From contig QPGO01000050.1 in assembly GCA_008632985.1 (NCBI GenBank), positions 62,001-126,000 of the forward strand: a DNA stretch of 64,000 bases, in the 5' to 3' direction. Origin of the DNA: Psammoneis japonica (Eukaryota). The translations under genes and the position numbers were made by a program. Position 1 is the stretch's first letter. Every line of letters starts with the position of its first letter. Shown piece after piece: positions 1 through 64,000 of the stretch. A model generated the notes under the pieces. That model saw only the letters and a program-made list of their open reading frames with translations. It searched no databases and was not told the origin of the DNA.

Positions 1-59
1 TGCACTGTCACAAGCTCCCAAGAGGCAGCTGAATTGACAAGCCACCAACTTGCAGAGTG

Positions 60-620
60 TCAGTCAGCGACCCCAAGGTGAGGTGGAAAAAACAAGAACA
101 GATGGCATGACACAGCTGAATTTGTGGGTGTGTGCCCAGACCTCAAGGCCACCACAGCATGCAACATGTCATTGCCAACAAGGACACATTCACCAAGACA
201 ACAAGGACAACCATTGCTGAGCATGTGGGGTGCACCAAGTGTGCTGGTGCAGGAGAGCTGTGCATGGGCATGGCAGAGCCAAGGCTCCCAGCCCTCACAC
301 TCCACCTGCTGGCCCCACAACCAACCCTTTGGAGGCCATGATTGAGCAATGGAAACTGGCCTGCTGAGCCTGCCATGACAGTGCAAAGTGGAGACATGCC
401 AGCACCTCAAGGGATTTTGCTCTGGCACTGGGGCAATGCTCCCAGACTGCAAGGAACAGGGTGGAGGCCGCACATCAAGATTGGCCTGTGGTGAATGCAG
501 CCTCTGATGTGACAGAGCTGCTGGCTGCAATCAGGGCCTGCATGGCTCAATGCCAGACTTTGCACTGCCACCCAGTGTGCATCATCATCAAGGCCAAGTT
601 GGCTTCTTGCTCTTCAAGCA
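60..620 (+). mobile_element. Degenerate Ty1/copia (CoDi-like) gag fragment
   Basis: Broken frames read FVGVCPDL..., NKDTFTKTTRTTIAEHVG...GAGE, FALALGQCSQT and DWPVVNAASDVTELLAAIRACM, resembling diatom copia gag motifs. The sequence is TpA- and CpG-depleted. Confidence 0.6.
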
Positions 621-3600
621 GGGAAGGCACACATCCACCAGAGATGGCTGTTTGATTTGATGCCTGCAACTGCAACAACAGCTCATTGTGACTTGAGTGT
701 CCCCAGCTCTTGAAGATGCCTGAAATGTTGCCAATGAGTGCAACAAGACGGCTGACACCCAAAAACACTTTTTCATTGGGATGGAGAAACAATGCTTGCT
801 CCCACCACTTTGTGCCTCAAAACAGCACAGCCCATGTCACGGGGAGAAGAAAGAAACACATCAAAACATTTAAAATGATGTTTTCAGACAGACAAAGCTG
901 AGCCAGACCCTGATGGTCTGCATTGGAGGGGGGGAGAGGTCCAGCAGCGCAGTCACCAGCAACACTGGAACAAATTTCATTGATCTCACCCAAGAGCTTC
1001 TTTCCCATCAGCTGCACAGAACAGGCCATGCAGAGTGACCCCAGCTCTGGACAAAGAGCCAACCTTTTGGCCAGAGATGTGAAGAAGTTGCTGGGCACAA
1101 GTCAAAGCAAAAGCCACATGAAAGTCAAGGTAAAAAATGCTGAGCACTGACAAATGGTCTTGCACTCTGCAAGCAACAGTGCATGGAAATCCCTTCCAGT
1201 GTCCCCCAGTGAAATTTTCCATGTGCCCAATCCACAGAAAGAGCAGAAATGCTGGAAAACAAAGGAAATGAAATTTGGGTGATGCCTCTCCCAACACTGC
1301 TGTGCGGAGTGACTCAAAGACCAGTGGTGTCATTGAAATGACACCAACAATGTCCTCAGGGGATGACCGCAGCCATGGCATGTTGGAGCCGTCCCAAGCT
1401 TTTCCCATCATGATGTCACTCCAGCCCCCAACAAAGTGCTCTGTTTCATTCTGGTTTTCATCTTGAGCTGTTTCTGTTGACTGTGATGTGACTTGGGCTG
1501 CAGGTGGCTTTCTCTCATGACTTGCTCCTTGTTTGGCTGAGTCACCACACTTGAGGAGAGAGGAGTCATCATGTGTCACATGTTTGCTCAAACAACATGG
1601 CAAGTCGCCAGAGCCACAAGGAGACATCAGCACAAATGAAGGCATCAGAGAAAGCACAATCCCAGGGATGGAGCTGTGCCATGCATGGGTTTGTTGCACC
1701 ACTTGCACATGGTGTTGAGCACAAAATGCAAAGATGCATGATGCACATGGTGGCAGGAGCTTTGTGTCTGTGCAAGGGATTTTAGAGGCAGTGCAAAACA
1801 TTTGAGTCAGAATGTTTTGATGTTTGGCACTAAAAAGGGGCTGCATTTTCTGCTGAACACAAAACCTTCAAGCGACAATGACACACATTGTTGTTTTGTG
1901 GAATTCCGCTGGACACAAAACAATCATTTCTTAACAAAAATCACGTGTTGGATTTCACACCCATGCAAGCCATCAAGCAAGCTTGCAAGGATGCTGTGTG
2001 GGACAATGAGAGATTGGTTGCTCACAATGACAGCCCAGACCTCCTCTGTGCACACAGCAGCTGTGGTCTGCAGCCATCTCATTCACCCTGTGGATGCAGC
2101 TTTGAGTTGCCACCTCCCACTGACATTCAATCACCTCAAGGAGGCAGCAGCCAGCCAACCACCAAAGTGGCAGTTCTGCAAAGCACATGATGCTGCAGGA
2201 TGACTCAAGGTGCTGTTCTGTTCTTTTCTCCCCCTGCCTGTGTGGGTGACATCCTGGATGTTTGGCATTTTTTAAAAGAGAGGTGCGCCTCAGTGACTGC
2301 TGTCTTCAACAATCAAAATGTTTGATGCAATGCAGCAGACAAAGTGATGGCATCTCTGAGGTGTTGCATGAACCTGATGACCTCTCAAGGCTTTATGAAA
2401 ATGCAAAGCGACCTGCTGCACAGAAGTGGTGCCAGTGTCGCCAACTTCAAGTGACAAGCCACCTGTCTGACTGCAACACCAGCAAAGAAATGCAACCATC
2501 AGAGATGCTCAAAACAATCATCCCCACCAATGTGTGGTCAAACCCCATCCATCAGGTGAAGTGGGGGACAATGTTGTGTTTGCAGCGCAAAAGAAACCAA
2601 ACAATGTGGTGGAGTTCAGCCTGGAAGTTGCCAGGCACATCATGCTGCTTTGGTGAAACTCACAGCAAATGTGATGTTGTTTTGTCCTTCCTTTGAGAAG
2701 AGCACTGGCTTCAATGTTGTCATGCTGGAGGAAAGGAATGTTGTTGAATGCACACTGAATTCCCAACAGACCAGCTGAACTTGAATCCCACACATTGGAC
2801 ATTCCTGGTCAAACTCTGGATGTCCGTCAACTAAAAACATGCAGTGATTGTTGGACTCACCATTGTTGCCATCATTGGTTTGGTTGTTTGCCTGTTTGTT
2901 GGACCAATGTGTGGCAGCAGAAATGAAACTGCTGTGGAACCAGCGCACGGACAGGAAAGGCTCTTTTGGCTGTGGTCTGAATGCAGCATTTAACAATGAA
3001 GATTCTGAGTCATGGGAAATGGCAACTGAGGATTTTTGGAGGACTTTTTCAGCCTTAGAGACCACCTTGGAAATGACAGAAGCAACAGTTGGCATGACTT
3101 CAATGGCACACTGATTCTTTGTTGCAAGTCACTTGCAACCAGAATTTCACCTTTGCCTCCAAAAATGCCTCTGTGACCACAGTTGAAAAGTTGGTGAATG
3201 AGCCATTCAATGCGGCCAAAAGCAGATGACACACAGGTGTTGTGGGTGTGATGACCAGAAGTGGCGTGTCTTCTGCGATTTGGCAGGAATGAGCCAAGTG
3301 CTCACTTGCACAAGCATCAGTCCCACAGATTCTTTGTCCTCTCTCAACTCAACCCAAAGCCCTTCCTCTCTGTCCCCATTGGCAACAGTGACACCCTCCA
3401 TTGCCCAGCAGCCAGGGTTCTCCTGTGACCTTCTTGTGCCATTTTTGCCCTGACAAAGCATCCATCAAATTCTGCTTTGAAAACTCAGCAAATTGATGCA
3501 GCTTTCACAAGCATTGACAGCTGTTGGTTGCTTGATCCTCTTGCCTTGGGTGAGGAGGGATCAGCACATGTTGCTGCAACAATTGTTGTTTGTTCCAGGG

Positions 3601-6300
3601 GCAGTCAGGGTTGACTTGCTCCCAATTTGTTGTTCCCAATCAAACCATTTCTCTGCCACAGCGCAGTCATCTCAGATCATTTGGACTGATTTTGCCAAGC
3701 TCATTTGCACCACTTCCTGCTGCTGTGACACCAACAAGTCCCTGCCCAAGGATGTTCCATTGACAGAGCCTTCACCTCTTCCATCTGTGCTGACAGTGAA
3801 GCTTGCTGACTGAACAGCCATCAAGGTTGCCTGCAACAAAACATTGAAGGTGATGTGCACAACAAGAGGGATTCCATCCAGCCTCATGGCAACCCAACAT
3901 CATTTGCACATGCAAATCCAAGCAGCTCTGCCCATTGCAAACATTCCTCTGAGTCACATTCATTGGCAAATGTGATGACAGAGACCACACTGCAAATGTT
4001 TGCATGCTTCTGCTCAAATGGTGGAAAACACACCAGCCAGATCCTGTGCAATTGAATTGGTTGGTGGCAGGACAAATCCTGTGCATTTCTCTGCAGCCCA
4101 CTTGCTGCTGGGAAACTGATGTCTTTGTTTAAGAAGAGGTGCTGCAGGTGGGAGCACTCATGACAAAGTCTTGTTGGGAGCCAAGTTGGCAGTCTTGGAT
4201 GCAAACCACTGGTTGCCTTCCCTTGAGATGATCCCAACTGTGGCACCACAAGCACATGAAAAGAGATGCTCTGATTTGCAATGCAGTGGCTAATCTTTTG
4301 TTTTGTTTCTTCACAATCTTGATCTGCGTGCCTGACATTCTGCAGCACACTGACCAATCTGAAAACCAAGCTGGATTGCACAACTGAATTAGAGTGGCAA
4401 AGCATCTCATGCAGAAGGAAGAAGCGTTTCTTGTGCTGAACAGCTTCATTGACTTCAATTTTCCTTCACAAATTGTTTGACAGTTGTGCCTCTGCTTTTG
4501 AAAAAGAATGTGCCACTTTGGACTTTTGCTTTAGAAACAACTTGATTTGCATGTCCACAAAGTGAGTTTGAGTTTGAGTGCAACATGGACCCTTCATTCT
4601 TGTTCACATGTTGTTTGAAAACAATGGTGTGTTTTGGAACCAGCTTGATTTACATGTGCATCCAATGCAAGCTTGAACTCAAGACCCAATGCAGTCAATC
4701 AAACTCTCATTCACAAGGCTTCAAGATGGCTGCACCTCTGATCTCAACAGCAAAGGCCTGCTTTTGGAAAAAGACAGGGTGACTTGAACAAAGAGCTCAA
4801 CATGCAAACATGTCAAAACTGCATCCACATAAAAATGCTTGGCAATCCTCCCCAATCAAACATCTTGTTGGAGTTGCAATCATCACAAAGACTGCACAAA
4901 TGACATCTCCAATGAACATCCCCCAACAAGCATCTTGCAAGCCACAATCTGTGTTGTTGCACAAGATGTCACTGAAAAATTTGAAGCAACCCAAGCCAAG
5001 CTTGTCCAAAAGATGATCATCTGTCATCTGCTTCTCATGTTTGTTGCCCAATTTCATGTTGTGTGGTGGGACACAGTCATGGTTGATTTGACCCTAAAAA
5101 TCTTTTCCTCAAACATCTTGTTTGAATGGCAACAATGTGCACACTGTCCCTTCTTGAATTTGGGTGTTGGCTCCTTCCAAGTCTTCTCAACGTGGTTGTC
5201 ACAGTGGCAAGACATGTCATCCTCAGTTGCTGGCAAATGTGATCCCATCATGTGCACATGAATGGAAAAGGCCAGCGCCATTTCCAACATGAGATGCAAG
5301 AGAAGCTCCATGAGGCTGCTGACATCAACATTCTTGAAAGCCACACCAAAGTAAAACACACAATGGCAGCAGTCAAATTGAAGCACTTGCAAAGTTGACA
5401 TGCTCAATGCAGCCCTGGGACATGCCAACAACAAGACCCGCACACTTCATCAAGATTGATTTGGACTTGATGGCAAAGAAATGGAGCTTGCTCTGGACTG
5501 AAGACCCAATGATGGAGGACCAAATCAAACAAATGGTCATGTTGGGAGAAACCACTGCTGCTTGACAAGCAAAAAGTCCCCCCATGAGCTCCATCAGCCC
5601 CTGGTGCAATCCACAGACAAATGTTGAGAATGTTGTGACAGAAACAACATCAAGATCTTGCAGCAAGATGTGATGGCCAACCCAAAGAGCAGCATGAAGC
5701 CAGTCGCTTGTGCTCTTGCAAGTTGAGCCACCACTCCAGTCAAGTCACAGTGGCTGATGCTGATCATGGTGTTTACAAAGAGGATGGACAACAACATGGT
5801 GATGATGGCGATGCAATGTCTGTGTTGCTTGTGGGTCTGCCTTTTCAAAGAAATTGTTGCAGTTTGAGTTGATGCCTTTCAAAGAGCGCTCCAACAGTCA
5901 TCGGGACAACAAAGACACACAGAATGCACGAGGAGTCCTGGCCAAAAGAAAGTCTTGGCACCATTTTGCTGTGCTGACATTGGGCTGGATGATGGATGTG
6001 CATCAGCCAAAACCAAACAAAAACATCATGGTTGCTGCATTCTGACATCGAGTGTCAATCATCGGTCTTGACCAGCTTGTGGTTGCTTGCCTGAGATTTG
6101 ACGGATTTTTTTGTGGTCACAGGAAAGTTCACCAATTTCTGTTTTGTCTTTTTGTCTGTCAAGCATTTTTTGTTTTTTGTCCAGCACAGAGGCAATTGTG
6201 TGACAATGTCTGTTTTCATTGGCTGATCTTTTCACGCTGCAGCCTCTGTGTTGTGTGTGAGGCCAATGCTGCGCAACATGTCTGTCGTGCTTTCCATTGC
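620..6300. mobile_element. Highly decayed repeat-derived DNA nested between copia gag and RT, possibly including a minus-strand non-LTR retrotransposon remnant (about 2200-5700)
   Basis: Almost no TA or CG and no intact gene. Only faint RT/APE-like words on the minus strand (FRLVSVLQN, ITFNVLLQA, DDCAVA, MFIGDV), so the family assignment is weak. Confidence 0.3.
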
Positions 6301-6309
6301 TGACACGTC

Positions 6310-7946
6310 CATGATGCAATGGCCACACAAGTCCAAGGACAAGACTGGTGCCCCCACAGCCAGTGCAGAAGCCCTGTTCTTTTCAGCAGTCTTTGATGCT
6401 CAGGAGGGCCAAAAAGACATGACCACTGACACACCGGGCACCTTCATGCATTCTGACACAGACAAGCCAACACACACAAAGCTCAAAGGTGATGTGGCAA
6501 TGTTGCTTGCCAAGGTGTTGATCCCAAGAAGCACTGGAAGTGCGCTGTGCATGAGAGCCGGAAACCATCACATGTGTTGATCTGAAAAAAGATCTGTGCA
6601 GAGCAACCCACAGGGAGCCATGTCATTCTGAAAGAACCTGTCTTTTTTCAGGCAGAGGAGCTGGTGGTGGGCTGCAAGATGAGTCCGTTGGGCTGGTGCA
6701 CTGTCAACAAGACACAGTCAATGGCAAGCAGCACACTGCAGTGTGGCACATCAATGATCTCATGCTGCAGAACATTGAGCAGGACATGCTGGAAGAACGA
6801 GCATGGTCAGGAGACCCCAGCCACCACTCACCGGGGTGCCGCTCACAAACACACCTGGGCACGATGATTGGCTGTTCCACACTGGGTGAGGTGAAGTTCA
6901 CCACGGGCAATTGTGCCACCAACCTTGGGACAAGGTTCTGGCAAACACAGGCACCAGCATGGCCAGCACCCCAGCAGCCAAGCAAATCTTTGACAGCCAA
7001 GCTTGCCAGCAACAAAGCTGCGACAATGCTCCATCACCTCACCAACAAGCTGCTGCATCTGGCCAAGAGAGCACAGCCAGACTTGCAGGCCACAGCAGCA
7101 CTCCTCACTGCACACATGACTGGCCCTGACCAAAATGACTGGGGAAAACTTTTGCAATGCATTGGGTGCTTGTGGAAGAACTTGCGTGAGTTTTGGTGCT
7201 TGTCACCCTGAAGGCCAAGGAAGGCTTGGACATTGAGTGGTGAACGGATCATGCTTCCTTCACCCTGCACACAACCCTGACCTGAGAAATCATGCTGGTG
7301 CTGCTGTCTCCCCTGGGCAAGAGATCTGTGTGTGCTCTGCTTCTGCCAAACAGAAACCAAGAGCTCCGCTGAGGCCAGGTTGGAATGAGTGGCAGCATGC
7401 ACGGCCTCCTGGTCACCTGGACTCATGGCTTCCTCACCATGGCACAGGGGCTTGATGTGCTGTCCTTGACAATGCATCATTTTCCAGAACAGCCAGAGTG
7501 CCCCCACGCTGCTGGAGCATTGCTGGACCTGCACCCAGCACGTTGACGCCAGGAGCTCATTTGTCTCTGACAGGACCAACAAGAAGAAGGAGGTGAGAGC
7601 AGCCTGCTGCCCTGCTGAGGAGATGTGAGCTGATTTCTTTACCCCAAGCTTCTGCAGGGTGGCCTGTTGCTCAAAAACTTCTGCAGGCTGATCTTCAACC
7701 TCCCGGATGATCCAGAAAAATCCACACCACAGGAGCACGCGAGTTGGGGATGGCGCCAGAGCCCAGAGCTGTGCTGTTTCTTTGTCTCTGACAGGACCAA
7801 GAAGAAGGAGGCGAGAGCAGCCTGCTGCCCCACTGAGGAGATGTGGGCTGATTTCTTCACCCCAAGCTTTTGCAGGGTGGCTTGCTCAAAAAGTTTCGCA
7901 CCTCAACCTCCCACATGATCCAGAAGAATCCACACCACCACAGGAG
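6310..7946 (+). mobile_element. Degenerate Ty1/copia reverse transcriptase-RNase H
   Basis: HKSKDKTGAPTASAEALF...DTPGTFMHSD, WHINDL (YVDD-equivalent region), AQPDLQ...GPDQNDWGKL and EEMWADFFT (RNase H ADFFTK motif), with many frameshifts. Confidence 0.8.
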
Positions 7947-7983
7947 TGCATTGGGGATGGCGCCAGAACCCAGAGCTGTGCTG
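7560..7983 (+). repeat. Tandem duplication (about 220 bp, two copies) of the copia RNase H end, PPT and LTR start
   Basis: ttgtctctgacaggaccaa...ggatggcgccaga.cccagagctgtgctg occurs at about 7560-7776 and 7781-7983. Confidence 0.85.
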
Positions 7984-8176
7984 ATGCAGCCAAGGGTTCT
8001 GGAGCTGGCGTGACCAGTGTCGAGTCTTCCAGACACTCCAGAAGATCTGGGGGTGGCCAGAAAGATGCAAAGTGCGCCCTCTTCCCCCCGGAGCAAAAAT
8101 CGGGGAAGGTGGAAGATCCTCGGGAGAGGGAGAATTGCGCTTCTCTCATTCTCTCGCGGAAACCTAAAAGTTGACG
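7947..8176 (+). repeat. Candidate 3' LTR of the copia remnant
   Basis: Follows a PPT-like caggag and begins tgcattg, which would be TGTATTG before TA mutation. The right end is approximate and no 5' LTR is in the window. Confidence 0.35.
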
Positions 8177-8415
8177 AGAGTGTGTCATTGCGCAGGTGTG
8201 TTGTCTTCTGTTGCACGCTTTTGCTCTTTTTTAGGGAGCAGGGCCGAGGACACAACGTCAAATGTGTGCCATCTGCTCCAACAGTGACCTGCCGACATGC
8301 GCGATGCGCACTGTGCATGTAGTGCGGTAGTGAAAAATGCGAAGAGAGCAGGCTGACACGCTGTTGTCACATCATTCAAAAGATACGCCGCCGCTCTCTG
8401 CTTGACCCAACGACG

Positions 8416-9213
8416 ATGCTTGTCGCAGCAAGGAAGCTTGCAACCGTCTTCCTTTTCTTGGTAGCGGGCACTGGGCATGCGTTTGTTTTGCCCTCTTTGC
8501 CTTCGGATTCCACGCGATGTTGTTGGAAGATGGCAACAACAAGACTGCACTGTATGAGGAAATCACGCGAGGATTCAATCCATGCCGGTTATGTTGGAGA
8601 TCTCGCACGTGCATTTGGCGTTGCTTTCACCATCTTGTCATTGAACACTACCCCTACGTTTGCCGCCCCGTTGGAAATTCAAGATGCATTGGTTGGTAAG
8701 AACATTTCAATTTTCTGTTTGGTCATATCTGGTCACGGGCGTCGCCTCATCTTTGTATTTTTTTGTAAAGGAGTTTCTTCTTCAACAATCCAGCTGTCAG
8801 ATGAAGTCAAAACTCTGGACATGTCTCTTCCATCTTATAGCTCCATAGCAGATCCAAAAGCATCGGTTGAAAATGTTCCCGAGTTGAGCGTCAAGCCCTC
8901 TCCTACCACAAAAGTTGGAATTGTCTCGCCTAGGAAAAAGAAATCTGCGCCTGCGAAAACTTCGTCTGAACCTCCTATAAAGATGAGTACTTTCCTTCCA
9001 TCCATGGACAAGAAACCTCAAAGCAAAGACAGAGAATCTCAATCTGTAGCGAAGGAAAAGAAACGAACCTCGAAGGCAGAAAAGTCTCCGAAGGCGGTAA
9101 AAGAGGAGGATAAAGATGAGAAACAGCCAAAGGTCGACATTGTGGACATGAGCATGCCGACCTACGATGAAAGTAGTGTGAGTGGACAGAAGGGTAGCGT
9201 TTTTGCTCTCTGA
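8416..9213 (+). CDS. Hypothetical signal-peptide, probably plastid-targeted protein; intron about 8696-8770
   Basis: Hydrophobic N-terminus ending GHA-F, an in-frame 75-bp GT...AG intron, a Lys/Ser/Glu-rich linker between DMSLPSY and DMSMPTY, and normal TA content. Confidence 0.7.
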   Translation: MLVAARKLATVFLFLVAGTGHAFVLPSLPSDSTRCCWKMATTRLHCMRKSREDSIHAGYVGDLARAFGVAFTILSLNTTPTFAAPLEIQDALVGKNISIFCLVISGHGRRLIFVFFCKGVSSSTIQLSDEVKTLDMSLPSYSSIADPKASVENVPELSVKPSPTTKVGIVSPRKKKSAPAKTSSEPPIKMSTFLPSMDKKPQSKDRESQSVAKEKKRTSKAEKSPKAVKEEDKDEKQPKVDIVDMSMPTYDESSVSGQKGSVFAL

Positions 9214-9673
9214 GCATATGAGATAGGAATTCAAAATAAAGCATGACGCATTCATGTTCCAGTCTTGGGCATTGTTTAAACTCTAGAGCTACCGGTAGAG
9301 GGGTCAGCCGCCGTGCTTGCGCGCTTCATTTCCTCTAGTACCGGTGCAGCGCCTTTTGCAGTGCAATGCATTTCCCTTACACTGGTCGGGTTGAGATGAA
9401 AAAGATACTATAGCTAGGTAGACCCTCTCTCTAGCTAGCTAATGCACTGGCGGAGTCCGGAGGGACCAAGTTGTCAGTTGTTGTTGTTGTGTCTCGTGTG
9501 GTTGTTGTTGTTGAATAGTTCGACCAAATAACACCACGTCATCGTCACACTCAGCGCGCTGACCGCCCCACGTTTCTTTTCGCGCGCGAAGAAAGATCCA
9601 GATTCCAAAGATCCGTCTCCAGTCTCGCGTGTTCAGTGTCACACACAAAGAAGCGTTAGAAGAAAGAGGATCG

Positions 9674-10826
9674 ATGAAGGTCACATCGTTAGTAGCTAGT
9701 GCAATGTTTGCGGTGACTACCTCCGCGTTCGCCCCCCATGCAAACCTGGCGTTCCGTCATGGCGCTCGCAGGGCCTTCTCTCGTTCTTCCATGACCAGAT
9801 GGCCAACCCCAAAGGTATGTGGATGGATGTCGACAGTTGACAACCTCACGTCCTACAAACACTCATCAACTTGTCTTGGTTATTCTTTCTCAAAACGTGG
9901 TAGTGTACTTTGACATGGAGGTTGGTGGTGAGGACGTCGGCCGCATCACTTTTGAACTCCGTGCTGATGTTGCGCCCAAGACTGCGGAGAACTTCCGTGC
10001 CCTTTGCACTGGGCGAAAAAGGCTTTGGATATCAAGGATCTAGCTTTCATCGCGTGAGTCATGGATTCGTCGTGTTCGCTTTCTTGCGATGGTAATCCTC
10101 CTCTCTTATGCTACTTTGTTCTCTCCTTTTGGATCATAGGTTATTCCTCAGTTTATGTGCCAGGTACGTCATAGCGGGATTAAAGTCTTGGAATCTTTGT
10201 TTTAGCCGACAGTGTAGCTAACGAAGCTTTGTCCAACAATCGCTCTCGCGGTTATTCAGGGGGGTGATTTCACCAATCATAATGGAACTGGAGGGAAATC
10301 TATCTACGGCGCGAAGTTTGAGGACGTGAGTTACCCCGTTTATCTCTTCATGTTTGTCTCAGCCCTGTTTCATGTTCATGTCTGCTGAATCTTGCCCTTC
10401 TGTTTCTCTCCTCTCCGTGCGTAGGAGAACTTCGACCTTCCTCATACAGGACGAGGCATTCTGAGTATGGCAAACGCGGGACCCAACACCAATGGTAGTT
10501 CTTCCTATCCAGTTTATTTCTACCTCTTGATGTGTCTCTCTTGTTCTTAATACACTCTTTATCGTTCTCGCAGGATCGCAGTTTTTCATCTGTACGGTTG
10601 ATACTCCGTGGTTGGACGGGAAGCACTGTGTGTTCGGAAAGGTCATTGGTGAGTATAGTGGAGCATCAGAAGTTTAATGTCGCAAATGATATCTGACCGT
10701 ATTGCCTCTTACTGGTAATTGACAGATGGACTTGACGTTGTCGACAAGATCGAAGCAGTTGGATCACAGAGTGGAGCTACCTCGAAGTCTGTTGTAATCA
10801 AGGAGAGTGGCGAGATTCAGAGTAAC
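9674..10826 (+). CDS. Cyclophilin-type peptidyl-prolyl isomerase with ASAFAP-like presequence, multi-exon
   Basis: [21 protein letters not shown], then exons VYFDMEVGG...[62 protein letters not shown] and [12 protein letters not shown]. Apparent 1-bp indels near 9790 and 10010. The 3' end is uncertain (10826 or 10892). Confidence 0.92.
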
Positions 10827-11138
10827 TTTTCTGTTGGCTCAGATCGAACGTGGACCATCCCGTTTAGCTACACCGTCATCAGCACTAAATAGTGAATAGT
10901 GATTTGTGGGAGAGAGTAGATGAGCTAATTTAATCCGTTTTTACTCTGGTTGCTAATATTGTAAAATTTCTAGTTCATGTTGCAACCGAAATCGATGGAC
11001 TTGGCTACATCACGCGTGGTCGTAAATACGAGTTCATGTTACCAATTTGTTAAATGCCATTCACTCAGCAAAATTGATTGTTACGCCAAAAGAGTCGAAC
11101 AACGCTAGCCGGTGGTTGTTCTTTCTCATTAAGGCCGG

Positions 11139-11760
11139 TTATGCAATGTCACCTAGACAAGATGAGCCACCACGGACGTTCGAGCAACCTCCAGTCATTT
11201 CTATTGATGCAAAAGGGCCCGTCGGGGACAAACATTTCTCATTTTGTATATCCTGCCAACTTTCCGGCTCTGCCTCTTCCAAACTAATTTCATCATCCAA
11301 CATTGATTCTTTAAGGCCGTCAAGAGAGCGAGGCGATGACGCGAGACGAAGTGTTCGTCTAGAGTTAAGAACCAACGATGCCCGTTGTCGAGTTGTGCTT
11401 TTCATTTCCCGATGTCGCTTAATCCATCGCACAAACTGAACTGATGAATCCCGTGTTTCGTTCTCGGCCACCTCGTCCCTGTGTTTTGTCGATTCACAAA
11501 ATCAAAATGTGAGACGTGGAGGTGGCCTGCATTTAGTTTTCGACAAAACCTAAGCCACACACAAAAACCAGATAACCTACCAGGACGAAAATTCGGAAGT
11601 CGAGCCATCCCCATCATCACAGTCGTACTCGGAACGGTCTTCTGCCTCCTGAGGTTCAGTGTGCAAGAGTCGAGTAATGACTCGTTTCGTTTTTCTCTTG
11701 AACCAAAACCACCAAACGGCGAGCACAACAGGTACCAAAAGACAATTATATGTAACATTC
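11139..11760 (-). CDS. Hypothetical protein, probably two exons
   Basis: ORFs 11402-11758 and 11139-11471 are separated by a GT...CAG intron-like segment (about 11481-11580). No recognisable domain and the start is unclear. Confidence 0.3.
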
Positions 11761-12695
11761 ACCGGTCCAGGTGTCAGCACCGGTATTCTTGCGGGATTTT
11801 TGAGTGCATCTCTTTCGTCACGACTCTTCGACTATTATTCTGGTCTCTGTTAACGCCAATATGACTGGTTTGAAAAGCTTGCTCAGTCCTTTGTCTTTTC
11901 ATGATACAGATCCACCCAATCGACCACCATAAATCAGATAACTATCAGCAACAGCACGAATCAGCAACGTGACATTGGGGTAGCGTTACGAAAGTACAGA
12001 GAAGACTGGAAAATCAGAGAGATTCACGCCATTCACGCAGGGAAAAGGTGCGGTTTACTCCCTCTGATTTGAATAGTCTTGATCGTCCTTCTCCTTTTGG
12101 TTATTCTGCTGCTGTAAAAACAAAGAAGGTTGGACGTAGTCGACTGATAAAATGATGAATAGTCTACCGTACACCGTCAACAACACACAACACTCTTTGC
12201 TCGTTTTTGAGGCATAATCTGACGCAAAAATTCACTTCCTTTCTTACCTCTACATTACTGTAGCTCTTTATTCTGATATATAAAATTCATCATTGTAGGC
12301 CTACATACGCAATATAATAATCAGCCCCGAGCAAAGCTTTCACAAAATCACTGTCATTCGATCCGCACCCCAGCCAAGGATAAACCCACAAACCAACCCC
12401 CCGACCATTCCTACTAGCTAGTAGAGGGTACCGGTACTCTTTAACTAGCTATAGAGTAGCTGGAGTAGAGAGAAATCAAGTTAGTAGTGTGAGAAGCGTC
12501 GTTTGCAGCTAGCTACTAGCTTTTGAGTAGATGAAGATAGTTTCATACGGTACTATCCGCCACCCCTTATTAGGCATGAGATTGATCTGACCAAATGAAA
12601 ATTGTTGTGAAGCAAACAGTTGGGAACGATTCGGTATCTCGAAAGCCATTTGAACGATCTGCGTCGTTTCGTTTTGGAGGTGCTGCTTTCCAGTG

Positions 12696-14857
12696 CTAGT
12701 CCAGCTGTCGTGCTGTTCGATGCCGTTGTGGGGAAGATGATGGGATATCGTTGTCATTGAACTCGTCATATGTGAAACCGAGAAAAGTATCTTCGTTAAG
12801 TTCATCCAAATCTTCTTCATCAGGATATTGATGCCCATCTTGTGATTCACCGGTATCCTCCGAAGCCACAGGCATCCGAGTAAAAGTATTGTCAAAATTT
12901 GCAACAGCCACATCAATGGCTGCGGAACTCATGTTTTCTGGTCCATTGGTGTCTGTTGGTTTACTTACGGAGGGTGACGCTTGCGGAGGCTTCCAACCTT
13001 CGCAAGGTCGTATTGGTGCCTCTACTCGTCTTGCATATAGAGCTCTCCAATTAATACTGCGGAAGAACTCGTGCTCCATAGCGCCACGAATACCAGTCAC
13101 TCCAAGCCGTCGTCGTGGATTGCGTTCCAACAGCGCACTTACGTAGGCCGCCGCGTGTGGACTAAAGTAGGAAGGAATTTCAAGGGGGGCACTCTTGAGG
13201 CGTCGAAACAATTTTGCACGGTCGGTCGTGTACCATGGTGGAAGCCCAGTCATCATTTCATAAACAAGCATCCCAAGTCCCCAATAATCAACACAAAAGC
13301 CGTGCCCGGACTGACTGAGAACTTCCGGCGCCATGTATTCTGGTGTACCGCACATTGACGTCGCACCTTCCCATGGATGTCGTATATGATCCTTTGCCAA
13401 CCCAAAGTCACCTAGTTTGACATGTCCGTCTGCGTCCAGCAACACATTTTCTGGTTTCAAATCTCGGTATATTATTCCACGTTTGTGCAGGTGCCCAATC
13501 GCAAGAAGAAGTTCTGCTGCATAGAAACGCGCAACCCGCTCTGGAAAGCGCCGGAATCGTGACAAATGAAAGAAGAGCTCACCCCCTGGACAATAATCAA
13601 GGACAAGGTAGAGCTTGTCGACGGATTGAAACGCAAAATGCAGCTTCATTATGAAGGGGTGGTCCACAACTGAGAGTACCTTGCGTTCTGTCTTTGTTCT
13701 TTCAATCTGTCGTCTCTTAACCAAATGGGATTTTCTTAAAATTTTCATTGCAAACAAGCTTCCGCATTCTTGTCCTACTTGCTTCTGTACGAGTACGACC
13801 TGCAAACAAACAAACACATAATGACGATTAACGCGAATCACAAGCAAATCATTATCACGGGAAATACACCGTAACATAATGTAACTGCCAACCAACAATA
13901 CGCACCTTTCCAAATGACCCCTTTCCCAATACTCTCAACATTGGCAAGAACATTTCGACGTTTGGCTTTTCATAGACAGGTTCCAGAGGCTTCACGGTTT
14001 CGCCGCTTTCTGTCGTGTCCCATTGCACAGCATTTTCACCTTGTTGCATGACCCTATCGGCCTGTTTGGCAAGCGCATCTTCTTCTCGTGTCGGTATAAG
14101 CTCGGGCGTAGCGCTCCCCGTTGGAGAGGGTGACACAAGTGGTGTATCCGCAGGTCTCGACGCAAAGTTGGAATGCCCTCCGTCCATGCCCGGCCGTAGT
14201 GGCTGATGAACAATACCAGCCCCCGCCGCAGGTGGAAGCATCGTATCCATTTCGTCCTCTTCTTCAGAGGACTCTTCATCTTCGTCCCATTGTCTCTCCC
14301 AGTCAGCGGCTTGATCGTTAGCTTTCATACCAGTGGTTTTGAGTCCGCCAGTTTTTATGGACAAATTGCGCATTGAATTAATCAAACCTCGTCCAGACTT
14401 TTGAGCTGTGTTTTTAATATTCCGTTTGAAGGATCCAGTTCGCGATATCTCGGATATTTGGCCTTGCTGACTGGGGGTTTGGGGCTGTGTTTGGAGATGC
14501 TGTGGAGGCTGTCCGTGTCTATGACCTATCGGTTGTTGGCTGTGGTAAGCATGAGATTCTCCGACTGGAGATATGGACTGTTGTTGATGCTGCTCCGCAT
14601 AGTCATACGGTTCTGGTCCATTTTCACCCGTCTCGAATAGCTGCTTCGGCTGCCTGTGCATTATTTTGTTGAGTACGGTGTGTAAGTCGAGCAATCAGCG
14701 CACCTCTGCCCAATCCTCTATGCGAATGCTCTTGTTGCTGCTGCGCCACTGATTCCTTCCCCGCTCCACGGCTCTCTTCCATTGTCGGTGGATGAAACTC
14801 ATTAGGCTCGTCTTTAAACGGGTCTTGACCCTCTGGCACCGATGTTTCATTACCCAT
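12696..14857 (-). CDS. AGC-family Ser/Thr protein kinase (S6K/SGK/PKB-like)
   Basis: LGKGSFGKV, then an intron at about 13802-13905, FAMKIL, YRDLKPEN, DFG, CGTPEYMAPE and the C-terminal hydrophobic motif FLGFTY. N-terminus MGNETS with an apparent frameshift near 14690. Confidence 0.92.
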
Positions 14858-17372
14858 AATGACGTGTACAGTAAACTGAAGCTCGCTTCCGGACTGAAAT
14901 TGATTTCTTATTCGTGACTATCTGAATCGGGACTGTCGAATTCTCACCGACGAAGCACCGAAGCTCGCAGGACACAACAAATGTTCTTTCGACGCTTTTT
15001 TTTTTTTTTTCTGAACAAGCGTTCGAGGGTGTTGGAGAAATCAACAGAACAACAACGTCCCGTTTGCTTGGAACTCCTCCCGTGCCTACCGCTAATTCTT
15101 CAGTCGCGTATGAACGTGATATCCGCGTCCAAAAAACACTCGTCGTACTGTAAAATCCCGAGTAGCGCTAAACACGATTCTTCTGACGAACCCAATCCAC
15201 AGCGCACTGTTTTCTTTTGATGGAAACCCAGTTCAATGCAGCGTTCTCTCCTTCGGCTTCGGCACCGCCGCCGAGTTGTCGTCGTTGTGATGATGGTATT
15301 TTTGCGGCAGTTTACTTTTTTCGTTGTTTGCTTGTCGTGCGTGCTGTCGTCACCCAACGGTTGGTCAGTGCGTGCAGGCGCGCATTTGTGACGGAAGGTG
15401 TGCGCCACGTACGTAGGGCCCTAGGATTCCATACAAGTACTTCACAACGTCTTTTAATCGTAGTATCTGCTGTAGAACCTACGCAACGGAGTATAAATAC
15501 AATATGCATCACTTATATGCATATTGAAATTTCATAATAATATACATATATTTTTGAATTGCTTTCTCCGACCGTCACCGAATGCTGGGCTGTTTTATGT
15601 TGGCCATGTCAATGTGCCATGACGCAAATAAGAGTGACCTACGGCCTACTGTAAGTGTACTGTATGGTAAACTAATGTTAGACTTACGAGCGAGGAACGG
15701 ATGCGGATGTGAGGCGAGATCAGCATGAAGGCAGGAGACAGGAGAACGACAGCTACGGCAGCGGCACCGATCTAGCCCTCCAGCCAAGCCATGCAAATCA
15801 TGACGGACGTCGGTTGCTCAAGGGTTTTCTGTTGAAGATTTTGCTACCGGTAGGACCCTAGAGCCCGGGGCGCAGCATGGGTTAAGCGGTGAAGCACAAC
15901 CCGCAGACTTTTTGTCGCCACGCACCCGGACAACTTGGATGGAGAACCGGTACCTTTTGTTGAACAAAACGGTGAACCCATCAAGCCGGTCAGTCGCGTG
16001 CGGAATTTTGTGGGACTAGAGAAGAAGAAACGTGTCACACGAAGGAGGATCCAGAAGCCTCGTACCTATTCTTACAAGATAATGCCTCTGTAGCTGTCAA
16101 AACAAGCAAGTGATGTGTGGCGTCCGAAATCCGGCTGATTGTACTGTTTCGTTCTTTCAACATACAAAGGATTCGAAAAGGGGCGAAATGCTTGAGTTTT
16201 GACGTGTCTGGTATGTACCAGTAGAGTAGCTAGCTCAGGGCGTGTTCGCGCTTTGGTTCTTCTCTGCCTCTTGTGCTTCTCCGGCCCACAATTTTTCCAA
16301 TGTGTACTTTGTATATTGTACTACTTGATCGTTGATCACTCTGACGTTGGGCCACAGAAGCGATGGTCACGTCTTGGTACTCACGTATGAGGATGTGAAA
16401 GCCAGCTTGCATGTCCAAGTTTTCGCGAAGCCAAACCGTTGAAGACGAAGCTTGCCAAAAGAACATGGATTGCTCGTCGCTGAATAGTGTGGAGTCGATG
16501 ACTAGACTGGGATGAACTGCATTACTGCGACATAGTATGCTGAGTTACTCGAAATGTTTTTCGTAAGCCGTTTGAGTTCTGTCGTTAGGCTTTCAGTTGT
16601 CGTTGTTGTTCTACGTAAATCACACTGAACTCCTTCATCAGGAGACAAGCAACGTTCCCAACCATGGCTTAAATATCATTCTGACGAGCAGATCATCAAC
16701 CAAGGTGTTGGACCTGCCACCCAAAAATCGTCGTACTTGAAGAACTTCTCTGGCGCAACACGAAGTACGAGGCCCTTTCTTACTTGTGTTGGTACTGTAC
16801 AAGCAAACCGTCCATCGGCACCGGCAATAACATGAGATATTGCTTCAGTCCAAAGCCAATCAAGACGAAGAATCTGTCGTTTGCCAAGGGGACAGGATAT
16901 ACTCAAAGTAGTGTATTCGACTTCGTGTCACATTCCAAGTTCCTGATAAAGCAAAGAGGCACGACGTTATCCCATGATCAGAAACATAAGGTAATGTACA
17001 GCAGTACGGTAGTTGCCAAAGCGACTCCAAGACGTATGGCCCTACGGTAGAAAGAGCATGTTAGGGCCATAGCTTTTAATCTGGACTCGTAAGCAAGTTC
17101 AGAGTGGGCTTTCGTGGCGGCTTGCAGAAAAGAAATGACGCTCTACTCGATCGAGTGCGCCCTATTTTATTGTACTGGTACAGTACCATACATGTAGGAG
17201 TAGTAGTCATCAAATCTGGTCACTCAAAACCGAATAAAGTAGTAGAAAGTTCGCAAGACACTGGTAACAAAAAGAGAAACAAAAAAGTGGTCTTTGATTG
17301 GATGGGTGGATTTCACAAAATCCGGTTATGTGTGCTAAAGCACGTTGGTTGTTGGTAGGTAAACTGCGATGT

Positions 17373-18437
<1,065 letters not shown>

Positions 18438-18959
18438 GCAGGAGCTTTTCATGAAGACTTTGCGTGTTGAGTTTAGACTTGTCTAACTCACTCATACAAC
18501 CGGATTTTTTTAAATCCACCCTTTCAATCAAAGACAAAGTTGATTTTGTGCCGCTTCCTCCGCATATCTTGCTATTAATCACATCCTCGCTTGGGACTGA
18601 CAGCAACTCGACTGCATATTATGCAACGGGCAAGAGTGATCCTTTAAAGCAACATGAAACCGAGTATTCTATTGCTGCGTACATTCCCTCTATCCACCTA
18701 TACTATCCCATTCAGGCGGTGGCATTGTTAGCACCGTACCACATAAATAAATATAAATTAATGTTTCTTCGACAGAAGGGCATACAATCTCTGGCTAGAA
18801 CAAGCCAAAATGAACTGGGCACGCAAATACAGGCTGCGCTGGTCGAATTCAATTTTGAGGTAAGCAAAGTTTCGAGACCTCGTCGATACGATCGTGCGGA
18901 CACCGCGGCGCGCGCATGTTCACGAAAAGGTGGCACCACATTTATTCCTCGAATCGGCC

Positions 18960-21800
18960 TCTTGATGAGAATGAAGTGTTTGGCAATCAACAAACCCGTT
19001 GGGCTATGGCTGGCAACCATTGATGAGCTGGGACCTGATGATGTGAACTGCTTGCTCATGAGTTTGCTTCTTGAAGAGACTGTCTCATCCGACAGACTCA
19101 CAGCGCGTTCTCGCTGCAAGTGGCGACACCCAATGCACTTTCACTGCCAAGGGTGTGCGTCGTCGAAATTTTCTCGATGATGATGATGAACGCTCAATGG
19201 ATGAAAATGAACGAGACTGCCAATCTGACAGCAATCGAAGATGACTGGGTGGAAGAAAACAACAACTCCTTGCTGCTGTCTAAATGACAGATGAGTCTCC
19301 ATGCAGAGACCGTCACAGGAGCCGAAAGACTGGGTGTCGTGATGTCGGTGCTGCTGTTGTTGTTCTTGTGAGCCAAGTGCTGGCTCGAAAGCAAACCACA
19401 TTGTGTGTCATGTGCAGAACTGAGAGCACACATGATCATGTGTGACAAACTGAAATCTTGTTCAAATCCTGTTGCTGCTCCCCAGTTTGCTTCTTGAGGA
19501 GTCCACAGCAACAGATTCGAGGTCGGATTGGTTGAAAGCCTTGGGATGGTTGCCACCATGCCTTGCCCCATGCATTGAGCAACTGCACATCTTGCAGTGA
19601 TGGAACCCCACGCCTCCATGGATCTGTGCATGCATGGAGTTGTGGTGCGCGATTTGCCCAAACAAGAATGGGTTGACACCTTGTGTGGGCTCCTCCTGGT
19701 TGCATCTGGCAAAATCAAGCTGAGCCAGCTTTGTGATGAGGCTCATCATTGCTGGCAGGTCAAAGCACACACCTGAAGCATGTGGCACTGCCCATCAATG
19801 GCATTTTGGACTTTGGACCACAGCCAAATGCCTGGTTTTTGGCGTGGATGTCAACGCTGCCTGGAGCAGGGGCGGCACTGCTTCGTTGCACGACTGGCAC
19901 CACCGAAGGATCTTGGCAACTCCAAAGACTCCCAGAACTCCCCAGGCATCTTGCCTTGTGTGGCAGCATCGCCTGACTTCTTCGTCAAGCCTCTGCTGTC
20001 ATTGCTCTGTGGTCAGCCCCTTGAGATTGTGGTGATGACAGGCTGGAACTGCTGCGGCGGGATTTGGGCACTCCTGCCACAACCGGGCAAATCTTGCTCC
20101 ACCTCATTGGCAAAGAAATGAGTCAAGGCATTGTTGGGGTGGGGGGCATGCCATGGTGGGCCACGGTTGTGCCACTGCTGACTGCAGTTGACTTGCACAT
20201 TCTGTGTGGTGCAATGGGTGGCATGCAGGTGGTCCAGAAATGGCGTCAGTGCAGCAAGCTTGTTGGCAGTGGCGGCTGCTCCACAGACCCAGGTGCATGC
20301 TTCCTTTCGGCTGAGTGGTGTGGGTGGGAGCAGTTGAACAAATTGGAAGCAAACGAACATTGAGCTGTGATGAATTCACACTTCCTCGGCCTCCTGGGCA
20401 TTGGCTTGCACGTGTGGGTGAAGTCTGTCAGGAGCCGCCATGATGCGCATGCAGAGCATGTCATGGGTGGGAACCCAAGCACCTTGGACAGCCAGGGTGA
20501 AAGAATTGTCATCAAACTCCACTGGTGTGAATTGCCTGCATGTCAAATTGCCTGTGATGGCACAGGCACTGTCATCCCATGGCTGTGCTGGTCCCACCAC
20601 TGTTGTGGGGTGGGCAGATGCGTGGTGCATCACTTGCTTGCATTTGACCCTTGTCAGCCATGTCATTGGCTTGACAGTGCACTGCAATTGCTGCTGACAG
20701 GTTGCAACTCGACACAAACGTGACCTGGCTGTGTGCAGAATCGCCGGGTTGCACCTGGGTGCTCCTTGCACCAGGGCTGCAAAATCCAACATGGCTTCAG
20801 TGTTGCAGTCTCTGTTGTGTGGATCTTTTGCATCTGAGGCACAACAGTTCTGGCAATTCTGCAGAACTGGTGGTGCCGGCGGCGTGGCTGGTGCCCCTGC
20901 TGGCAGTGGTGTGGCAGACCTCGTCCTGCCAACAGCAATCTTTTGCGCTGTAGAGTCATTTGCGTAGAAATGTGTAGAACAGCACCAAGACAATCATTGA
21001 AAAGTCTGTCTGTCTGTCCTCAGTGAATTTTAACTTTGCGAAAAATGGACTTGACTGTTTTCTGATCAGGTGCATTTTTCTTCAACACATTTGCAAAAAC
21101 ACACCTGACCTGATGACAGTCAAGTCCATTTTTGCACAAATTGTGTGAACACAACAGTTTCAGCACAAAAACGTGCAGATTCTACAGGCGTCCACAATTG
21201 TTTTGTGCTTTTTACGTCACGGGTCATTTTCAAAAGATTCCCATTGGAGTTGCACTCCCGGGGCTGCAGGTGGCACAGGCAGCACCTGCAGTGGGTGTGA
21301 TGCACCACCTGCTGCTGTGGCAGCTGGTTGCTGCTGCCCTTGTGCTTGCTGCAGTGGTGCAGCGACATTGCCATTCAGGACATCCTGTCCTCCGGGATCA
21401 GCTGGTGTGGCTCCTGCTCCCTGCTGATCTGACATGACATGGCTCCTCCTGCAAATGAACAACAATGAGACGGCAGATGGCATCCTGTGCTGAAACCACA
21501 GCACCAAAAAACCATCTAATTGTGGCTGTTGCTCTTGGTTGCTCCTCGGAAGAATGAGGAGAATGAGAGGTTGAGAGCAAGTTGCCGCTGCTCCACCAGT
21601 CTTGCGTGCGTGCGTTCAAATTTTTACAACGGCTGGAAGAAGTGACCCATGGACCCAACTGTCAGGGTGGGTCATTTTTTTTAAGCACATGGTTGTGAAG
21701 AGCCTGCGGCATGAAGAATGGAAGGGAACAGCAGAGGGAGGCACGACAGCAGCTGCAGTGACGGCATGGCAGAATGGAGTAAATGCAATTTCGCCTCGTC
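18960..21800 (-). mobile_element. Decayed TpA-depleted repeat with a long broken minus-strand coding trace (possibly ORF1 of a YR/DIRS-Ngaro-type element)
   Basis: Abrupt loss of TA, with overlapping Cys/His-rich, Tyr-poor ORF fragments from 19194 to 20993. The family assignment is tentative. Confidence 0.35.
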
Positions 21801-22235
21801 GAACGTACCGGTGTTATGCCTTGCGCGCAGGTGCCCCCGCGCGGACACAAAAGAATTTTTTCGACTCCCTCCGACGACGCGCTCGAGAAAAACACCCAAA
21901 AACGACTCCGGATGGCCTCTTGTCGTTGATTGCAAGTAATTGGACGATTGTCGTGACAGTTTGACCAGTCGCAAATGCTGTGCTAGTCCCCCAAGACTAT
22001 GACACTTGAAGGTTTTGCAAAGATTTGAAGAGACACTCGTGAAAACCACCAGGAACTGTTGGACTTGGATGTCACCGAAATGCCACACTTTTGTGCGCAA
22101 TTCATTCTTTATCGCCTCTTCATCTTCCTCACTTGCGTTCGCACCCATCTCTTCTGGTAGTTCAGCATCCCATGTGACATTGTGTGGCTCAAGCAGGCTG
22201 TAAGCAGACGAGACATTGTGTCGTGAAAAGGCAAA

Positions 22236-23360
22236 ATGGCCAACAACATCGATTGTGCCACTGCAGCACAGTGCGGACTTGCTGTCAATGACAACGGTGG
22301 AACGTATGAACGTGGGAAAGCATGTTGTATCGAGAAGAAGATCGAAGTCCAGATGGTCTGTCAATCGCTGCAAGACACGTCAGAGAGTGGAAGGCCGAAT
22401 CTAACAGAAGTCGCTCGGGTTTGTGGGGTGGACCGCAAATTTGTAGTCAAAGTGGAACGAGAACTTGACTGTTGTGGCCAAGTGCTTCACCCGCGAAAGA
22501 TTCACCAGAAACGAACGTATGGTCCGGGCGCAAATGCAATTGACAGTCTAGATGCTTTTGTCCTTCTGATTCTGTGTCTGGACGAACCAAGTCGCTCGCT
22601 GTCCAACTATCGGGAGAATCTGTGCAACCTCACAGGAGCAGTGGTTTCGAACTCTGCCATCAGTAGATTCTGGAATCACGCATTTCCAATTAGCGGGAAA
22701 CTTCGCAAACCAAATCTTGTCCCCTGTGATAAATTCAAACCCGACAACATCCTTCGAGCGCGTGAGTTCATAATGGTTGTCGCTGAGGTTGATCCAAGGA
22801 GGGTCAAATGCGGAGATGAGAAGCTGCTGAAAGGGTCAGAAGTGCATTGCCGAAGGACAAGGCGAAATGCACTAACGGGGGAAGTCCCTCCATCCTTCAC
22901 ATCCTCTGATTTTTGCAACACGTACCCCATCATTGGCTTTTGCGGCATCGACACAAGGACCTGCCCAGTGCATTGTCGGATCCATGACGAGCCGAATGAT
23001 GCCGAACAGTTTGCAATGGAGATTGAGCATGCAGTGCATCGGGGCTTTCTCAGAGGCGGTGACATCCTTGCACTAGATGATGCAGCCTGCCACGTGCATG
23101 GTGAGAATGCGGTGCTTGAAGAATGGCTGTGGACGGAGTGCGGCATCTTTGTTTTGTTTCTTCCAACGAGGACCCCTGAATGGAACCCTGCAGAACTTGT
23201 GTGGCGTCAACTCGTGACACAGCTCAAGCATCATCCGATCCGCAGGCTACGCTCGTACACCGAGCATTCGACCGCCCATGCTGCCCATGACGTGTCACCC
23301 CAAATTACACATGACCAAGTCTTCCGCATGTACAGAGCATGTGGATGTTGTGTGTCATAA
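22236..23360 (+). CDS. DDE_3 (IS630/Tc1-like) transposase, DD38E spacing, partly mutated
   Basis: HTH-like EVARVCGVDRKFV, GDEK, LALDDAACH (compare LVLDNAxYH) and FLPTRTPEWNPAELVW (compare FLPPYSPELNPIE). Confidence 0.88.
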   Translation: MANNIDCATAAQCGLAVNDNGGTYERGKACCIEKKIEVQMVCQSLQDTSESGRPNLTEVARVCGVDRKFVVKVERELDCCGQVLHPRKIHQKRTYGPGANAIDSLDAFVLLILCLDEPSRSLSNYRENLCNLTGAVVSNSAISRFWNHAFPISGKLRKPNLVPCDKFKPDNILRAREFIMVVAEVDPRRVKCGDEKLLKGSEVHCRRTRRNALTGEVPPSFTSSDFCNTYPIIGFCGIDTRTCPVHCRIHDEPNDAEQFAMEIEHAVHRGFLRGGDILALDDAACHVHGENAVLEEWLWTECGIFVLFLPTRTPEWNPAELVWRQLVTQLKHHPIRRLRSYTEHSTAHAAHDVSPQITHDQVFRMYRACGCCVS

Positions 23361-23808
23361 GCCAACACCACAACAGACTGCTCTGTGTGCATTGCAGCCA
23401 CTCGCTCAATTTTAAGAACTGCAAACGACATTGTCATCCATTGTCATCCTCCAGCATGCCACAGTGTTCGTCATTGTCATTTCTTGCTGGTCCTCGTTTC
23501 ACATGCAGTGTTGACATCCCCGCAGCTTTTGAGTGGGAACTAGACCACCGCACTCTGTGCTGCAATGCGGCAGGCTGAGACACATTTGAAACTTCTGTGT
23601 GCAGAGTCATTCTATGCCAGCAAACATGCGCCTTCTCTCTTCTCGCATGCATTGGCGCAGGCGAAAAGAAATAGAGGCTAGGTCAAGATCCCTGAACAGT
23701 GCAATGGTGACAAGATACAAACAGTCGCTAGCACGGAAAATCTTGATTGATTTCAAAAGCATCAAGTGGATTCACGCAGGAGTTTCAACACACTGTAGAC
23801 ACAAGTCT

Positions 23809-25590
23809 TCAAATGTCCGCACCATCGTGTCCAACAGAAGCATTGTTCGAAGCAACACCCTCATAGACGTGCAAACTTTCAGACTCGTTGGACAACGAGA
23901 AGGACGGTTCAGTCAATGCACAGCGATTCTTTGGAGGACTGGGGAAGGCATGTGGTCCCACACCATTTTGAAAGGAATTCTCCTCGCCACCAGGAAGAGC
24001 ACTCTCCTTCTCCTGCATGCTGTGTTCATCAGAATGCACGCACTCTTGGTTGCAGTTGTGATCATCATGCCTGCTAGAAGCAGTGACACGGCGCCTCTCT
24101 TCTTGATCACCCGTGCGGCGGCGAGACTGACTTTGACTGCGTCGAGACTGACTGCGATGGCTGGGAGCATGAGAGCGACTGCAATCCCTCTCACTGGTGT
24201 TAGAGCGTGGACTGCGAGGAGAGTGACTTTGATGGTGGCGAGAGTGAGAGCCACTTTGACTGCCACAGCCGGAGACACTCTTGCCAGTGGCGATGCTCTG
24301 ACTGCGGTGAGAGCGACGGCGGTGGGAGCGACTGCGAGAGCGACGGCGACTGCGGAGAGCGACTGCGACTGCGAGAGCGACGGCGGCGAGAGCGACTGTG
24401 GTGGCGATGAGAACAACTGCAGTCACTCTCACTGTCACTGGAGCTTGGACTGCGGTGAGAGCGGCTGCTGTCTCTGCTCCCGTGTCCCCTCGAGTGACCA
24501 CGACCACTGCTGCTGCGGTGTCGATTGTGGGAACGACCACGACGCCTTGGTTGTCCTGGTCACAGGAATCACCAGACTTCCCCTGACCAAATGGCACTGG
24601 ATGCCCAGAGCCAAGCTTTTTGAGGAAAAGAGAAAAGGTCAGTCAGCAGAGTCAAACACAACAAAAAGAAATGAAACATGTGAAAGATGCATGCATGCAG
24701 CAAAGCAACAGCACAATGGCACTCACAACGAACTGCCCATTGGATGCATGCAGTGATTGCACATGTTCCTTCTTGGCTTCCAAAGTGTTCTGCTTCTCCT
24801 TCTTCTTTGAATCGGCTTTTGTTTGCTCTTTCACCCTGAATTCTTCAACTCGTGTCATGCTCGCTTGTTTCTTTTTTTCACACACGTCATCGTGCGAGGC
24901 ATTGTTGCTCGAGCTCTTGTTCTTCCTGTTGGATTCTTTGGCTGCCACAAGCTGCTGCTTTGGTGACTTGATTTTGGTCTTCTTCTTCTTCAAATCCTTT
25001 TCCACACTCTCGAGCTCCTTCTTGTCTCGTCGCGACTGCTCAATTGCGGCATTCTTTGCGCTCTGCATTTCGCAGAACTTGTTTTGAACCGTTGCCTTTG
25101 ACTGCGCCATCTTGACAAGACTGCCATGCATGGACTTCACACTGTCATGCATGGAATCGACCGCCGCGGCTGCTGCTACCTCCAAGTGTCCATGGCTGTT
25201 GTGCTTTTCCAACAAAGCCTTCTCCAACTTGTCAATGCGCTCGTTCGCCAGCACAACTGCATTTGTGTGGGGCGCAACCTTCTTTCCCCTTGGCTTCGTA
25301 ACAGCACCCGGCAAGTCCTTCTTGTAGAGCTTCTGCTGTTTTGGAGGGAGCAGTGGCTTCTGAGGCAGCGCTGGAATGTGATCAAGCAAGGGGATTGATG
25401 GTGGTGTCAGCTCGGTTTCGGCGCGCGTCGGAACTTCGGTCCTTTCTCTTGATGGCTCCCGCTCTGGAGACACTGTTGATGAGTCTTGTGACAACATCTC
25501 ATCATGGTGACTTGGAGCCCTTCCCCGAGGAGCGTGGGAGTGCGACGAGCCGCCGCCGGCTCTCATTCGACTGAGTTTGTTTGTCATTGC
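23809..25590 (-). pseudogene. Second, convergent cargo gene in the transposon: Lys/Glu coiled coil followed by Ser/Arg/His low complexity, disrupted
   Basis: ORFs 24652-25680 (coiled coil) and 23809-24597 (RSRRRSRSRSH...) lie inside the TIRs. Confidence 0.5.
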
Positions 25591-25895
25591 GTCGTTTTTT
25601 GTGTTTTTTTTTGCATTGGCGATCGGAGCGACCGCAGAAAAAAGTCGAAGTTCGCGCGGGGGCACCTGCGCGCAAGGCATAATACGTCACGAAGGGTGGG
25701 TGGGTTCGTTCGTCGTGCGTGCCGCGCGCGCGCGCGAGGTCCCGCACAACAACGAACCGATAGCCGAAAAGCTGGAAGCTGGAACAGTGCCGGTGATCGG
25801 TGATGGTGATGATGATGATTCCTCATCACCGCGGCCAACAAAGAAGCACTCTGTGTATGTAATTGAATGCATTCAATTATACTGTGAGCGCGATA

Positions 25896-28044
25896 ATGAG
25901 AAGTTTGTTTCTTATTTCTCTCGTCCAGTCAGCATATGGCTTTGGATCTTTCACAATTCCGGCACGAAAATCCTTGGCAATTGCATCGACAATTGATGCC
26001 ACCCTATCAACCCTCCCGACAGCTACTGACAATCCTAAGGAGCCGCCTATCAAGACTAATGCAGTCATTTGTGGAGGAGGCCCCGCTGGCTTATTAAGTG
26101 CAATTATGCTCGCAAAGCAGTTTCCAACGAAAAAAATCAAAGTGTTTGACCGATTGTCTTCGCCGCCGTCTCCCACCGATGAGGACGTGTGGAGTGATGT
26201 AGCTAAATTCTATTTGATTGGATTAGGAAGCAGAGGCCAAAAGGCTTTGGATCAATTTGGTGTCTGGGAGGATGTGGAGGCGAGTTGTACAGCAGTACTA
26301 GGCCGAAAGGATTGGGCACCAGAATCAGATGAAGGAGTCGAGCGCATCTTTACCGATCGACCCGTAGATACTCAAGTCTTGCCACGCGACAAGCTTGTGG
26401 GTGTACTGCACAAGCATGTCTTGGACAACTATGCAGACACCGTCGACATGAACTATGGTTACGAAGTAACGCCAGTCGATTTCGATTCCGACGGTGGAAA
26501 CTCTGTCCTTGTCCGGTGAGTGTACTGAATTTACTGAGAATGTGAACGCTCCGAATCTCTCGTCGCGTATTCTTCTCATCACTTTCTTACACCCTCAATG
26601 ACACACAGTGTTTCAAAGTGCGATGAGGACAGAATGGACCGACTCAATCCTACCACAGTTGAGAAAGACACAGGGGACGAATCAGACATGGATCAGCTAT
26701 GTGATCCTGAAAGCTCGTTTCTTGTTTCCACTGACTTTCTCATCGCTGCCGATGGCACCGGACGATCTGTTGCCAATCATATGGAACACCAGGACAAAGA
26801 AAAATGGAATGGTATGAATCCTATTTCACGTATCTTTGCTGAAAAGCCGTTCAGAGTCAATCGGTACGTTGACGACAACACGCGAATCGAGCCAACGGTC
26901 CCGGGTCAGTCATGATGTGAACAAATGACACTCACTCACCCTCTCTACGCTCTCTTTGTCGTTAGTTACGTTGACGACAACCAGCGAATATACAAGACAG
27001 TGCCTCTTAAAATACCTTCCGATTGGAGACCCGATTTGAATTACTCTGCAAGGACAAAGAAAGGCAGAGTCACATTCGATGCTCTACCCGCAAACGATAA
27101 GCGATCGTATTGTGGTGTACTGTTGTTGAAAAAAGAAGACCCAATGGCCCAGCCAAATTCAGATCCCAAGGAATTGCGTGCCTTGCTAGACGAGGCTTTG
27201 CCGCAGTTTAGTGAGCTGCTGGATGACGATACGGTGGAGCAAATCGCCAAGAAACCACCATCATTTCTTCCGGCTTTTCGCTATGTCGGTCCAAGACTGA
27301 ACCAAGGGGGGCGTACCGTTATTCTTGGCGACTGCGCACACACGGTCAAGCCGTACTTTGGACTCGGCGCCAACACTGCGTTAGAGGATGTGAAGGTGAG
27401 CGAATTACGTACTGCCAGTTCCATCACCACGTATTTTGCTTAATCGAGATTTCCTTATGCATTTTCTTTGGACAAAGTGTCTTGGTGACTCTCTCAATGC
27501 CACAGACGGCGACATTCCTTGTGCTGTGCAAAAATTCTCAGATGAGCGCGCCGGAGAAGCCGAGACTGTCGTAAGACTGAGTCGCGAATTGGATAGACCG
27601 GGGGCGCTTGGCTTTGTGACATTCATCCTTCCTCTCATTCTCGATTCTATATTCAATCGCTTGGCACCCAAAGTTTTTGCACCCAACACGATTGCCATGC
27701 TGCAACGTGAAGGTTATACATTTGGTCGCGTTGCTCGGAGAAAACGGCAAGATCGAATCTTACAGGTTGCGGCACTTGCAGCGTTGTTAGCCACAACGTC
27801 ATTAGCAGTGCGCGCCTTAGTCACGTCGCTGGCTACAGCCCTCGGGAAGCGTAGTACAACAGTTGTAGCAGGCATGAGCGCGGTTGGTGTGGCTTTTATC
27901 TTTCTCAAAAAGATCGCAACGTATCTGGTTCCCGGAATGGCGCCAGCAGACGTGCTGAACAAAACAAAGAGCAAAATTTCTGATTCGGAGAGGGCTTCAT
28001 CTTTTTTTCTTGGAAAGACTGGGAAGAAAAGGAAGTCTAGCTAA
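25896..28044 (+). CDS. FAD-dependent monooxygenase (kynurenine 3-monooxygenase-like) with signal/plastid presequence and three introns
   Basis: MRSLFLISLVQSAYG-F, ICGGGPAGL, LIAADG and ILGDCAHTVKPYFGLGANTALED. Introns at about 26516-26608, 26864-26965 and 27396-27477. Confidence 0.9.
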
Positions 28045-29330
28045 GAACTGCACAACAATAGGAGCACATTATCATTGGTATGTTGGTGGCTATCTCTCCA
28101 TACCTGTTACGTTGAGTCTTGTCTATCAAACTACTTGTCATTTAGGATAAGAAATAATGGATATCGTTTGGGTGCGTGTTTCCTTTCAGTTCCTTTACAA
28201 GACGTCCAACCGGTCGCCAAACGCAACAGAAAGCAATTGATTGAGCCGTCCCGCAAGAACCGATGATCCCAATCCGACAACAGAACCCCGTATTGAACGA
28301 ACCTGCTCTAAAGAGAGCTACTCTGCATTTCGAACAAGTCTCTGTATGGACTACCATTGGATGCGTTGCTGCGGTCTAGACCAATCGTGCAAGTCGTGCC
28401 GTTTGAGAAAGTGTCGTTGAGAAAATATGCTTCTTGCGCCACTTGAACAATGTTCCGACACTTGTGTCTCAAGACGTCGAGGTATTACATAGTTCAGTTG
28501 AACAGAACCATCGCGAGCGACCAGTTCTGGATATCGCAGCACTCAGGTTGACGGTCTTGTTGGTGGCGGATCAAGCAACTGAGTGCCACAGCGTGCAATG
28601 GATCCAAAGCTTGTAATACCCACAGCTCTATTCTCGAGACGGGGGCTCGGAGCTACTCGAGAAATCCGATGCTTTCACCCGAGGCGAAAGCCGGAATAGA
28701 AATACGGTACAGCGAGCAAGCAATTAGAATAGTGGCCGTTCCCTTCTATACAGCCGCCCTTTTCGGGAAAGAAGGGTTCAGAAAGCAAGTAGAGCATCTC
28801 AATGATCCCATTGAGTGCATCGACGAGAGAAATACCTTTGTCGGTCTTCTCTAGGCACAAGTAGTAATGCCCACTGATTCGCATGTATCGTGAAATGAGA
28901 AATACGAAAGGTACGACAGCAACAAGTTACTTCAAAAACGTTTGTCTAGCTCTGTCTTTTGTTTGTTTCCCTCTTTCGCGGAGGCGATTCCCGGAGAGCG
29001 GAAGCAAACCGTCCCTCTACTTGTCCTGTTTTTGTAACCACTCCATAGCTTCTTGCCGACGACATTGTCTGAACGTTCCAAGATGAATAAATTTCGTGAG
29101 AGGCGGAGTTCTTCTGAGCATTAAACAAAGTGTCCAAGAAATCAGAAATCAGCGCATCGTATCGGACCATACTCTCAACACGCGCTCTGCTGTGCGGCAC
29201 AAAGAGAACCTACACCCACACTGAGCACTGCAGCTACGGGAAAAAGAGAAAATAGAAGACTTCGGACAAGACGGGGGAAGCAACAACTACTGCCGACAAG
29301 CAATAATCTCCGACGCACATCATACATCGC

Positions 29331-30815
29331 ATGGTTCGGAAACATCTTATCATGATTGGATGCTCATCAAGAAAAAGCTACTCCAACAACTACCATTACA
29401 CGCAAAGCTCTCGAAAAGAATGCGCCTTTGCCTTGTCGGAAATGCGGAGTCGTATATTGCATGCCGATTTGGAACGCTCTTTGGAGAGACGTGGTGGGAC
29501 GGTGGTGTGTGATGATTTGGTCTTGACACCCCATGTTCAAGCATCGCAACGAATTCGTGATGCCGTCTTGGTGGCCAAGGCGTGGAGAGATTCGAAGATG
29601 GTGCGAGTCCACGTGACGTTGTGACGGCATCGTGTTTGACACGTCCCAATTGCGACTTTTGTGTCGAACGATACGATGGTCAACATACTTTTTATGAATT
29701 GGTGGAATGGATGGACGATGTGGACTTTATGCAATACAAGTTGAAAGTGTCCGTCACTCGGACCACGGTGTATGCGTGGATTTGAAATGTTTACCATTGG
29801 TGATTGTCAATCCATTTTATTGAAACTAACCAATGAACGGTGTGTCAACTCCGGGGAGAACTCTTTGATGCGACGGCTCTTCAAATTGAAGCGGAAGAAA
29901 TCATGAAGCAAGAAGAAGTGTTTCCGGAAATGATGCCGGATAGTCACGGAATCATGACACAAGCAGAAATGACCTACCTGACTTCCATGGAACAAGTCAA
30001 GGCGTTATCGAAACAATTGGTGGTTGCCGAACGTGCCTTTCATTTGGTACGGGATCGGATTGAACAATTGGTTGCCAAGTACGAAACGTTGCTGGTACGG
30101 TTGGAGAATGATTCCCTCGTGGAAGCAGCACCGTCGTCGTGATTACTCTGGAGAGTTCCAACATTTCGACAGACTATTTTGAAAATCACGAAAAGCAAAT
30201 TTTGGCACGACGAGCACACGGGCGGAAATCAAGGCGGAATTGGTGGCGCGTGAAGCCATTCTGGCCAAGCAACAAGCGCAACAGAGTTTGCAAGAAAAGG
30301 AACGGGAATTGGAAGAGTTGCAAGTGAGTTGTTGTGTAGTAATTTTTTGTGAAATTGATGGTTGATTTATGTATTGAGAATGACGGCTGTTTCTAACTAA
30401 CTATACTCTTGTTTCAGACGCACAGCAACGACTCTTGGAATTGCAATCGGAACCATCCCATGTATTTCCGGAACGCGAGCATTCTGTCATTTTGGCCAAG
30501 GCCATTGCCGCCAATAGCGGTCATCACAGTCCGTCTTCCTTTGTCGATTCATCGCAAAACCGTACGCAGCAGGATGAAGAATTGGCAGAATCGCTCTATC
30601 AAGAAAAGATTAGCAGCGTTAAGCAAAAGTTTCGCGATCGCATGGCGGAGCGCAAGAATAATAAACCAGCAGCACCAAGTCGAAATCAAGTCTTGTCGGG
30701 TGAAGAAATGTTTCAGTATTTGGACTTTTATGAACGTTCTCTCAAGGCTGTCGAGCAACAACAAGAGGATGCTGTACCCGAGTATCGGCATTCTGCATTG
30801 TGGAGACGGCATTGA
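29331..30815 (+). CDS. Hypothetical coiled-coil protein, multi-exon, with apparent frameshifts
   Basis: Consecutive same-strand coding-like segments (29582-29785, 29840-30142, 30139-30327, 30435-30815) with GT-AG gaps. Confidence 0.5.
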
Positions 30816-30954
30816 CGGGAACTACATAAAACGTTTGAGCTGAGCTTCAACACCAACAGCGCTTGCTAGTATCTATAAAAAGGGAGCTATTCTTAGTCAG
30901 CAGCACAGATAGCAGTAAAATACGAGAAAGAACAATGAAAGTCATTAGGCAAAC

Positions 30955-33015
30955 ATGACGCTGCAACAAAAAGTACCGATCAAGCGACGAGCTGCTACAA
31001 GAAATCATCACTCCAACAACATGACGACTCCATGGCGAGCGTTTGCAATCATGCAATTGTTGTTCCATTCATCATCTTGGGCCCAAGTATCACAGGCTCC
31101 CTCCGCCATGATAATTACTCCAGCTACATTGGAGCCATCGCCTCTTCCAACGTTCGAGTCCACACCTACGACAACTATGGAACCTACCGCCGAACCCACC
31201 GCTGCTGATACTACTACAACTACCGTGAGTCCTTCACCGAGCCCAAGTGCCTCGATGACAGCGAGTCTCACTACAGCTGTTGCTTCATCCACCTCTGTTC
31301 CAACAGTCAACCTTCCAGCACTCCAACAAGTCAACCATCCAGTACACCGACCAGCTCTCCAACCGTAGCAGCCACTACCACGAGTCCAACAACAAGTCCA
31401 TCAACAAGTCCTTCTTTAGCCACATTGCTTCCCACTACGACTCCCACATTTCTTCCAACCATCATGGAAAGCAGCCTTGCTCCTACTGCCCAACTGACCT
31501 TATCACCCAGCATCACTACTACGACATTGCCTTCCAGTGCACCATCCATCACCATCACTGCATTTTCCTCCGAGCAGCCCATCAGTACGATAGTTACTAC
31601 CGAACCAACCGGCAGTCCAACGACGACAGCCACCACAACGTCACCAACAATTATCCCTTCTACAATACCACCATCCACCTCTGTACCATCCTCTGCTGGC
31701 GGCACCGCCATTCCAGTCAATGGCACAGTCGGGGTCAATCTCCTGTACGTGTCGGGCACAATGAATGACAATACATTGGAAATATTTCGATTCATATCGC
31801 AAGCCTTTTTATCCAATGCGCTCAGCATGTTGGAACAGCCCGTTTCGAGTGTGGAGGTGACCCGAGTGTACAACCAACAAGTGTCCACGCCAACCGACGT
31901 GGATGCCAGCGGTAGTGCCGGATTGCAGCAATTGACTGTGCAACTGGATGCGAGGTGCGACTTTCGTCCTCGTCAAGGCTTTTCAACTGTATCAGAGGAT
32001 TTGGATTACAGTCGTCTATTACGAAATGTCTTTACCGTGCAGAGTCCAGCCTTTATTTCGCTATTACAGCAATCGGGCAATGACTACTTTTCCACCGTCA
32101 TTTCCGTCAATTCCGTGGTGATACAAGACGAAACCAACAATATTGAAAACAATGGTGAAAATTCTTCTTCCTCAAACAGTGGACTCTCGACAGGAGTGAT
32201 TATTGCCATTGTCTTGGGTACCGTGATTGTGTGTTGCCTCTTTGCCTTGGATATCGTTATGCCAGAAGGACGACTACTCGACCACGAAACTATTTCAAAA
32301 GCACGGGTCCCAACAACAACACATCTCTTGCTGTCAATACATGCATGGGTTCGTCGTCGAATGCTGCTGCTTCCAAGAATAGGAAATTGGATAGTTCCTT
32401 TTGGACTCCACTGAAAAAGTCCAAACAACCACAACGACGACAAGCAACACCCAGTTCGGCTCGATCCTCCAATCTATCCTACGTGGAGGATGGTCAATCC
32501 AGTCCCAAGAGCCAAGTCAGCAGCTATTCGTATCGACAACGAACCAAATCAAGTGACGACTCGTCATGTAACGATGGATCGTATTTGGCAAACAGTAGCA
32601 AGGGCGGAGGCGACTTGACGTATGCCTATTCGCTCGACGACGGTATTCAAGATGCGGCCACGTATGATCCTGGGTCCATATCCAGTGGAACCACCATGAT
32701 GGGTACTACTATAGCCGGTGGTTCCTTGTCGGCACCGTCCTTTCAAGACGAACATGACATTCCACCTTGAAAGGCACAACGAGATGTCTATGCGCCACCG
32801 GGTCGATTGGGAATTGTCGTGATACCACTGGATGGACCCCAGTCATGTCGCTCAAGGATGACAGTCCACTGGTGGGTGTGATTCGGGTAGATGACTTGAT
32901 TGTTGCCATTGATGATGTTGATACACGCAACATGACGGCCAATTCGATTGGACAATTAATGGCGATTAGTATGAGTCGAAGACGGAAATTGACATTGTGG
33001 AGTGATATTGAATGA
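30955..33015 (+). CDS. Ser/Thr/Pro-rich single-pass membrane protein with C-terminal PDZ-like domain (indels and one TGA in this assembly)
   Basis: Signal-like segment, mucin-like PT/ST tract, TM helix GVIIAIVLGTVIVCCLFAL, then RDVYAPPGRLGIV...DSPLVGVIRVDDLIVAIDDVDTR. Confidence 0.7.
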
Positions 33016-33697
33016 TAATAGGAGGAGCAACGAATCCAGTAGACATAGAAGTGGTGTGGTCCATTCTCGGTTCTTTGGAATTGTGGATCTCGGTGCCGAG
33101 GGAATACGATGATGGAATGTGTGCTGTGGGTCTATGCACATACCTTGGCGGATGTGCTGAGTCTGCGTTTGCAATAAAGGCAGCGTCGACTGGAACAGTA
33201 CCGACTCTGGGGAATGCAGGGACTATGAACGACGATACCGTTACCAGCACCAGTCTGCTAGCTCCACTCTGTCTCGGTAGAGCGACAGCGACAAAATGTG
33301 TGTTAGGATTGGTAGTTGAAGCGGCAAACTCTATGTTAGATAAGCAAACGATAATTGTAATGTTGTACTATACTTTCTGCTCGAAGCTAACTAATAACAT
33401 ATATCCCCTCGATGCTAATCGAGACTCACTAACGTCTCGATTGCATTGCCTCCCAACTGACATTCTAATGCTTCCAAGAACTTAAAAAGCACCGATTCGA
33501 AAGGCAAGCCTGATTTGTTTCAATGTCGTGACCCAACTTCCAATGGCAGGTGCCAGAACCTCAACAACAAATTCTTGGTTTCTTCGCGGGGTTTCATAAA
33601 CGGCACAGAATCTTGAAGAACGTTCATCACATAAATCGACGTATCTAAAACTCTCGTCACCCAATATTTGGCTTTCCACTCCATTGTAGAGCGACAG

Positions 33698-34553
33698 TCA
33701 GACAAAATTGGGTTCCGAAAGAGCGACACCTTTTCAAAAAGCAGGTTTCGCCCGAGTCTTTGCAATCTCCAAAACTTTCTTCCCCCAATGTCCAACACTC
33801 GATTTGATCTCAGAGAGATGGTTAGACAAGATTGGGTTCCGAAACGGCAAAAAATTATCGCGTTCCTGCAGAACGCGAGCCTGAGTCTGGATTTGCGCGA
33901 CAACGTCGTTCGAGAATACGTCTACAAGTTTCCACCAAAGCTGAAACACTTCCAACTTGGATTCCAAAAAAGTATTGTACGTGTCCGACAAGAAGGCCAA
34001 CTGGATCTCCAAAAATATCGTGAACGTATCTTGGAACGGGACTCCCTTGGTCTGAATCGTGCTATCGGGAGTAGTGTTGAGAAAAAGTTGCTGGAGGCTG
34101 CCGTTGGAGTCGCCATTGTTGTCCGGTACAAAATAGTCATAGACACAATACTCGTTAGCATCATCTTCTGGTACAATCGTGGGCATGGTATTGCGTAGGA
34201 GGTCTTGGACGCGACTCGGAGACTTGTCGCCGTCGTCAAAACAAACGCAAAAGCTGGAAGTGATGATGGCGTTTTCGAAGGGAACAGTGCCGGGAGCAGC
34301 GTTGCTGATGATGTCATGGTAGTAGCTGGGGGTTAGTATCGATATATGAGTAACTGTTGTTGTCCAAAAACTTGCGTAGGAGCTCTTGGTTGAACGTGGC
34401 GATACTGTCGGTCGCCGTGGCGGCCTTGATCGACAAGGCGCTAACGGAGCGCTTTGCCGTACCCGTATCCACAAACGAGGCAGAGAGAGGGCTGATGATG
34501 GCACCAGCGCTCATGGCGGCAATGATGGCAAGGACAAAGTTCATGATTTTCAT
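33698..34553 (-). CDS. Hypothetical secreted protein (copy 1, normal TA content, apparent indels)
   Basis: Starts MKIMNFVLAIIAAMSAGA. The frame was reconstructed using the second copy at 46873-47718. Confidence 0.6.
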
Positions 34554-34859
34554 GATGGACTGTGAACTGACGAGCAATTCAGAAATTGTGAGAGCACTCG
34601 AACGAGAAGAGATTCTGTCTGCAATGGAGGTGCCGTGGTACAAAGCACGTAGAAATCTACGTGGCGTCAGCCGTTATCGCGTTGGAGTGATGTTCAGAGA
34701 AAGTTTCGCGAAAGTTAGTTAGTACGGAGCAGCTGAAGCTAGCTCGCAGTGGCATTTCGGCGCAGTTGATGAATCTATCGATCTTAGTTGGTCGTGCTTT
34801 TCTGCTCATTCCAGAATAATTCGCTCGCTCGCTCGTCGTTCCTGGTTGATGCTTGATGC

Positions 34860-36470
34860 AGGATGCATTCAGCAGCCAACAGTCAACTGCTGCTGTTGCA
34901 TAAAAACAAAATGGCATCAATGACACATGATGGCACCACCATGGCCAGCTGCTGCAATGCCCCCATTGTTCTTCCAGAGAAAAAGGGGGGTGACTTTGAG
35001 GGGGTGGGGCGAGAAGAGAGGTTGGCACACTTTTGACGTGCGTGTGTGTGCCCATGGCATTGCCTCAGAGTCTTTTGGCTGTAAATGCGCATTTGCCAAA
35101 GAACACACAAGCAATGACACTGTAGAAAAAGCAAAGAAACAACCAGCGACTTCTGGCCTGTTCCAGCTCCAGGTGATCCGCTTTTCATCACGAGAGAGGC
35201 CGATTTTCTGCGCAGTTTAGCGCAACTGACTCCTTCAATTTTGATCGTTTCGAAAATTGAAAGGTGAATGTACACCCAAAAATGCATGTTAAGTGCACAC
35301 TTGCCCTTTGATTTGGCAAAAAACGGATTTGGAAAAAGTTGATTGCGCTGAATGCACAAATTGCCAAATGATGGGAATCGAACCCGCTCGGAGCACCTGG
35401 AGCTGGAACAGGCCTTCTGCAGGTCACAAGCAAACAATGCTGTTGAGATGGCAGGGGACAGCAAAGTCAAGGAACCATCGAAAGATGTGGCAGCATCTCC
35501 CAAAGACACTCCCAAGCTTGGCAATGGCGTGTTTGACAAAATTCCTTCTCATGCATTTCCTGCATTTGAGTCAGTGCTTCTGGCCAGTGTTGCTGCACTG
35601 ACTGCATCAGGAGAAAGTGCCGAAGTGCCTGACAAAGTTGGCCAAGAACAAGGTGTGCAAGGACTCTCCTTTGTTTGTCTTGCACTGTTTTGTTGATGCT
35701 TGCATCAAGTTTGAACTTCTGCTTGCCATCATGACAGGTCTTGTCTCAGCCACAATTGGAGAGTGCGGCCTTTGCTGTTGCCAGGCTCCGATGCCTCTTT
35801 TTTCCTGGCCATTGCTGCTCCTGGGCACCCACACATCTTTTGTGATTGATGATGTGTCAATTTTGTGATGGACCCACATCATGCAAGTGACATTGAATTT
35901 GTAAAAGAAGAAATCAAGGGCATGCTGTGGGTTTGTGAAGATTTTGTTCCTTGCTCTGGAATGACAGGTTGTGCCCATTTTGCTCAAGACCACATCTGTT
36001 TGCCCCGGCATCCACGAGAAAAAACAGAGCTGATGCAGCAACCCAGGCCTGTCTGACTTTTGCCATGCCACTGCAGGATCAAGAACATCACAAGCCTGCA
36101 CCGCTCTTGTGGAGCTGCTGCCAAACAAGTGCATGGTGGTCAAGGCCACCGCCAACACTGTGGATGGTGTCTTCAGTGCAAGCAGGGGACAGCAGAGGTG
36201 CAGGCTTTTGGCCATTGCATGTCAATGTAAAAGTTTCACAGAAGCAACCAGTGCTGCAACAGCAGCAGCCATGATGTGAGGCATGTTGCTCCTGTTGGAT
36301 GACTTGACCAAGCGCGCCACTCTCAAGCATGAATGCATTCTTGGCAAAATCTGTCCAGTGATCATGGGTGCCACAGCCATCCCATTGGACCTGCATGGCA
36401 CCACCAATGTCTCTCCTGAGATTGCAGTGTGCAGACTGCTGCAGACTTTGAAATCCTTGCCCTTGACAAT
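34860..36470 (+). repeat. Unclassified repeat family, copy A
   Basis: Aligns with about 41960-43370 and 48040-48995. Confidence 0.85.
35155..35414. mobile_element. 260-bp MITE with 26-bp TIRs and a 4-bp TSD (TTCT)
   Basis: ttct|ggcctgttccagctccaggtgatccg ... cggagcacctggagctggaacaggcc|ttct. The empty site cggc-ttct-gcagg is visible at about 48313-48325. Confidence 0.92.
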
Positions 36471-36479
36471 CTGGGCCTT

Positions 36480-37930
36480 GAGAGCAAAAATGCAACTCGG
36501 GTCATCACAGAGGTGTGCCACGAAGACAGAGCCCTGACCTCCAGCATCGAGGAATTTGATGACACAGAAATCATGGAGATGCCAACACTGCCCACATCAA
36601 GCCTTTTGGCGGGGTGTCATTTGTTCAATTGGAGCCATTGGATCAGTCAGACGGTTGGAGAGCATGGCTTTCAAAGCTGGGCCGCATTTGTCAAGGTCGT
36701 CATCAACGCAGTCTCGGATCAATTTTCGAATCCTTGGGACTCAAATCCAAACAATGGCTTGGGCTTGGAGGGAATGTTGTCCATTCCCATGTTGGTGTCT
36801 GCAGTGCTGGTGGGAGACACGCTGCGAAGCTGCTCAGCATTGACTGAAGCGGGCTGCGGTGCAGAGACGAGAAAGTTGGTGCCCAAAACGGGCTTGACGT
36901 GTTCCTGAATGCATCACATGGCATGCGCATGATGAGCGGCTTCAAAACTGTGGCCTGGAATGACGTCGTCCATGATCTTTGCCACTCGGCGAAGGTTTTC
37001 AATGGGTCCGTCCTTTGTGAGACTGTGGATGAGATCACAAAGGAGTTTGTCCATCGGACGATCCTTGCTGCCTTTGACGGGACCGCCGCTCATCTCGGCC
37101 AAGGAGTTCCATGCTTGTTTGGCCGTCGTGGATGTCTCTGGATGGCGCAAACACATGAGAGGTTGGATGCGGTCGGCGATGGTGCCCGGGTTGGGTTTTT
37201 TCTAATCGTCGCAGGTTTGGATCCACTGGTCCACAAGCTCTTCCCTGGCCCCACATGAAACCGCCAAGAGAGGAACCTTGCACTGGTTTTTGTTTTCAGC
37301 AGTCCCAAGCTGAGTCCACCCCAAGTTGGCAAAAGCGCCGCGGTGCATTTTGACGGGAATGCCATCGTGCAAGACAGCTTCAAGAAAGCAAATGGCCAAG
37401 GTGCCCAAATTGAGCAAATGGCTTCCACAAAGGGGTCAAGCGACAATTGCAAGATCAGTCAATTGCGCATCGGTTGCTCATTCATCCTTGGTCGAATGCT
37501 GTGCAGACCACCGCAGGACCTCCAGAAACTTGTTGTCGACAGCGGTGCATTTGTGCCCTGCTTGCAGCTGTCTGAGCTCCATCTTCTTGGAGTTCGTGAG
37601 TCTGCCGACACAAGTGGGAAGGAGAAGCAAATCATGCTCTGCTTTGACAGCATGTTTCCACTCATGTGCTTTGGCGGGAAAACCTGGCGCTGTTGCGTTG
37701 CACATCACCTCGAGCGCATTTTCGTCCAAGATTTTTGGGTCAAAGAGTTCGAACTCACTGCTTTGAGGGTCGAATGCCGCACAGTGTTGGCGCTGCTTCG
37801 TTTGGGCACCTTTTCTGCACTCATGATGGCCTTTGGCTGGAGTTTGACAGCACAAGAAGCAGAGCAGCAACAGCCCATGAGAAGCGAAGTCACATTGTTG
37901 GGAACAAGCGCAGTTGTTCGTTGCCGCAGC
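36480..37930 (-). mobile_element. TpA-depleted unclassified coding remnant next to the satellite
   Basis: Broken minus-strand frames with no TA but CG retained. No recognisable domain. Confidence 0.3.
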
Positions 37931-39670
37931 AATTTTTGGAAAGTCTTGCTGTCACCCGCACACATTTCCCAAAAATGCGTTTTTCCTGAAAATCATTGTT
38001 TTTTGGGAAACACGACTCACCACTTTCCCAAAATTGTGCGTTTCTTTGGAAAAACAAAATTTTTGGAAAGTCTTGCTGTCGCCCGCACACATTTCCCAAA
38101 ACTGCGTTTTTCCTGAAAGTCATTGTTTTTTGGGAAACACGACTCACCACTTTCCCAAAATTGTGTGTTTTTTGGGAAACACGACTCACCACTTTCCCAA
38201 AATTGTGTGTTTCTTTGGAAAAACGAAATTTTTGGAAAGTCTTGCTGTCGCCCGCACACATTTCCCAAAACTGCATTTTTCCTGAAAATCATTGTTTTTT
38301 GGGAAACACGACTCACCACTTTCACAAAATTGTGTGTTTCTTTGGAAAAACGATTTTTTGGAAAGTCTTGCTGTCGCCCACACACATTTCCCAAAACTGC
38401 GTTTTTCCTGAAAATCACTTGTTTTTTGGGAAACACGACTCACCACTTTCACAAAATTGCGCGCTTCTTTGGAAAAACGATTTTTTTGGAAAGTCTTGCT
38501 GTTGCCCGCACACATTTCCCAAAGCTGCGTTTTTCCTGAAAATCATTGTTTTTTGGGAAACACGACTCACCACTTTCCCAAAATCATGTGTTTCTTTGGA
38601 AAAACGATTTTTTTGGAAAGTCTTGCTGTCACCCGCACATGTTTCCCAAAGCTGCGTTTTTCCTGAAAATCATTGTTTTTTGGGAAACACGACTCACCAC
38701 TTTCACAAAATTGTGCGTTTCTTTGGAAAAACGATTTTTTTGGCAAGTCTTGCTGTCGCCCACACACATTTCCCAAAACTGCGTTTTTCCTAAAAATCAT
38801 TGTTTTTTTGGGAAACACGACTCGCCACTTTCCCAAAATCATGTGTTTCTTTGGAAAAACGATTTTTTTGGAAAGTCTTGCTGTCGCCCGCACATGTTTC
38901 CCAAAACTGCGTTTTTCCTGAAAATCATTGTTTTTTGGGAAACACGACTCGCCACTTTCCCAAAATTGTGTGTTTCTTTGGAAAAACGATTTTTTTGGAA
39001 AGTCTTGCTGTCGCCCGCACACATTTCCCAAAACTGCGTTTTTCCTGAAGACCACTGTTTTTTGGGAAACACGACTCACCACTTTCACAAAATTGTGCGT
39101 TTCTTTGGAAAAACGACTTTTTTGGAAAGTCTTGCTGTTGCCCACACACATTTCCCAAAACTGCATTTTTCCTGAAAATCATTGTTTTTTGGGAAACATG
39201 ACCCACCACTTTCCCAAAATCATGTGTTTCTTTGGAAAAACGATTTTTTTGGAAAGTCTTGCTGTTGCCCGCACATGTTTCCCAAAACTGCGTTTTTCCT
39301 GAAAACCATTGTTTTTTGGGAAACACGACTCACCACTTTCACAAAATCGTGTGTTTCTTTGGAAAAACGATTTTTTTGGAAAGTCTTGCTGTTGCCTGCA
39401 CACATTTCCCAAAGCTGCGTTTTTCCTGAAAATCACTGTTTTTTGGGAAACACGACTCACCACTTTCCCAAAATTGTGCGTTTCTTTGGAAAAATGATTT
39501 TTTTGGAAAGTCTTGCTGTCGCCCGCACATGTTTCCCAAAACTGCGTTTTTCCTGAAAATCATTGTTTTTTGGGAAACACGACTCACCACTTTCCCAAAA
39601 TCATGTGTTTCTTTGGAAAAATAAAATTTTTGGAAAGTCTTGCTGTCACCCGCACATGTTTCCCGAAAAG
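37931..39670. repeat. 127-bp tandem satellite, about 13.5 units
   Basis: ttttggaaagtcttgctgt recurs at about 37934, 38061, 38230, 38356, 38484, 38611 and on to 39628. One unit has an internal duplication of about 42 bp. Confidence 0.97.
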
Positions 39671-40189
39671 AACAACTTTCAAAATCTCGGTTGCTTTGCG
39701 CGAATGCACACACCAGCCCATCCGCACAAAATCAATCGCTGCGCACAGCACAGCTTCTGGCACTTTTCCAACGACGAGGTCAGAACTCAAAAACCATCAA
39801 TGGCGAAAATGGTGCTCGTCTCTGCGATGCTCGTTTCAAAGATGATCGGCTCGGCGCAGCCAAACAGCCCCTGTCCCATGACTGACATCTGCAACATGTG
39901 GCGCTGTGGTGAAAAAAGTCAGCACACTGAGTTGCAGCTTTGCGTCTTGTGGTGCAGTGTCGCGCTTTGATGTTTTTGGGGGTGTTGCCACACTGCCTGC
40001 CATTGTCTCACTCACAGTCGTTTGTTTCGTGTCATGTTCCAGAGCAAGGCATTGACGTCACATTGTCCACAGCGTTGAAGCCTCACGATTGATGTGGGTT
40101 GAGTTGTGGATTGTGGGGGGCAAACCAAGCAAAAGCAGCTGATCATTTGGGGACGCTGCAAGTGCTGCTTCGCATTGTTTGTCCATGAT

Positions 40190-40640
40190 GGATCAACTTG
40201 ATGCTCAACAAAAGCACCTGGAGCGACTTTGGAGTGTCGTTGGGCGTCTGACTCATTTGGCGACGCATCCTCGCACGGCATGGCGTCAATCTTGCATCTC
40301 ATTCTTCGTTGTTGATTGTTGGTTGTTGGCCGCGGGGTTGTGCACGACTGCTCAACTTGATGCTGCACTCAACAAAAGCACTTGGAATGACTGGCGTGCA
40401 ACAATTGCAGAGCACCATTGCGCGTTGGTTTGTTTTGTGATGTGTCCTTGCACGGCATGGCGTCAATCTTGTGTCTCATTGTTGCTTGTTGGTTGTTGGC
40501 CGCGCGTCGTGCACGACTGCTCAACTTGATGCTGCGCTCAACAAAAGCACTTGGAACGACTTGTGTGCAGCAATTGCAGAGCACTGTTGCGTGTTGGGTC
40601 ATTTTGTGGAAGTGTCCTTGCACAGCAGGGCATCAATCTC
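40190..40640. repeat. Tandem repeat of about 160-170 bp, about 2.7 copies
   Basis: tcaacttgatgct...caacaaaagcac occurs at about 40193, 40352 and 40521. Confidence 0.85.
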
Positions 40641-40988
40641 GTCTGGAGATTTGAGACAGAAGCAAGCGGCTGGCTCACCACACCAGTCAGTGGTGAGCAC
40701 ATGCAATGAGTTCAAGGGTGCAAAGCCCTTCTAAACCAACAGCATGAGCATTCTAAAAGCACAGCTGTGTTGTTCAGTGGTGAATTTTGTTTAAAACTGG
40801 ACGTGGAGGGGTCACATCCGTGCCCACTCCGTGCTTCATGCATGCCAATGCATGCAGGATGCCACGATGCTGCATCGACAAGTAACCCGGAAAGCAACCG
40901 AGAAATGCGAAAGGCACAAAGTCCATTCGAAGATGTCGCTTTCGGCCCGTTCACTTTCTACGTGGCCTGGTGCATCCCAAATCTGTGT

Positions 40989-41740
40989 GGAGCAGAACGC
41001 AATTTAAGGCCCGGCCTGAATTAAGGCCCTTGTGCCATCAGGCTCAAATCATGGATTCGAGGTGCGAGCTCCACAAAAACATCACGAGAACAGTGCTCGA
41101 CGAATGGTCAGCGGCCGTTTCCACCTGCAGTGCAGCTGCAAAAAAAATGACCATGCCACCACAAATGGAGGTCCAAACGAACAACACTGCACCAATCCTC
41201 ACCACATTGATGCACAAATGGATCCTGAGCAGCTTCGTCGCTGCAGTCAATGGATCCATTGACTTGCTCCTCATGGCTCTCCTCTGTTTCTCTGGTGCCT
41301 CTCATTGAACTCTTCTTGCTTTTGAAAATTACAACTGGTTTCTCCTTGTTGCACTGACCTTCACAAAGAAAGATGACACAGTCAACAAACATGATGGAGC
41401 ACATTCTTCCGTCTTCGGAGGCTTCTTCGGCGGCGCCATGGTGCATCATTTGTGTCGCATCGATGCGATGTGGGATCCCACGTAGGACGCAGCACTAATT
41501 CTACGCATGTGACGTGGAGGGCCTTAAATCACGACCATCCCATCATCCTCGCTCTTTGGACATTTTGGTTCGTGCGACAAAACTCATCAACTGTGCAGAT
41601 TTGAGAAAGTGGAACAATTTTTTTTCTGACAAGTTCAACGAGATCTTTCACATGAACACATGAAAGTGCGAAATGCACGCGCATCATGTCATCTTCATAG
41701 ATGGAGTTCTTAGCCGGGCCTTAAATTGCGCTCCACTCTA
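40989..41740. mobile_element. Non-autonomous TIR element of about 750 bp
   Basis: cgcaatttaaggcccggc (40998-41015) and its reverse complement (41713-41730), extendable outward to AGAGTAGAR once TA mutations are reverted. The internal motif ttaaggccc is repeated. Confidence 0.7.
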
Positions 41741-41949
41741 GATTCAGCACATTTTGCCCTGCAGAACAGTTTTTGGGAGTGTTCTGTGGCTCGCGGCTCA
41801 CAACAACACGCAAAATGACACGGACGACGGCGTTTCACCGATTTGAAAAATGCGATCGTCTCTGAGGTTGGAATCGTGCTAACCTTGGTGTCGCCCCACC
41901 GCGCCGGTGCTTGCTTTCCGTTCATCCAACTTTGTTGATGCCAGCAGTC

Positions 41950-44900
41950 AACTTTGCGAAACTTCTTGAAACTGTTGCACAAAACAACATGGCGTCAACG
42001 ACACGTGACAACACCACCGCCGCCCATTGCTGCAATGCCCCCATTGTTCCAGAGAAAAAGGAGAATGACGTCAAGGGAGCGGGAGAAGCGATTGACACAT
42101 TTTCGACATGCCGGCAGTCTGCATGTGCCCACGGCATTGCCTCAGAGTCTTTTGGCTGCAAACGCATCGACCACAAAGAACTTTGTCGTAAAGACAACAC
42201 AAGTGATGACACTGTAAAAGAAGCGAAGAAACCAGCGGCCTCTACAGATCACAAGCAAAGCAACATGTTTGAGATTCTGGACAGTCGTGATGACAAGGAA
42301 CCATCAAAAGATGCCGCAGCGCCTCCCAAAGACACCGCACCATCTCTCTTCAGCAAATCCGAGGAGGGCGGGCGACGACTCTAGCACTCCCGAGCTTCGC
42401 AATGTCATGTTTGATGAGATTCCTTCTCACACATGTCCTTCGTTTGAGTCAGCGTTTCTGGTTGCTGCGTCTGACAAAGTTTGCCAAGAACAAGGTGCGC
42501 AAGGGTTCTCCTGTGTTTGTCTTCCACTGTTTTGTTGATGCTTGCTTTAACTTCAAATTTCTGTTTGCCATTGTGATGGACCTTGTCTCGGCTGCAATTA
42601 GAGGGTGCAGCCTTGTGGCCACCTGTTGCCAGGCACCAACGCATCTTTTGCTGGCTGTTGCTGCTGCCAGGCACCGACGCATCTTTCATGATCAACGATG
42701 TGTCAATGTTCTGACGGACCTCTGCATTGCACAAGTGACATTGAATTTGTGGAAGAAACCGAGGGCATGTGGATTTGTGGAGTTGGTGAATGTGGAGCTT
42801 GCACCTGCATCTCAAAGCCCGAGCCATGGAAAAGACAATCTGGAATGACAGTTGAACGCACGCGTGCCAACAACAAGACAGGTTACACCCGTTTTACTCA
42901 CAAGACCGAGTCTCTTTGCCCCAGCCTCCATGAAAACAAACAGAATTGACACAGCAACCCGGGCCTGTCACAACTTTTGCCATGCCACTGCAGGATCAAG
43001 ATCATCACGAGCCTGTGCCACTCTGACGGAATTGCCACCGAATGAGCACATTGCGGTCGAGACCATTGTCACTCTGTGGATGTTGTCTCGGATGTGAGCG
43101 GGGGACAACAGAAATGCAGGCTTTTAGCCATCGCATGTCTGTGCAAATGGTTCACAGAAGTGACCAGCACTGCAACGGCAGTGGCCATGACGTGCGGCAT
43201 GTCACTCCTGTCGGATGACTTGATGAAGCTTGTGCTGAGCGCGAACGCATTCTTGGCAAAATCTGTCCCATGACGGGCGCCACGGCCATCCCGCTAGACC
43301 TGCATGGCACCACCAACGTCTCTCCCAAGACAGTGGTGTACGGACCGCTGCGGACTTTGACATTTGACGACGAAGTTCACGGCAGTCCCATTGAATCGTT
43401 TGGTGCATCCGAGCAAGATCACAATGCTGCAGCAACCTTCTTCGGGAGGCGTGCCTCGTTCATGCTGACGAGCCTTTGCTGGCACCCGAACGAGAGGAAG
43501 CGCAATTGTGTCTGCGTTCCTTCAGGCATGGGTGCATGGACCATGCTTTCATTGACGAATGGCCACAATGTGCGAAAAATCATGCAGACTCCTTTGTCTT
43601 CCCTGCATCCACCGCCAGAGAGGGGTTGGGAGGAGGTGTCGCATGATGAAATCGAGCCAACGAAATCTCTGAAACGAAGCACCCACGGCCACCACGTGTT
43701 TGCCTTTCGGTGGTTGACCTGCGCTTGGAATCCAGATCAAGATGATCCTGCTGCATGTTGCGTGGGTGACGATTTTCACTTTTCCTGTGGATGTGAAGTG
43801 AATTCCTTCGAATCAACGGTGTCCAGCCTCAACCTGTCACTGAAGCATGACTGGCGGTGTCCATCTTTTTGTGTCTCCCACGTCAAGACGTCAACTCCAT
43901 TCAGTGTTCCCATTGATGGCTTTCATGGATGCTCCGCGAAGCACTCAACACGGATGCCCGGCATCAACATGCATGAGGTGCGTTTCAATCCCAATGGCAC
44001 GTTGCAAAACTCTGGTCGAGACATTGGCCAATTCATTGGTCTCCGCGGTGAACCAGGCGGTGAGACATTGGTGGGACACTTTTGCCCATTGCCCGCCCCA
44101 ATGACGTTGGGGTGATTTGTATTTTGCACCGGACCGACGCCAAAGTGGGGCCAATCACAAAGCTTCTAGATCGTTTGCGACCTTGTGGTGAAATGTGCGT
44201 GTCTGCATTGGGTGGCTTGTGGCTCAGGTTTACGGACCAGGGCATTTTCTTTTGAGAAAAGGTGTCAAAGATTGGATTGCTGGCGGTTGGTGCAGGAATT
44301 GCTCTCATGCTGTAAATCATTCGAGTGTTCGGGCGAGGCAGAGAGCGGTTTGGCGCACATGAAGATTCTGGATGATGCATGGGACTCGGATCCCAAACAT
44401 TCCAGATGCCGCGTGTTTCTCAATCAGCCTCCGCTTGGCTGGACGGTGAGTCGGTCGCTCCAAACGGTGTTTTTGAATTCCAACATTCGCTGCTTCCTTC
44501 TCAATGCTCGCCTCTTTTTCTCTTCCTTCGGTTTCCTTGGTGATTTAGGAGGGAGTTGGGTCCGTTGAGCCCCAAGGATGTCAAGAAGCACTTGATCTGT
44601 CCTCCCGAACCTGGAGATGTCTTTGCAGTTGGCGGATCTCCCGATTTTTGAAGCAGCGGAGTTGGCGACGTCACCATGGGAACTTCCCAGGCCACACAGC
44701 CTGTCTCTGAGCAATTGAAAGCCAGCCCAGATGACACAATGTTGTCTGCTCATTCCAATCCAGAGACAGAAAATGATTGTCCCTCCGATGAAGAAACTGT
44801 TGGTCAGGAGCAGAAATTGATGAAGCAAAAAAGAGTCGGTCTCTGTGGAAGGCTGCATGCTGGTCAGACCTGCCATTGTAATCGTGAAACGAAAACGACA

Positions 44901-45140
44901 CAGTGGAGCAAGCCTTCTGGCTTTGTCGACTGTGACACTTGCAAAACGGAGCAACGTTTGGGGTGACGGGAAAGACGGGCACAAATGATGCCACTCATGC
45001 GGACTCTCTGCATGAACATTAAAAAGTCGAACAAAACTCGCAGGACTTGGGACGTGCAAGAAGAGGTGATGCTGTTGTTCAGTGCCATCCAGAAGGACAT
45101 GAGATGAGCCTTTTGCTTGTCGCAACAAGCGAAAAGGCGC
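41950..45140 (+). repeat. Unclassified repeat family, copy B (longest, CpG retained), with a decayed long coding trace
   Basis: Homologous to copies A and C. Residual ORF at 43270-44115 (281 aa). Confidence 0.8.
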
Positions 45141-45144
45141 TTCT

Positions 45145-46200
45145 TGCGACTTTCGTCCTCGTCAAGGCTTTGCAACTGCATCGGAGGATTTGGGTTGCAG
45201 TCATCTATTACGAAATGTCTTCACCGTGCAGAGTCCAGCTTTTGTTTCGCTACAACAGCAATCGGGCAATGATTGCTTTTCCACCGTCACGTCCGTCAAT
45301 TCCGTGACACAAGACGAAACCAACAACATTGAAAACAATGGTGAAAATTCTTCTTCCTCGAACAGTGGACTCTCGACAGGAGTGATTATTGCCATTGTCT
45401 TGGGCACCGCGATTGTGTGTTGCCTCTTTGCCTTGGGATGTCGTTGTGCCAGAAGGACGACTCGACCACAAAACTGTTTCAAAAAGCACGGGTCCCAACA
45501 ACAACACGTCTCTTGCCGTCAATGCATCCATGGGTTCGTCATCGAATGCTGCTGCATCCAAGAATGGGAAATTGGACAGTTCCTTTTGGACTCCACTGAA
45601 AAAGTCAAAACAACCACAACGACGACAAGCACCACCCAGTTCGGCTCGATCCTCCAATCTGTCCTGCGTGGAGGACGGTCAATCCAGTCCCAAGGGTCAA
45701 GTCAGCAGCTGTTCGCATCGACAACGAACCAAATCTAGTGGTGACTCGTCATGTGACGATGGATCGTATCTGGCAAACAGCAGCAAGGGCGGAGGCGACT
45801 TGACACATGCCTGCTCGCTCGACGACGGCATTCAAGATGCGGCCACGTATGATCCTGGTTCCATGTCGAGTGGAACCACCATGTTGGGCACTGCATCCGG
45901 TGGTTCCTTGTCGGCACCGTCCTTTCAAGATGAACATGACATTCCACCCGGAAAGGCACAACGAGATGTCCATGCACCACCGGGTCAATTGGGAATTGTC
46001 GTCGATGCCACACTCGATGGACCCCAAGTCATGTCGCTCAAGGACGACAGTCCACTGGTGGGTGTGATTTGGGCAGATGACTTGATTGTTGCCATTGATG
46101 ATGTTGACACACGCAACATGACGGCTGGTTCGATTGGACAATCAATGGCAAACGCATGAGTCAAAGACGGAAATTGACATTGTGGAGTGATGATGAATGA
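45145..46200 (+). pseudogene. 5'-truncated, mutated copy of the PDZ membrane protein gene
   Basis: SYSYRQR->SCSHRQR, TYAYS->THACS and RDVY->RDVH relative to copy 1. Confidence 0.85.
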
Positions 46201-46872
46201 CAATGGGAGGAGCAACGAATCCAGCAGACATAGAAGTCGTGTGGTCCACATTCTTGGTTCTTTGGAATTGTGGATTGCGGTGCCGACAATAGGATGCTGG
46301 AATGTGTGCTGTGGGTTTGTGCACATGCCTCCAGGCGGATGTGCTGAGTCTGCGTTTGCAATGCAGGCGGCATCGACTGGAACAGAGCCGACTCTGGGGA
46401 ATGCAGAGACTGTGAAGACGACACCGTCACAAGCACCAGTCTGCTGGCTCCACTCTGTCTCGGAAGAGATGGCCACACAAAGTGGTGTTAGGATTGGCAG
46501 TCGAAGCGGCAAACTCTACGGTAGATGAGCAAACGACAATTGCACTGTTGTGCCACACTTTCTGCTCGAATCTAACTAATGACATACATCCCTTCGATGC
46601 CAATCGAGACTCACTAACGTCTGCCTCCCAACTGACATTCTAATGCTTCCAAGAACTTAAAAAGCACCGATTCGAAAGGCAAGCCTGATTTGTTTCAATG
46701 TCGTGACCCAACTTCCAATGCAGGTGCCAGAATCTCAACAACAACATTCTTGGTTTCTTTGCGGGGTTTCACAAACGGCACAGAATCTTGAAGAACGTTC
46801 ATCACATAAATCGACGCATCTAAAACTCTCGTCACCCAATGTTTGGCTTTCCACTCCATTGTAGAGCGACAG

Positions 46873-47718
46873 TCAGACAAAATTGGGTTCCGAAAGAGCG
46901 ACACCTTCAAAAAGCAGGGTCGCCCGAGTCTTTGCAATCTCCAAAACTTTCTTCCCCCAATGTCCAACACTCGATTTGATCTCAGAGAGATGGTTAGACA
47001 AGATTGGGTTCCGAAACGGCAAAAAATTGTCGCATTCCTGCAGAACGCGAGCCTGAGTCTGGATTTGCGCGACAACGTCGTTCGAGAATACGTCTGCAAG
47101 TTTCCGCCAAAGCTGGAACACTTCCGACTTGGATTCCACAAACGTGCTGTAGGTGTCTGACAAGAAGGCCAACTGGATCTCCAAAAATGTCGTGAACGCA
47201 TCTTGGAACGGGACTCCCTTGGTCTGAATCGTGCTGTCGGGAGCAGTGTTGAGAAAAAGTTGCTGGAGGCTGCCGTTGGAGTCGCCATTGTTGTCCGGCA
47301 CAAAACAGTCATAGACACAATGCTCGTTGGCACCATCTTCTGGTGCAATCGTGGGCGTGGTGTTGCGCAGGAGGTCTTGGACGCGACTCGGAGACTTGTC
47401 GCCGTCGTCAAAATGAGCGCAAAAGCTGGAAGTGATGATGGCGTTTTCGAAGGGAACAGTGCCGGGAGCAGCGTTGCTGATGATGTCATGGCAGCAGCTG
47501 GGGGTGGTGTCGACATCAGAGCAACTGTTGTTGTCCAAAAACTTGCGCAGGAGCTCTTGGTTGAACGTGGCGACACTGTCGGTCGCCGTGGCGGCCTTGA
47601 TCGACAAGGCGCTAACGGAGCGCTTTGCCGCATCCACAAACAAGGCAGAGAGAGGGCTGATGATGGCACCAGCGCTCATGGCGGCAATGATGGCAAGGAC
47701 AAAGTTCATGATTTTCAT
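46873..47718 (-). pseudogene. Mutated but open-frame copy of the secreted hypothetical protein
   Basis: YYH->CCH, EYCVYDY->EHCVYDC and TIVP->TIAP relative to 33698-34553. Confidence 0.75.
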
Positions 47719-48039
47719 GATGGACTGTGAACTGACGAGCAATTCAGAAATTGTGAGAGCACTCGAACGAGAAGAGATTCTGTCTGCAATGGAGGCGCCG
47801 TGGCACAAGACACGTGGAAATCTACGCGGCGTGGGCCGTTTCTCCGTTGCATTGAAGTTCAGAGAAAGTTTCGCGAAAGTTAGGCCCCTGCTGCCGTACG
47901 GCAGCTAGCTTGAAGCTGGCTGCGGCAGTGGGCATTTCGGCGCAGTTGATGAATCTATCGATCTTAGTTGGTCGTGCTTTTCTGCTCATTCCAGAACAAT
48001 TCGCTCGCTCGCTCGTCGTTCCTGGTTGATGCTTGATGC

Positions 48040-50290
48040 AGGATGCATTCAGCAGCCAACAGTCAACTGCTGCTGTTGCATGAAAACAAAATGGCATCAA
48101 TGACACATGATGGCACCACCATGGCAAGCAGCTGCAGTGCCCCCATGTTGTTCCACAGAAAAAGGAGGATGACTTCGAGGGGTGGGACGAGAAAAGAGAG
48201 GTTGGCACATTTTCGACGTGCGTGTGTGTGCCCACGGCATTGCCTCAGAGTCTTTTGGCCAAAGAACACATGCGCATCGAGAACACTGCAGAAAAAGCAA
48301 AGAAACAACCAGCGGCTTCTGCAGGTCACAAGCAAACAACACGCTGTTGGTCCATCGAAAGATGCCGCAGCACCTCCCAAAGACACTCCCAAGCTTGGCA
48401 ATGGCGTGTTTGACAAAATTCCTTCTCATGCATTTCCTGCATTTGAGCCAGTGCTTCTGGCCAGTGTTGCTGCACTGACTGCATCAGGAGAAAGTGCCGA
48501 AGTGCCTGACAAAGTTGGCCAAGAACAAGGTGCGCAAGGACTCTCCTTTGTTTGTCTTGCACTGTTTTGTTGATGCTTGCGTCAAGTTTGAACTTCTGCT
48601 TGCCATCATGACAGGTCTTGTCTCAGCCACAATTGGAGAGTGTGGCCTTGCTGTTGCCAGGCTCCAACGCATCTTTTGCTGGCCATCACTTTTCCTGGGC
48701 ACCCACACATCTTTCGTGATTGACGATGTGCCAATTTTGTGATGGGCCCACATCATGCAAGTGACGTTGAATTTGTAGAAGAAGAAATCAAGGGCATGTG
48801 GGTTTGTGAAGACTTTGTGCCTTGCTCTGGAATGACAGGTTGTGCCTGTTTTGCTCAAGACCGAGTCTGTTTGCCCCAGCATCCATGAGAAAAAAACAGA
48901 GCTGATGCAGCAACCTGGGCCTGTCTTAACTTTGGCCATGCCACTGAACATCACAAGCTTGCACCACACTTGCAGAGCTGCTGCCAAACAAGTGTGCAGA
49001 GATGGGTTTGCATGAGGTGTTGTGTGATGAAATTGAGCCAATGAAATCTCAGAAACAAAGCACCCAGCATGTTTGCACTTTGGTTGTTGACCCACACTTG
49101 GAATCCAGATCAAGATGATCCTGCTGCTTGGCACACTGGGCAGAGCAAGCTTGGGCAACTTTGTGTCTCACATGTCAAGACATCAACTGTGCTTCCATGA
49201 CTGTCAATGACACCCCCATTGATGGCTTTCATCAGCACTCTGTGAAGTGCTTAACATGGGCACCAATCATGACATTGGTGTGCACGAGGTGTGCTTTAAT
49301 CTCAACAATGCATTGCAAAACTCTGGTCCAGAGATGCTGGGCAATTTGTTCAAGACAGTGGGACACTGTTTTTGCCCATCACCCTGCCCCAATGACGTTG
49401 AGGCAATGACATTTTGTGCCAGACACACCAAAGGGGGACCAACCCCAAAGCTTTTAGATCATTGATGACCTGGTGGTGCAATGCACTTGTCTGCATTGGA
49501 TGTCTTGTGGCTCAGGTTTGCAGATCAGGGCATTTTCTTTTGAGAAAAGGTGTCAATGATTGAATTGCCAGCATGTGGTGCAGGAATTGCTCCCATGCTG
49601 CAAATCATTTGAGTGTTTGGGGAGCATGGACGAAGCCACCCTGAGCACAGTGGAGATGGGGCTCGCCAAGGCAGAGAGTGATTTGGCCTGCATTGAGATT
49701 CTGGATGATGTGTGGGACTTGGATCCCAAACATTTCAGATGCCACATCTTTTCTCAATCAGCCCCCGCTTGGCCGGACGGCAAGTCTGTTGCTCCAAATG
49801 CTGTCACTCCAATGTCAGGTGCTTCCTTTCTCACTGCTTGCCTCTCTTTCTCTTTCTTCAGTGCTTTTTGTGGTTTGGGAGGGAGCCAGGTTTGTTGAGC
49901 CCAAGGACATCAAGAAGCACTTGATCTGTCATCCCAAACCTGGAGACATTGTTGCAATTGGTGGAACTCCAATTTTCAAAGCAACGGCATTGGCAAAGTC
50001 ACAGTGGAAACTGCCCTTGCCATGCAGCCTGTCTCTGAGCAAGTCATGCAAATGCAGGTGACACATCCACTCCTTCCAATCCAGAGACAGAAAATGATTG
50101 TCCTTTGATGAAGAACTGTTCATCCAGAGCAGAAGTTGACAAAAAGCAAAAAAGCATTGGTCTCTGCGGAAGGCTGCAGTTGATGTCCATGCTGGTCAGA
50201 CCTGCCACTGTGGTTGTGAAACAAGAGCAACACAGCAGAGCAAGCCTTCTGACTTCTGACTTTGTCGAGTCATTTGAGTCCATCATTTCA
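48040..50290 (+). repeat. Unclassified repeat family, copy C (internally deleted, TA- and CG-depleted)
   Basis: Matches copy A up to about 48995, then about 43620-44930 of copy B. Confidence 0.85.
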
Positions 50291-50299
50291 TGCCAATGG

Positions 50300-51040
50300 C
50301 AACAATGGATTTTGCACTCGCTTCACTAAATTCAGCAGCATCGAGTTGCAGGAACTGAACAATGGCTCACCGCAAGGCAGCTGTTGTGATTTTACATGTG
50401 TCCAGTGCATCTTGTTTGCTTTGCCACAGAAAACGTGAATTGTCATTTTGCCTCCTTCAGCACAAGCCGCAGAAGAAAAGACAAAATCAATGCCACTGTC
50501 CCCATCACGAGTTCCTGATGAGCAAAGCTGTGGTCCCCTTTTCTTGAAGGAGCTGTTCTTTGCCCTTTTTGACAAGCAAGACATGTTCCGGCTTTTGGAC
50601 TGGCGAATGACAACTGCCAATCATCCCACCCATTGCAATGATTGCCCAAAGAAGAAGGAGGACACAAACAAACATGAGTGGCAAATGGCTGGCATGACAG
50701 AGCACCAAACAAGGATCCGTCACAAGAAGGAAGAAGCTTGCAATGAAAACACCACATGTCTGTGATGCAATGCAACTGATCGGGATTGCACTTCCTTGAG
50801 AAATTTGAGGCTCTCATGCTCATCGTTCCGAACTAACTTGGATGGCTCGCACTGCGTGTCATTGTTGCCGAGCCCAATTGGAGATGGCGTTCATGATGCA
50901 TCTGCTGCTCGCCACTCGTCCTTGCAACAAAAGATGCACAGACACATCTTGTTTGTGACAATGCATCTGAGACACAGTGCAACCATCTGCAATGATGAAC
51001 CACGACAGGACCAAAAGTGCACAACCATTTGCTCTAGAGT
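50300..51040 (+). pseudogene. Possible TpA-mutated host gene fragment of unknown function
   Basis: Coding-like frames 50448-50765 and 50796-51200, convergent with the PRCC-like gene and nearly TA-free. Confidence 0.3.
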
Positions 51041-51085
51041 TTTCCCAAGCATGTCAACATTGCAATCTCACATTGTGTCACATGT

Positions 51086-51946
51086 CTGCCACCCACATTT
51101 TTGTTTTGGATTGGCACGCCGATTTTGCTTGTCACTGACTGGTCCGGCTCCTTGTTGCGATCGTTGCAATTCCAAATTGACGGCACTCTGCACCAACTGA
51201 TTGATTTGATGTTTGGACCGGTGTTTGGACGTGACTTGATTTTGCAACTCATTGCTTCCCATGGATGAATGGTGCATTTTGACAGCCGCCTTTTGGATGA
51301 CGTGTGACTGGTGTTGCTCGTGTTGTTGCTCGTGTTGTTGGGGAGCCACGCAGCCTGAGCAATCTTGGGCTTGAATGGAAACAATGTTGCTGCCAGCATT
51401 GTCGTCCACAACTGCATCAAATTGTCCACTTCTCAAGGCTTGTTCCAACTGTCTTTTGCTCTTTTTTTTGGAGCGCTGTTGTGGTTGTTGAGCAGCATTG
51501 CCAAATTCTTGTGGATGCTGATGCATGGTGGAAGGTGCCTCGTTTAGAGAATGGCCCATGGGGGATGACGCTGCAGCAGCAGCAGCAGTGACCACTTGCG
51601 GTTGTTGTGTTGTTGCAGGAGCAGCATTTAAGTGATGAGGAGCAATGGCTGCAATGGGAGCAGCAGTGGCACTTGTCGTTGTTGGCAAAGTTTCCAAAGG
51701 AGCCGGATTTGTTCTTGTTGCACTTGCTGGCCCTGCCGCGCCAATGGCAACGTTTGTCTGTTCGTTTGATTCTTCTGACGAAACACGATCCTCCGTGGCA
51801 GCGTGAACATCAACAACGTCCTGGCCCTTTTTGGAAGTAGCAGCAGTTGTTGTTGTGGATGTCAGTGACAAACCCATGGCTGCATTTGGTTTCTGGTCCA
51901 ATGTCGAAGCATCTTCCTCATGCGCGGCAGTGCTTGCAAAGGGCAT
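51086..51946 (-). pseudogene. PRCC-like (proline-rich protein PRCC, C-terminal domain) gene, TpA-mutated
   Basis: The C-terminus KHRSKHQINQL...NRRANPKQKCGW resembles the PRCC KHQI..L...KYG(F/W)* ending. The presumed TAG stop now reads CAG at 51086-51088. Confidence 0.7.
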
Positions 51947-52324
51947 GGCCGGCCTCCAGCGGGAGTTGTTGATTGAAGCTCGGATAAAAGGGAGGAAATA
52001 CCACTGTCCTTCTTGACACTGCTTGCATTGGTGGATTTGGCGGATTCTTTCTTTTTGCCGATGCAGAAAAATTGAAAATCCGAGAATGCCGAATCCAAAA
52101 TCGCTGTCTGTAAAGCATGTTTGTCTGCTCTTTGTCACCTGGTCGCGCAACAAATCGCGCCAAAACGATTGGGCGCGCCATTTTTTTGCAGAGCTCGAAA
52201 AACCTCTCGTTCAAAATTCGGCATCTCGATCGGACGCACACACAACAACGAGCCAACCACTAAAAAACCCACGAAGTGCATCAAGTACGGCACCCTAAAA
52301 CCTAAGTAAGGCTTTGAGGAGAGG

Positions 52325-55300
52325 ATGGAAGACAAAACCGTTGCTTCGTTCTCACAAAAGCCACCGTTAGGTGCATTACCACCATCGTTGTTGCAGCAAT
52401 CGATTGCGGTGGCTGCCCACGGTGTCACTCCTTCTCCGGCATTGCTTCAGACGGCTGCACCTCCCTCCGTGAAGGACAGCAACAGCGGAATCCAGAGCTC
52501 AGATCAAAGGCGCTTGTTTGATACGATGAGTCCAAAGGGTAAGTGTCACATCATACAGTATTTCTGCCAGGCTTACGTTGCTCACACGTTTCATTCCCAT
52601 CTTTCGCCTTCTGACGTAGGCGACGCTGAGAATATGCCCCGTCGATCTGGGCGTAAGAAGACATCCACCCTCATTCATGTCAACGGCCAAGCGGTTCTAA
52701 AACAGAACAATTACGTCCTGAAAGGCTTGACTTACAAGTATGGTGCAGTCGATGATGATGAAAACAAAATACCGTCGGCCAGAACGGCTGCGGCTGATGC
52801 TAAACCGCCCAGGAAGAAGGCCCCACCTCGTCCTCCGAATCCATCGCAGCTCCAACGTACTGAGCACAACTCGCGTGTTCTAGAAGAGGTAAAAAAGAAG
52901 GAAGGTTTACGAAACGGGTATTTGGCGTCCAACCTCTCTACGCTGGAACCCTTCTTGGATGAGAAAGTCAAAAAGAAGCTTCAGGAGATCCCTCCGTCGA
53001 AAGCTATTGCCCATACCATTGTTCAACCGCCCGATTCAATCACAGCAGAGATGCGAGACTACCAGCTGGAAGGTCTTCAGTGGATGTCAAATATGCATAA
53101 GGCCAATCTCGGAATGATATTGGGCGACGAGATGGGTCTGGTAAGAAACGGTCCCGCAGAGATGGTTTGCTTCTTAAAATATTTGTATCTAATGTTTTCG
53201 TCTTGTTCTTCTTACGTAACTACCGCAAAGGGGAAAACGCTGCAGACCATTTCTCTGTTTTGTCATCTCAAGGAAACACAGGGCACGACAGGGCCATCCC
53301 TGGTGATTGCACCGTTGTCCGTCTTATACTCGTGGTGCAGTAAGTTAAAGATGAATGTGCGCTTCTCAGAATCCATGTTTCGTCACTCACTTATGCGCAT
53401 CTATTCGTCGTATCCAGGCGAATTGGACAAGTGGGCTCCTTCACTCAAGTACATGCGTTTCCATAGCTCAAGCCAAGATGAAAGAGAGGCGCAACGCGTT
53501 GCTCTCATGGAAAAGGGAACTTTATATGACGTCGTTGTGACCACGTACGAAATGGCAAAGTCTCCCATGCTCCGTAACCTCTGGTCTAGGCAGTGCTTCA
53601 ACTGTTTGGTTCTAGACGAGGGACACAGAATCAAGGATGTGGACTCTTTGATTTCGCAGGGAGTACGGTTGATTCGCTGTGAAACCAAGCTCATTCTGAC
53701 AGGAACTCCCCTACAGAATAACCTTGTCGAACTTTGGGCTCTTCTGAATTTTTTGTACCCAACCGTCTTTGTCGAATCTGAGCCTTTCTCTCAAGCCTTT
53801 AACTTGACTGAGAATCGAATTGACCCGACACCCTCCGTAAAGCACATGCTCTTTTGGGACTATTTATGATCCGTCGATTAAAATCGGAAGTGGAGAAGCT
53901 CATGCCGAAAAAGATAGAGACCAAGGTGATTTGCCCGCTGAGTCAAACACAAATCTTTTGGTACGTTTTAATTCGATTTCTGTGCGTAAACCGTGGTTTT
54001 TTTCTGTGTTCACGCATTCTTCTTCTTGTGGCTTTTAGGTACAAGGCGCTCCTTATGGAGGATATCAATCTCCTGGCGAAAGCATCAGAGTCGGGCGCTG
54101 AAGATGCGCCCAAAACGTCATACCAACGTCTCAACAACCTTGTTATGCAGCTAAGGAAATGCTGTCTGCACCCCTTTCTGTTTGCGGGCGCCGAGACAAA
54201 TCTTGAAGAAACTACATGCAACGAATTAGTTGCGGCTTCTGGAAAGCTTGCTGTTTTGGATAAACTCCTGCGAAGCCTTTATACCAAGGGTCACCGCGTT
54301 GTGCTTTTCTCGCAGTTCACCTCTGTTTTGGATATTCTGGAGGATTACTGTACGATGCGGGGCTGGAAGTACTGTAGGTTTGACGGCTCAACCGCACGCG
54401 CCAAGAGGAACCACATTGTAAATCAATTCAATGCGCCTGGTTCCAACGTGTTCATTTTCCTGATGAGCACGAGAAGCGGAGGTATCGGCCTAAACCTTCA
54501 AACGGCTGACACGTGCATCCTCTTTGATCAAGACTACAACCCACAGCCTGATCTCCAAGCTATGGCACGAGTTCACAGGATCGGTCAGAAGAAAACTGTT
54601 CATGTAAGCCCGTTGTTTGAGTTGCCAATTTCGAGAGCCACAACATTCCTCACTATTCTTTCTTCGTTATTCGTTTCCCAAGGTGTATCGCCTTGTATGC
54701 GGCGGGACAGTTGAGGAGAGAATCCTGGAGCGTGCCCAAAAGAAGCTTTATCTTGACCAGATGGTGAACGTGAACTCTTGCGAGGAAGCAGAAGACGACG
54801 GCTCTTCTCAGGAAGTTTCGAAACGTGACCTTTTGTCCACTCTCACCTTCGGTTGCGACGCCGTATTTGGAGAGGACAGCGAGAAGCAAAATGAACTTCC
54901 CACCGATGAAGATATCGAGGTCATTACGGATCGCACTCGTACAGAGGACACGTCGCAGGGGCAGCTCAAAGGTGGAATATCGAGCAAGGCATCTGATTTC
55001 GAGGCTAGCCGAGAACTAACGGCAACGACCCAACTTGGTGGCATTGACTTCAAGAGCCTCCGTGACGCACACAAGAAAAGATCGTCGCAAACCATAGCTG
55101 ATCAGTGGAAGAGCTTCCAGCATGAGAAACGTAAGCGGAAGAGCCGCGTGATCCTTGTAGACTCTAACGGTTCCGGATATGGGTCGGCTGTTCCTGTGCT
55201 TGCTGCAAACAACTACGATCTCGAGGCGGGGGAAAGCTCTGTTTTCCAAAGAGAGCTTGGTGGGAGCAAGGGAAATTACGGGCAGGTTAAGAAAAAGGTC

Positions 55301-56282
55301 AAAAGGTCTGGTATCGATTTCCAGGAGCAAGACTTGTAAGTACTTTCTGCTTTCCGAATCATCAGAAATGACGTCTTGCTTGCTTACTTTACATGCTCTC
55401 TTGCCTTTGTTTAGTTGTCAAGTGTGTGGAGACGGAGGTCTCGTCGTCTGTTGCCCATTCTGCCCAGTCGCGGTGCATTTACAATGCGCTGGTATCACTC
55501 ATGCGAAGCATTTCTCGACTTGCAGCCATCACCGATGCTCTTCCTGCGACAAGAATTTGTCCGCAGCTGGAGGCATCCTGTTTCCGTGCCAGAGTTGCCC
55601 AGTTTCGTTTTGCGAGGACTGCCTTCCTACCCGAGCACCAGGGGCTCGAATCATAGGCCGTTGCGAACGCTTCGAGAAGCTCGGTTTCGTTAGCAAGCAC
55701 TTTGCTTACATCAATTGTTCGGCACAGTGCGAGGAATACGCCAAAAAGGAATTCAATTGGACACCGCCTAATGACAAGCCGCAACCTTGTCCACCGGCAT
55801 TGGACATATCGCATGCATTTGGAGCCACAATCGATGAAACATTTGAGGCTCCGAAAACGGATGAACTTCCCCGGCTCCGTGCTCGAAAAGTGACCAACTA
55901 CGCCGAATTGAAGAACGATACTCCGTCTCCTCCAAACAAGAAACAAGCGACGGCCGCAGCTCGTTTCCTTTCCAATTTACACCATGCGGAGAACCGTGAA
56001 AAAGTGGCCAACCACGCCAAACTAACCGTTAACGGTTCGTGTCCTCCAGATCAGAAACAGGTCACTGTCGCAGCAGTCATCCCCGCCAAGTTGCAGCGTG
56101 CAGAAAATCCCGAGGTAATCGAAATTCAGGATAGTCCAGAAGTATCAAAAATGGACGCCAAGTTGCAGCGTGCGGAAAATCCCGAGGTAATCGAAATTCA
56201 GGATAGTCCAGAAGTGTCAAAGATGGAAAGCAATGCGTCTCCTCTAGCCCCCCAAAGCTCAGTCGGGTGGCGATTATTGTGA
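52325..56282 (+). CDS. SNF2/ISWI-like chromatin remodelling ATPase with C-terminal PHD-type zinc fingers, multi-exon
   Basis: MRDYQLEGLQWM, ILGDEMGL/GKT, LVLDEGH, LTGTPLQNN, MQLRKCCLHP, STRSGGIGLNLQTAD, QAMARVHRIGQ and CQVCGDGG...CSHHRC...CPVSFCEDC. There is a 1-bp frameshift at about 53828. Confidence 0.93.
56085..56228 (+). repeat. In-frame 72-bp tandem duplication in the helicase C-terminus
   Basis: AKLQRAENPEVIEIQDSPEVSKM occurs twice. Confidence 0.9.
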
Positions 56283-56629
56283 TCGAGGACATTCCAGTCA
56301 ACTAATTTTTGTATGGTGAATCAGCCAAGAGTTGGAAACGCAAGAGCACAACCTGTTGTCTTAAAACATCGACTATAAATTTTGTGTACGGTATTCGCCA
56401 TCTTCGTTGTACCTCAGTCCTCTGTGTGGCTATTCTAGCTAGAGAGAAAAGTAGTCACGCATGTACTCTAGGTAAATCTAATCTGGTTTCGACGATAGCG
56501 AGGAGGGCAATACTAGTACAACTCAAGTGGAAAATGAACGGTTGTAAAGAAGGGAAAGGAGCGAGAAATCGAAGAGAACAACGGATACTACGAGGAAATC
56601 ACAAGGATCACCAAGTCCTATGAAAAGAT

Positions 56630-57540
56630 GCATGGCCCTGTTGGTCAAGCCTAGAATCATCTTAAAAATCAAAGCTCGAAAAGGCAGCCAATTCTGTGAA
56701 GCAAGCTAGAAACGAAGCTAATCGACACTTTGATGAAATCGGACGTGACATGGATGAAGCAGATCAGAAGATCAAGTCTCTACTGAACGAAGTCGAAGGC
56801 CTACAGTTTGCAAGGAAATTTCTGGCCCACTGGATTCGTGCTCCCGAAGGTGTTTGGAAAACTACAGGCGCATACTGCTGATGCTCAAGCTATGTCATGT
56901 TTGCATAATCTCATCACGTGGGTTCTGAAGAGGCCATGCGGGTACGGATCTCACGGCAACAAGCTGGGTACAAGTACTGAAGCAGTCCAGCTGTCTTATC
57001 AAAGATACGTTTGCCAAGAAATGGTAGAGCCGCCCTTGCTTACTGAAGACAGGAAGTTTTCATTGCGGATTTACGTTGTATACTTTTCGGAGTCAGCATC
57101 AGGTGACGACGGATGTTGATATCTTTTTGTCTCGGACTAGGGTTTAGCTAAACTTGCTTCTGTTCCCTTCGAAAGTGGACAGGATAAAAATGACGATCGA
57201 CTTCACATGACGAATTCTGCTCGAGAGATGCCATGTCGCAGCAAGACTTAGTGTATCTCGAAGAGACTCGGAGAGAAGCTTGACAAAGCAGGCTTCACTT
57301 ACAGGGACCACACGTGCAAATCGATAGAAGCAGTCGTAGGAAGCTACGTAAGAATTCAATGGTGAGTATTCTATCGGTCTCGACTTGCCACTTTTGGAAT
57401 CCCAAAACTATTGGGCTTTGACTACGTGCTAGACGCTATAACGCCACACTGTTTCTGTTCGAGGTCAATCACGTCCCCGGCCTGGAAGCAAGGGTTCTGT
57501 GCTACCGACAGACTTGGTGTGGATGCATGGGACAGCTTAG
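56630..57540 (+). pseudogene. Tubulin-tyrosine ligase-like (TTL/TTLL) pseudogene fragment
   Basis: YVCQEMVEPPLLTEDRKFSLRIYVVY, GLAKLASVPF, HMTNS, LLGFDYVLD and FEVNHVPGL, with in-frame stops at 57117 and 57138 plus frameshifts. Confidence 0.75.
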
Positions 57541-57580
57541 GGATGCAACGACCAGAACACGTCGGACATACGTCGCTGCA

Positions 57581-58492
57581 TCAACCAATATGAGTAACAA
57601 CATCTTCTTTCGTCACAGCGCAATAGTCATCAGACAAATCCCAATAGTCAATATGCTTCCCGCTTTCGAACCCTTTCTCCAATATCAGCTTTACCAACCT
57701 CCTGGCTGTATCCTCCGGCTTCACGAGTGTGCCTTCTTCGTGCGAAGTGCGGAAGAATTTTCGGAGTTTCTCATCCAGATCATCGCATTCAGCAAGCGCC
57801 GTCGTCATCTTTGTCTCACACGCTCCGGGAGCGTAGTTGAGGAATTCGACATTATATTTACTGCAATCTTCTTGTGCTAGCGCCTGGTGAAACATATCTC
57901 TCGCCGCCTTACCAGCACAATAAATTGACATGGTTGGAAACGGCTCTATCGCACACAGGGAAGATATGTTTACAACGACACAATGCGGAGGCGACGACGG
58001 TGGGGTACCGGTTGACTTCTTGAACTTTATGGTCTCCTGAACGAAACGAACGCTAAGCCACAAACTGGATGTCACATTGAAATCAATAGCCTCCTGGAAA
58101 TCTTTTACAGACTTAAGTTCCAAGCAGGAGCCCAGATGCCCAAGCGTCCCTGCGTTGTTTATCAGTATGACACGATCAAATCGACTCATTGAAGAAGATT
58201 CCTCTTCCAGAAGTCTATCAATTTCGTCATCCAATTTATCCAGCTTGGAAAGGTCGATTGCATTTACCCCAACTTCGAGTGTCTGATGAGCTCGTTTTTC
58301 TTCCAGGACCAGTCGTTCAGTCTCAAACAAATCGTCCTGTGACCGCGCCACAAGAACCACTCGAATGACGGATATTTCATCAGAAGCATTTTTGACAAAA
58401 GAAACTGCGATGGCGCGTCCAATACCTCTTGAGGCCCCAGTGACAACAACTAGCAGTGATGACATAATGCGAAACGCAACGGCGTCATTCAT
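57581..58492 (-). CDS. SPR: Sepiapterin reductase-like short-chain dehydrogenase/reductase
   Basis: TGASRGIG, LINNAGTLG, VNISSL, YCAGKAARDM, LNYAPG and FESGKHIDYWD. The start may be the second Met (about 58465). Confidence 0.88.
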   Translation of the reverse strand: MNDAVAFRIMSSLLVVVTGASRGIGRAIAVSFVKNASDEISVIRVVLVARSQDDLFETERLVLEEKRAHQTLEVGVNAIDLSKLDKLDDEIDRLLEEESSSMSRFDRVILINNAGTLGHLGSCLELKSVKDFQEAIDFNVTSSLWLSVRFVQETIKFKKSTGTPPSSPPHCVVVNISSLCAIEPFPTMSIYCAGKAARDMFHQALAQEDCSKYNVEFLNYAPGACETKMTTALAECDDLDEKLRKFFRTSHEEGTLVKPEDTARRLVKLILEKGFESGKHIDYWDLSDDYCAVTKEDVVTHIG

Positions 58493-59189
58493 TTACTGTA
58501 CTTCTACAACGAGATGATAACTCCAATGTGAATTTTAGTACCATGCGAATGTGTTTTTTTCGGCGAACGAGGTTCAAGGTGACGGACGGACCACACTAAA
58601 AGCAAGACAGCACATACAGCTGCCCATTATCCCCGCTCCCCGAATCGTGTGCATCGCGCACGATGCACACCGATTCAGACCTCTCGTGCTTTTCCCCCGC
58701 CGAGCTTGAATCGGACTGACGGCATAAATCTTACAGTTAACACAGAGGTTGTTCCTCCCCGAAAGCGAAAAAGAGCCAAGTTCAACCGTTCTTATCGAAG
58801 CTGACATGTAAACATTGGGTATTTATGGCGGGAAAACTTGCGTAGCTTCTACGCGTGTGCACTGTTGGCGATGCACTCAGTACATTTCTACGTCTTTTCT
58901 ACGTGTGAAATCGCTATTTACCCGGATTTGCTTCCCTCACCCGGAAATGTTTCTACCGTAGACAGTACAACGCGGTCGGAAGTTTTCGCGCCTTGTTATC
59001 GTGTTGTTGTCGCGCACTTTCCGACAGGCAGTCAATGAAACAATTATTGGAGGACGAGATGAGCCAATCAAACCCTAGAAAAACAGCATAAAGCACGTCA
59101 AGCGTAGTAGAAGACGAGGACGTGTTGAAATTTATTAACAGAGGCCCTTGAAGAGACAAGTTTTAGCGATAAAGTAGTGCCAAAAAAGA

Positions 59190-62100
59190 CTTCACGTGCA
59201 TCGCCCACGATGCACGTCAGCGATTTTGGGCGATTTTCTGAAGTTCGCGTGTGCATCGTGCGCGATGCACACCGGGAGCGGGGTTATCGTGTCGCCATCA
59301 GCTAAGCTGGCAGAAACGCTGCGAGAGGGAGAGAAGCGCACTGTTCCATGCAGGTGCTCGACTGAAATCAATGATTGACCATGATGCACAAAGGCAACAA
59401 CATCGCAAAAAAGGGAAACTTCTTCAGAATTTAACATCCAGCCACTGGACAGGAAGCACCATCTTCTTGCCATCGAAACACTTTCCCACATCTGGGCTGC
59501 CCCCCCGCCCCTCAGAGTGCAGTCCACACCATCAACCATGTCAGCAGTGCCTCTTCACACTGCATGGCGCAAGTGCAAGCTTGCATGGGCATTCACACAA
59601 CATGCACTTCCAGGGCTCTGACTTGCTCAAACTCAAGAACAAGAAGTTTGATGTCGTCACAAGATGTTGCTGGCATCTGCCAGTGGTGAGTGTGTCTCAC
59701 TTTTTGCACTCTGACATGCTTTGCAAGGCATGGCTCAAAAACAGAGCTGGAGTCAGTGCAGCATTGCACCCAAGCTTTTCAAAGGACTTGTGCATGTCTA
59801 GCCTGGCAGGTGCTGGGCACAATCTTTTCCCTTGGGTCAGAGCCTGCTGTGCTCATGCACTCATGAAACTCAGTTCCATGGGTGCCAACACAACATGTTC
59901 CTTGGACAGTGTTCAGTCAGCACTGTCATTGGAAATGTCTGTGGTGCAGAGGGCTGAAGCCCTGGCATGGTGTCAAGGGCTTTGTTGTCTGGCAGGGGAG
60001 TGTCACAAGCAACCTTTCTGACACCATCAACAAGCGGCCTGCTCATCTCAGCATTTGTGGATTCTGAGCTTGCCACTGGCAGCAACTGGCTTGAATTGCT
60101 CATGGCTTTTTTCTCAGCTGATCCAGTGGCTGTCATGACAAGACCTGGTGCTCAGCTGGCTTGTTGCCTTTTGTCACTTTTGTGTTTTGCTTTCTTCTCA
60201 GCTCTGCAGCTTTTGCACATCTGAAGAAGTGAGACAATGTGATTTGTCCCTCCCACTCCTTTTGCACAGCTGTTTACTCTCTGCAAGGCACCACCACTCT
60301 TTGCTCATGTTGAGCAATGCTCTGCAGCAAAGCCATTGTTGGAAACAGCTTGCCTGTTTTGAAGCCAATCACATGCCAACACAGCAGTCTGAAGTGCAGT
60401 TGCAACAACCCTGCTCTTTGTGGTTTCCAGCTGCAGGAAACCTTGCACTCAGTCAGATCTCCAGCATTGTTGCAGGGATGACACAAGGGGTCTCAGATTG
60501 ACAGAAAGAGTGACTTTTTAGCCAAAAATTGAAAGGATCCTTTTTTCAAAAATGTGTGCGTGGGTTGGCACATCTGAGGGCAAATGGCAGAGGGGCCATT
60601 GATGCATGCCGCTGCTGTCAATTGAAACAGCCAGCTCAGGAGATGGCATGGCTGTCTTTCCCCACTGGAGAAAAAAAATCCAATTGCTGCCACTCCATTG
60701 CCAGCTGGGCTGGCACTGGCTGATGCACACTCCCAGCATGCTGTTTCAACAATGCGACAGGAGCTGACATGGACTGGCCAATGCCTGACCAAAAACTGAG
60801 AATGGCTCAAGTGCCACAAAGCACAAAGCCCTTTGCCTCCTTGCTTTGGACTCTCTTTGAGGCATGGTTTGGCCACAGAGACCCAGTTTGTCACTCTTGT
60901 TGCTGAGCAAGTGAGAGATGTTCCTTGACATCATCCACAAAGATGTTGTGGTCTTTGGCGAGGTGCTGCCCACCCACCATCCAAAGAAGGAAGTGCAAGA
61001 GCGCACCATTCCATGTGGTTGCTCAACTGAAATGAGTGGAAATCAATGACTTGCCAAAGGCAACAACATTGCAAAAAAGGCAAACTTTTTCAGATCAGAA
61101 GAGTTGCTGTGGCACCCATCCAGCCACTGGACAGGAAGCACCTTGACAGCACCAAAACACTTCCCCCACACATGACATGGCCCTCTCATGATTGCAGGCC
61201 GACCCTCCCCACAAGAGCAGGTGACTCTTGGCTGGCAAAAGAATTTGAGCACCAGCTTGTTCAGTTGCAACAGGCAACACAGTGGCTTTGTGTTCCCTCG
61301 CACCATCATGTTTTCCCTGCATGCTCCTGCTGCACATTGGCACACTGGGGGTGCTGGTGGTTGACTTGTTGCTTGTTGCCGGAGTTGCAGGGTGGTGGGG
61401 AAGTGCAGCAGCACCCAAAATGCAGAATTTTGGTTTTGTTTGCATGTTGCCCCCACATGGAGAAGGGACATGTGACAATGAGTGAGTTCTTGGTTGGACA
61501 TGTGGTGGTGGCCCCAGCAAGCCAACACTGCCATGTTGCCATCTGGCCCATTCTGACTTGATTTGCCCCAGCAGAGCATGGCTGTTCTGCTGTGCAGCTG
61601 CTGACTCCCTGAAAAACAAAGGCTGGTTCCAGCTCCAGAGCTGTCATGCATGCTCCACCAAATGGCAAACTCACATTTGGCATGACCAACTCCTTGCCTT
61701 CAAATTTTGTGATTTTTGATTTTTGGAGCATTTCTGGGGAGCTGTGTCTTTTTGTTTTGTGTCCAAAGTGATTTGAAAAAATTGTCTTTTTCTGCATCAA
61801 AAATGTGGTGGCGTGCTCACAACTTTTTTCATGTTTTTTTAGCTTGCGCTTGTTCTCTGCACCTCTGAGCTGAGCTGAGCTGACATTGTCACATTGCAAC
61901 GAACTTCTCTGGCCATCAGAGTGTCAATTTTTGCTGCACATGCCAAAAGAATGTTTCCTCTACCCCTCTTCACCTGCTCACTTTGCAGCCCAGCTGTCTT
62001 GTAGATTGCACTGCTGCACACCCCACCCCCAGAAAACCAAGTTTGTTTCCAAAGTGTTGGCCACCAGTGGACTGCAAGTCAGGAACTGCACCCCCAGCCC

Positions 62101-64000
62101 AACCAAAAACCACACGGTTGCCAAGAGGAGTTTCGTCCAAGGACACCACTTCAACTCTTTGGCTGGCATGTGTCTTGTTGTCACAGGCAAGAGGAGCAGC
62201 ATCAATGAAAGTCAGCAAGCAAGGTTGGCTTGGAGAGGGATTTGAAGCTTTTGTGGCACGTGGTGTGTGCCAAATCAGCCAAGATTGAAACAGACATGGC
62301 TCACAGTTGACAGCACACCCTTGCTGTGCAGTGCATGACATGGGAGCTGCTGAGGCTGGTTGCACAAGCAAGGGTGACAGCTTTGCTGGTGCTTGTCAGC
62401 CCCCCACACAGCCTTTCCCTGTGGCCAAGATGGCAGGGTGCTGCTGGGGCCACCGGGCTGCACTGTGTGCACTGCCTGTCTCCAACACAGTGACCTGTCA
62501 TTGCAGCTCTCTCTAAAATGTCAACGAAGCATGTGCACAGACACACAACAGCAATGAGCACTGTGGCAGCAATTGGAGAGCAGCAATGTCAGGCAGTGTG
62601 ACAGCACATGGAGCACGCAACAGCTCATTGCTCTGGAGGGCCAGCACTCTCAACACAAGTTGAGCTCTCTTGTTTTGGATGCAGCGCAGCACTTTGCTTG
62701 TTGAGGACATCTTCCAAAACCCTTTCAAAAGCATGAGAGAACAAAGTGATGGTTTTGTGCTGGTGCAGGTGCTCACTGGGGTTGCCGAGCTGGAAGGAGC
62801 AATGGCACCATGCACAATGAAGAATGAAGGGAGTGTCAGTGGCAGTTGATGCAGCTGTGTGAAGATGCTCATCAACGAACAAAAAAAGCATTGCCCAAAG
62901 TTTAGCTTGGGCCTTGATGAATGCTGCCACATGGCACTCACATGTGTCTGAGGTGCAACATCAATGGCCGGTCATTTCTCTCTGTGTGGATCACTTGCAG
63001 CTGACACCATCAATCATGTTGGTGGCTTCTGCTTGCCAGAATGAGCCCAACTTTGCATGGGCATTCACAACATGGTGCACTTCCATGGTGGGCTTCCATG
63101 GCTCTGACTTGACTCACGAAGTTTGGTGTTAGATGCTGGGATGTGACTGGCATCTGTCAGCCACTGGCATCACATGTCACACGCTGACATGCTTTGCAGG
63201 GCATGGCTCAAATGTGGTGCGCTGCTGGAGTTTGCGCAGCACATGCGTGAGTCTGGCTGCATGGGTGGGCTTCTTTTGTTGCATTTTCAAACTTTTTCAC
63301 ATGAACATCTTTTTCTTGGGGTCCAAGTCTGTGTTCATGTGCTCATGAAACTCAGTTTAATGGGTGCCAACACACAACACATCCCTCTGACAATGTCCAA
63401 CCAGCGCTGTTGTCAGAAATGTCTGCAGCACAAAGGATTTCATGTCTGGCATGGTTTCAAGGGCTTCATTGTCTCGTGGGAGTGACGCAAGCAACCTCTC
63501 TTTCTCAGCTGATCCAGCAGCTGATGTGACAGGACTTGGTGCTTTTGACTGGGTTGTTGCTTTTTTCACTTTTGTGTTTCTGTTGCTTCTCAGGGCCGGG
63601 AGCTCTGCAGCTTTCGTGCAACTGAAGTGGGGCAATGTGATTTGCCCCTCACTCCTTTTGACACACAGACATTTGCTCTGCAAGGTGCCACTCTCCTGCA
63701 AGTTTGCTCCTGCAAGATGACACAACACAGCAAAGCCATTGTCAGCAACAGCCTGACTGTTTTGGAGCCAACTTCGCGCCAGCACAGCAGTCTGAAGCAG
63801 CAAGCACAGTCATTGCCACAGCTCTCTGTGTGCTTTCCAGCTGCAAGAAACATTGCACTCAGATGATCACCACATGAGAGTTGAGAGACAAAAACTGCTG
63901 GAACCCTCAGCTGGACAGCTCACAGGCAAGTCTTTGTTGAGATGACACGCTGGCTCAAGAGAGACTCCATCACACTGTGAGGTGTTGGGCGCAACTCCTG
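59190..64000. repeat. Decayed repeat block containing two diverged copies of one unclassified element (about 59360-60490 and 61030-63870)
   Basis: Shared strings caaaggcaacaacat.gcaaaaaagg (59388/61056), tgcatgggcattcaca (59582/63054) and tcatgaaactcagtt (59861/63343). Almost no TA or CG. Confidence 0.75.

Follow-up and report, generated by a model that had tools for sequence, protein, structure and literature searches.

The analysed stretch of DNA (hereafter the window, 64,000 nucleotides) contains two colinear copies of one segment, copy 1 (31956-36131) and copy 2 (45145-48994), which are 91% identical and lie 13 kb apart (Table 1). BLASTN pairs them in two portions, 31956-35079 with 45145-48259 (91.4% over 3154 columns) and 35475-36131 with 48352-48994 (91.4% over 659 columns), and because the second pair reaches 48994, the duplicate extends about 1 kb past the end assigned to it in an earlier note on this DNA. 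Each copy consists of a gene part and a part of a repeat that we call the T-family. A MITE-like insertion of 260 bp (35155-35414) is present in the repeat part of copy 1 only and is missing in copy 2. The left flanks of the two copies differ, and since the homology begins in the middle of gene 1, copy 2 is a 5'-truncated duplicate. Its repeat part runs on into 48997-50255, which is homologous to 43616-44923, and the older T-family copy stops about 220 bp to the left of copy 2.

Table 1. Features of the duplicated segment and of the compartments in which its copies reside (window coordinates).
Feature	Position	Strand	Basis and properties
TpA-depleted block, also CpG-depleted	1..8319		HMM and 1-kb profile; TA o/e 0.04, CG o/e 0.16
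Other such depleted blocks	19007-25679, 59308-64000		HMM and 1-kb profile
TA-normal gene compartment with copy 1	25680..34818		HMM; TA o/e 0.58, CG o/e 1.04
Gene 1, parental full-length locus	30949..33015	+	ORF translations
Copy 1, gene part	31956..34830		Spans gene 1 (3' two-thirds), the spacer, gene 2 and the region upstream of it; TA o/e 0.54-0.73; 0 shared TA lost
Gene 2, small predicted secreted protein	33737..34553	-	Translations
Copy 1, repeat (T-family) part	34831..36131		TA o/e 0.08; TpA-depleted in both copies
TpA-depleted compartment with copy 2	34843..52259		HMM and 1-kb profile; TA o/e 0.05-0.12 outside two small islands, CG o/e 0.43-0.97
Third, older T-family repeat copy	41972..44923		65-73% identical to the repeat parts of copies 1 and 2
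Copy 2, gene part	45145..48010		TA o/e 0.10-0.46; 82/112 ancestral TA now CA (43) or TG (39)
Copy 2, repeat (T-family) part	48011..48994		TA o/e 0.03, CG o/e 0.37

The predicted product of gene 1 begins like a signal peptide, continues through an ectodomain rich in Ser, Thr and Pro and a transmembrane helix, and ends in a Ser-rich tail followed by a PDZ-like domain at the C-terminus, for which the matches are sub-threshold. Its tail and PDZ part have 872 homologues in a family that is commonest in Bacillariophyta, and the named best matches of this family, as well as those of an SNF2 gene, are diatoms. Gene 2 has no Pfam match and no homologue among 3199 candidates. As assembled, gene 1 lacks single bases near 32248 and 32843 and is interrupted by an in-frame TGA at 32768 (judged from the alignment), and it has a 3-bp deletion in a conserved motif of the PDZ-like part. 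The copy 1 version of gene 2 is shifted by 1 bp, near 34333, out of the frame that runs unbroken in copy 2.

Base composition divides the window into two kinds of DNA. About half of it consists, by HMM segmentation, of sharply bounded blocks that are nearly TpA-free (TA o/e 0.04-0.14), as compared with 0.58-0.67 in the normal blocks, and no stretch of the window shows an excess of TpA. Host-type Pfam domains (kinase, SNF2, SDR, FAD-binding) occur in the normal blocks only. Among 137 open reading frames in the depleted blocks, a single one exceeds the Pfam cut-off, with a DDE_3 transposase domain, and three others have sub-threshold matches (HemY_N, CMC4, zf-C2H2). Apart from this transposase remnant, the depleted blocks contain a repeat family in three copies, a MITE and a satellite; viral domains were not found in them, and copy 2 itself derives from host genes. 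TAA and TAG stops are gone from the depleted DNA, and therefore long false reading frames arise there, and transposons have ceased to match their family profiles. CpG decay is present in the window as well (CG o/e 0.15-0.43 in some blocks); it affects the older blocks and the repeat part, with differences at 29-41% of CpG sites. At 38-40 kb the 1-kb profile gives a TA o/e of about 0.01 with a CG o/e of about 1. The change within copy 1 that had been noticed near 34830 is a compartment border, which the two-state HMM places at 34818/34843. Mutation thus tracks the neighbourhood, as the earlier note had proposed: copy 2 lies within the depleted block, copy 1 just outside it.

The comparison of the two gene parts is strikingly one-sided. 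In a MAFFT alignment with 292 substitutions, changes from copy 1 to copy 2 include 83 T>C and 75 A>G, compared to 27 C>T and 27 G>A. The 119 aligned TA of copy 1 (31956-34830) appear in copy 2 as TA (30), CA (43), TG (39) or something else (7), while the 32 aligned TA in the gene part of copy 2 correspond in copy 1 to TA (30) or other dinucleotides (2), and never to CA or TG. The asymmetry of 82 versus 0 (two-sided binomial p of about 4e-25, computed from the counts) is stronger than the one-way removal of TA in copy 2 that had been described on the basis of five examples, all of which are present in the alignments. Separated by site class, the TA-type changes of copy 2 are 19 synonymous, 35 non-synonymous, 23 intergenic and 4 upstream of gene 2, and the reverse direction is zero in every class. 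The intergenic spacer of copy 1 does retain its TA, as claimed (39 TA, o/e 0.73, versus 14 TA, o/e 0.30 in copy 2), and with 11 upstream sites the retained non-coding TA of copy 1 amount to 50. The TpA/ApT index of copy 1, 0.48, compares with 0.17 for copy 2, CA and TG being in excess, and two small islands of copy 2 (46489-46659 and 47823-47966) have retained TA. Per site, the copies differ at 39% of TA sites, 13.8% of CpG sites and 3.0% of other sites, from which we estimate a long-term rate excess of about 44-fold per TA base. Methylation-driven CpG decay (5-methylcytosine deamination) resembles this process in its TpG/CpA products and in marking silent repeat compartments, but it targets CpG rather than TpA, it is symmetric between the copies (CG to TG/CA in 18 cases from copy 1 to copy 2 and in 15 cases from copy 2 to copy 1), and in copy 2 it is by estimate about 11 times slower per dinucleotide than the loss of TpA. 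The TpA process is separable from CpG methylation decay and independent of it.

As to the direction of change, the TA o/e of copy 1 (0.54-0.73) matches that of the unduplicated 5' part of gene 1 (0.65) and of unique upstream DNA (0.55). Outgroup residues were taken from 214 domain segments of 145 proteins of the diatom PDZ family, which had been recruited with copy 2 as query, and this recruitment biases against copy 1 being ancestral. At five of the six informative non-synonymous TA-type sites, the residues nevertheless favour copy 1 (Y24/H4, Y25/C0, Y21/H1, V40/A14, L162/S0), and one site favours copy 2 (N1/D8); the possibility raised earlier, that an outgroup might reveal TG/CA as the older state, is not favoured by these six sites taken together. 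Judged from these amino-acid sites, the composition and the truncation of copy 2, TpA is the ancestral state, and the difference arose by loss of TA from copy 2 and not by a gain in copy 1.

The spectrum of the changes is equally clear. Outcomes are balanced between TG (39) and CA (43), equally so across both genes and the spacer; strand runs of changes number 41, with 41.9 expected, and the coding TA-type changes are distributed over the codon positions as 14/20/20. The changes in copy 2 therefore are strand-symmetric, unclustered and even over codon positions, which means that they occurred at the DNA level and site by site. The base that follows the TA matters: of 134 T-A-Y strands 66 were edited, as compared with 16 of 90 T-A-R strands (odds ratio 4.5, p 1.3e-6), and YTAR sites were lost at only 28%, compared to 73-86% in other contexts. 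In the old blocks ATAT is absent (0 versus 75 in genic DNA), and TTAA remains at 0.31 of its genic density. Read on the opposite strand, the T-A-Y motif is R-T-A.

Taken together, it is probable that this diatom-like genome harbours a TpA to TpG/CpA hypermutation that is confined to repeat-rich compartments and aimed in cis by chromosomal position. Such a process would convert A:T to G:C within TpA, whichever the strand, and would prefer edited strands in which a pyrimidine follows the TA. The conversion would be limited to sharply bounded, repeat-rich, gene-poor compartments, from which nearly all TpA would be removed in time. A segment comprising the 3' part of gene 1, the whole of gene 2 and the adjoining repeat would have been duplicated, and the new copy would have been inserted in a depleted compartment 13 kb away and would then have lost 73% of its TpA, whereas the parental copy, in a gene compartment adjoining a depleted block, would have lost none. 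As the same sequence received 82 changes in the depleted block and none outside, the targeting would be set in cis by position, and such position-guided targeting is well supported. The locus is a clean internal control, with the same sequence in two places and only one copy mutated, and it argues against recognition by the sequence itself or its composition, by foreignness, by duplication, or by pairing and trans-acting homology between duplicates. The determinant would likely be the chromatin state of the repeat compartment or a spreading from flanking repeats, and a role of chromatin would be plausible. Copy 2 may also have been brought in as a flank of the T-family repeat, which would be another form of cis targeting; location in a neighbourhood and membership in a mobile element are inseparable here as the basis for the targeting of copy 2. 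Chemically, an adenine deamination in DNA would fit, and we favour an ADAT/TadA-like deaminase, as has been proposed for Bigelowiella natans.

What alternatives exist for this position-guided deamination? With the same targeting, the chemistry could be a different one, in that the thymine at TpA would be modified in the silent compartment (e.g. to 5-hydroxymethyl- or 5-formyluracil), mispair with G and thereby cause T-to-C changes. In dinoflagellates, 5-hydroxymethyluracil occurs preferentially at TpA, and 5-formyluracil promotes T-to-C mutations. A palindromic target and equal outcomes on both strands would suit a mark on double-stranded DNA, and the third-base preference would simply be read as R-T-A. 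We know of no thymine modification of this kind in diatoms, and the authors of the B. natans study prefer adenine deamination as the putative chemistry (Mettrop et al., bioRxiv 10.64898/2026.01.13.699255). A thymine mark appears rather unlikely, albeit worth considering.

Copy 2 could also have been edited off the chromosome, in a single-stranded or RNA intermediate, either by retroposition with ADAR-like editing or by a single-strand deaminase acting on an intermediate of transposition or of rolling-circle type. With a T-family repeat at its end, the duplicated unit would fit a flank carried by a mobile element, and ADAR-type enzymes prefer a U before the edited A (bioRxiv 10.64898/2026.01.13.699255, Discussion). 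The hyperediting by ADAR and APOBEC in animals is also a deaminase-type, context-dependent editing of selfish sequences, but the substrates of these enzymes are RNA or single-stranded DNA intermediates, and the resulting clusters are strand-biased, whereas here both strands are hit equally and independently, in non-mobile host sequence in place. As copy 2 moreover retains the spacer and genes in both orientations, has no poly-A at either end, and is surrounded by non-homologous DNA that is likewise depleted, we regard such an origin as improbable.

Equally improbable, if not slightly more so, is a targeting of both copies alike, e.g. by homology, with purifying selection purging mutated alleles of copy 1. 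Copy 1 is the full-length locus, and the products of a mutator that acts in bursts could be eliminated haplotype by haplotype, neutral sites included. In B. natans, however, events are sparse, with 2-45 mutations per line over 186 kb according to the preprint, and neutral hits would escape such joint purging. Copy 1 has lost no TA, be it intergenic, upstream or synonymous, and with its in-frame stop, three 1-bp frameshifts and 3-bp deletion as assembled, constraint is not visibly strong. The earlier argument that purifying selection on copy 1 is not the whole explanation thereby stands.

An artefact, such as mis-joined haplotypes, an assembly chimera or systematic errors in calling the modified bases of heterochromatin, seems very unlikely. 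It is true that the assembly has several 1-bp indels in short homopolymers, that contigs built from the reads by exact 31-letter words disagree with it at 178 positions within 19.5 kb, and that no such contig bridges copies 1 and 2, whose layout in cis is that of the assembly. The same contigs nevertheless cover 30 of 30 bins at >=95% likeness, in both versions and including the depleted DNA, and the TA type accounts for only 2 of 40 listed read-versus-assembly differences, while 20 of the 40 are of the CpG decay type. The differing left flanks and the mid-gene start of copy 2 argue against an artefact, and transversions, indels and the MITE insertion also separate the copies. The read-contig depth is 8940 across 35051-35700, in the repeat part of copy 1, and the read depth is raised (477-1105) over 33101-35050, which means that more than two copies of the latter part may exist. 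A patch at 33456-33955 has low divergence and has kept more TA; it may be a gene-conversion tract, which would complicate dating.

Finally, a RIP-like reading, in which C-to-T changes at CpA made TpA in copy 1 and copy 2 is near-ancestral, would produce the same raw TA versus CA/TG differences with reversed polarity and has the one contrary outgroup site on its side, but it can be practically dismissed, since the other five sites have TA as ancestral, copy 1 minus its 82 TA would be a compositional outlier from its flanks (0.55-0.65), and half of the window is nearly TpA-free, with no region of TpA excess. RIP of Neurospora and other ascomycetes does resemble the process inferred here: it too introduces many point mutations at specific dinucleotides, in the manner of a genome defence, and by degrading repeats and transposons it strongly marks their composition. 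It creates TpA from CpA, however, the reverse of the present change, it senses duplications by homology and mutates both copies, and it is fungal, whereas the present organism looks like a diatom by the named best matches of the SNF2 gene and the PDZ family. RIP tracts also tend to be strand-coordinated, unlike the changes in copy 2. The earlier view that the process differs from RIP, which mutates both paired copies, is borne out.

A much closer counterpart exists in B. natans, where the de novo mutations of mutation-accumulation lines were confined to TpA, which became TpG or CpA, and arose in single-copy viral inserts at a rate about 1000-fold that of the baseline (Mettrop et al., bioRxiv 10.64898/2026.01.13.699255). 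Because it has been demonstrated there experimentally, the phenomenon as such is no longer new, although this one preprint, on one organism, is so far the sole description of a DNA hypermutation specific to TpA. Both systems change TpA to TpG/CpA on both strands (exclusively there, at 82 of 119 aligned TA here), act in particular regions while sparing the remainder of the genome, and do not require repetition of the target: the main target in B. natans is single-copy, and here the duplication draws no mutation to copy 1. Long-term TpA depletion with a gain of CpA/TpG is likewise shared, the B. natans clusters being enriched for transposase and reverse-transcriptase domains. The differences are nonetheless considerable. 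B. natans is a chlorarachniophyte, hence a rhizarian, whereas the present genome is that of a diatom-like stramenopile, and the footprint is far more extreme here, with a TA o/e of 0.04-0.14 across about half of the window; in B. natans the viral insert has a Rho of 0.45, and the clusters number 124 in 95 Mb. The events in B. natans are de novo, whereas we see a historical footprint, with an excess of about 44-fold over the long term versus about 1000-fold. The targets described in B. natans are foreign (virus, virophage, transposon), but here a relocated host-gene fragment is included, so foreign origin would not be required. The pyrimidine preference at +1 and the independence from CpG decay are seen here and go unmentioned in the main text of the preprint.

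The occurrence in a diatom-like genome, at far greater intensity, suggests that the process is widespread in SAR algae. It could be, and we put this forward tentatively, that TpA hypermutation is a chromatin-compartment-directed DNA editing common to distant SAR lineages (diatoms and chlorarachniophytes), which also hits host genes, depends neither on homology or copy number nor on foreign origin or CpG methylation, and relies on an enzyme recognising T-A-Y in double-stranded DNA. In that case, a large part of certain diatom genomes would have been reshaped and old transposons made unrecognisable. The T-A-Y preference is a constraint on any candidate enzyme, and a natural TpA-specific A:T-to-G:C editor of double-stranded DNA would be of interest to builders of base editors.

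The parental copy 1 and its duplicate, copy 2, form a real, direct duplication with a spacing of 13.2 kb in BLASTN, as the earlier note had claimed, but the end that it had marked for copy 2 falls about 1 kb short. The homology between the copies begins in the middle of gene 1, which makes copy 2 a 5'-truncated duplicate and copy 1 the parental locus. From ~34830 on, both copies run on into T, a repeat family found at their right ends, and the duplicated unit is made up of host DNA followed on the right by a T-family repeat. T2, the T part of copy 2, is colinear with a third, older T copy through 50255, save for a 574-bp gap relative to that third copy, and the homology of T1, the T part of copy 1, to the family ends at 36454. 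The layout is compatible with a segmental duplication as well as with a flank that was carried by the T repeat; it does not fit a plain tandem duplication of 13.2 kb, as the downstream parts have no match. The low-divergence patch within the gene part may be a later gene-conversion tract. By eye, a near-perfect hairpin of ~11 bp was seen in the alignment at ~45105-45135, i.e. 10-20 bases to the left of the start of copy 2, where it may mark the end of the neighbouring repeat.

Coordinates of the duplicated segments, genes, repeats and composition blocks in the window
Feature	Position	Strand	Description
Copy 1	31956-36131		parental copy
Copy 2	45145-48994		TpA-depleted duplicate
BLASTN pair, left	31956-35079 / 45145-48259		91.4% identity over 3154 columns
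BLASTN pair, right	35475-36131 / 48352-48994		91.4% over 659 columns
Gene 1	30949-33015	+	predicted: signal-peptide-like start, Ser/Thr/Pro-rich ectodomain, transmembrane helix, Ser-rich tail, C-terminal PDZ-like domain
Gene 2	34553-33737	-	small predicted secreted protein
Low-divergence patch	33456-33955		7 of 12 TA kept; background divergence 0.5-1.0%
Third T copy	41972-44923		65-73% identical to the other two
MITE-like insertion	35155-35414		260 bp, in T part of copy 1, missing from copy 2; 26-nt terminal inverted repeats, short target duplication
Tandem satellite	37931-39669		127-bp unit, ~14 units, 92-95% identity; TA o/e 0.01, CG o/e ~1
DDE_3 transposase remnant	22227-23357		Tc1/mariner/IS630-type; TA o/e ~0.14-0.31, CG 0.77-1.04
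SNF2 gene	52310-54711
Depleted block	1-8319		TA o/e 0.04
Depleted block	19007-25679		TA o/e 0.06-0.14; partly normal island at 21780-22772
Depleted block	34843-52259		TA o/e 0.05-0.12; two small islands, within copy 2
Depleted block	59308-64000		TA o/e 0.04
Normal blocks	8320-19006, 25680-34818, 52261-59304		TA o/e 0.58-0.67

In a global MAFFT alignment, the copies differ by 292 substitutions (212 transitions and 80 transversions), with 83 T>C and 75 A>G versus 27 C>T and 27 G>A when read from copy 1 to copy 2. The fates of dinucleotides were traced through this alignment over the gene part (31956-34830). The 119 aligned TA of copy 1 are read in copy 2 as TA (30), CA (43), TG (39) or something else (7), and the 32 aligned TA of copy 2 are read in copy 1 as TA (30), never as CA or TG, and twice as something else. 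This asymmetry of 82 versus 0 TA-type changes (two-sided binomial p ~4e-25), to which the spacer between the two genes alone contributes TG/CA counts of 10/13, confirms the reported one-way removal of TA in copy 2, and the five example changes that had been picked out from the sequence are all present in the alignments. CpG, by contrast, changed to TG/CA about equally in both directions, with 18 copy-1 CG changed in copy 2 and 15 copy-2 CG changed in copy 1. Bases differ at 39% of TA sites, 13.8% of CpG sites and 3.0% (67/2210) of all others, and we estimate that copy 2 lost 73% of its TA (82/112), a loss ~44-fold the per-base background of a single lineage and ~11-fold that of CpG in this DNA. 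The gene part of copy 2 shows no elevated CpG decay, but the T parts of both copies do, with 29-41% of their CpG sites differing; TpA loss and CpG decay are thus separable.

The changes are symmetric with respect to the strands, overall (TG 39, CA 43) as well as by region (16/16 in gene 1, 11/12 in gene 2, 2/2 upstream), and there are no strand-coordinated runs (41 runs versus 41.9 expected), which is evidence against the editing of one RNA or of a single DNA strand, and also against a transcription-coupled asymmetry. The coding TA-type changes are distributed over codon positions 1/2/3 as 14/20/20, and 19 synonymous stand beside 35 non-synonymous changes, indicating that copy 2 took them without selection. 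Edited strands are much more frequent in the context T-A-Y (66/134) than in T-A-R (16/90; odds ratio 4.5, Fisher p 1.3e-6), and TA loss amounts to 28% in YTAR, 73% in YTAY, 85% in RTAY and 86% in RTAR. The old depleted blocks show the same ranking of contexts: compared with genic DNA of similar length, ATAT occurs 0 versus 75 times and ATAC/GTAT 1 versus 169 times, and CTAA/TTAG and TTAA still reach 0.28 and 0.31 of their density in genic DNA.

The window is bimodal in its TA composition, and a two-state HMM on TA/(TA+CA+TG) divides it into depleted and normal blocks. In depleted blocks, CA and TG rise to 1.5-2.1, and only some of these blocks are depleted of CpG as well: CG o/e is 0.15-0.16 at both ends of the window and ~0.7-1.0 across much of 37-48 kb. 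The tandem satellite is nearly free of TpA with CpG at expectation, which shows the two kinds of loss to be uncoupled. Among the Pfam domains, those of host type (kinase, FAD-binding, SNF2/helicase, short-chain dehydrogenase) occur in normal blocks only. In a six-frame scan, 186 of the 278 ORFs of at least 90 aa lie in depleted blocks, and only one of the 137 of these that were scanned exceeded a Pfam cut-off, the DDE_3 remnant, with three more giving sub-threshold matches (HemY_N, CMC4, zf-C2H2). As TAA and TAG stops are gone from depleted DNA, there are many long false ORFs, which would mislead gene finders. The DDE_3 remnant lies in the least depleted part and is half-depleted, as expected of a younger insertion, suggesting that the loss of TA long precedes that of CpG. 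Several compartment boundaries (8320, 25680 and 52261) lie within a few tens to a few hundred bases of the start of a long ORF or gene; one ORF (8323-9210) begins 3 bases inside its boundary, and the SNF2 ORF 49 bases inside another.

The process thus converts TpA to TpG/CpA on both strands independently, with a preference for T-A-Y, is bounded by compartments, takes no account of homology, and proceeds independently of CpG decay. The TA-normal stretch of copy 1 ends at 34818/34843, close to the 34830 that had been read from the sequence, and copy 2 lies wholly inside a depleted block, so that the view of the earlier note that mutation follows the genomic neighbourhood was largely right. Across the boundary sequence (~34780-34980) the two copies hardly differ, yet there is a boundary in copy 1 only, and the boundary therefore is not encoded by that sequence alone. 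If TpA hypermutation of DNA is aimed in cis by chromosomal position, it would probably be determined by the repeat compartment's chromatin state, to which the earlier note had pointed, or by a spread of the effect from the repeats that flank copy 2 on both sides. Inseparable from this is the variant that copy 2 is handled as belonging to the T element which brought it along.

Which other explanations can be considered for the one-sided loss? Both copies could have been targeted equally, with selection preserving copy 1. This is unlikely, as copy 1 shows no TA loss at all, also not at the 39 TA of the spacer or the 11 upstream of gene 2, and the earlier judgement that selection is not the whole explanation thus largely holds. 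Copy 1 as assembled carries lesions of its own (a stop, frameshifts, a 3-bp deletion). Moreover, in Bigelowiella natans, for which TpA hypermutation of integrated viral DNA has been described, events are sparse per line, with 2-45 over 186 kb (10.64898/2026.01.13.699255); at such a density, selection against harmful hits in copy 1 would not have removed the neutral ones as well.

Read in the reverse direction, the same differences would be the outcome of RIP in copy 1, and three lines argue against this. Firstly, the TA o/e of copy 1 is ordinary (gene 1 part 0.59, spacer 0.73, gene 2 0.54, upstream 0.72) when compared with the 5' portion of gene 1 that was not duplicated (0.65) and unique DNA at 26000-30948 (0.55); it is copy 2 that is the outlier (0.10-0.46), and no part of the window has an excess of TpA. 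Secondly, the truncated copy is copy 2. Thirdly, 214 domain segments from 145 relatives were aligned and compared with both copies at those non-synonymous TA-type sites on which the family gives information, and five of these six sites, a small sample, match copy 1, even though recruitment with copy 2 as query biases against TA being ancestral. Copy 1 is favoured at codons 141 (Y in 24 relatives, H in 4), 143 (Y in 25, C in 0), 196 (Y in 21, H in 1), 230 (V in 40, A in 14) and 253 (L in 162, S in 0), in each case with the residue of copy 1 named first, and copy 2 at codon 124 (N in 1, D in 8). The non-synonymous TA-type codons 94, 109 and 111 in the low-complexity tail were uninformative, and codons 206-209 were left out because of ambiguous alignment. 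From these few outgroup sites, together with composition and truncation, we take TA to be the ancestral state, from which the CA/TG of copy 2 arose. The originally assumed direction therefore appears largely right, and an ancestral TG/CA in the outgroup, which had been named as possible counter-evidence, is favoured at only one of the amino acid sites.

An artefact of assembly or sequencing is difficult to reconcile with read-derived contigs from one sample, possibly the assembly's own data, which cover 30/30 bins of 30501-50000 at a likeness of at least 95%, including depleted DNA and copy 2, whose sequence differs from that of copy 1 by 9%. Indels, transversions and the MITE-like insertion further distinguish the copies. 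No read contig links the copies, and the in-cis layout hence rests on the assembly; a read joint 35414>48971 was treated as repeat noise, as one of its sides is just 21 letters long. Between contigs and assembly there are 178 differences and 23 indels, and among the 40 of these differences that were listed, 2 are TA-type and 20 CpG-type, 14 of the latter, in 30501-37200, having TG/CA in the assembly versus CG in the contigs and 6 the reverse, which points to ongoing CpG polymorphism or heterozygosity. GC-biased gene conversion was considered but discarded, as the changes are specific for TpA and do not affect A/T in general.

ADAT/TadA-like enzymes act on A34 of tRNAs after the invariant U33, and bacterial TadA acts on U-A-C. 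Such a context would fit the T-A-Y preference, and, tentatively, an enzyme of this ADAT/TadA-like kind could be deaminating adenines in the DNA. An enzymatic modification of thymine at TpA that is followed by mispairing is an improbable alternative.

The phenomenon belongs to a kind that was first described in 2026. According to the preprint, 231 of 302 nuclear point mutations in B. natans mutation-accumulation lines fell into two integrated viral regions, all GC-biased ones of these (230) being TpA to TpG/CpA changes at ~1000 times the baseline rate; the larger mutated region is single-copy and transcriptionally silent, the genome contains 124 TpA-depleted clusters, and an ADAT2-like deaminase is proposed, with RNA guidance or epigenetic marks being discussed for the aiming (10.64898/2026.01.13.699255). 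Spectrum, regional restriction and independence of copy number are common to both systems. The present locus is a new and much more intense instance from a different lineage, in which about half of the window is depleted and relocated host genes are hit, and it adds information on context (T-A-Y) and on CpG; the main text of the preprint mentions neither diatoms nor CpG nor trinucleotide context (10.64898/2026.01.13.699255). The locus thereby adds a mechanistic constraint on TpA hypermutation. The literature that was searched contained nothing on TpA depletion or on a TpA hypermutation of diatoms, and this preprint was the only work in it to describe such a process. In comparison with RIP, both chemistry and logic are opposite, since TpA is destroyed here and created by RIP, and one copy is affected here and both in RIP; the earlier note had largely rightly excluded RIP on the ground that RIP mutates both copies.

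In copy 1 as assembled, gene 1 has a 1-bp deletion at 32248, directly after the transmembrane helix, an in-frame TGA at 32768, and, at ~32820-32843, a loss of 3 bp from the conserved PDZ motif with a 1-bp deletion a few codons on; gene 2 has a 1-bp frameshift at ~34333, which a tiny intron does not explain, as its length of 29 is incompatible with the frame. Copy 2 keeps a continuous frame at every one of these sites. The parental locus could thus be in decay for both genes as well, or else the assembly contains small indel errors, and some of the 1-bp indels may be such errors. Read contigs show an extra G at 32248 (depth 118.9 of 193.7), which might restore the frame of gene 1, but equally could come from copy-2 contigs placed on copy 1. 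The read-contig depth over the MITE-like insertion is ~8940 versus a local baseline of 50-100, i.e. ~100 times higher, and the element is thus highly repeated in the genome. In metagenomes, its terminal repeat gave four matches, all by chance in unrelated contigs, and a 41-base stretch identical in both copies gave none.

Word-indexed searches detected no relative of the gene-1 ORF of copy 2 among 1512 candidates and none of its gene-2 ORF among 3199. An exhaustive search with the tail and PDZ ORF of copy 2 gave 872 relatives, which cover the tail and PDZ part only, and the cluster of one stored gene 1 relative is labelled 'commonest Bacillariophyta'. The organism appears to be a diatom and is distinct from B. 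natans: exons are long, and the SNF2 gene has its best named matches in Chaetoceros, Thalassiosira and Nitzschia (40-49% identity), versus only 38% for a SNF2-family database entry of B. natans.

Follow-up and report, generated by a model that had tools for sequence, protein, structure and literature searches.

So far a single report, a 2026 preprint, describes TpA-specific A:T>G:C hypermutation of invading DNA; its subject is the chlorarachniophyte Bigelowiella natans (Mettrop et al., bioRxiv 10.64898/2026.01.13.699255). Mutation-accumulation lines yielded 231 mutations in two integrated viral regions; 230 were A>G or T>C transitions, every one of them at a TpA, which became TpG or CpA depending on the strand. 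The new mutations were seen in real time, were episodic and appeared in only some lines. As a long-term trace, the preprint describes windows poor in TpA and rich in CpA+TpG that occur in clusters and in which transposon and viral domains are over-represented. It proposes ADAT2 as the agent; its main text contains no flank, trinucleotide or context analysis, and its Table S2 could hold such data.

RIP, in ascomycete fungi, likewise degrades repeated or mobile DNA by dinucleotide-specific transitions and leaves a compositional scar, but it changes C to T at CpA and thereby makes TpA, mutates both duplicates and lowers GC. Methyl-CpG decay also turns a palindromic YpR dinucleotide of silent DNA into TG/CA, its target being the C of CG.

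Among agents acting on A:T pairs, Pol eta produces A>G errors mainly at WA and more often at TA than at AA, as in antibody hypermutation; this WA mutagenesis (somatic hypermutation; COSMIC SBS9) affects A:T pairs, favours TA and yields many transversions. ADAR acts on RNA duplexes, producing A>G with U/T preferred on the 5′ side, and also edits AA. The TadA/ADAT tRNA adenosine deaminases, and the TadA base editors, convert A to I, read as A>G, and have a U/T just 5′ of the target A, as at U33-A34 of the anticodon loop. Natural TadA is reported not to edit DNA, and one animal ADAT2, that of amphioxus (BjADAT2), has been shown to do so, with a preference for GAA when the target is A and TCG when it is C (PMC10354150). 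The TadA-8e variant ABE8e A48E is described as preferring YAC (review PMC13109818).

We describe here the same TpA signature, far more advanced, in a pennate-diatom-like genome. The window (the whole stretch of DNA analysed, 64 kb) carries genes closest to those of pennate diatoms, and we found no relevant report of a TpA-loss signature in diatoms in the literature searched.

Composition of the window

Approximately 57% of the window (36.6 of 64 kb) consists of sharply bounded TA-poor blocks, with a TA o/e of 0.00-0.1 and a TG+CA of ~1.9 (range 1.6-2.1); TpA depletion is thus coupled to CpA+TpG excess, and the two are clustered. In the genic islands TA o/e is ordinary, at 0.5-0.8. Limits of the hit and unhit blocks were set by eye on the composition profile; block edges are 250-1200 bp wide and adjoin genes. 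TA loss is graded from block to block, and GC content is about the same in hit and unhit blocks.

The oldest hit block (1..7900) has a TA o/e of 0.00-0.09, a CG o/e of 0.0-0.3 and a TG+CA of ~1.9, and retains 20 TAs. The unhit genic island at 8100..18700 encodes a protein kinase and H4-like and H3 histones. The second hit block (18900..25400) is heavily hit over 19000-21500 and partly hit over 21500-25400, where it holds a DDE_3 transposase ORF (22236-23360). It is followed by an unhit island (25600..34500) and then by the largest hit block (34700..52100), which contains a 127-bp tandem array (37870-39736) and repeat copies at 41972-43363, 43868-44923 and 49160-50255. A third unhit island (52300..59000) carries an SNF2/PHD gene and a short-chain dehydrogenase (SDR) gene, and the last hit block (59200..64000) has a TA o/e of 0.00-0.11 and a CG o/e of 0.03-0.26. 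The three unhit islands provided the reference composition.

The hit blocks gave no Pfam match to a host gene, the DDE_3 domain being the one match, and a Pfam search of 58 of their stop-to-stop ORFs gave nothing but a weak C2H2 match. In metagenome scans no relative of the DDE_3 transposase ORF, or of the ORF of copy B described below, was confirmed by tblastn. Parts of the hit blocks are high-copy in sequencing run X1.

A hit and a spared copy of one sequence

One duplicated sequence allows the change to be seen directly. The first 2.7 kb of copy A (31956..36131) lie in the unhit island, have a TA o/e of 0.5-0.9 and keep the ancestral TAs; from ~34700 the copy enters the hit block. Copy B (45145..48994), within the largest hit block, is hit, with a TA o/e of ~0.1-0.3. 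The copies are ~90% identical (self-BLAST, MAFFT alignment) and are also separated by ordinary substitutions and indels.

Of 131 flanked TAs in copy A, 115 can be scored, being TA, CA or TG in copy B. The outcome in B is CA at 44, TG at 40 and TA at 31, so that 84 of 115 have changed by one transition; the rest of the 131 are mostly gaps in B, and transversions are few (AA 2). Taken the other way, the 34 TAs of copy B are TA in A at 31 positions and TG at 1, and count as changed in A at 1-3 of 34. Within the lightly hit part of copy B on which the preliminary description centred (46630..48060), 49 TAs of A have become CA (16), TG (14) or something else (4) or have stayed TA (15), and 8 of these 15 survivors are YTAR.

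Hits fall on the two strands independently, in equal measure and without clustering: CA and TG outcomes in copy B are balanced at 44 versus 40, and these fall into 43 runs by strand where 42.9 +/- 4.6 are expected.

Several observations support TA loss, not gain, as the direction of change. TA is ordinary in the islands and falls to a TA o/e of 0.00 in the blocks; hit copies disagree between CA and TG at the same dinucleotide in 105 of 251 double differences; at 10 of the 40 differences listed out of 522, other genomic copies still have TA and the window TG or CA, the reverse occurring at 0 of those 40; and the B. natans mutation-accumulation data show TA>TG/CA.

One and the same sequence has been hit where it lies in a repeat block and spared where it lies at a gene-island edge. 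That one duplicate is hit and the other spared suggests that the target is chosen by chromosomal domain or by chromatin state and not by homology, sequence or repetition as such, and sets the process apart from RIP. Both copies are flanked by the same, already TA-free repeat, and part of the duplicated element occurs at roughly 17-40 times single-copy depth in the run X1 contigs; copy A may have inserted more recently, from a master copy that was not hit, and need not be a protected locus. No protein outgroup by which to polarise Tyr>His/Cys changes in the copy-A ORF (33737-34510, minus strand) was scored among 373 candidates.

Sequence context of the change

Change is almost confined to TA. 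Per strand-site in the A/B pair, A>G is found at 88 of 262 TA (34%), against 15 of 570 GA, 12 of 659 AA and 14 of 693 CA (~2%), rates that are 13- to 18-fold lower. In a 16-channel T>C spectrum GTA stands at 0.51, ATA at 0.43, TTA at 0.23 and CTA at 0.16, with all other channels at 0.01-0.09. Outside TA, copy B has 41 weak-to-strong changes versus 26 in reverse, an excess confined to RAY sites (22/539 vs 7/532, p=0.007).

On the 3′ side, a pyrimidine at +1 raises the rate at each A approximately 4-fold over a purine. Strand-symmetrised A>G in the pair is 35/64 at TAC, 32/73 at TAT, 9/54 at TAG and 8/39 at TAA (chi2 p=2.2e-5), or 67/137 for Y versus 17/93 for R (odds ratio 4.3, p=1.8e-6), which agrees with the preliminary description that most changes are TAC/TAT to TGC/TGT or RTA to RCA. 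A maximum-likelihood fit on the pair gives relative rates of 1 for TAA, 0.85 for TAG, 3.95 for TAC and 2.9 for TAT (Y:R ~3.7) and rejects equal rates (p=3.2e-6). Which of the two As changes also tracks the flanks: YTAY gives TG 15 times and CA 4 times, and RTAR gives CA 18 times and TG 8 times (p=0.0023). When the pair is examined position by position, the base at +1 matters (p=2.2e-5), that at +3 reaches p=0.035, and positions -4 to -2, +2 (p=0.32) and +4 are not significant; no dependence of rate on the bases 5′ of the T was detectable in the pair.

TAs surviving in the hit blocks extend this picture. Relative to the unhit islands, TA density in hit blocks is 0.33 for YTAR, 0.125 for RTAR, 0.084 for YTAY and 0.038 for RTAY (p=9e-21). 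ATAT occurs 0 times in hit blocks and 75 times in the reference. Numbers per class, observed and expected, fit an additive per-strand survivor model that leaves out the 127-bp tandem array, and rates differ across NTAN contexts in this model (p=4e-28). Survivors were said to be enriched for CTAA, TTAG, CTAG and TTAA, and in the hit blocks they are indeed mostly YTAR; in the oldest block all 20 stand in TTA or TAA, as had been noticed by eye, and 13 of them are YTAR.

The preliminary description ranked the contexts TAY > TAG > TAA. The advantage of TAY over TAR holds, but that of TAG over TAA is absent from the pair (9/54 vs 8/39, p=0.79; p=0.75 in a second test) and weak in the survivor model (1.86-fold, p=0.018). 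The survivor model also places TAT above TAC, a difference not resolved in the direct pair (p=0.24). At +2, survivors are enriched 1.9-fold for A and stand at 0.53-fold for T (p=1.8e-17), with six control dinucleotides within 0.88-1.16. This finer ranking, of TAT over TAC, TAG over TAA and the +2 effect, presupposes that the hit blocks started out with an NTAN composition like that of the genic islands; on that assumption the survivors indicate that A at +2 probably protects. Two tetranucleotide outcomes had been singled out. GTAG becomes GCAG in 10 of 13 cases and GTGG in one, as stated; the statement that ATAA becomes ACAA fails over the whole pair, where CA and TG are found 4 times each, although the additive model predicts mostly CA.

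CpG decay in the same blocks

Hit blocks are also poor in CpG, and this CpG decay appears to be a separate and slower process. CG loss is equal in copies A and B (23 vs 26), and copy B has lost 23 of ~194 CG compared with 84 of 115 TA. The 127-bp tandem array has a TA o/e of 0.00-0.03 at a CG o/e of ~0.9, and shows only two CA/TG-polymorphic columns, whose origin (TA or CG) is ambiguous. Methyl-CpG decay thus differs from the TA change both in its target and in having taken as much from the spared copy as from the hit one.

Agent and alternatives

The reading we consider probable is a cumulative, DNA-level TpA to TpG/CpA hypermutation of gene-poor, repeat-derived domains by a domain-targeted DNA adenine deaminase. 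The change would be A:T to G:C at the A of 5′-TA-3′ on either strand, made by an enzyme that deaminates DNA adenine to hypoxanthine, to be read as G, and that requires T at -1 and favours C or T at +1. We infer an enzyme because a 5′ base is required, the 3′ side is read and each strand is hit on its own, and among enzymes a DNA adenine deaminase is the leading candidate. A strong -1 and a weaker +1 requirement would be a layout typical, by analogy, of the TadA/APOBEC-fold nucleic-acid deaminases. The preliminary description had already preferred an enzyme to general GC-biased conversion, and the low rates at AA, CA and GA and the unequal rates across NTAN contexts both bear this out. The YAC preference of TadA-8e A48E resembles T-A-Y, in that T at -1 and C at +1 fit, but here C at -1 is rejected (CA 14/693) and T at +1 serves as well as C; the GAA preference reported for BjADAT2 does not match TAY. 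Deaminases of the TadA/ADAT fold carry an HxE-PCxxC motif; a domain search of the ORFs found no deaminase or other candidate gene within the window.

The alternative with the best standing, though we think it improbable, is that the thymine is attacked: the T of 5′-R-T-A-3′ would be modified in silent chromatin, for example by a TET/JBP-type dioxygenase oxidising it to 5-hydroxymethyl- or 5-formyluracil, and would then mispair with G to give T>C. 5-Formyluracil does mispair with G, and the same changes can be read as A>G at TAY or as T>C at RTA, a symmetry by which sequence alone does not separate the two targets. By analogy, however, such an enzyme would have its strict need 3′ of the target and its weaker one 5′, the reverse of the known base-flipping deaminases.

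Pol-eta-like repair, ADAR-type editing, GC-biased conversion and RIP do not fit the signature. Chronic error-prone repair synthesis of the Pol eta type, with its WA hotspots, in methylated heterochromatin would be plausible to the extent that the blocks also lose CpG and may therefore carry base-excision repair traffic. We regard it as quite unlikely: AA is not hit (12/659, against 88/262 at TA), transversions at TA are rare (115 of the 131 are TA, CA or TG), and CpG loss is the same in the hit and the spared copy.

ADAR-type editing of repeat dsRNA, fixed in DNA by reverse transcription, shares with the change seen here A>G after a preferred U/T, and the discussion in the B. natans preprint can be counted in its favour. 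It is nonetheless very unlikely. ADAR favours UAG (PMC2532740), but here G at +1 is disfavoured (TAG 9/54). AA is again at background, and hits extend to a tandem array and to an in-place duplicate. Within one copy the two DNA strands have changed equally (44 vs 40), which the copying of one edited RNA strand would not bring about.

Equally slight is the chance of an artefact, in which systematic long-read base-calling errors at modified TpA were carried into the assembly. Modified bases do cause motif-specific consensus errors. Contigs of run X1 (single-copy word depth ~56), which may be the assembly's own sample, reproduce the TA-free stretches; a 5.7-kb contig covers 59257-60400 with 6 differences. 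From a strand-specific miscall one would expect TA, TG, CA and CG mixed in the consensus, and not CG depletion combined with an outcome that depends on the flanks, and the ordinary substitutions and indels between copies A and B argue in the same direction.

That the blocks are foreign or viral DNA which always avoided TA, by selection or donor composition, would suit their lack of recognisable host genes. It is contradicted for copy B, a duplicate of the TA-normal copy A, and the CA/TG discordance between hit copies and the graded loss across blocks leave it still less credible than an artefact.

The two weakest readings have next to no weight. GC-biased gene conversion, or a general weak-to-strong bias in the hit regions, agrees with the weak-to-strong sense of the net TA changes, but it would raise all weak-to-strong changes, where those outside TA are only 41 versus 26 in reverse, and GC content is alike in hit and unhit blocks and CG is lost, not gained. 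The opposite direction, in which RIP-like C>T at CpA created the TAs now found in copy A and in genic DNA, draws on the inability of a two-copy alignment alone to polarise changes, and runs against the ordinary TA of the islands, the CA/TG discordance, the other genomic copies and the B. natans mutation-accumulation results.

Significance

The closest system remains that of B. natans. As far as it is described in the preprint, both involve almost only A>G and T>C on TpA, and both are confined to foreign, mobile or repeat-derived regions beside normal host DNA. They differ in host, one being a chlorarachniophyte and the other closest to pennate diatoms, and in extent: Rho(TpA) of the integrated giant virus in B. 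natans is given as still 0.45, whereas blocks of the window are at 0.00-0.05 over kilobases. RIP differs in that here TpA is destroyed, GC is unchanged and copy A is spared.

The process shapes over half of the 64-kb window. With the same signature in a chlorarachniophyte and in a genome whose genes are closest to pennate diatoms, it may be widespread in the SAR supergroup; diatoms are major marine primary producers. What is new here is the motif, T-A-Y, probably with protection by A at +2. The flank rule, with T obligatory at -1 and C/T preferred approximately 4-fold over A/G at +1, provides a biochemical fingerprint for the testing of candidate enzymes, and it argues against ADAR-like, Pol-eta-like, gBGC and RIP-like mechanisms. 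Open reading frames are inflated in the TA-free blocks because TAA and TAG disappear, and gene callers run on such genomes must allow for this.

More speculatively, diatoms and chlorarachniophytes might share an ancient, chromatin-directed ‘reverse RIP’ defence, in which a natural DNA adenine deaminase acting on T-A-Y (not with A at +2) erases TpA from silenced mobile DNA; we put this forward tentatively, as something we doubt more than believe. If it were true, the motif would identify the enzyme, and the enzyme might serve as a natural double-stranded-DNA A-to-G editor. TpA would be erased from the silenced DNA at a rate far above that of methyl-CpG decay, and Tyr codons, TATA elements and two of the three stop codons would be erased along with it.

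Distribution of TA loss

Over the whole window the o/e ratio is 0.31 for TA, 1.47 for TG and 1.42 for CA. The depletion is uneven: with limits drawn by eye on a 500-bp profile, four hit blocks (TA-poor, repeat-derived domains at about 1-7900, 18900-25400, 34700-52100 and 59200-64000, in sum 36.6 of the 64 kb) have TA o/e of 0.00-0.3 and TG+CA of 1.3-2.1, and three gene islands, our reference composition, have TA o/e of 0.5-0.8. Each border of a hit block lies within a span of 250-1200 bp.

On the minus strand the islands carry ORFs for a protein kinase of AGC type (12699-13934), an H4-like histone (17376-17762) and a short-chain dehydrogenase (57584-58492); on the plus strand they carry an H3 histone (18015-18434) and an SNF2 helicase that has PHD-like fingers (52310-56279). 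The top named relatives of the kinase are from Cylindrotheca, a Bacillariaceae MAG, Pseudo-nitzschia and Fistulifera (70-78% identity), and those of the dehydrogenase are likewise diatoms. The DNA is eukaryotic, and on the strength of these relatives its source is treated as a pennate-diatom-like stramenopile. The divergent histone pair lies at most 500 bp from the sharp edge of the TA-free block starting at ~18900. The SNF2-family gene starts at the border of the largest TA-free block and has short intron-like interruptions, with its PHD-like zinc fingers downstream.

No recognisable host gene was found among 58 ORFs examined in the hit blocks, where a weak C2H2 was the sole match. Partly hit stretches include 21500-25400 and 40500-48000; the first carries a DDE_3 transposase ORF (22236-23360, plus; 374 aa, apparently intact, local TA o/e 0.2-0.3), which may be a younger insertion whose degradation is ongoing.

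Direction of change

Self-comparison of the window found two duplicates, copy A (31956-36131, first 2.7 kb unhit) and copy B (45145-48994, hit), which were aligned with MAFFT and scored for all dinucleotides. They are ~90% identical. A TA of copy A is CA in copy B 44 times, TG 40 times and still TA 31 times, the remainder being gaps or rare changes; a TA of copy B is TA in copy A 31 times, and TG, AA and AG once each. Going from A to B, 88 weak-to-strong transitions fall in TA context, 27 at copy-B CG sites and 41 elsewhere; the counts for the reverse direction are 2, 24 and 26. Per strand-site, A>G change affects 88/262 TA sites but only 15/570 GA, 12/659 AA and 14/693 CA sites, 13- to 18-fold less than at TA.

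Four lines agree that TA is the state lost. First, TA content is ordinary in the gene islands and falls to zero in blocks. Second, among eight repeat pairs with both members in hit blocks, CA versus TG makes up 105 of 251 double differences (the runner-up, AT/GC, has 20), a discordance expected if an ancestral palindromic dinucleotide decayed independently in each copy. Third, contigs of the sequencing run X1 include other copies of these elements; among the best-supported 40 of 522 differences, TG or CA in the window stands against TA in the X1 copy in 10, the opposite polarity occurs in none, and the X1 copy has CG in 14. Fourth, a preprint on mutation accumulation in Bigelowiella natans reports 231 new mutations from two integrated viral regions, of which 230 were A>G or T>C; TpA was the site of every such transition (bioRxiv 10.64898/2026.01.13.699255).

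Within the duplicate, a ~500-bp tract (33446-33945 in A, 46621-47117 in B) is about 98% identical, compared with about 91% elsewhere, and 99 nt of it (33447-33545 and 46622-46720) are 100% identical; the copies may have undergone gene conversion recently, or the segment may be under constraint. Because of this tract the start of 46630-48060, which had been described as a lightly hit copy, appears so. TA loss makes ORFs longer and recodes them, and TA-free blocks will mislead gene callers because TGA is the sole remaining stop. The copy-B ORF at 46695-47808 (minus) has 311-324 aa, compared with 256 aa in copy A (33734-34504), and is recoded from Tyr to His or Cys, for example EYCVYDYF in A and EHCVYDCF in B.

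Flank preference

Every TA holds two adenines, one per strand, and the two have separate 3′ neighbours. The mutated fraction in the A/B pair is 35/64 for TAC, 32/73 for TAT, 9/54 for TAG and 8/39 for TAA. These four contexts are unequal (chi2 p=2.2e-5), and +1 is the only position from -4 to +4 around the A with clear significance (+3 gives p=0.035, uncorrected). A +1 pyrimidine (67/137) is favoured over a purine (17/93; odds ratio 4.3, p=1.8e-6). By flank class, TAs changed in 34/40 RTAY, 26/31 RTAR, 19/26 YTAY and 5/18 YTAR, and the product also depends on the flanks: YTAY gave TG 15 times and CA 4 times, RTAR gave CA 18 times and TG 8 times (p=0.0023). Fitted by competing-risks likelihood, the relative rates are TAA 1 : TAG 0.85 : TAC 3.95 : TAT 2.9; a two-rate Y/R model is no worse than the full one (p=0.47), while equal rates are rejected (p=3.2e-6).

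The 16-channel T>C spectrum reads GTA 0.51, ATA 0.43, TTA 0.23 and CTA 0.16, with all others at 0.01-0.09, where the NTG channels contain CpG decay from the other copy. Outside TA, a small A>G excess in the hit copy is limited to RAY (22/539 against 7/532 in reverse, p=0.007), and YTY sites have none (7/572 against 10/565). It is a hint that a pyrimidine at +1 matters even where -1 is not T; weak off-target action by the mutator itself may underlie the RAY excess.

TAs surviving in the hit blocks (186 in 36.6 kb, against 1095 in 26.2 kb of islands) provide a second measure. Their density relative to the islands differs among NTAN classes (chi2 p=9e-21), being 0.37 for CTAA/TTAG, 0.35 for TTAA, 0.24 for CTAG, 0.14 for GTAA/TTAC, 0.11 for CTAC/GTAG, 0.08 each for ATAA/TTAT and ATAG/CTAT, 0.06 for GTAC, 0.04 for ATAC/GTAT and 0 for ATAT. 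In block 1-7900, every one of the 20 remaining TAs is part of a TTA or TAA. A Poisson model, in which each block has a single ‘age’ and the per-strand rates add up, was fitted without a tandem array and on the premise that the blocks once matched the islands in NTAN make-up. It describes the ten classes well with TAA 1 : TAG 1.9 : TAC 4.2 : TAT 6.9, and rejects equality of T and C (p=1.6e-4) and of all four (p=4e-28). Stop-codon avoidance in coding DNA cuts TAA and TAG of the island reference by about a quarter, which would inflate apparent TAR survival somewhat, short of 3- to 5-fold. At +2, A is 1.9-fold and T 0.53-fold represented among survivors (p=1.8e-17; six control dinucleotides at 0.88-1.16); the pair has the same trend, not significant (14/49 changed with +2 A, 70/181 otherwise).

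The preliminary description had ranked the contexts TAY > TAG > TAA. Both data sets reject equal rates and the preference for TAY stands; the step from TAG to TAA is absent in the pair (p=0.79) and appears in the survivor model only (1.9-fold, p=0.018). It was right about the survivors, both in the four enriched classes (CTAA, TTAG, CTAG and TTAA, at 0.24-0.37 against 0-0.14 for the others) and in the TTA/TAA contexts of the oldest block. GTAG does mostly become GCAG rather than GTGG (10 to 1 in the pair), but the proposed change of ATAA to ACAA is not borne out, with CA and TG outcomes at 4 each.

CpG loss

In the most extreme blocks (1-7900, 48000-51500 and 59200-64000) CG o/e is 0.0-0.3, so that TA and CG are both lost. 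The two losses are separable, since a tandem array of 127-bp units at 37870-39736 is nearly TA-free (TA o/e 0.00-0.03) yet CG-normal (CG o/e about 0.9); TA appears to have been erased earlier than CG, and at much higher speed. The array has at least 14 units and long chance ORFs on both strands; with its surroundings (36500-40500) it spans TA o/e of about 0.00-0.04 and CG o/e of 0.65-1.06. CG loss is symmetric in the A/B pair: 23 CGs of copy A are CA or TG in copy B, and 26 CGs of copy B are TG or CA in copy A. In copy B, 84/115 TAs changed against 23/~194 CGs; the TA process is much faster than CpG decay.

Choice of target DNA

CA and TG arise equally often and show no clustering by strand (43 runs against 42.9 +/- 4.6 shuffled), and no clustering of survivors was found in the pair. 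At this resolution nothing points to processive single-strand events, whose trace many superimposed rounds would also erase.

A flanking repeat common to both copies (34893-36131 in A, 48073-48994 in B) is TA-free in each, so it was hit already before duplication. The adjoining 2.7 kb is TA-normal in A, where it adjoins a gene island, and has lost most TAs in B, where it lies between other repeats (43868-44923 and 48073 onward). That one sequence fared differently at the two loci favours targeting by chromosomal domain over targeting by sequence or homology.

X1 word depth over 46476-47803 is 950-2169, compared with about 56 for single-copy genes. Part of the duplicated segment is therefore repeated some tens of times in the genome, and copy A could be a younger insertion, a caveat on the domain reading. 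The intervals 40500-41827 and 46476-47803 have summed word depths of 950-2280 and belong to families with tens of members; no Pfam domains were found in either interval.

Mechanism and prior reports

The process is TA-specific, transition-only, per-strand, +1-reading and domain-limited. We infer an enzyme that would attack the A of T-A-Y. Attack on the T of R-T-A would leave an identical sequence outcome. Readings as ADAR-like, Pol-eta-like, gBGC, RIP-like, artefact or foreign composition are each contradicted by specific counts; the probable targeting by domain and not by homology also sets the process apart from RIP.

For an enzyme acting on A, the simplest chemistry would be deamination to hypoxanthine, as the preprint likewise proposes (bioRxiv 10.64898/2026.01.13.699255). 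The strict -1 and softer +1 requirement resembles that of nucleic-acid deaminases. The natural TadA target follows U33. A TadA-8e A48E editor prefers YAC (PMC13109818). Amphioxus ADAT2 speaks against a simple ADAT2 assignment, its preferred context for DNA adenine being GAA (PMC10354150).

Full-text literature searches found no report of a TpA-loss signature in diatoms. The phenomenon is the subject of one preprint, on a chlorarachniophyte, in whose main text trinucleotide, tetranucleotide, flank and context do not occur as words (bioRxiv 10.64898/2026.01.13.699255). To this recently described phenomenon the window adds a flank rule and evidence for domain targeting.
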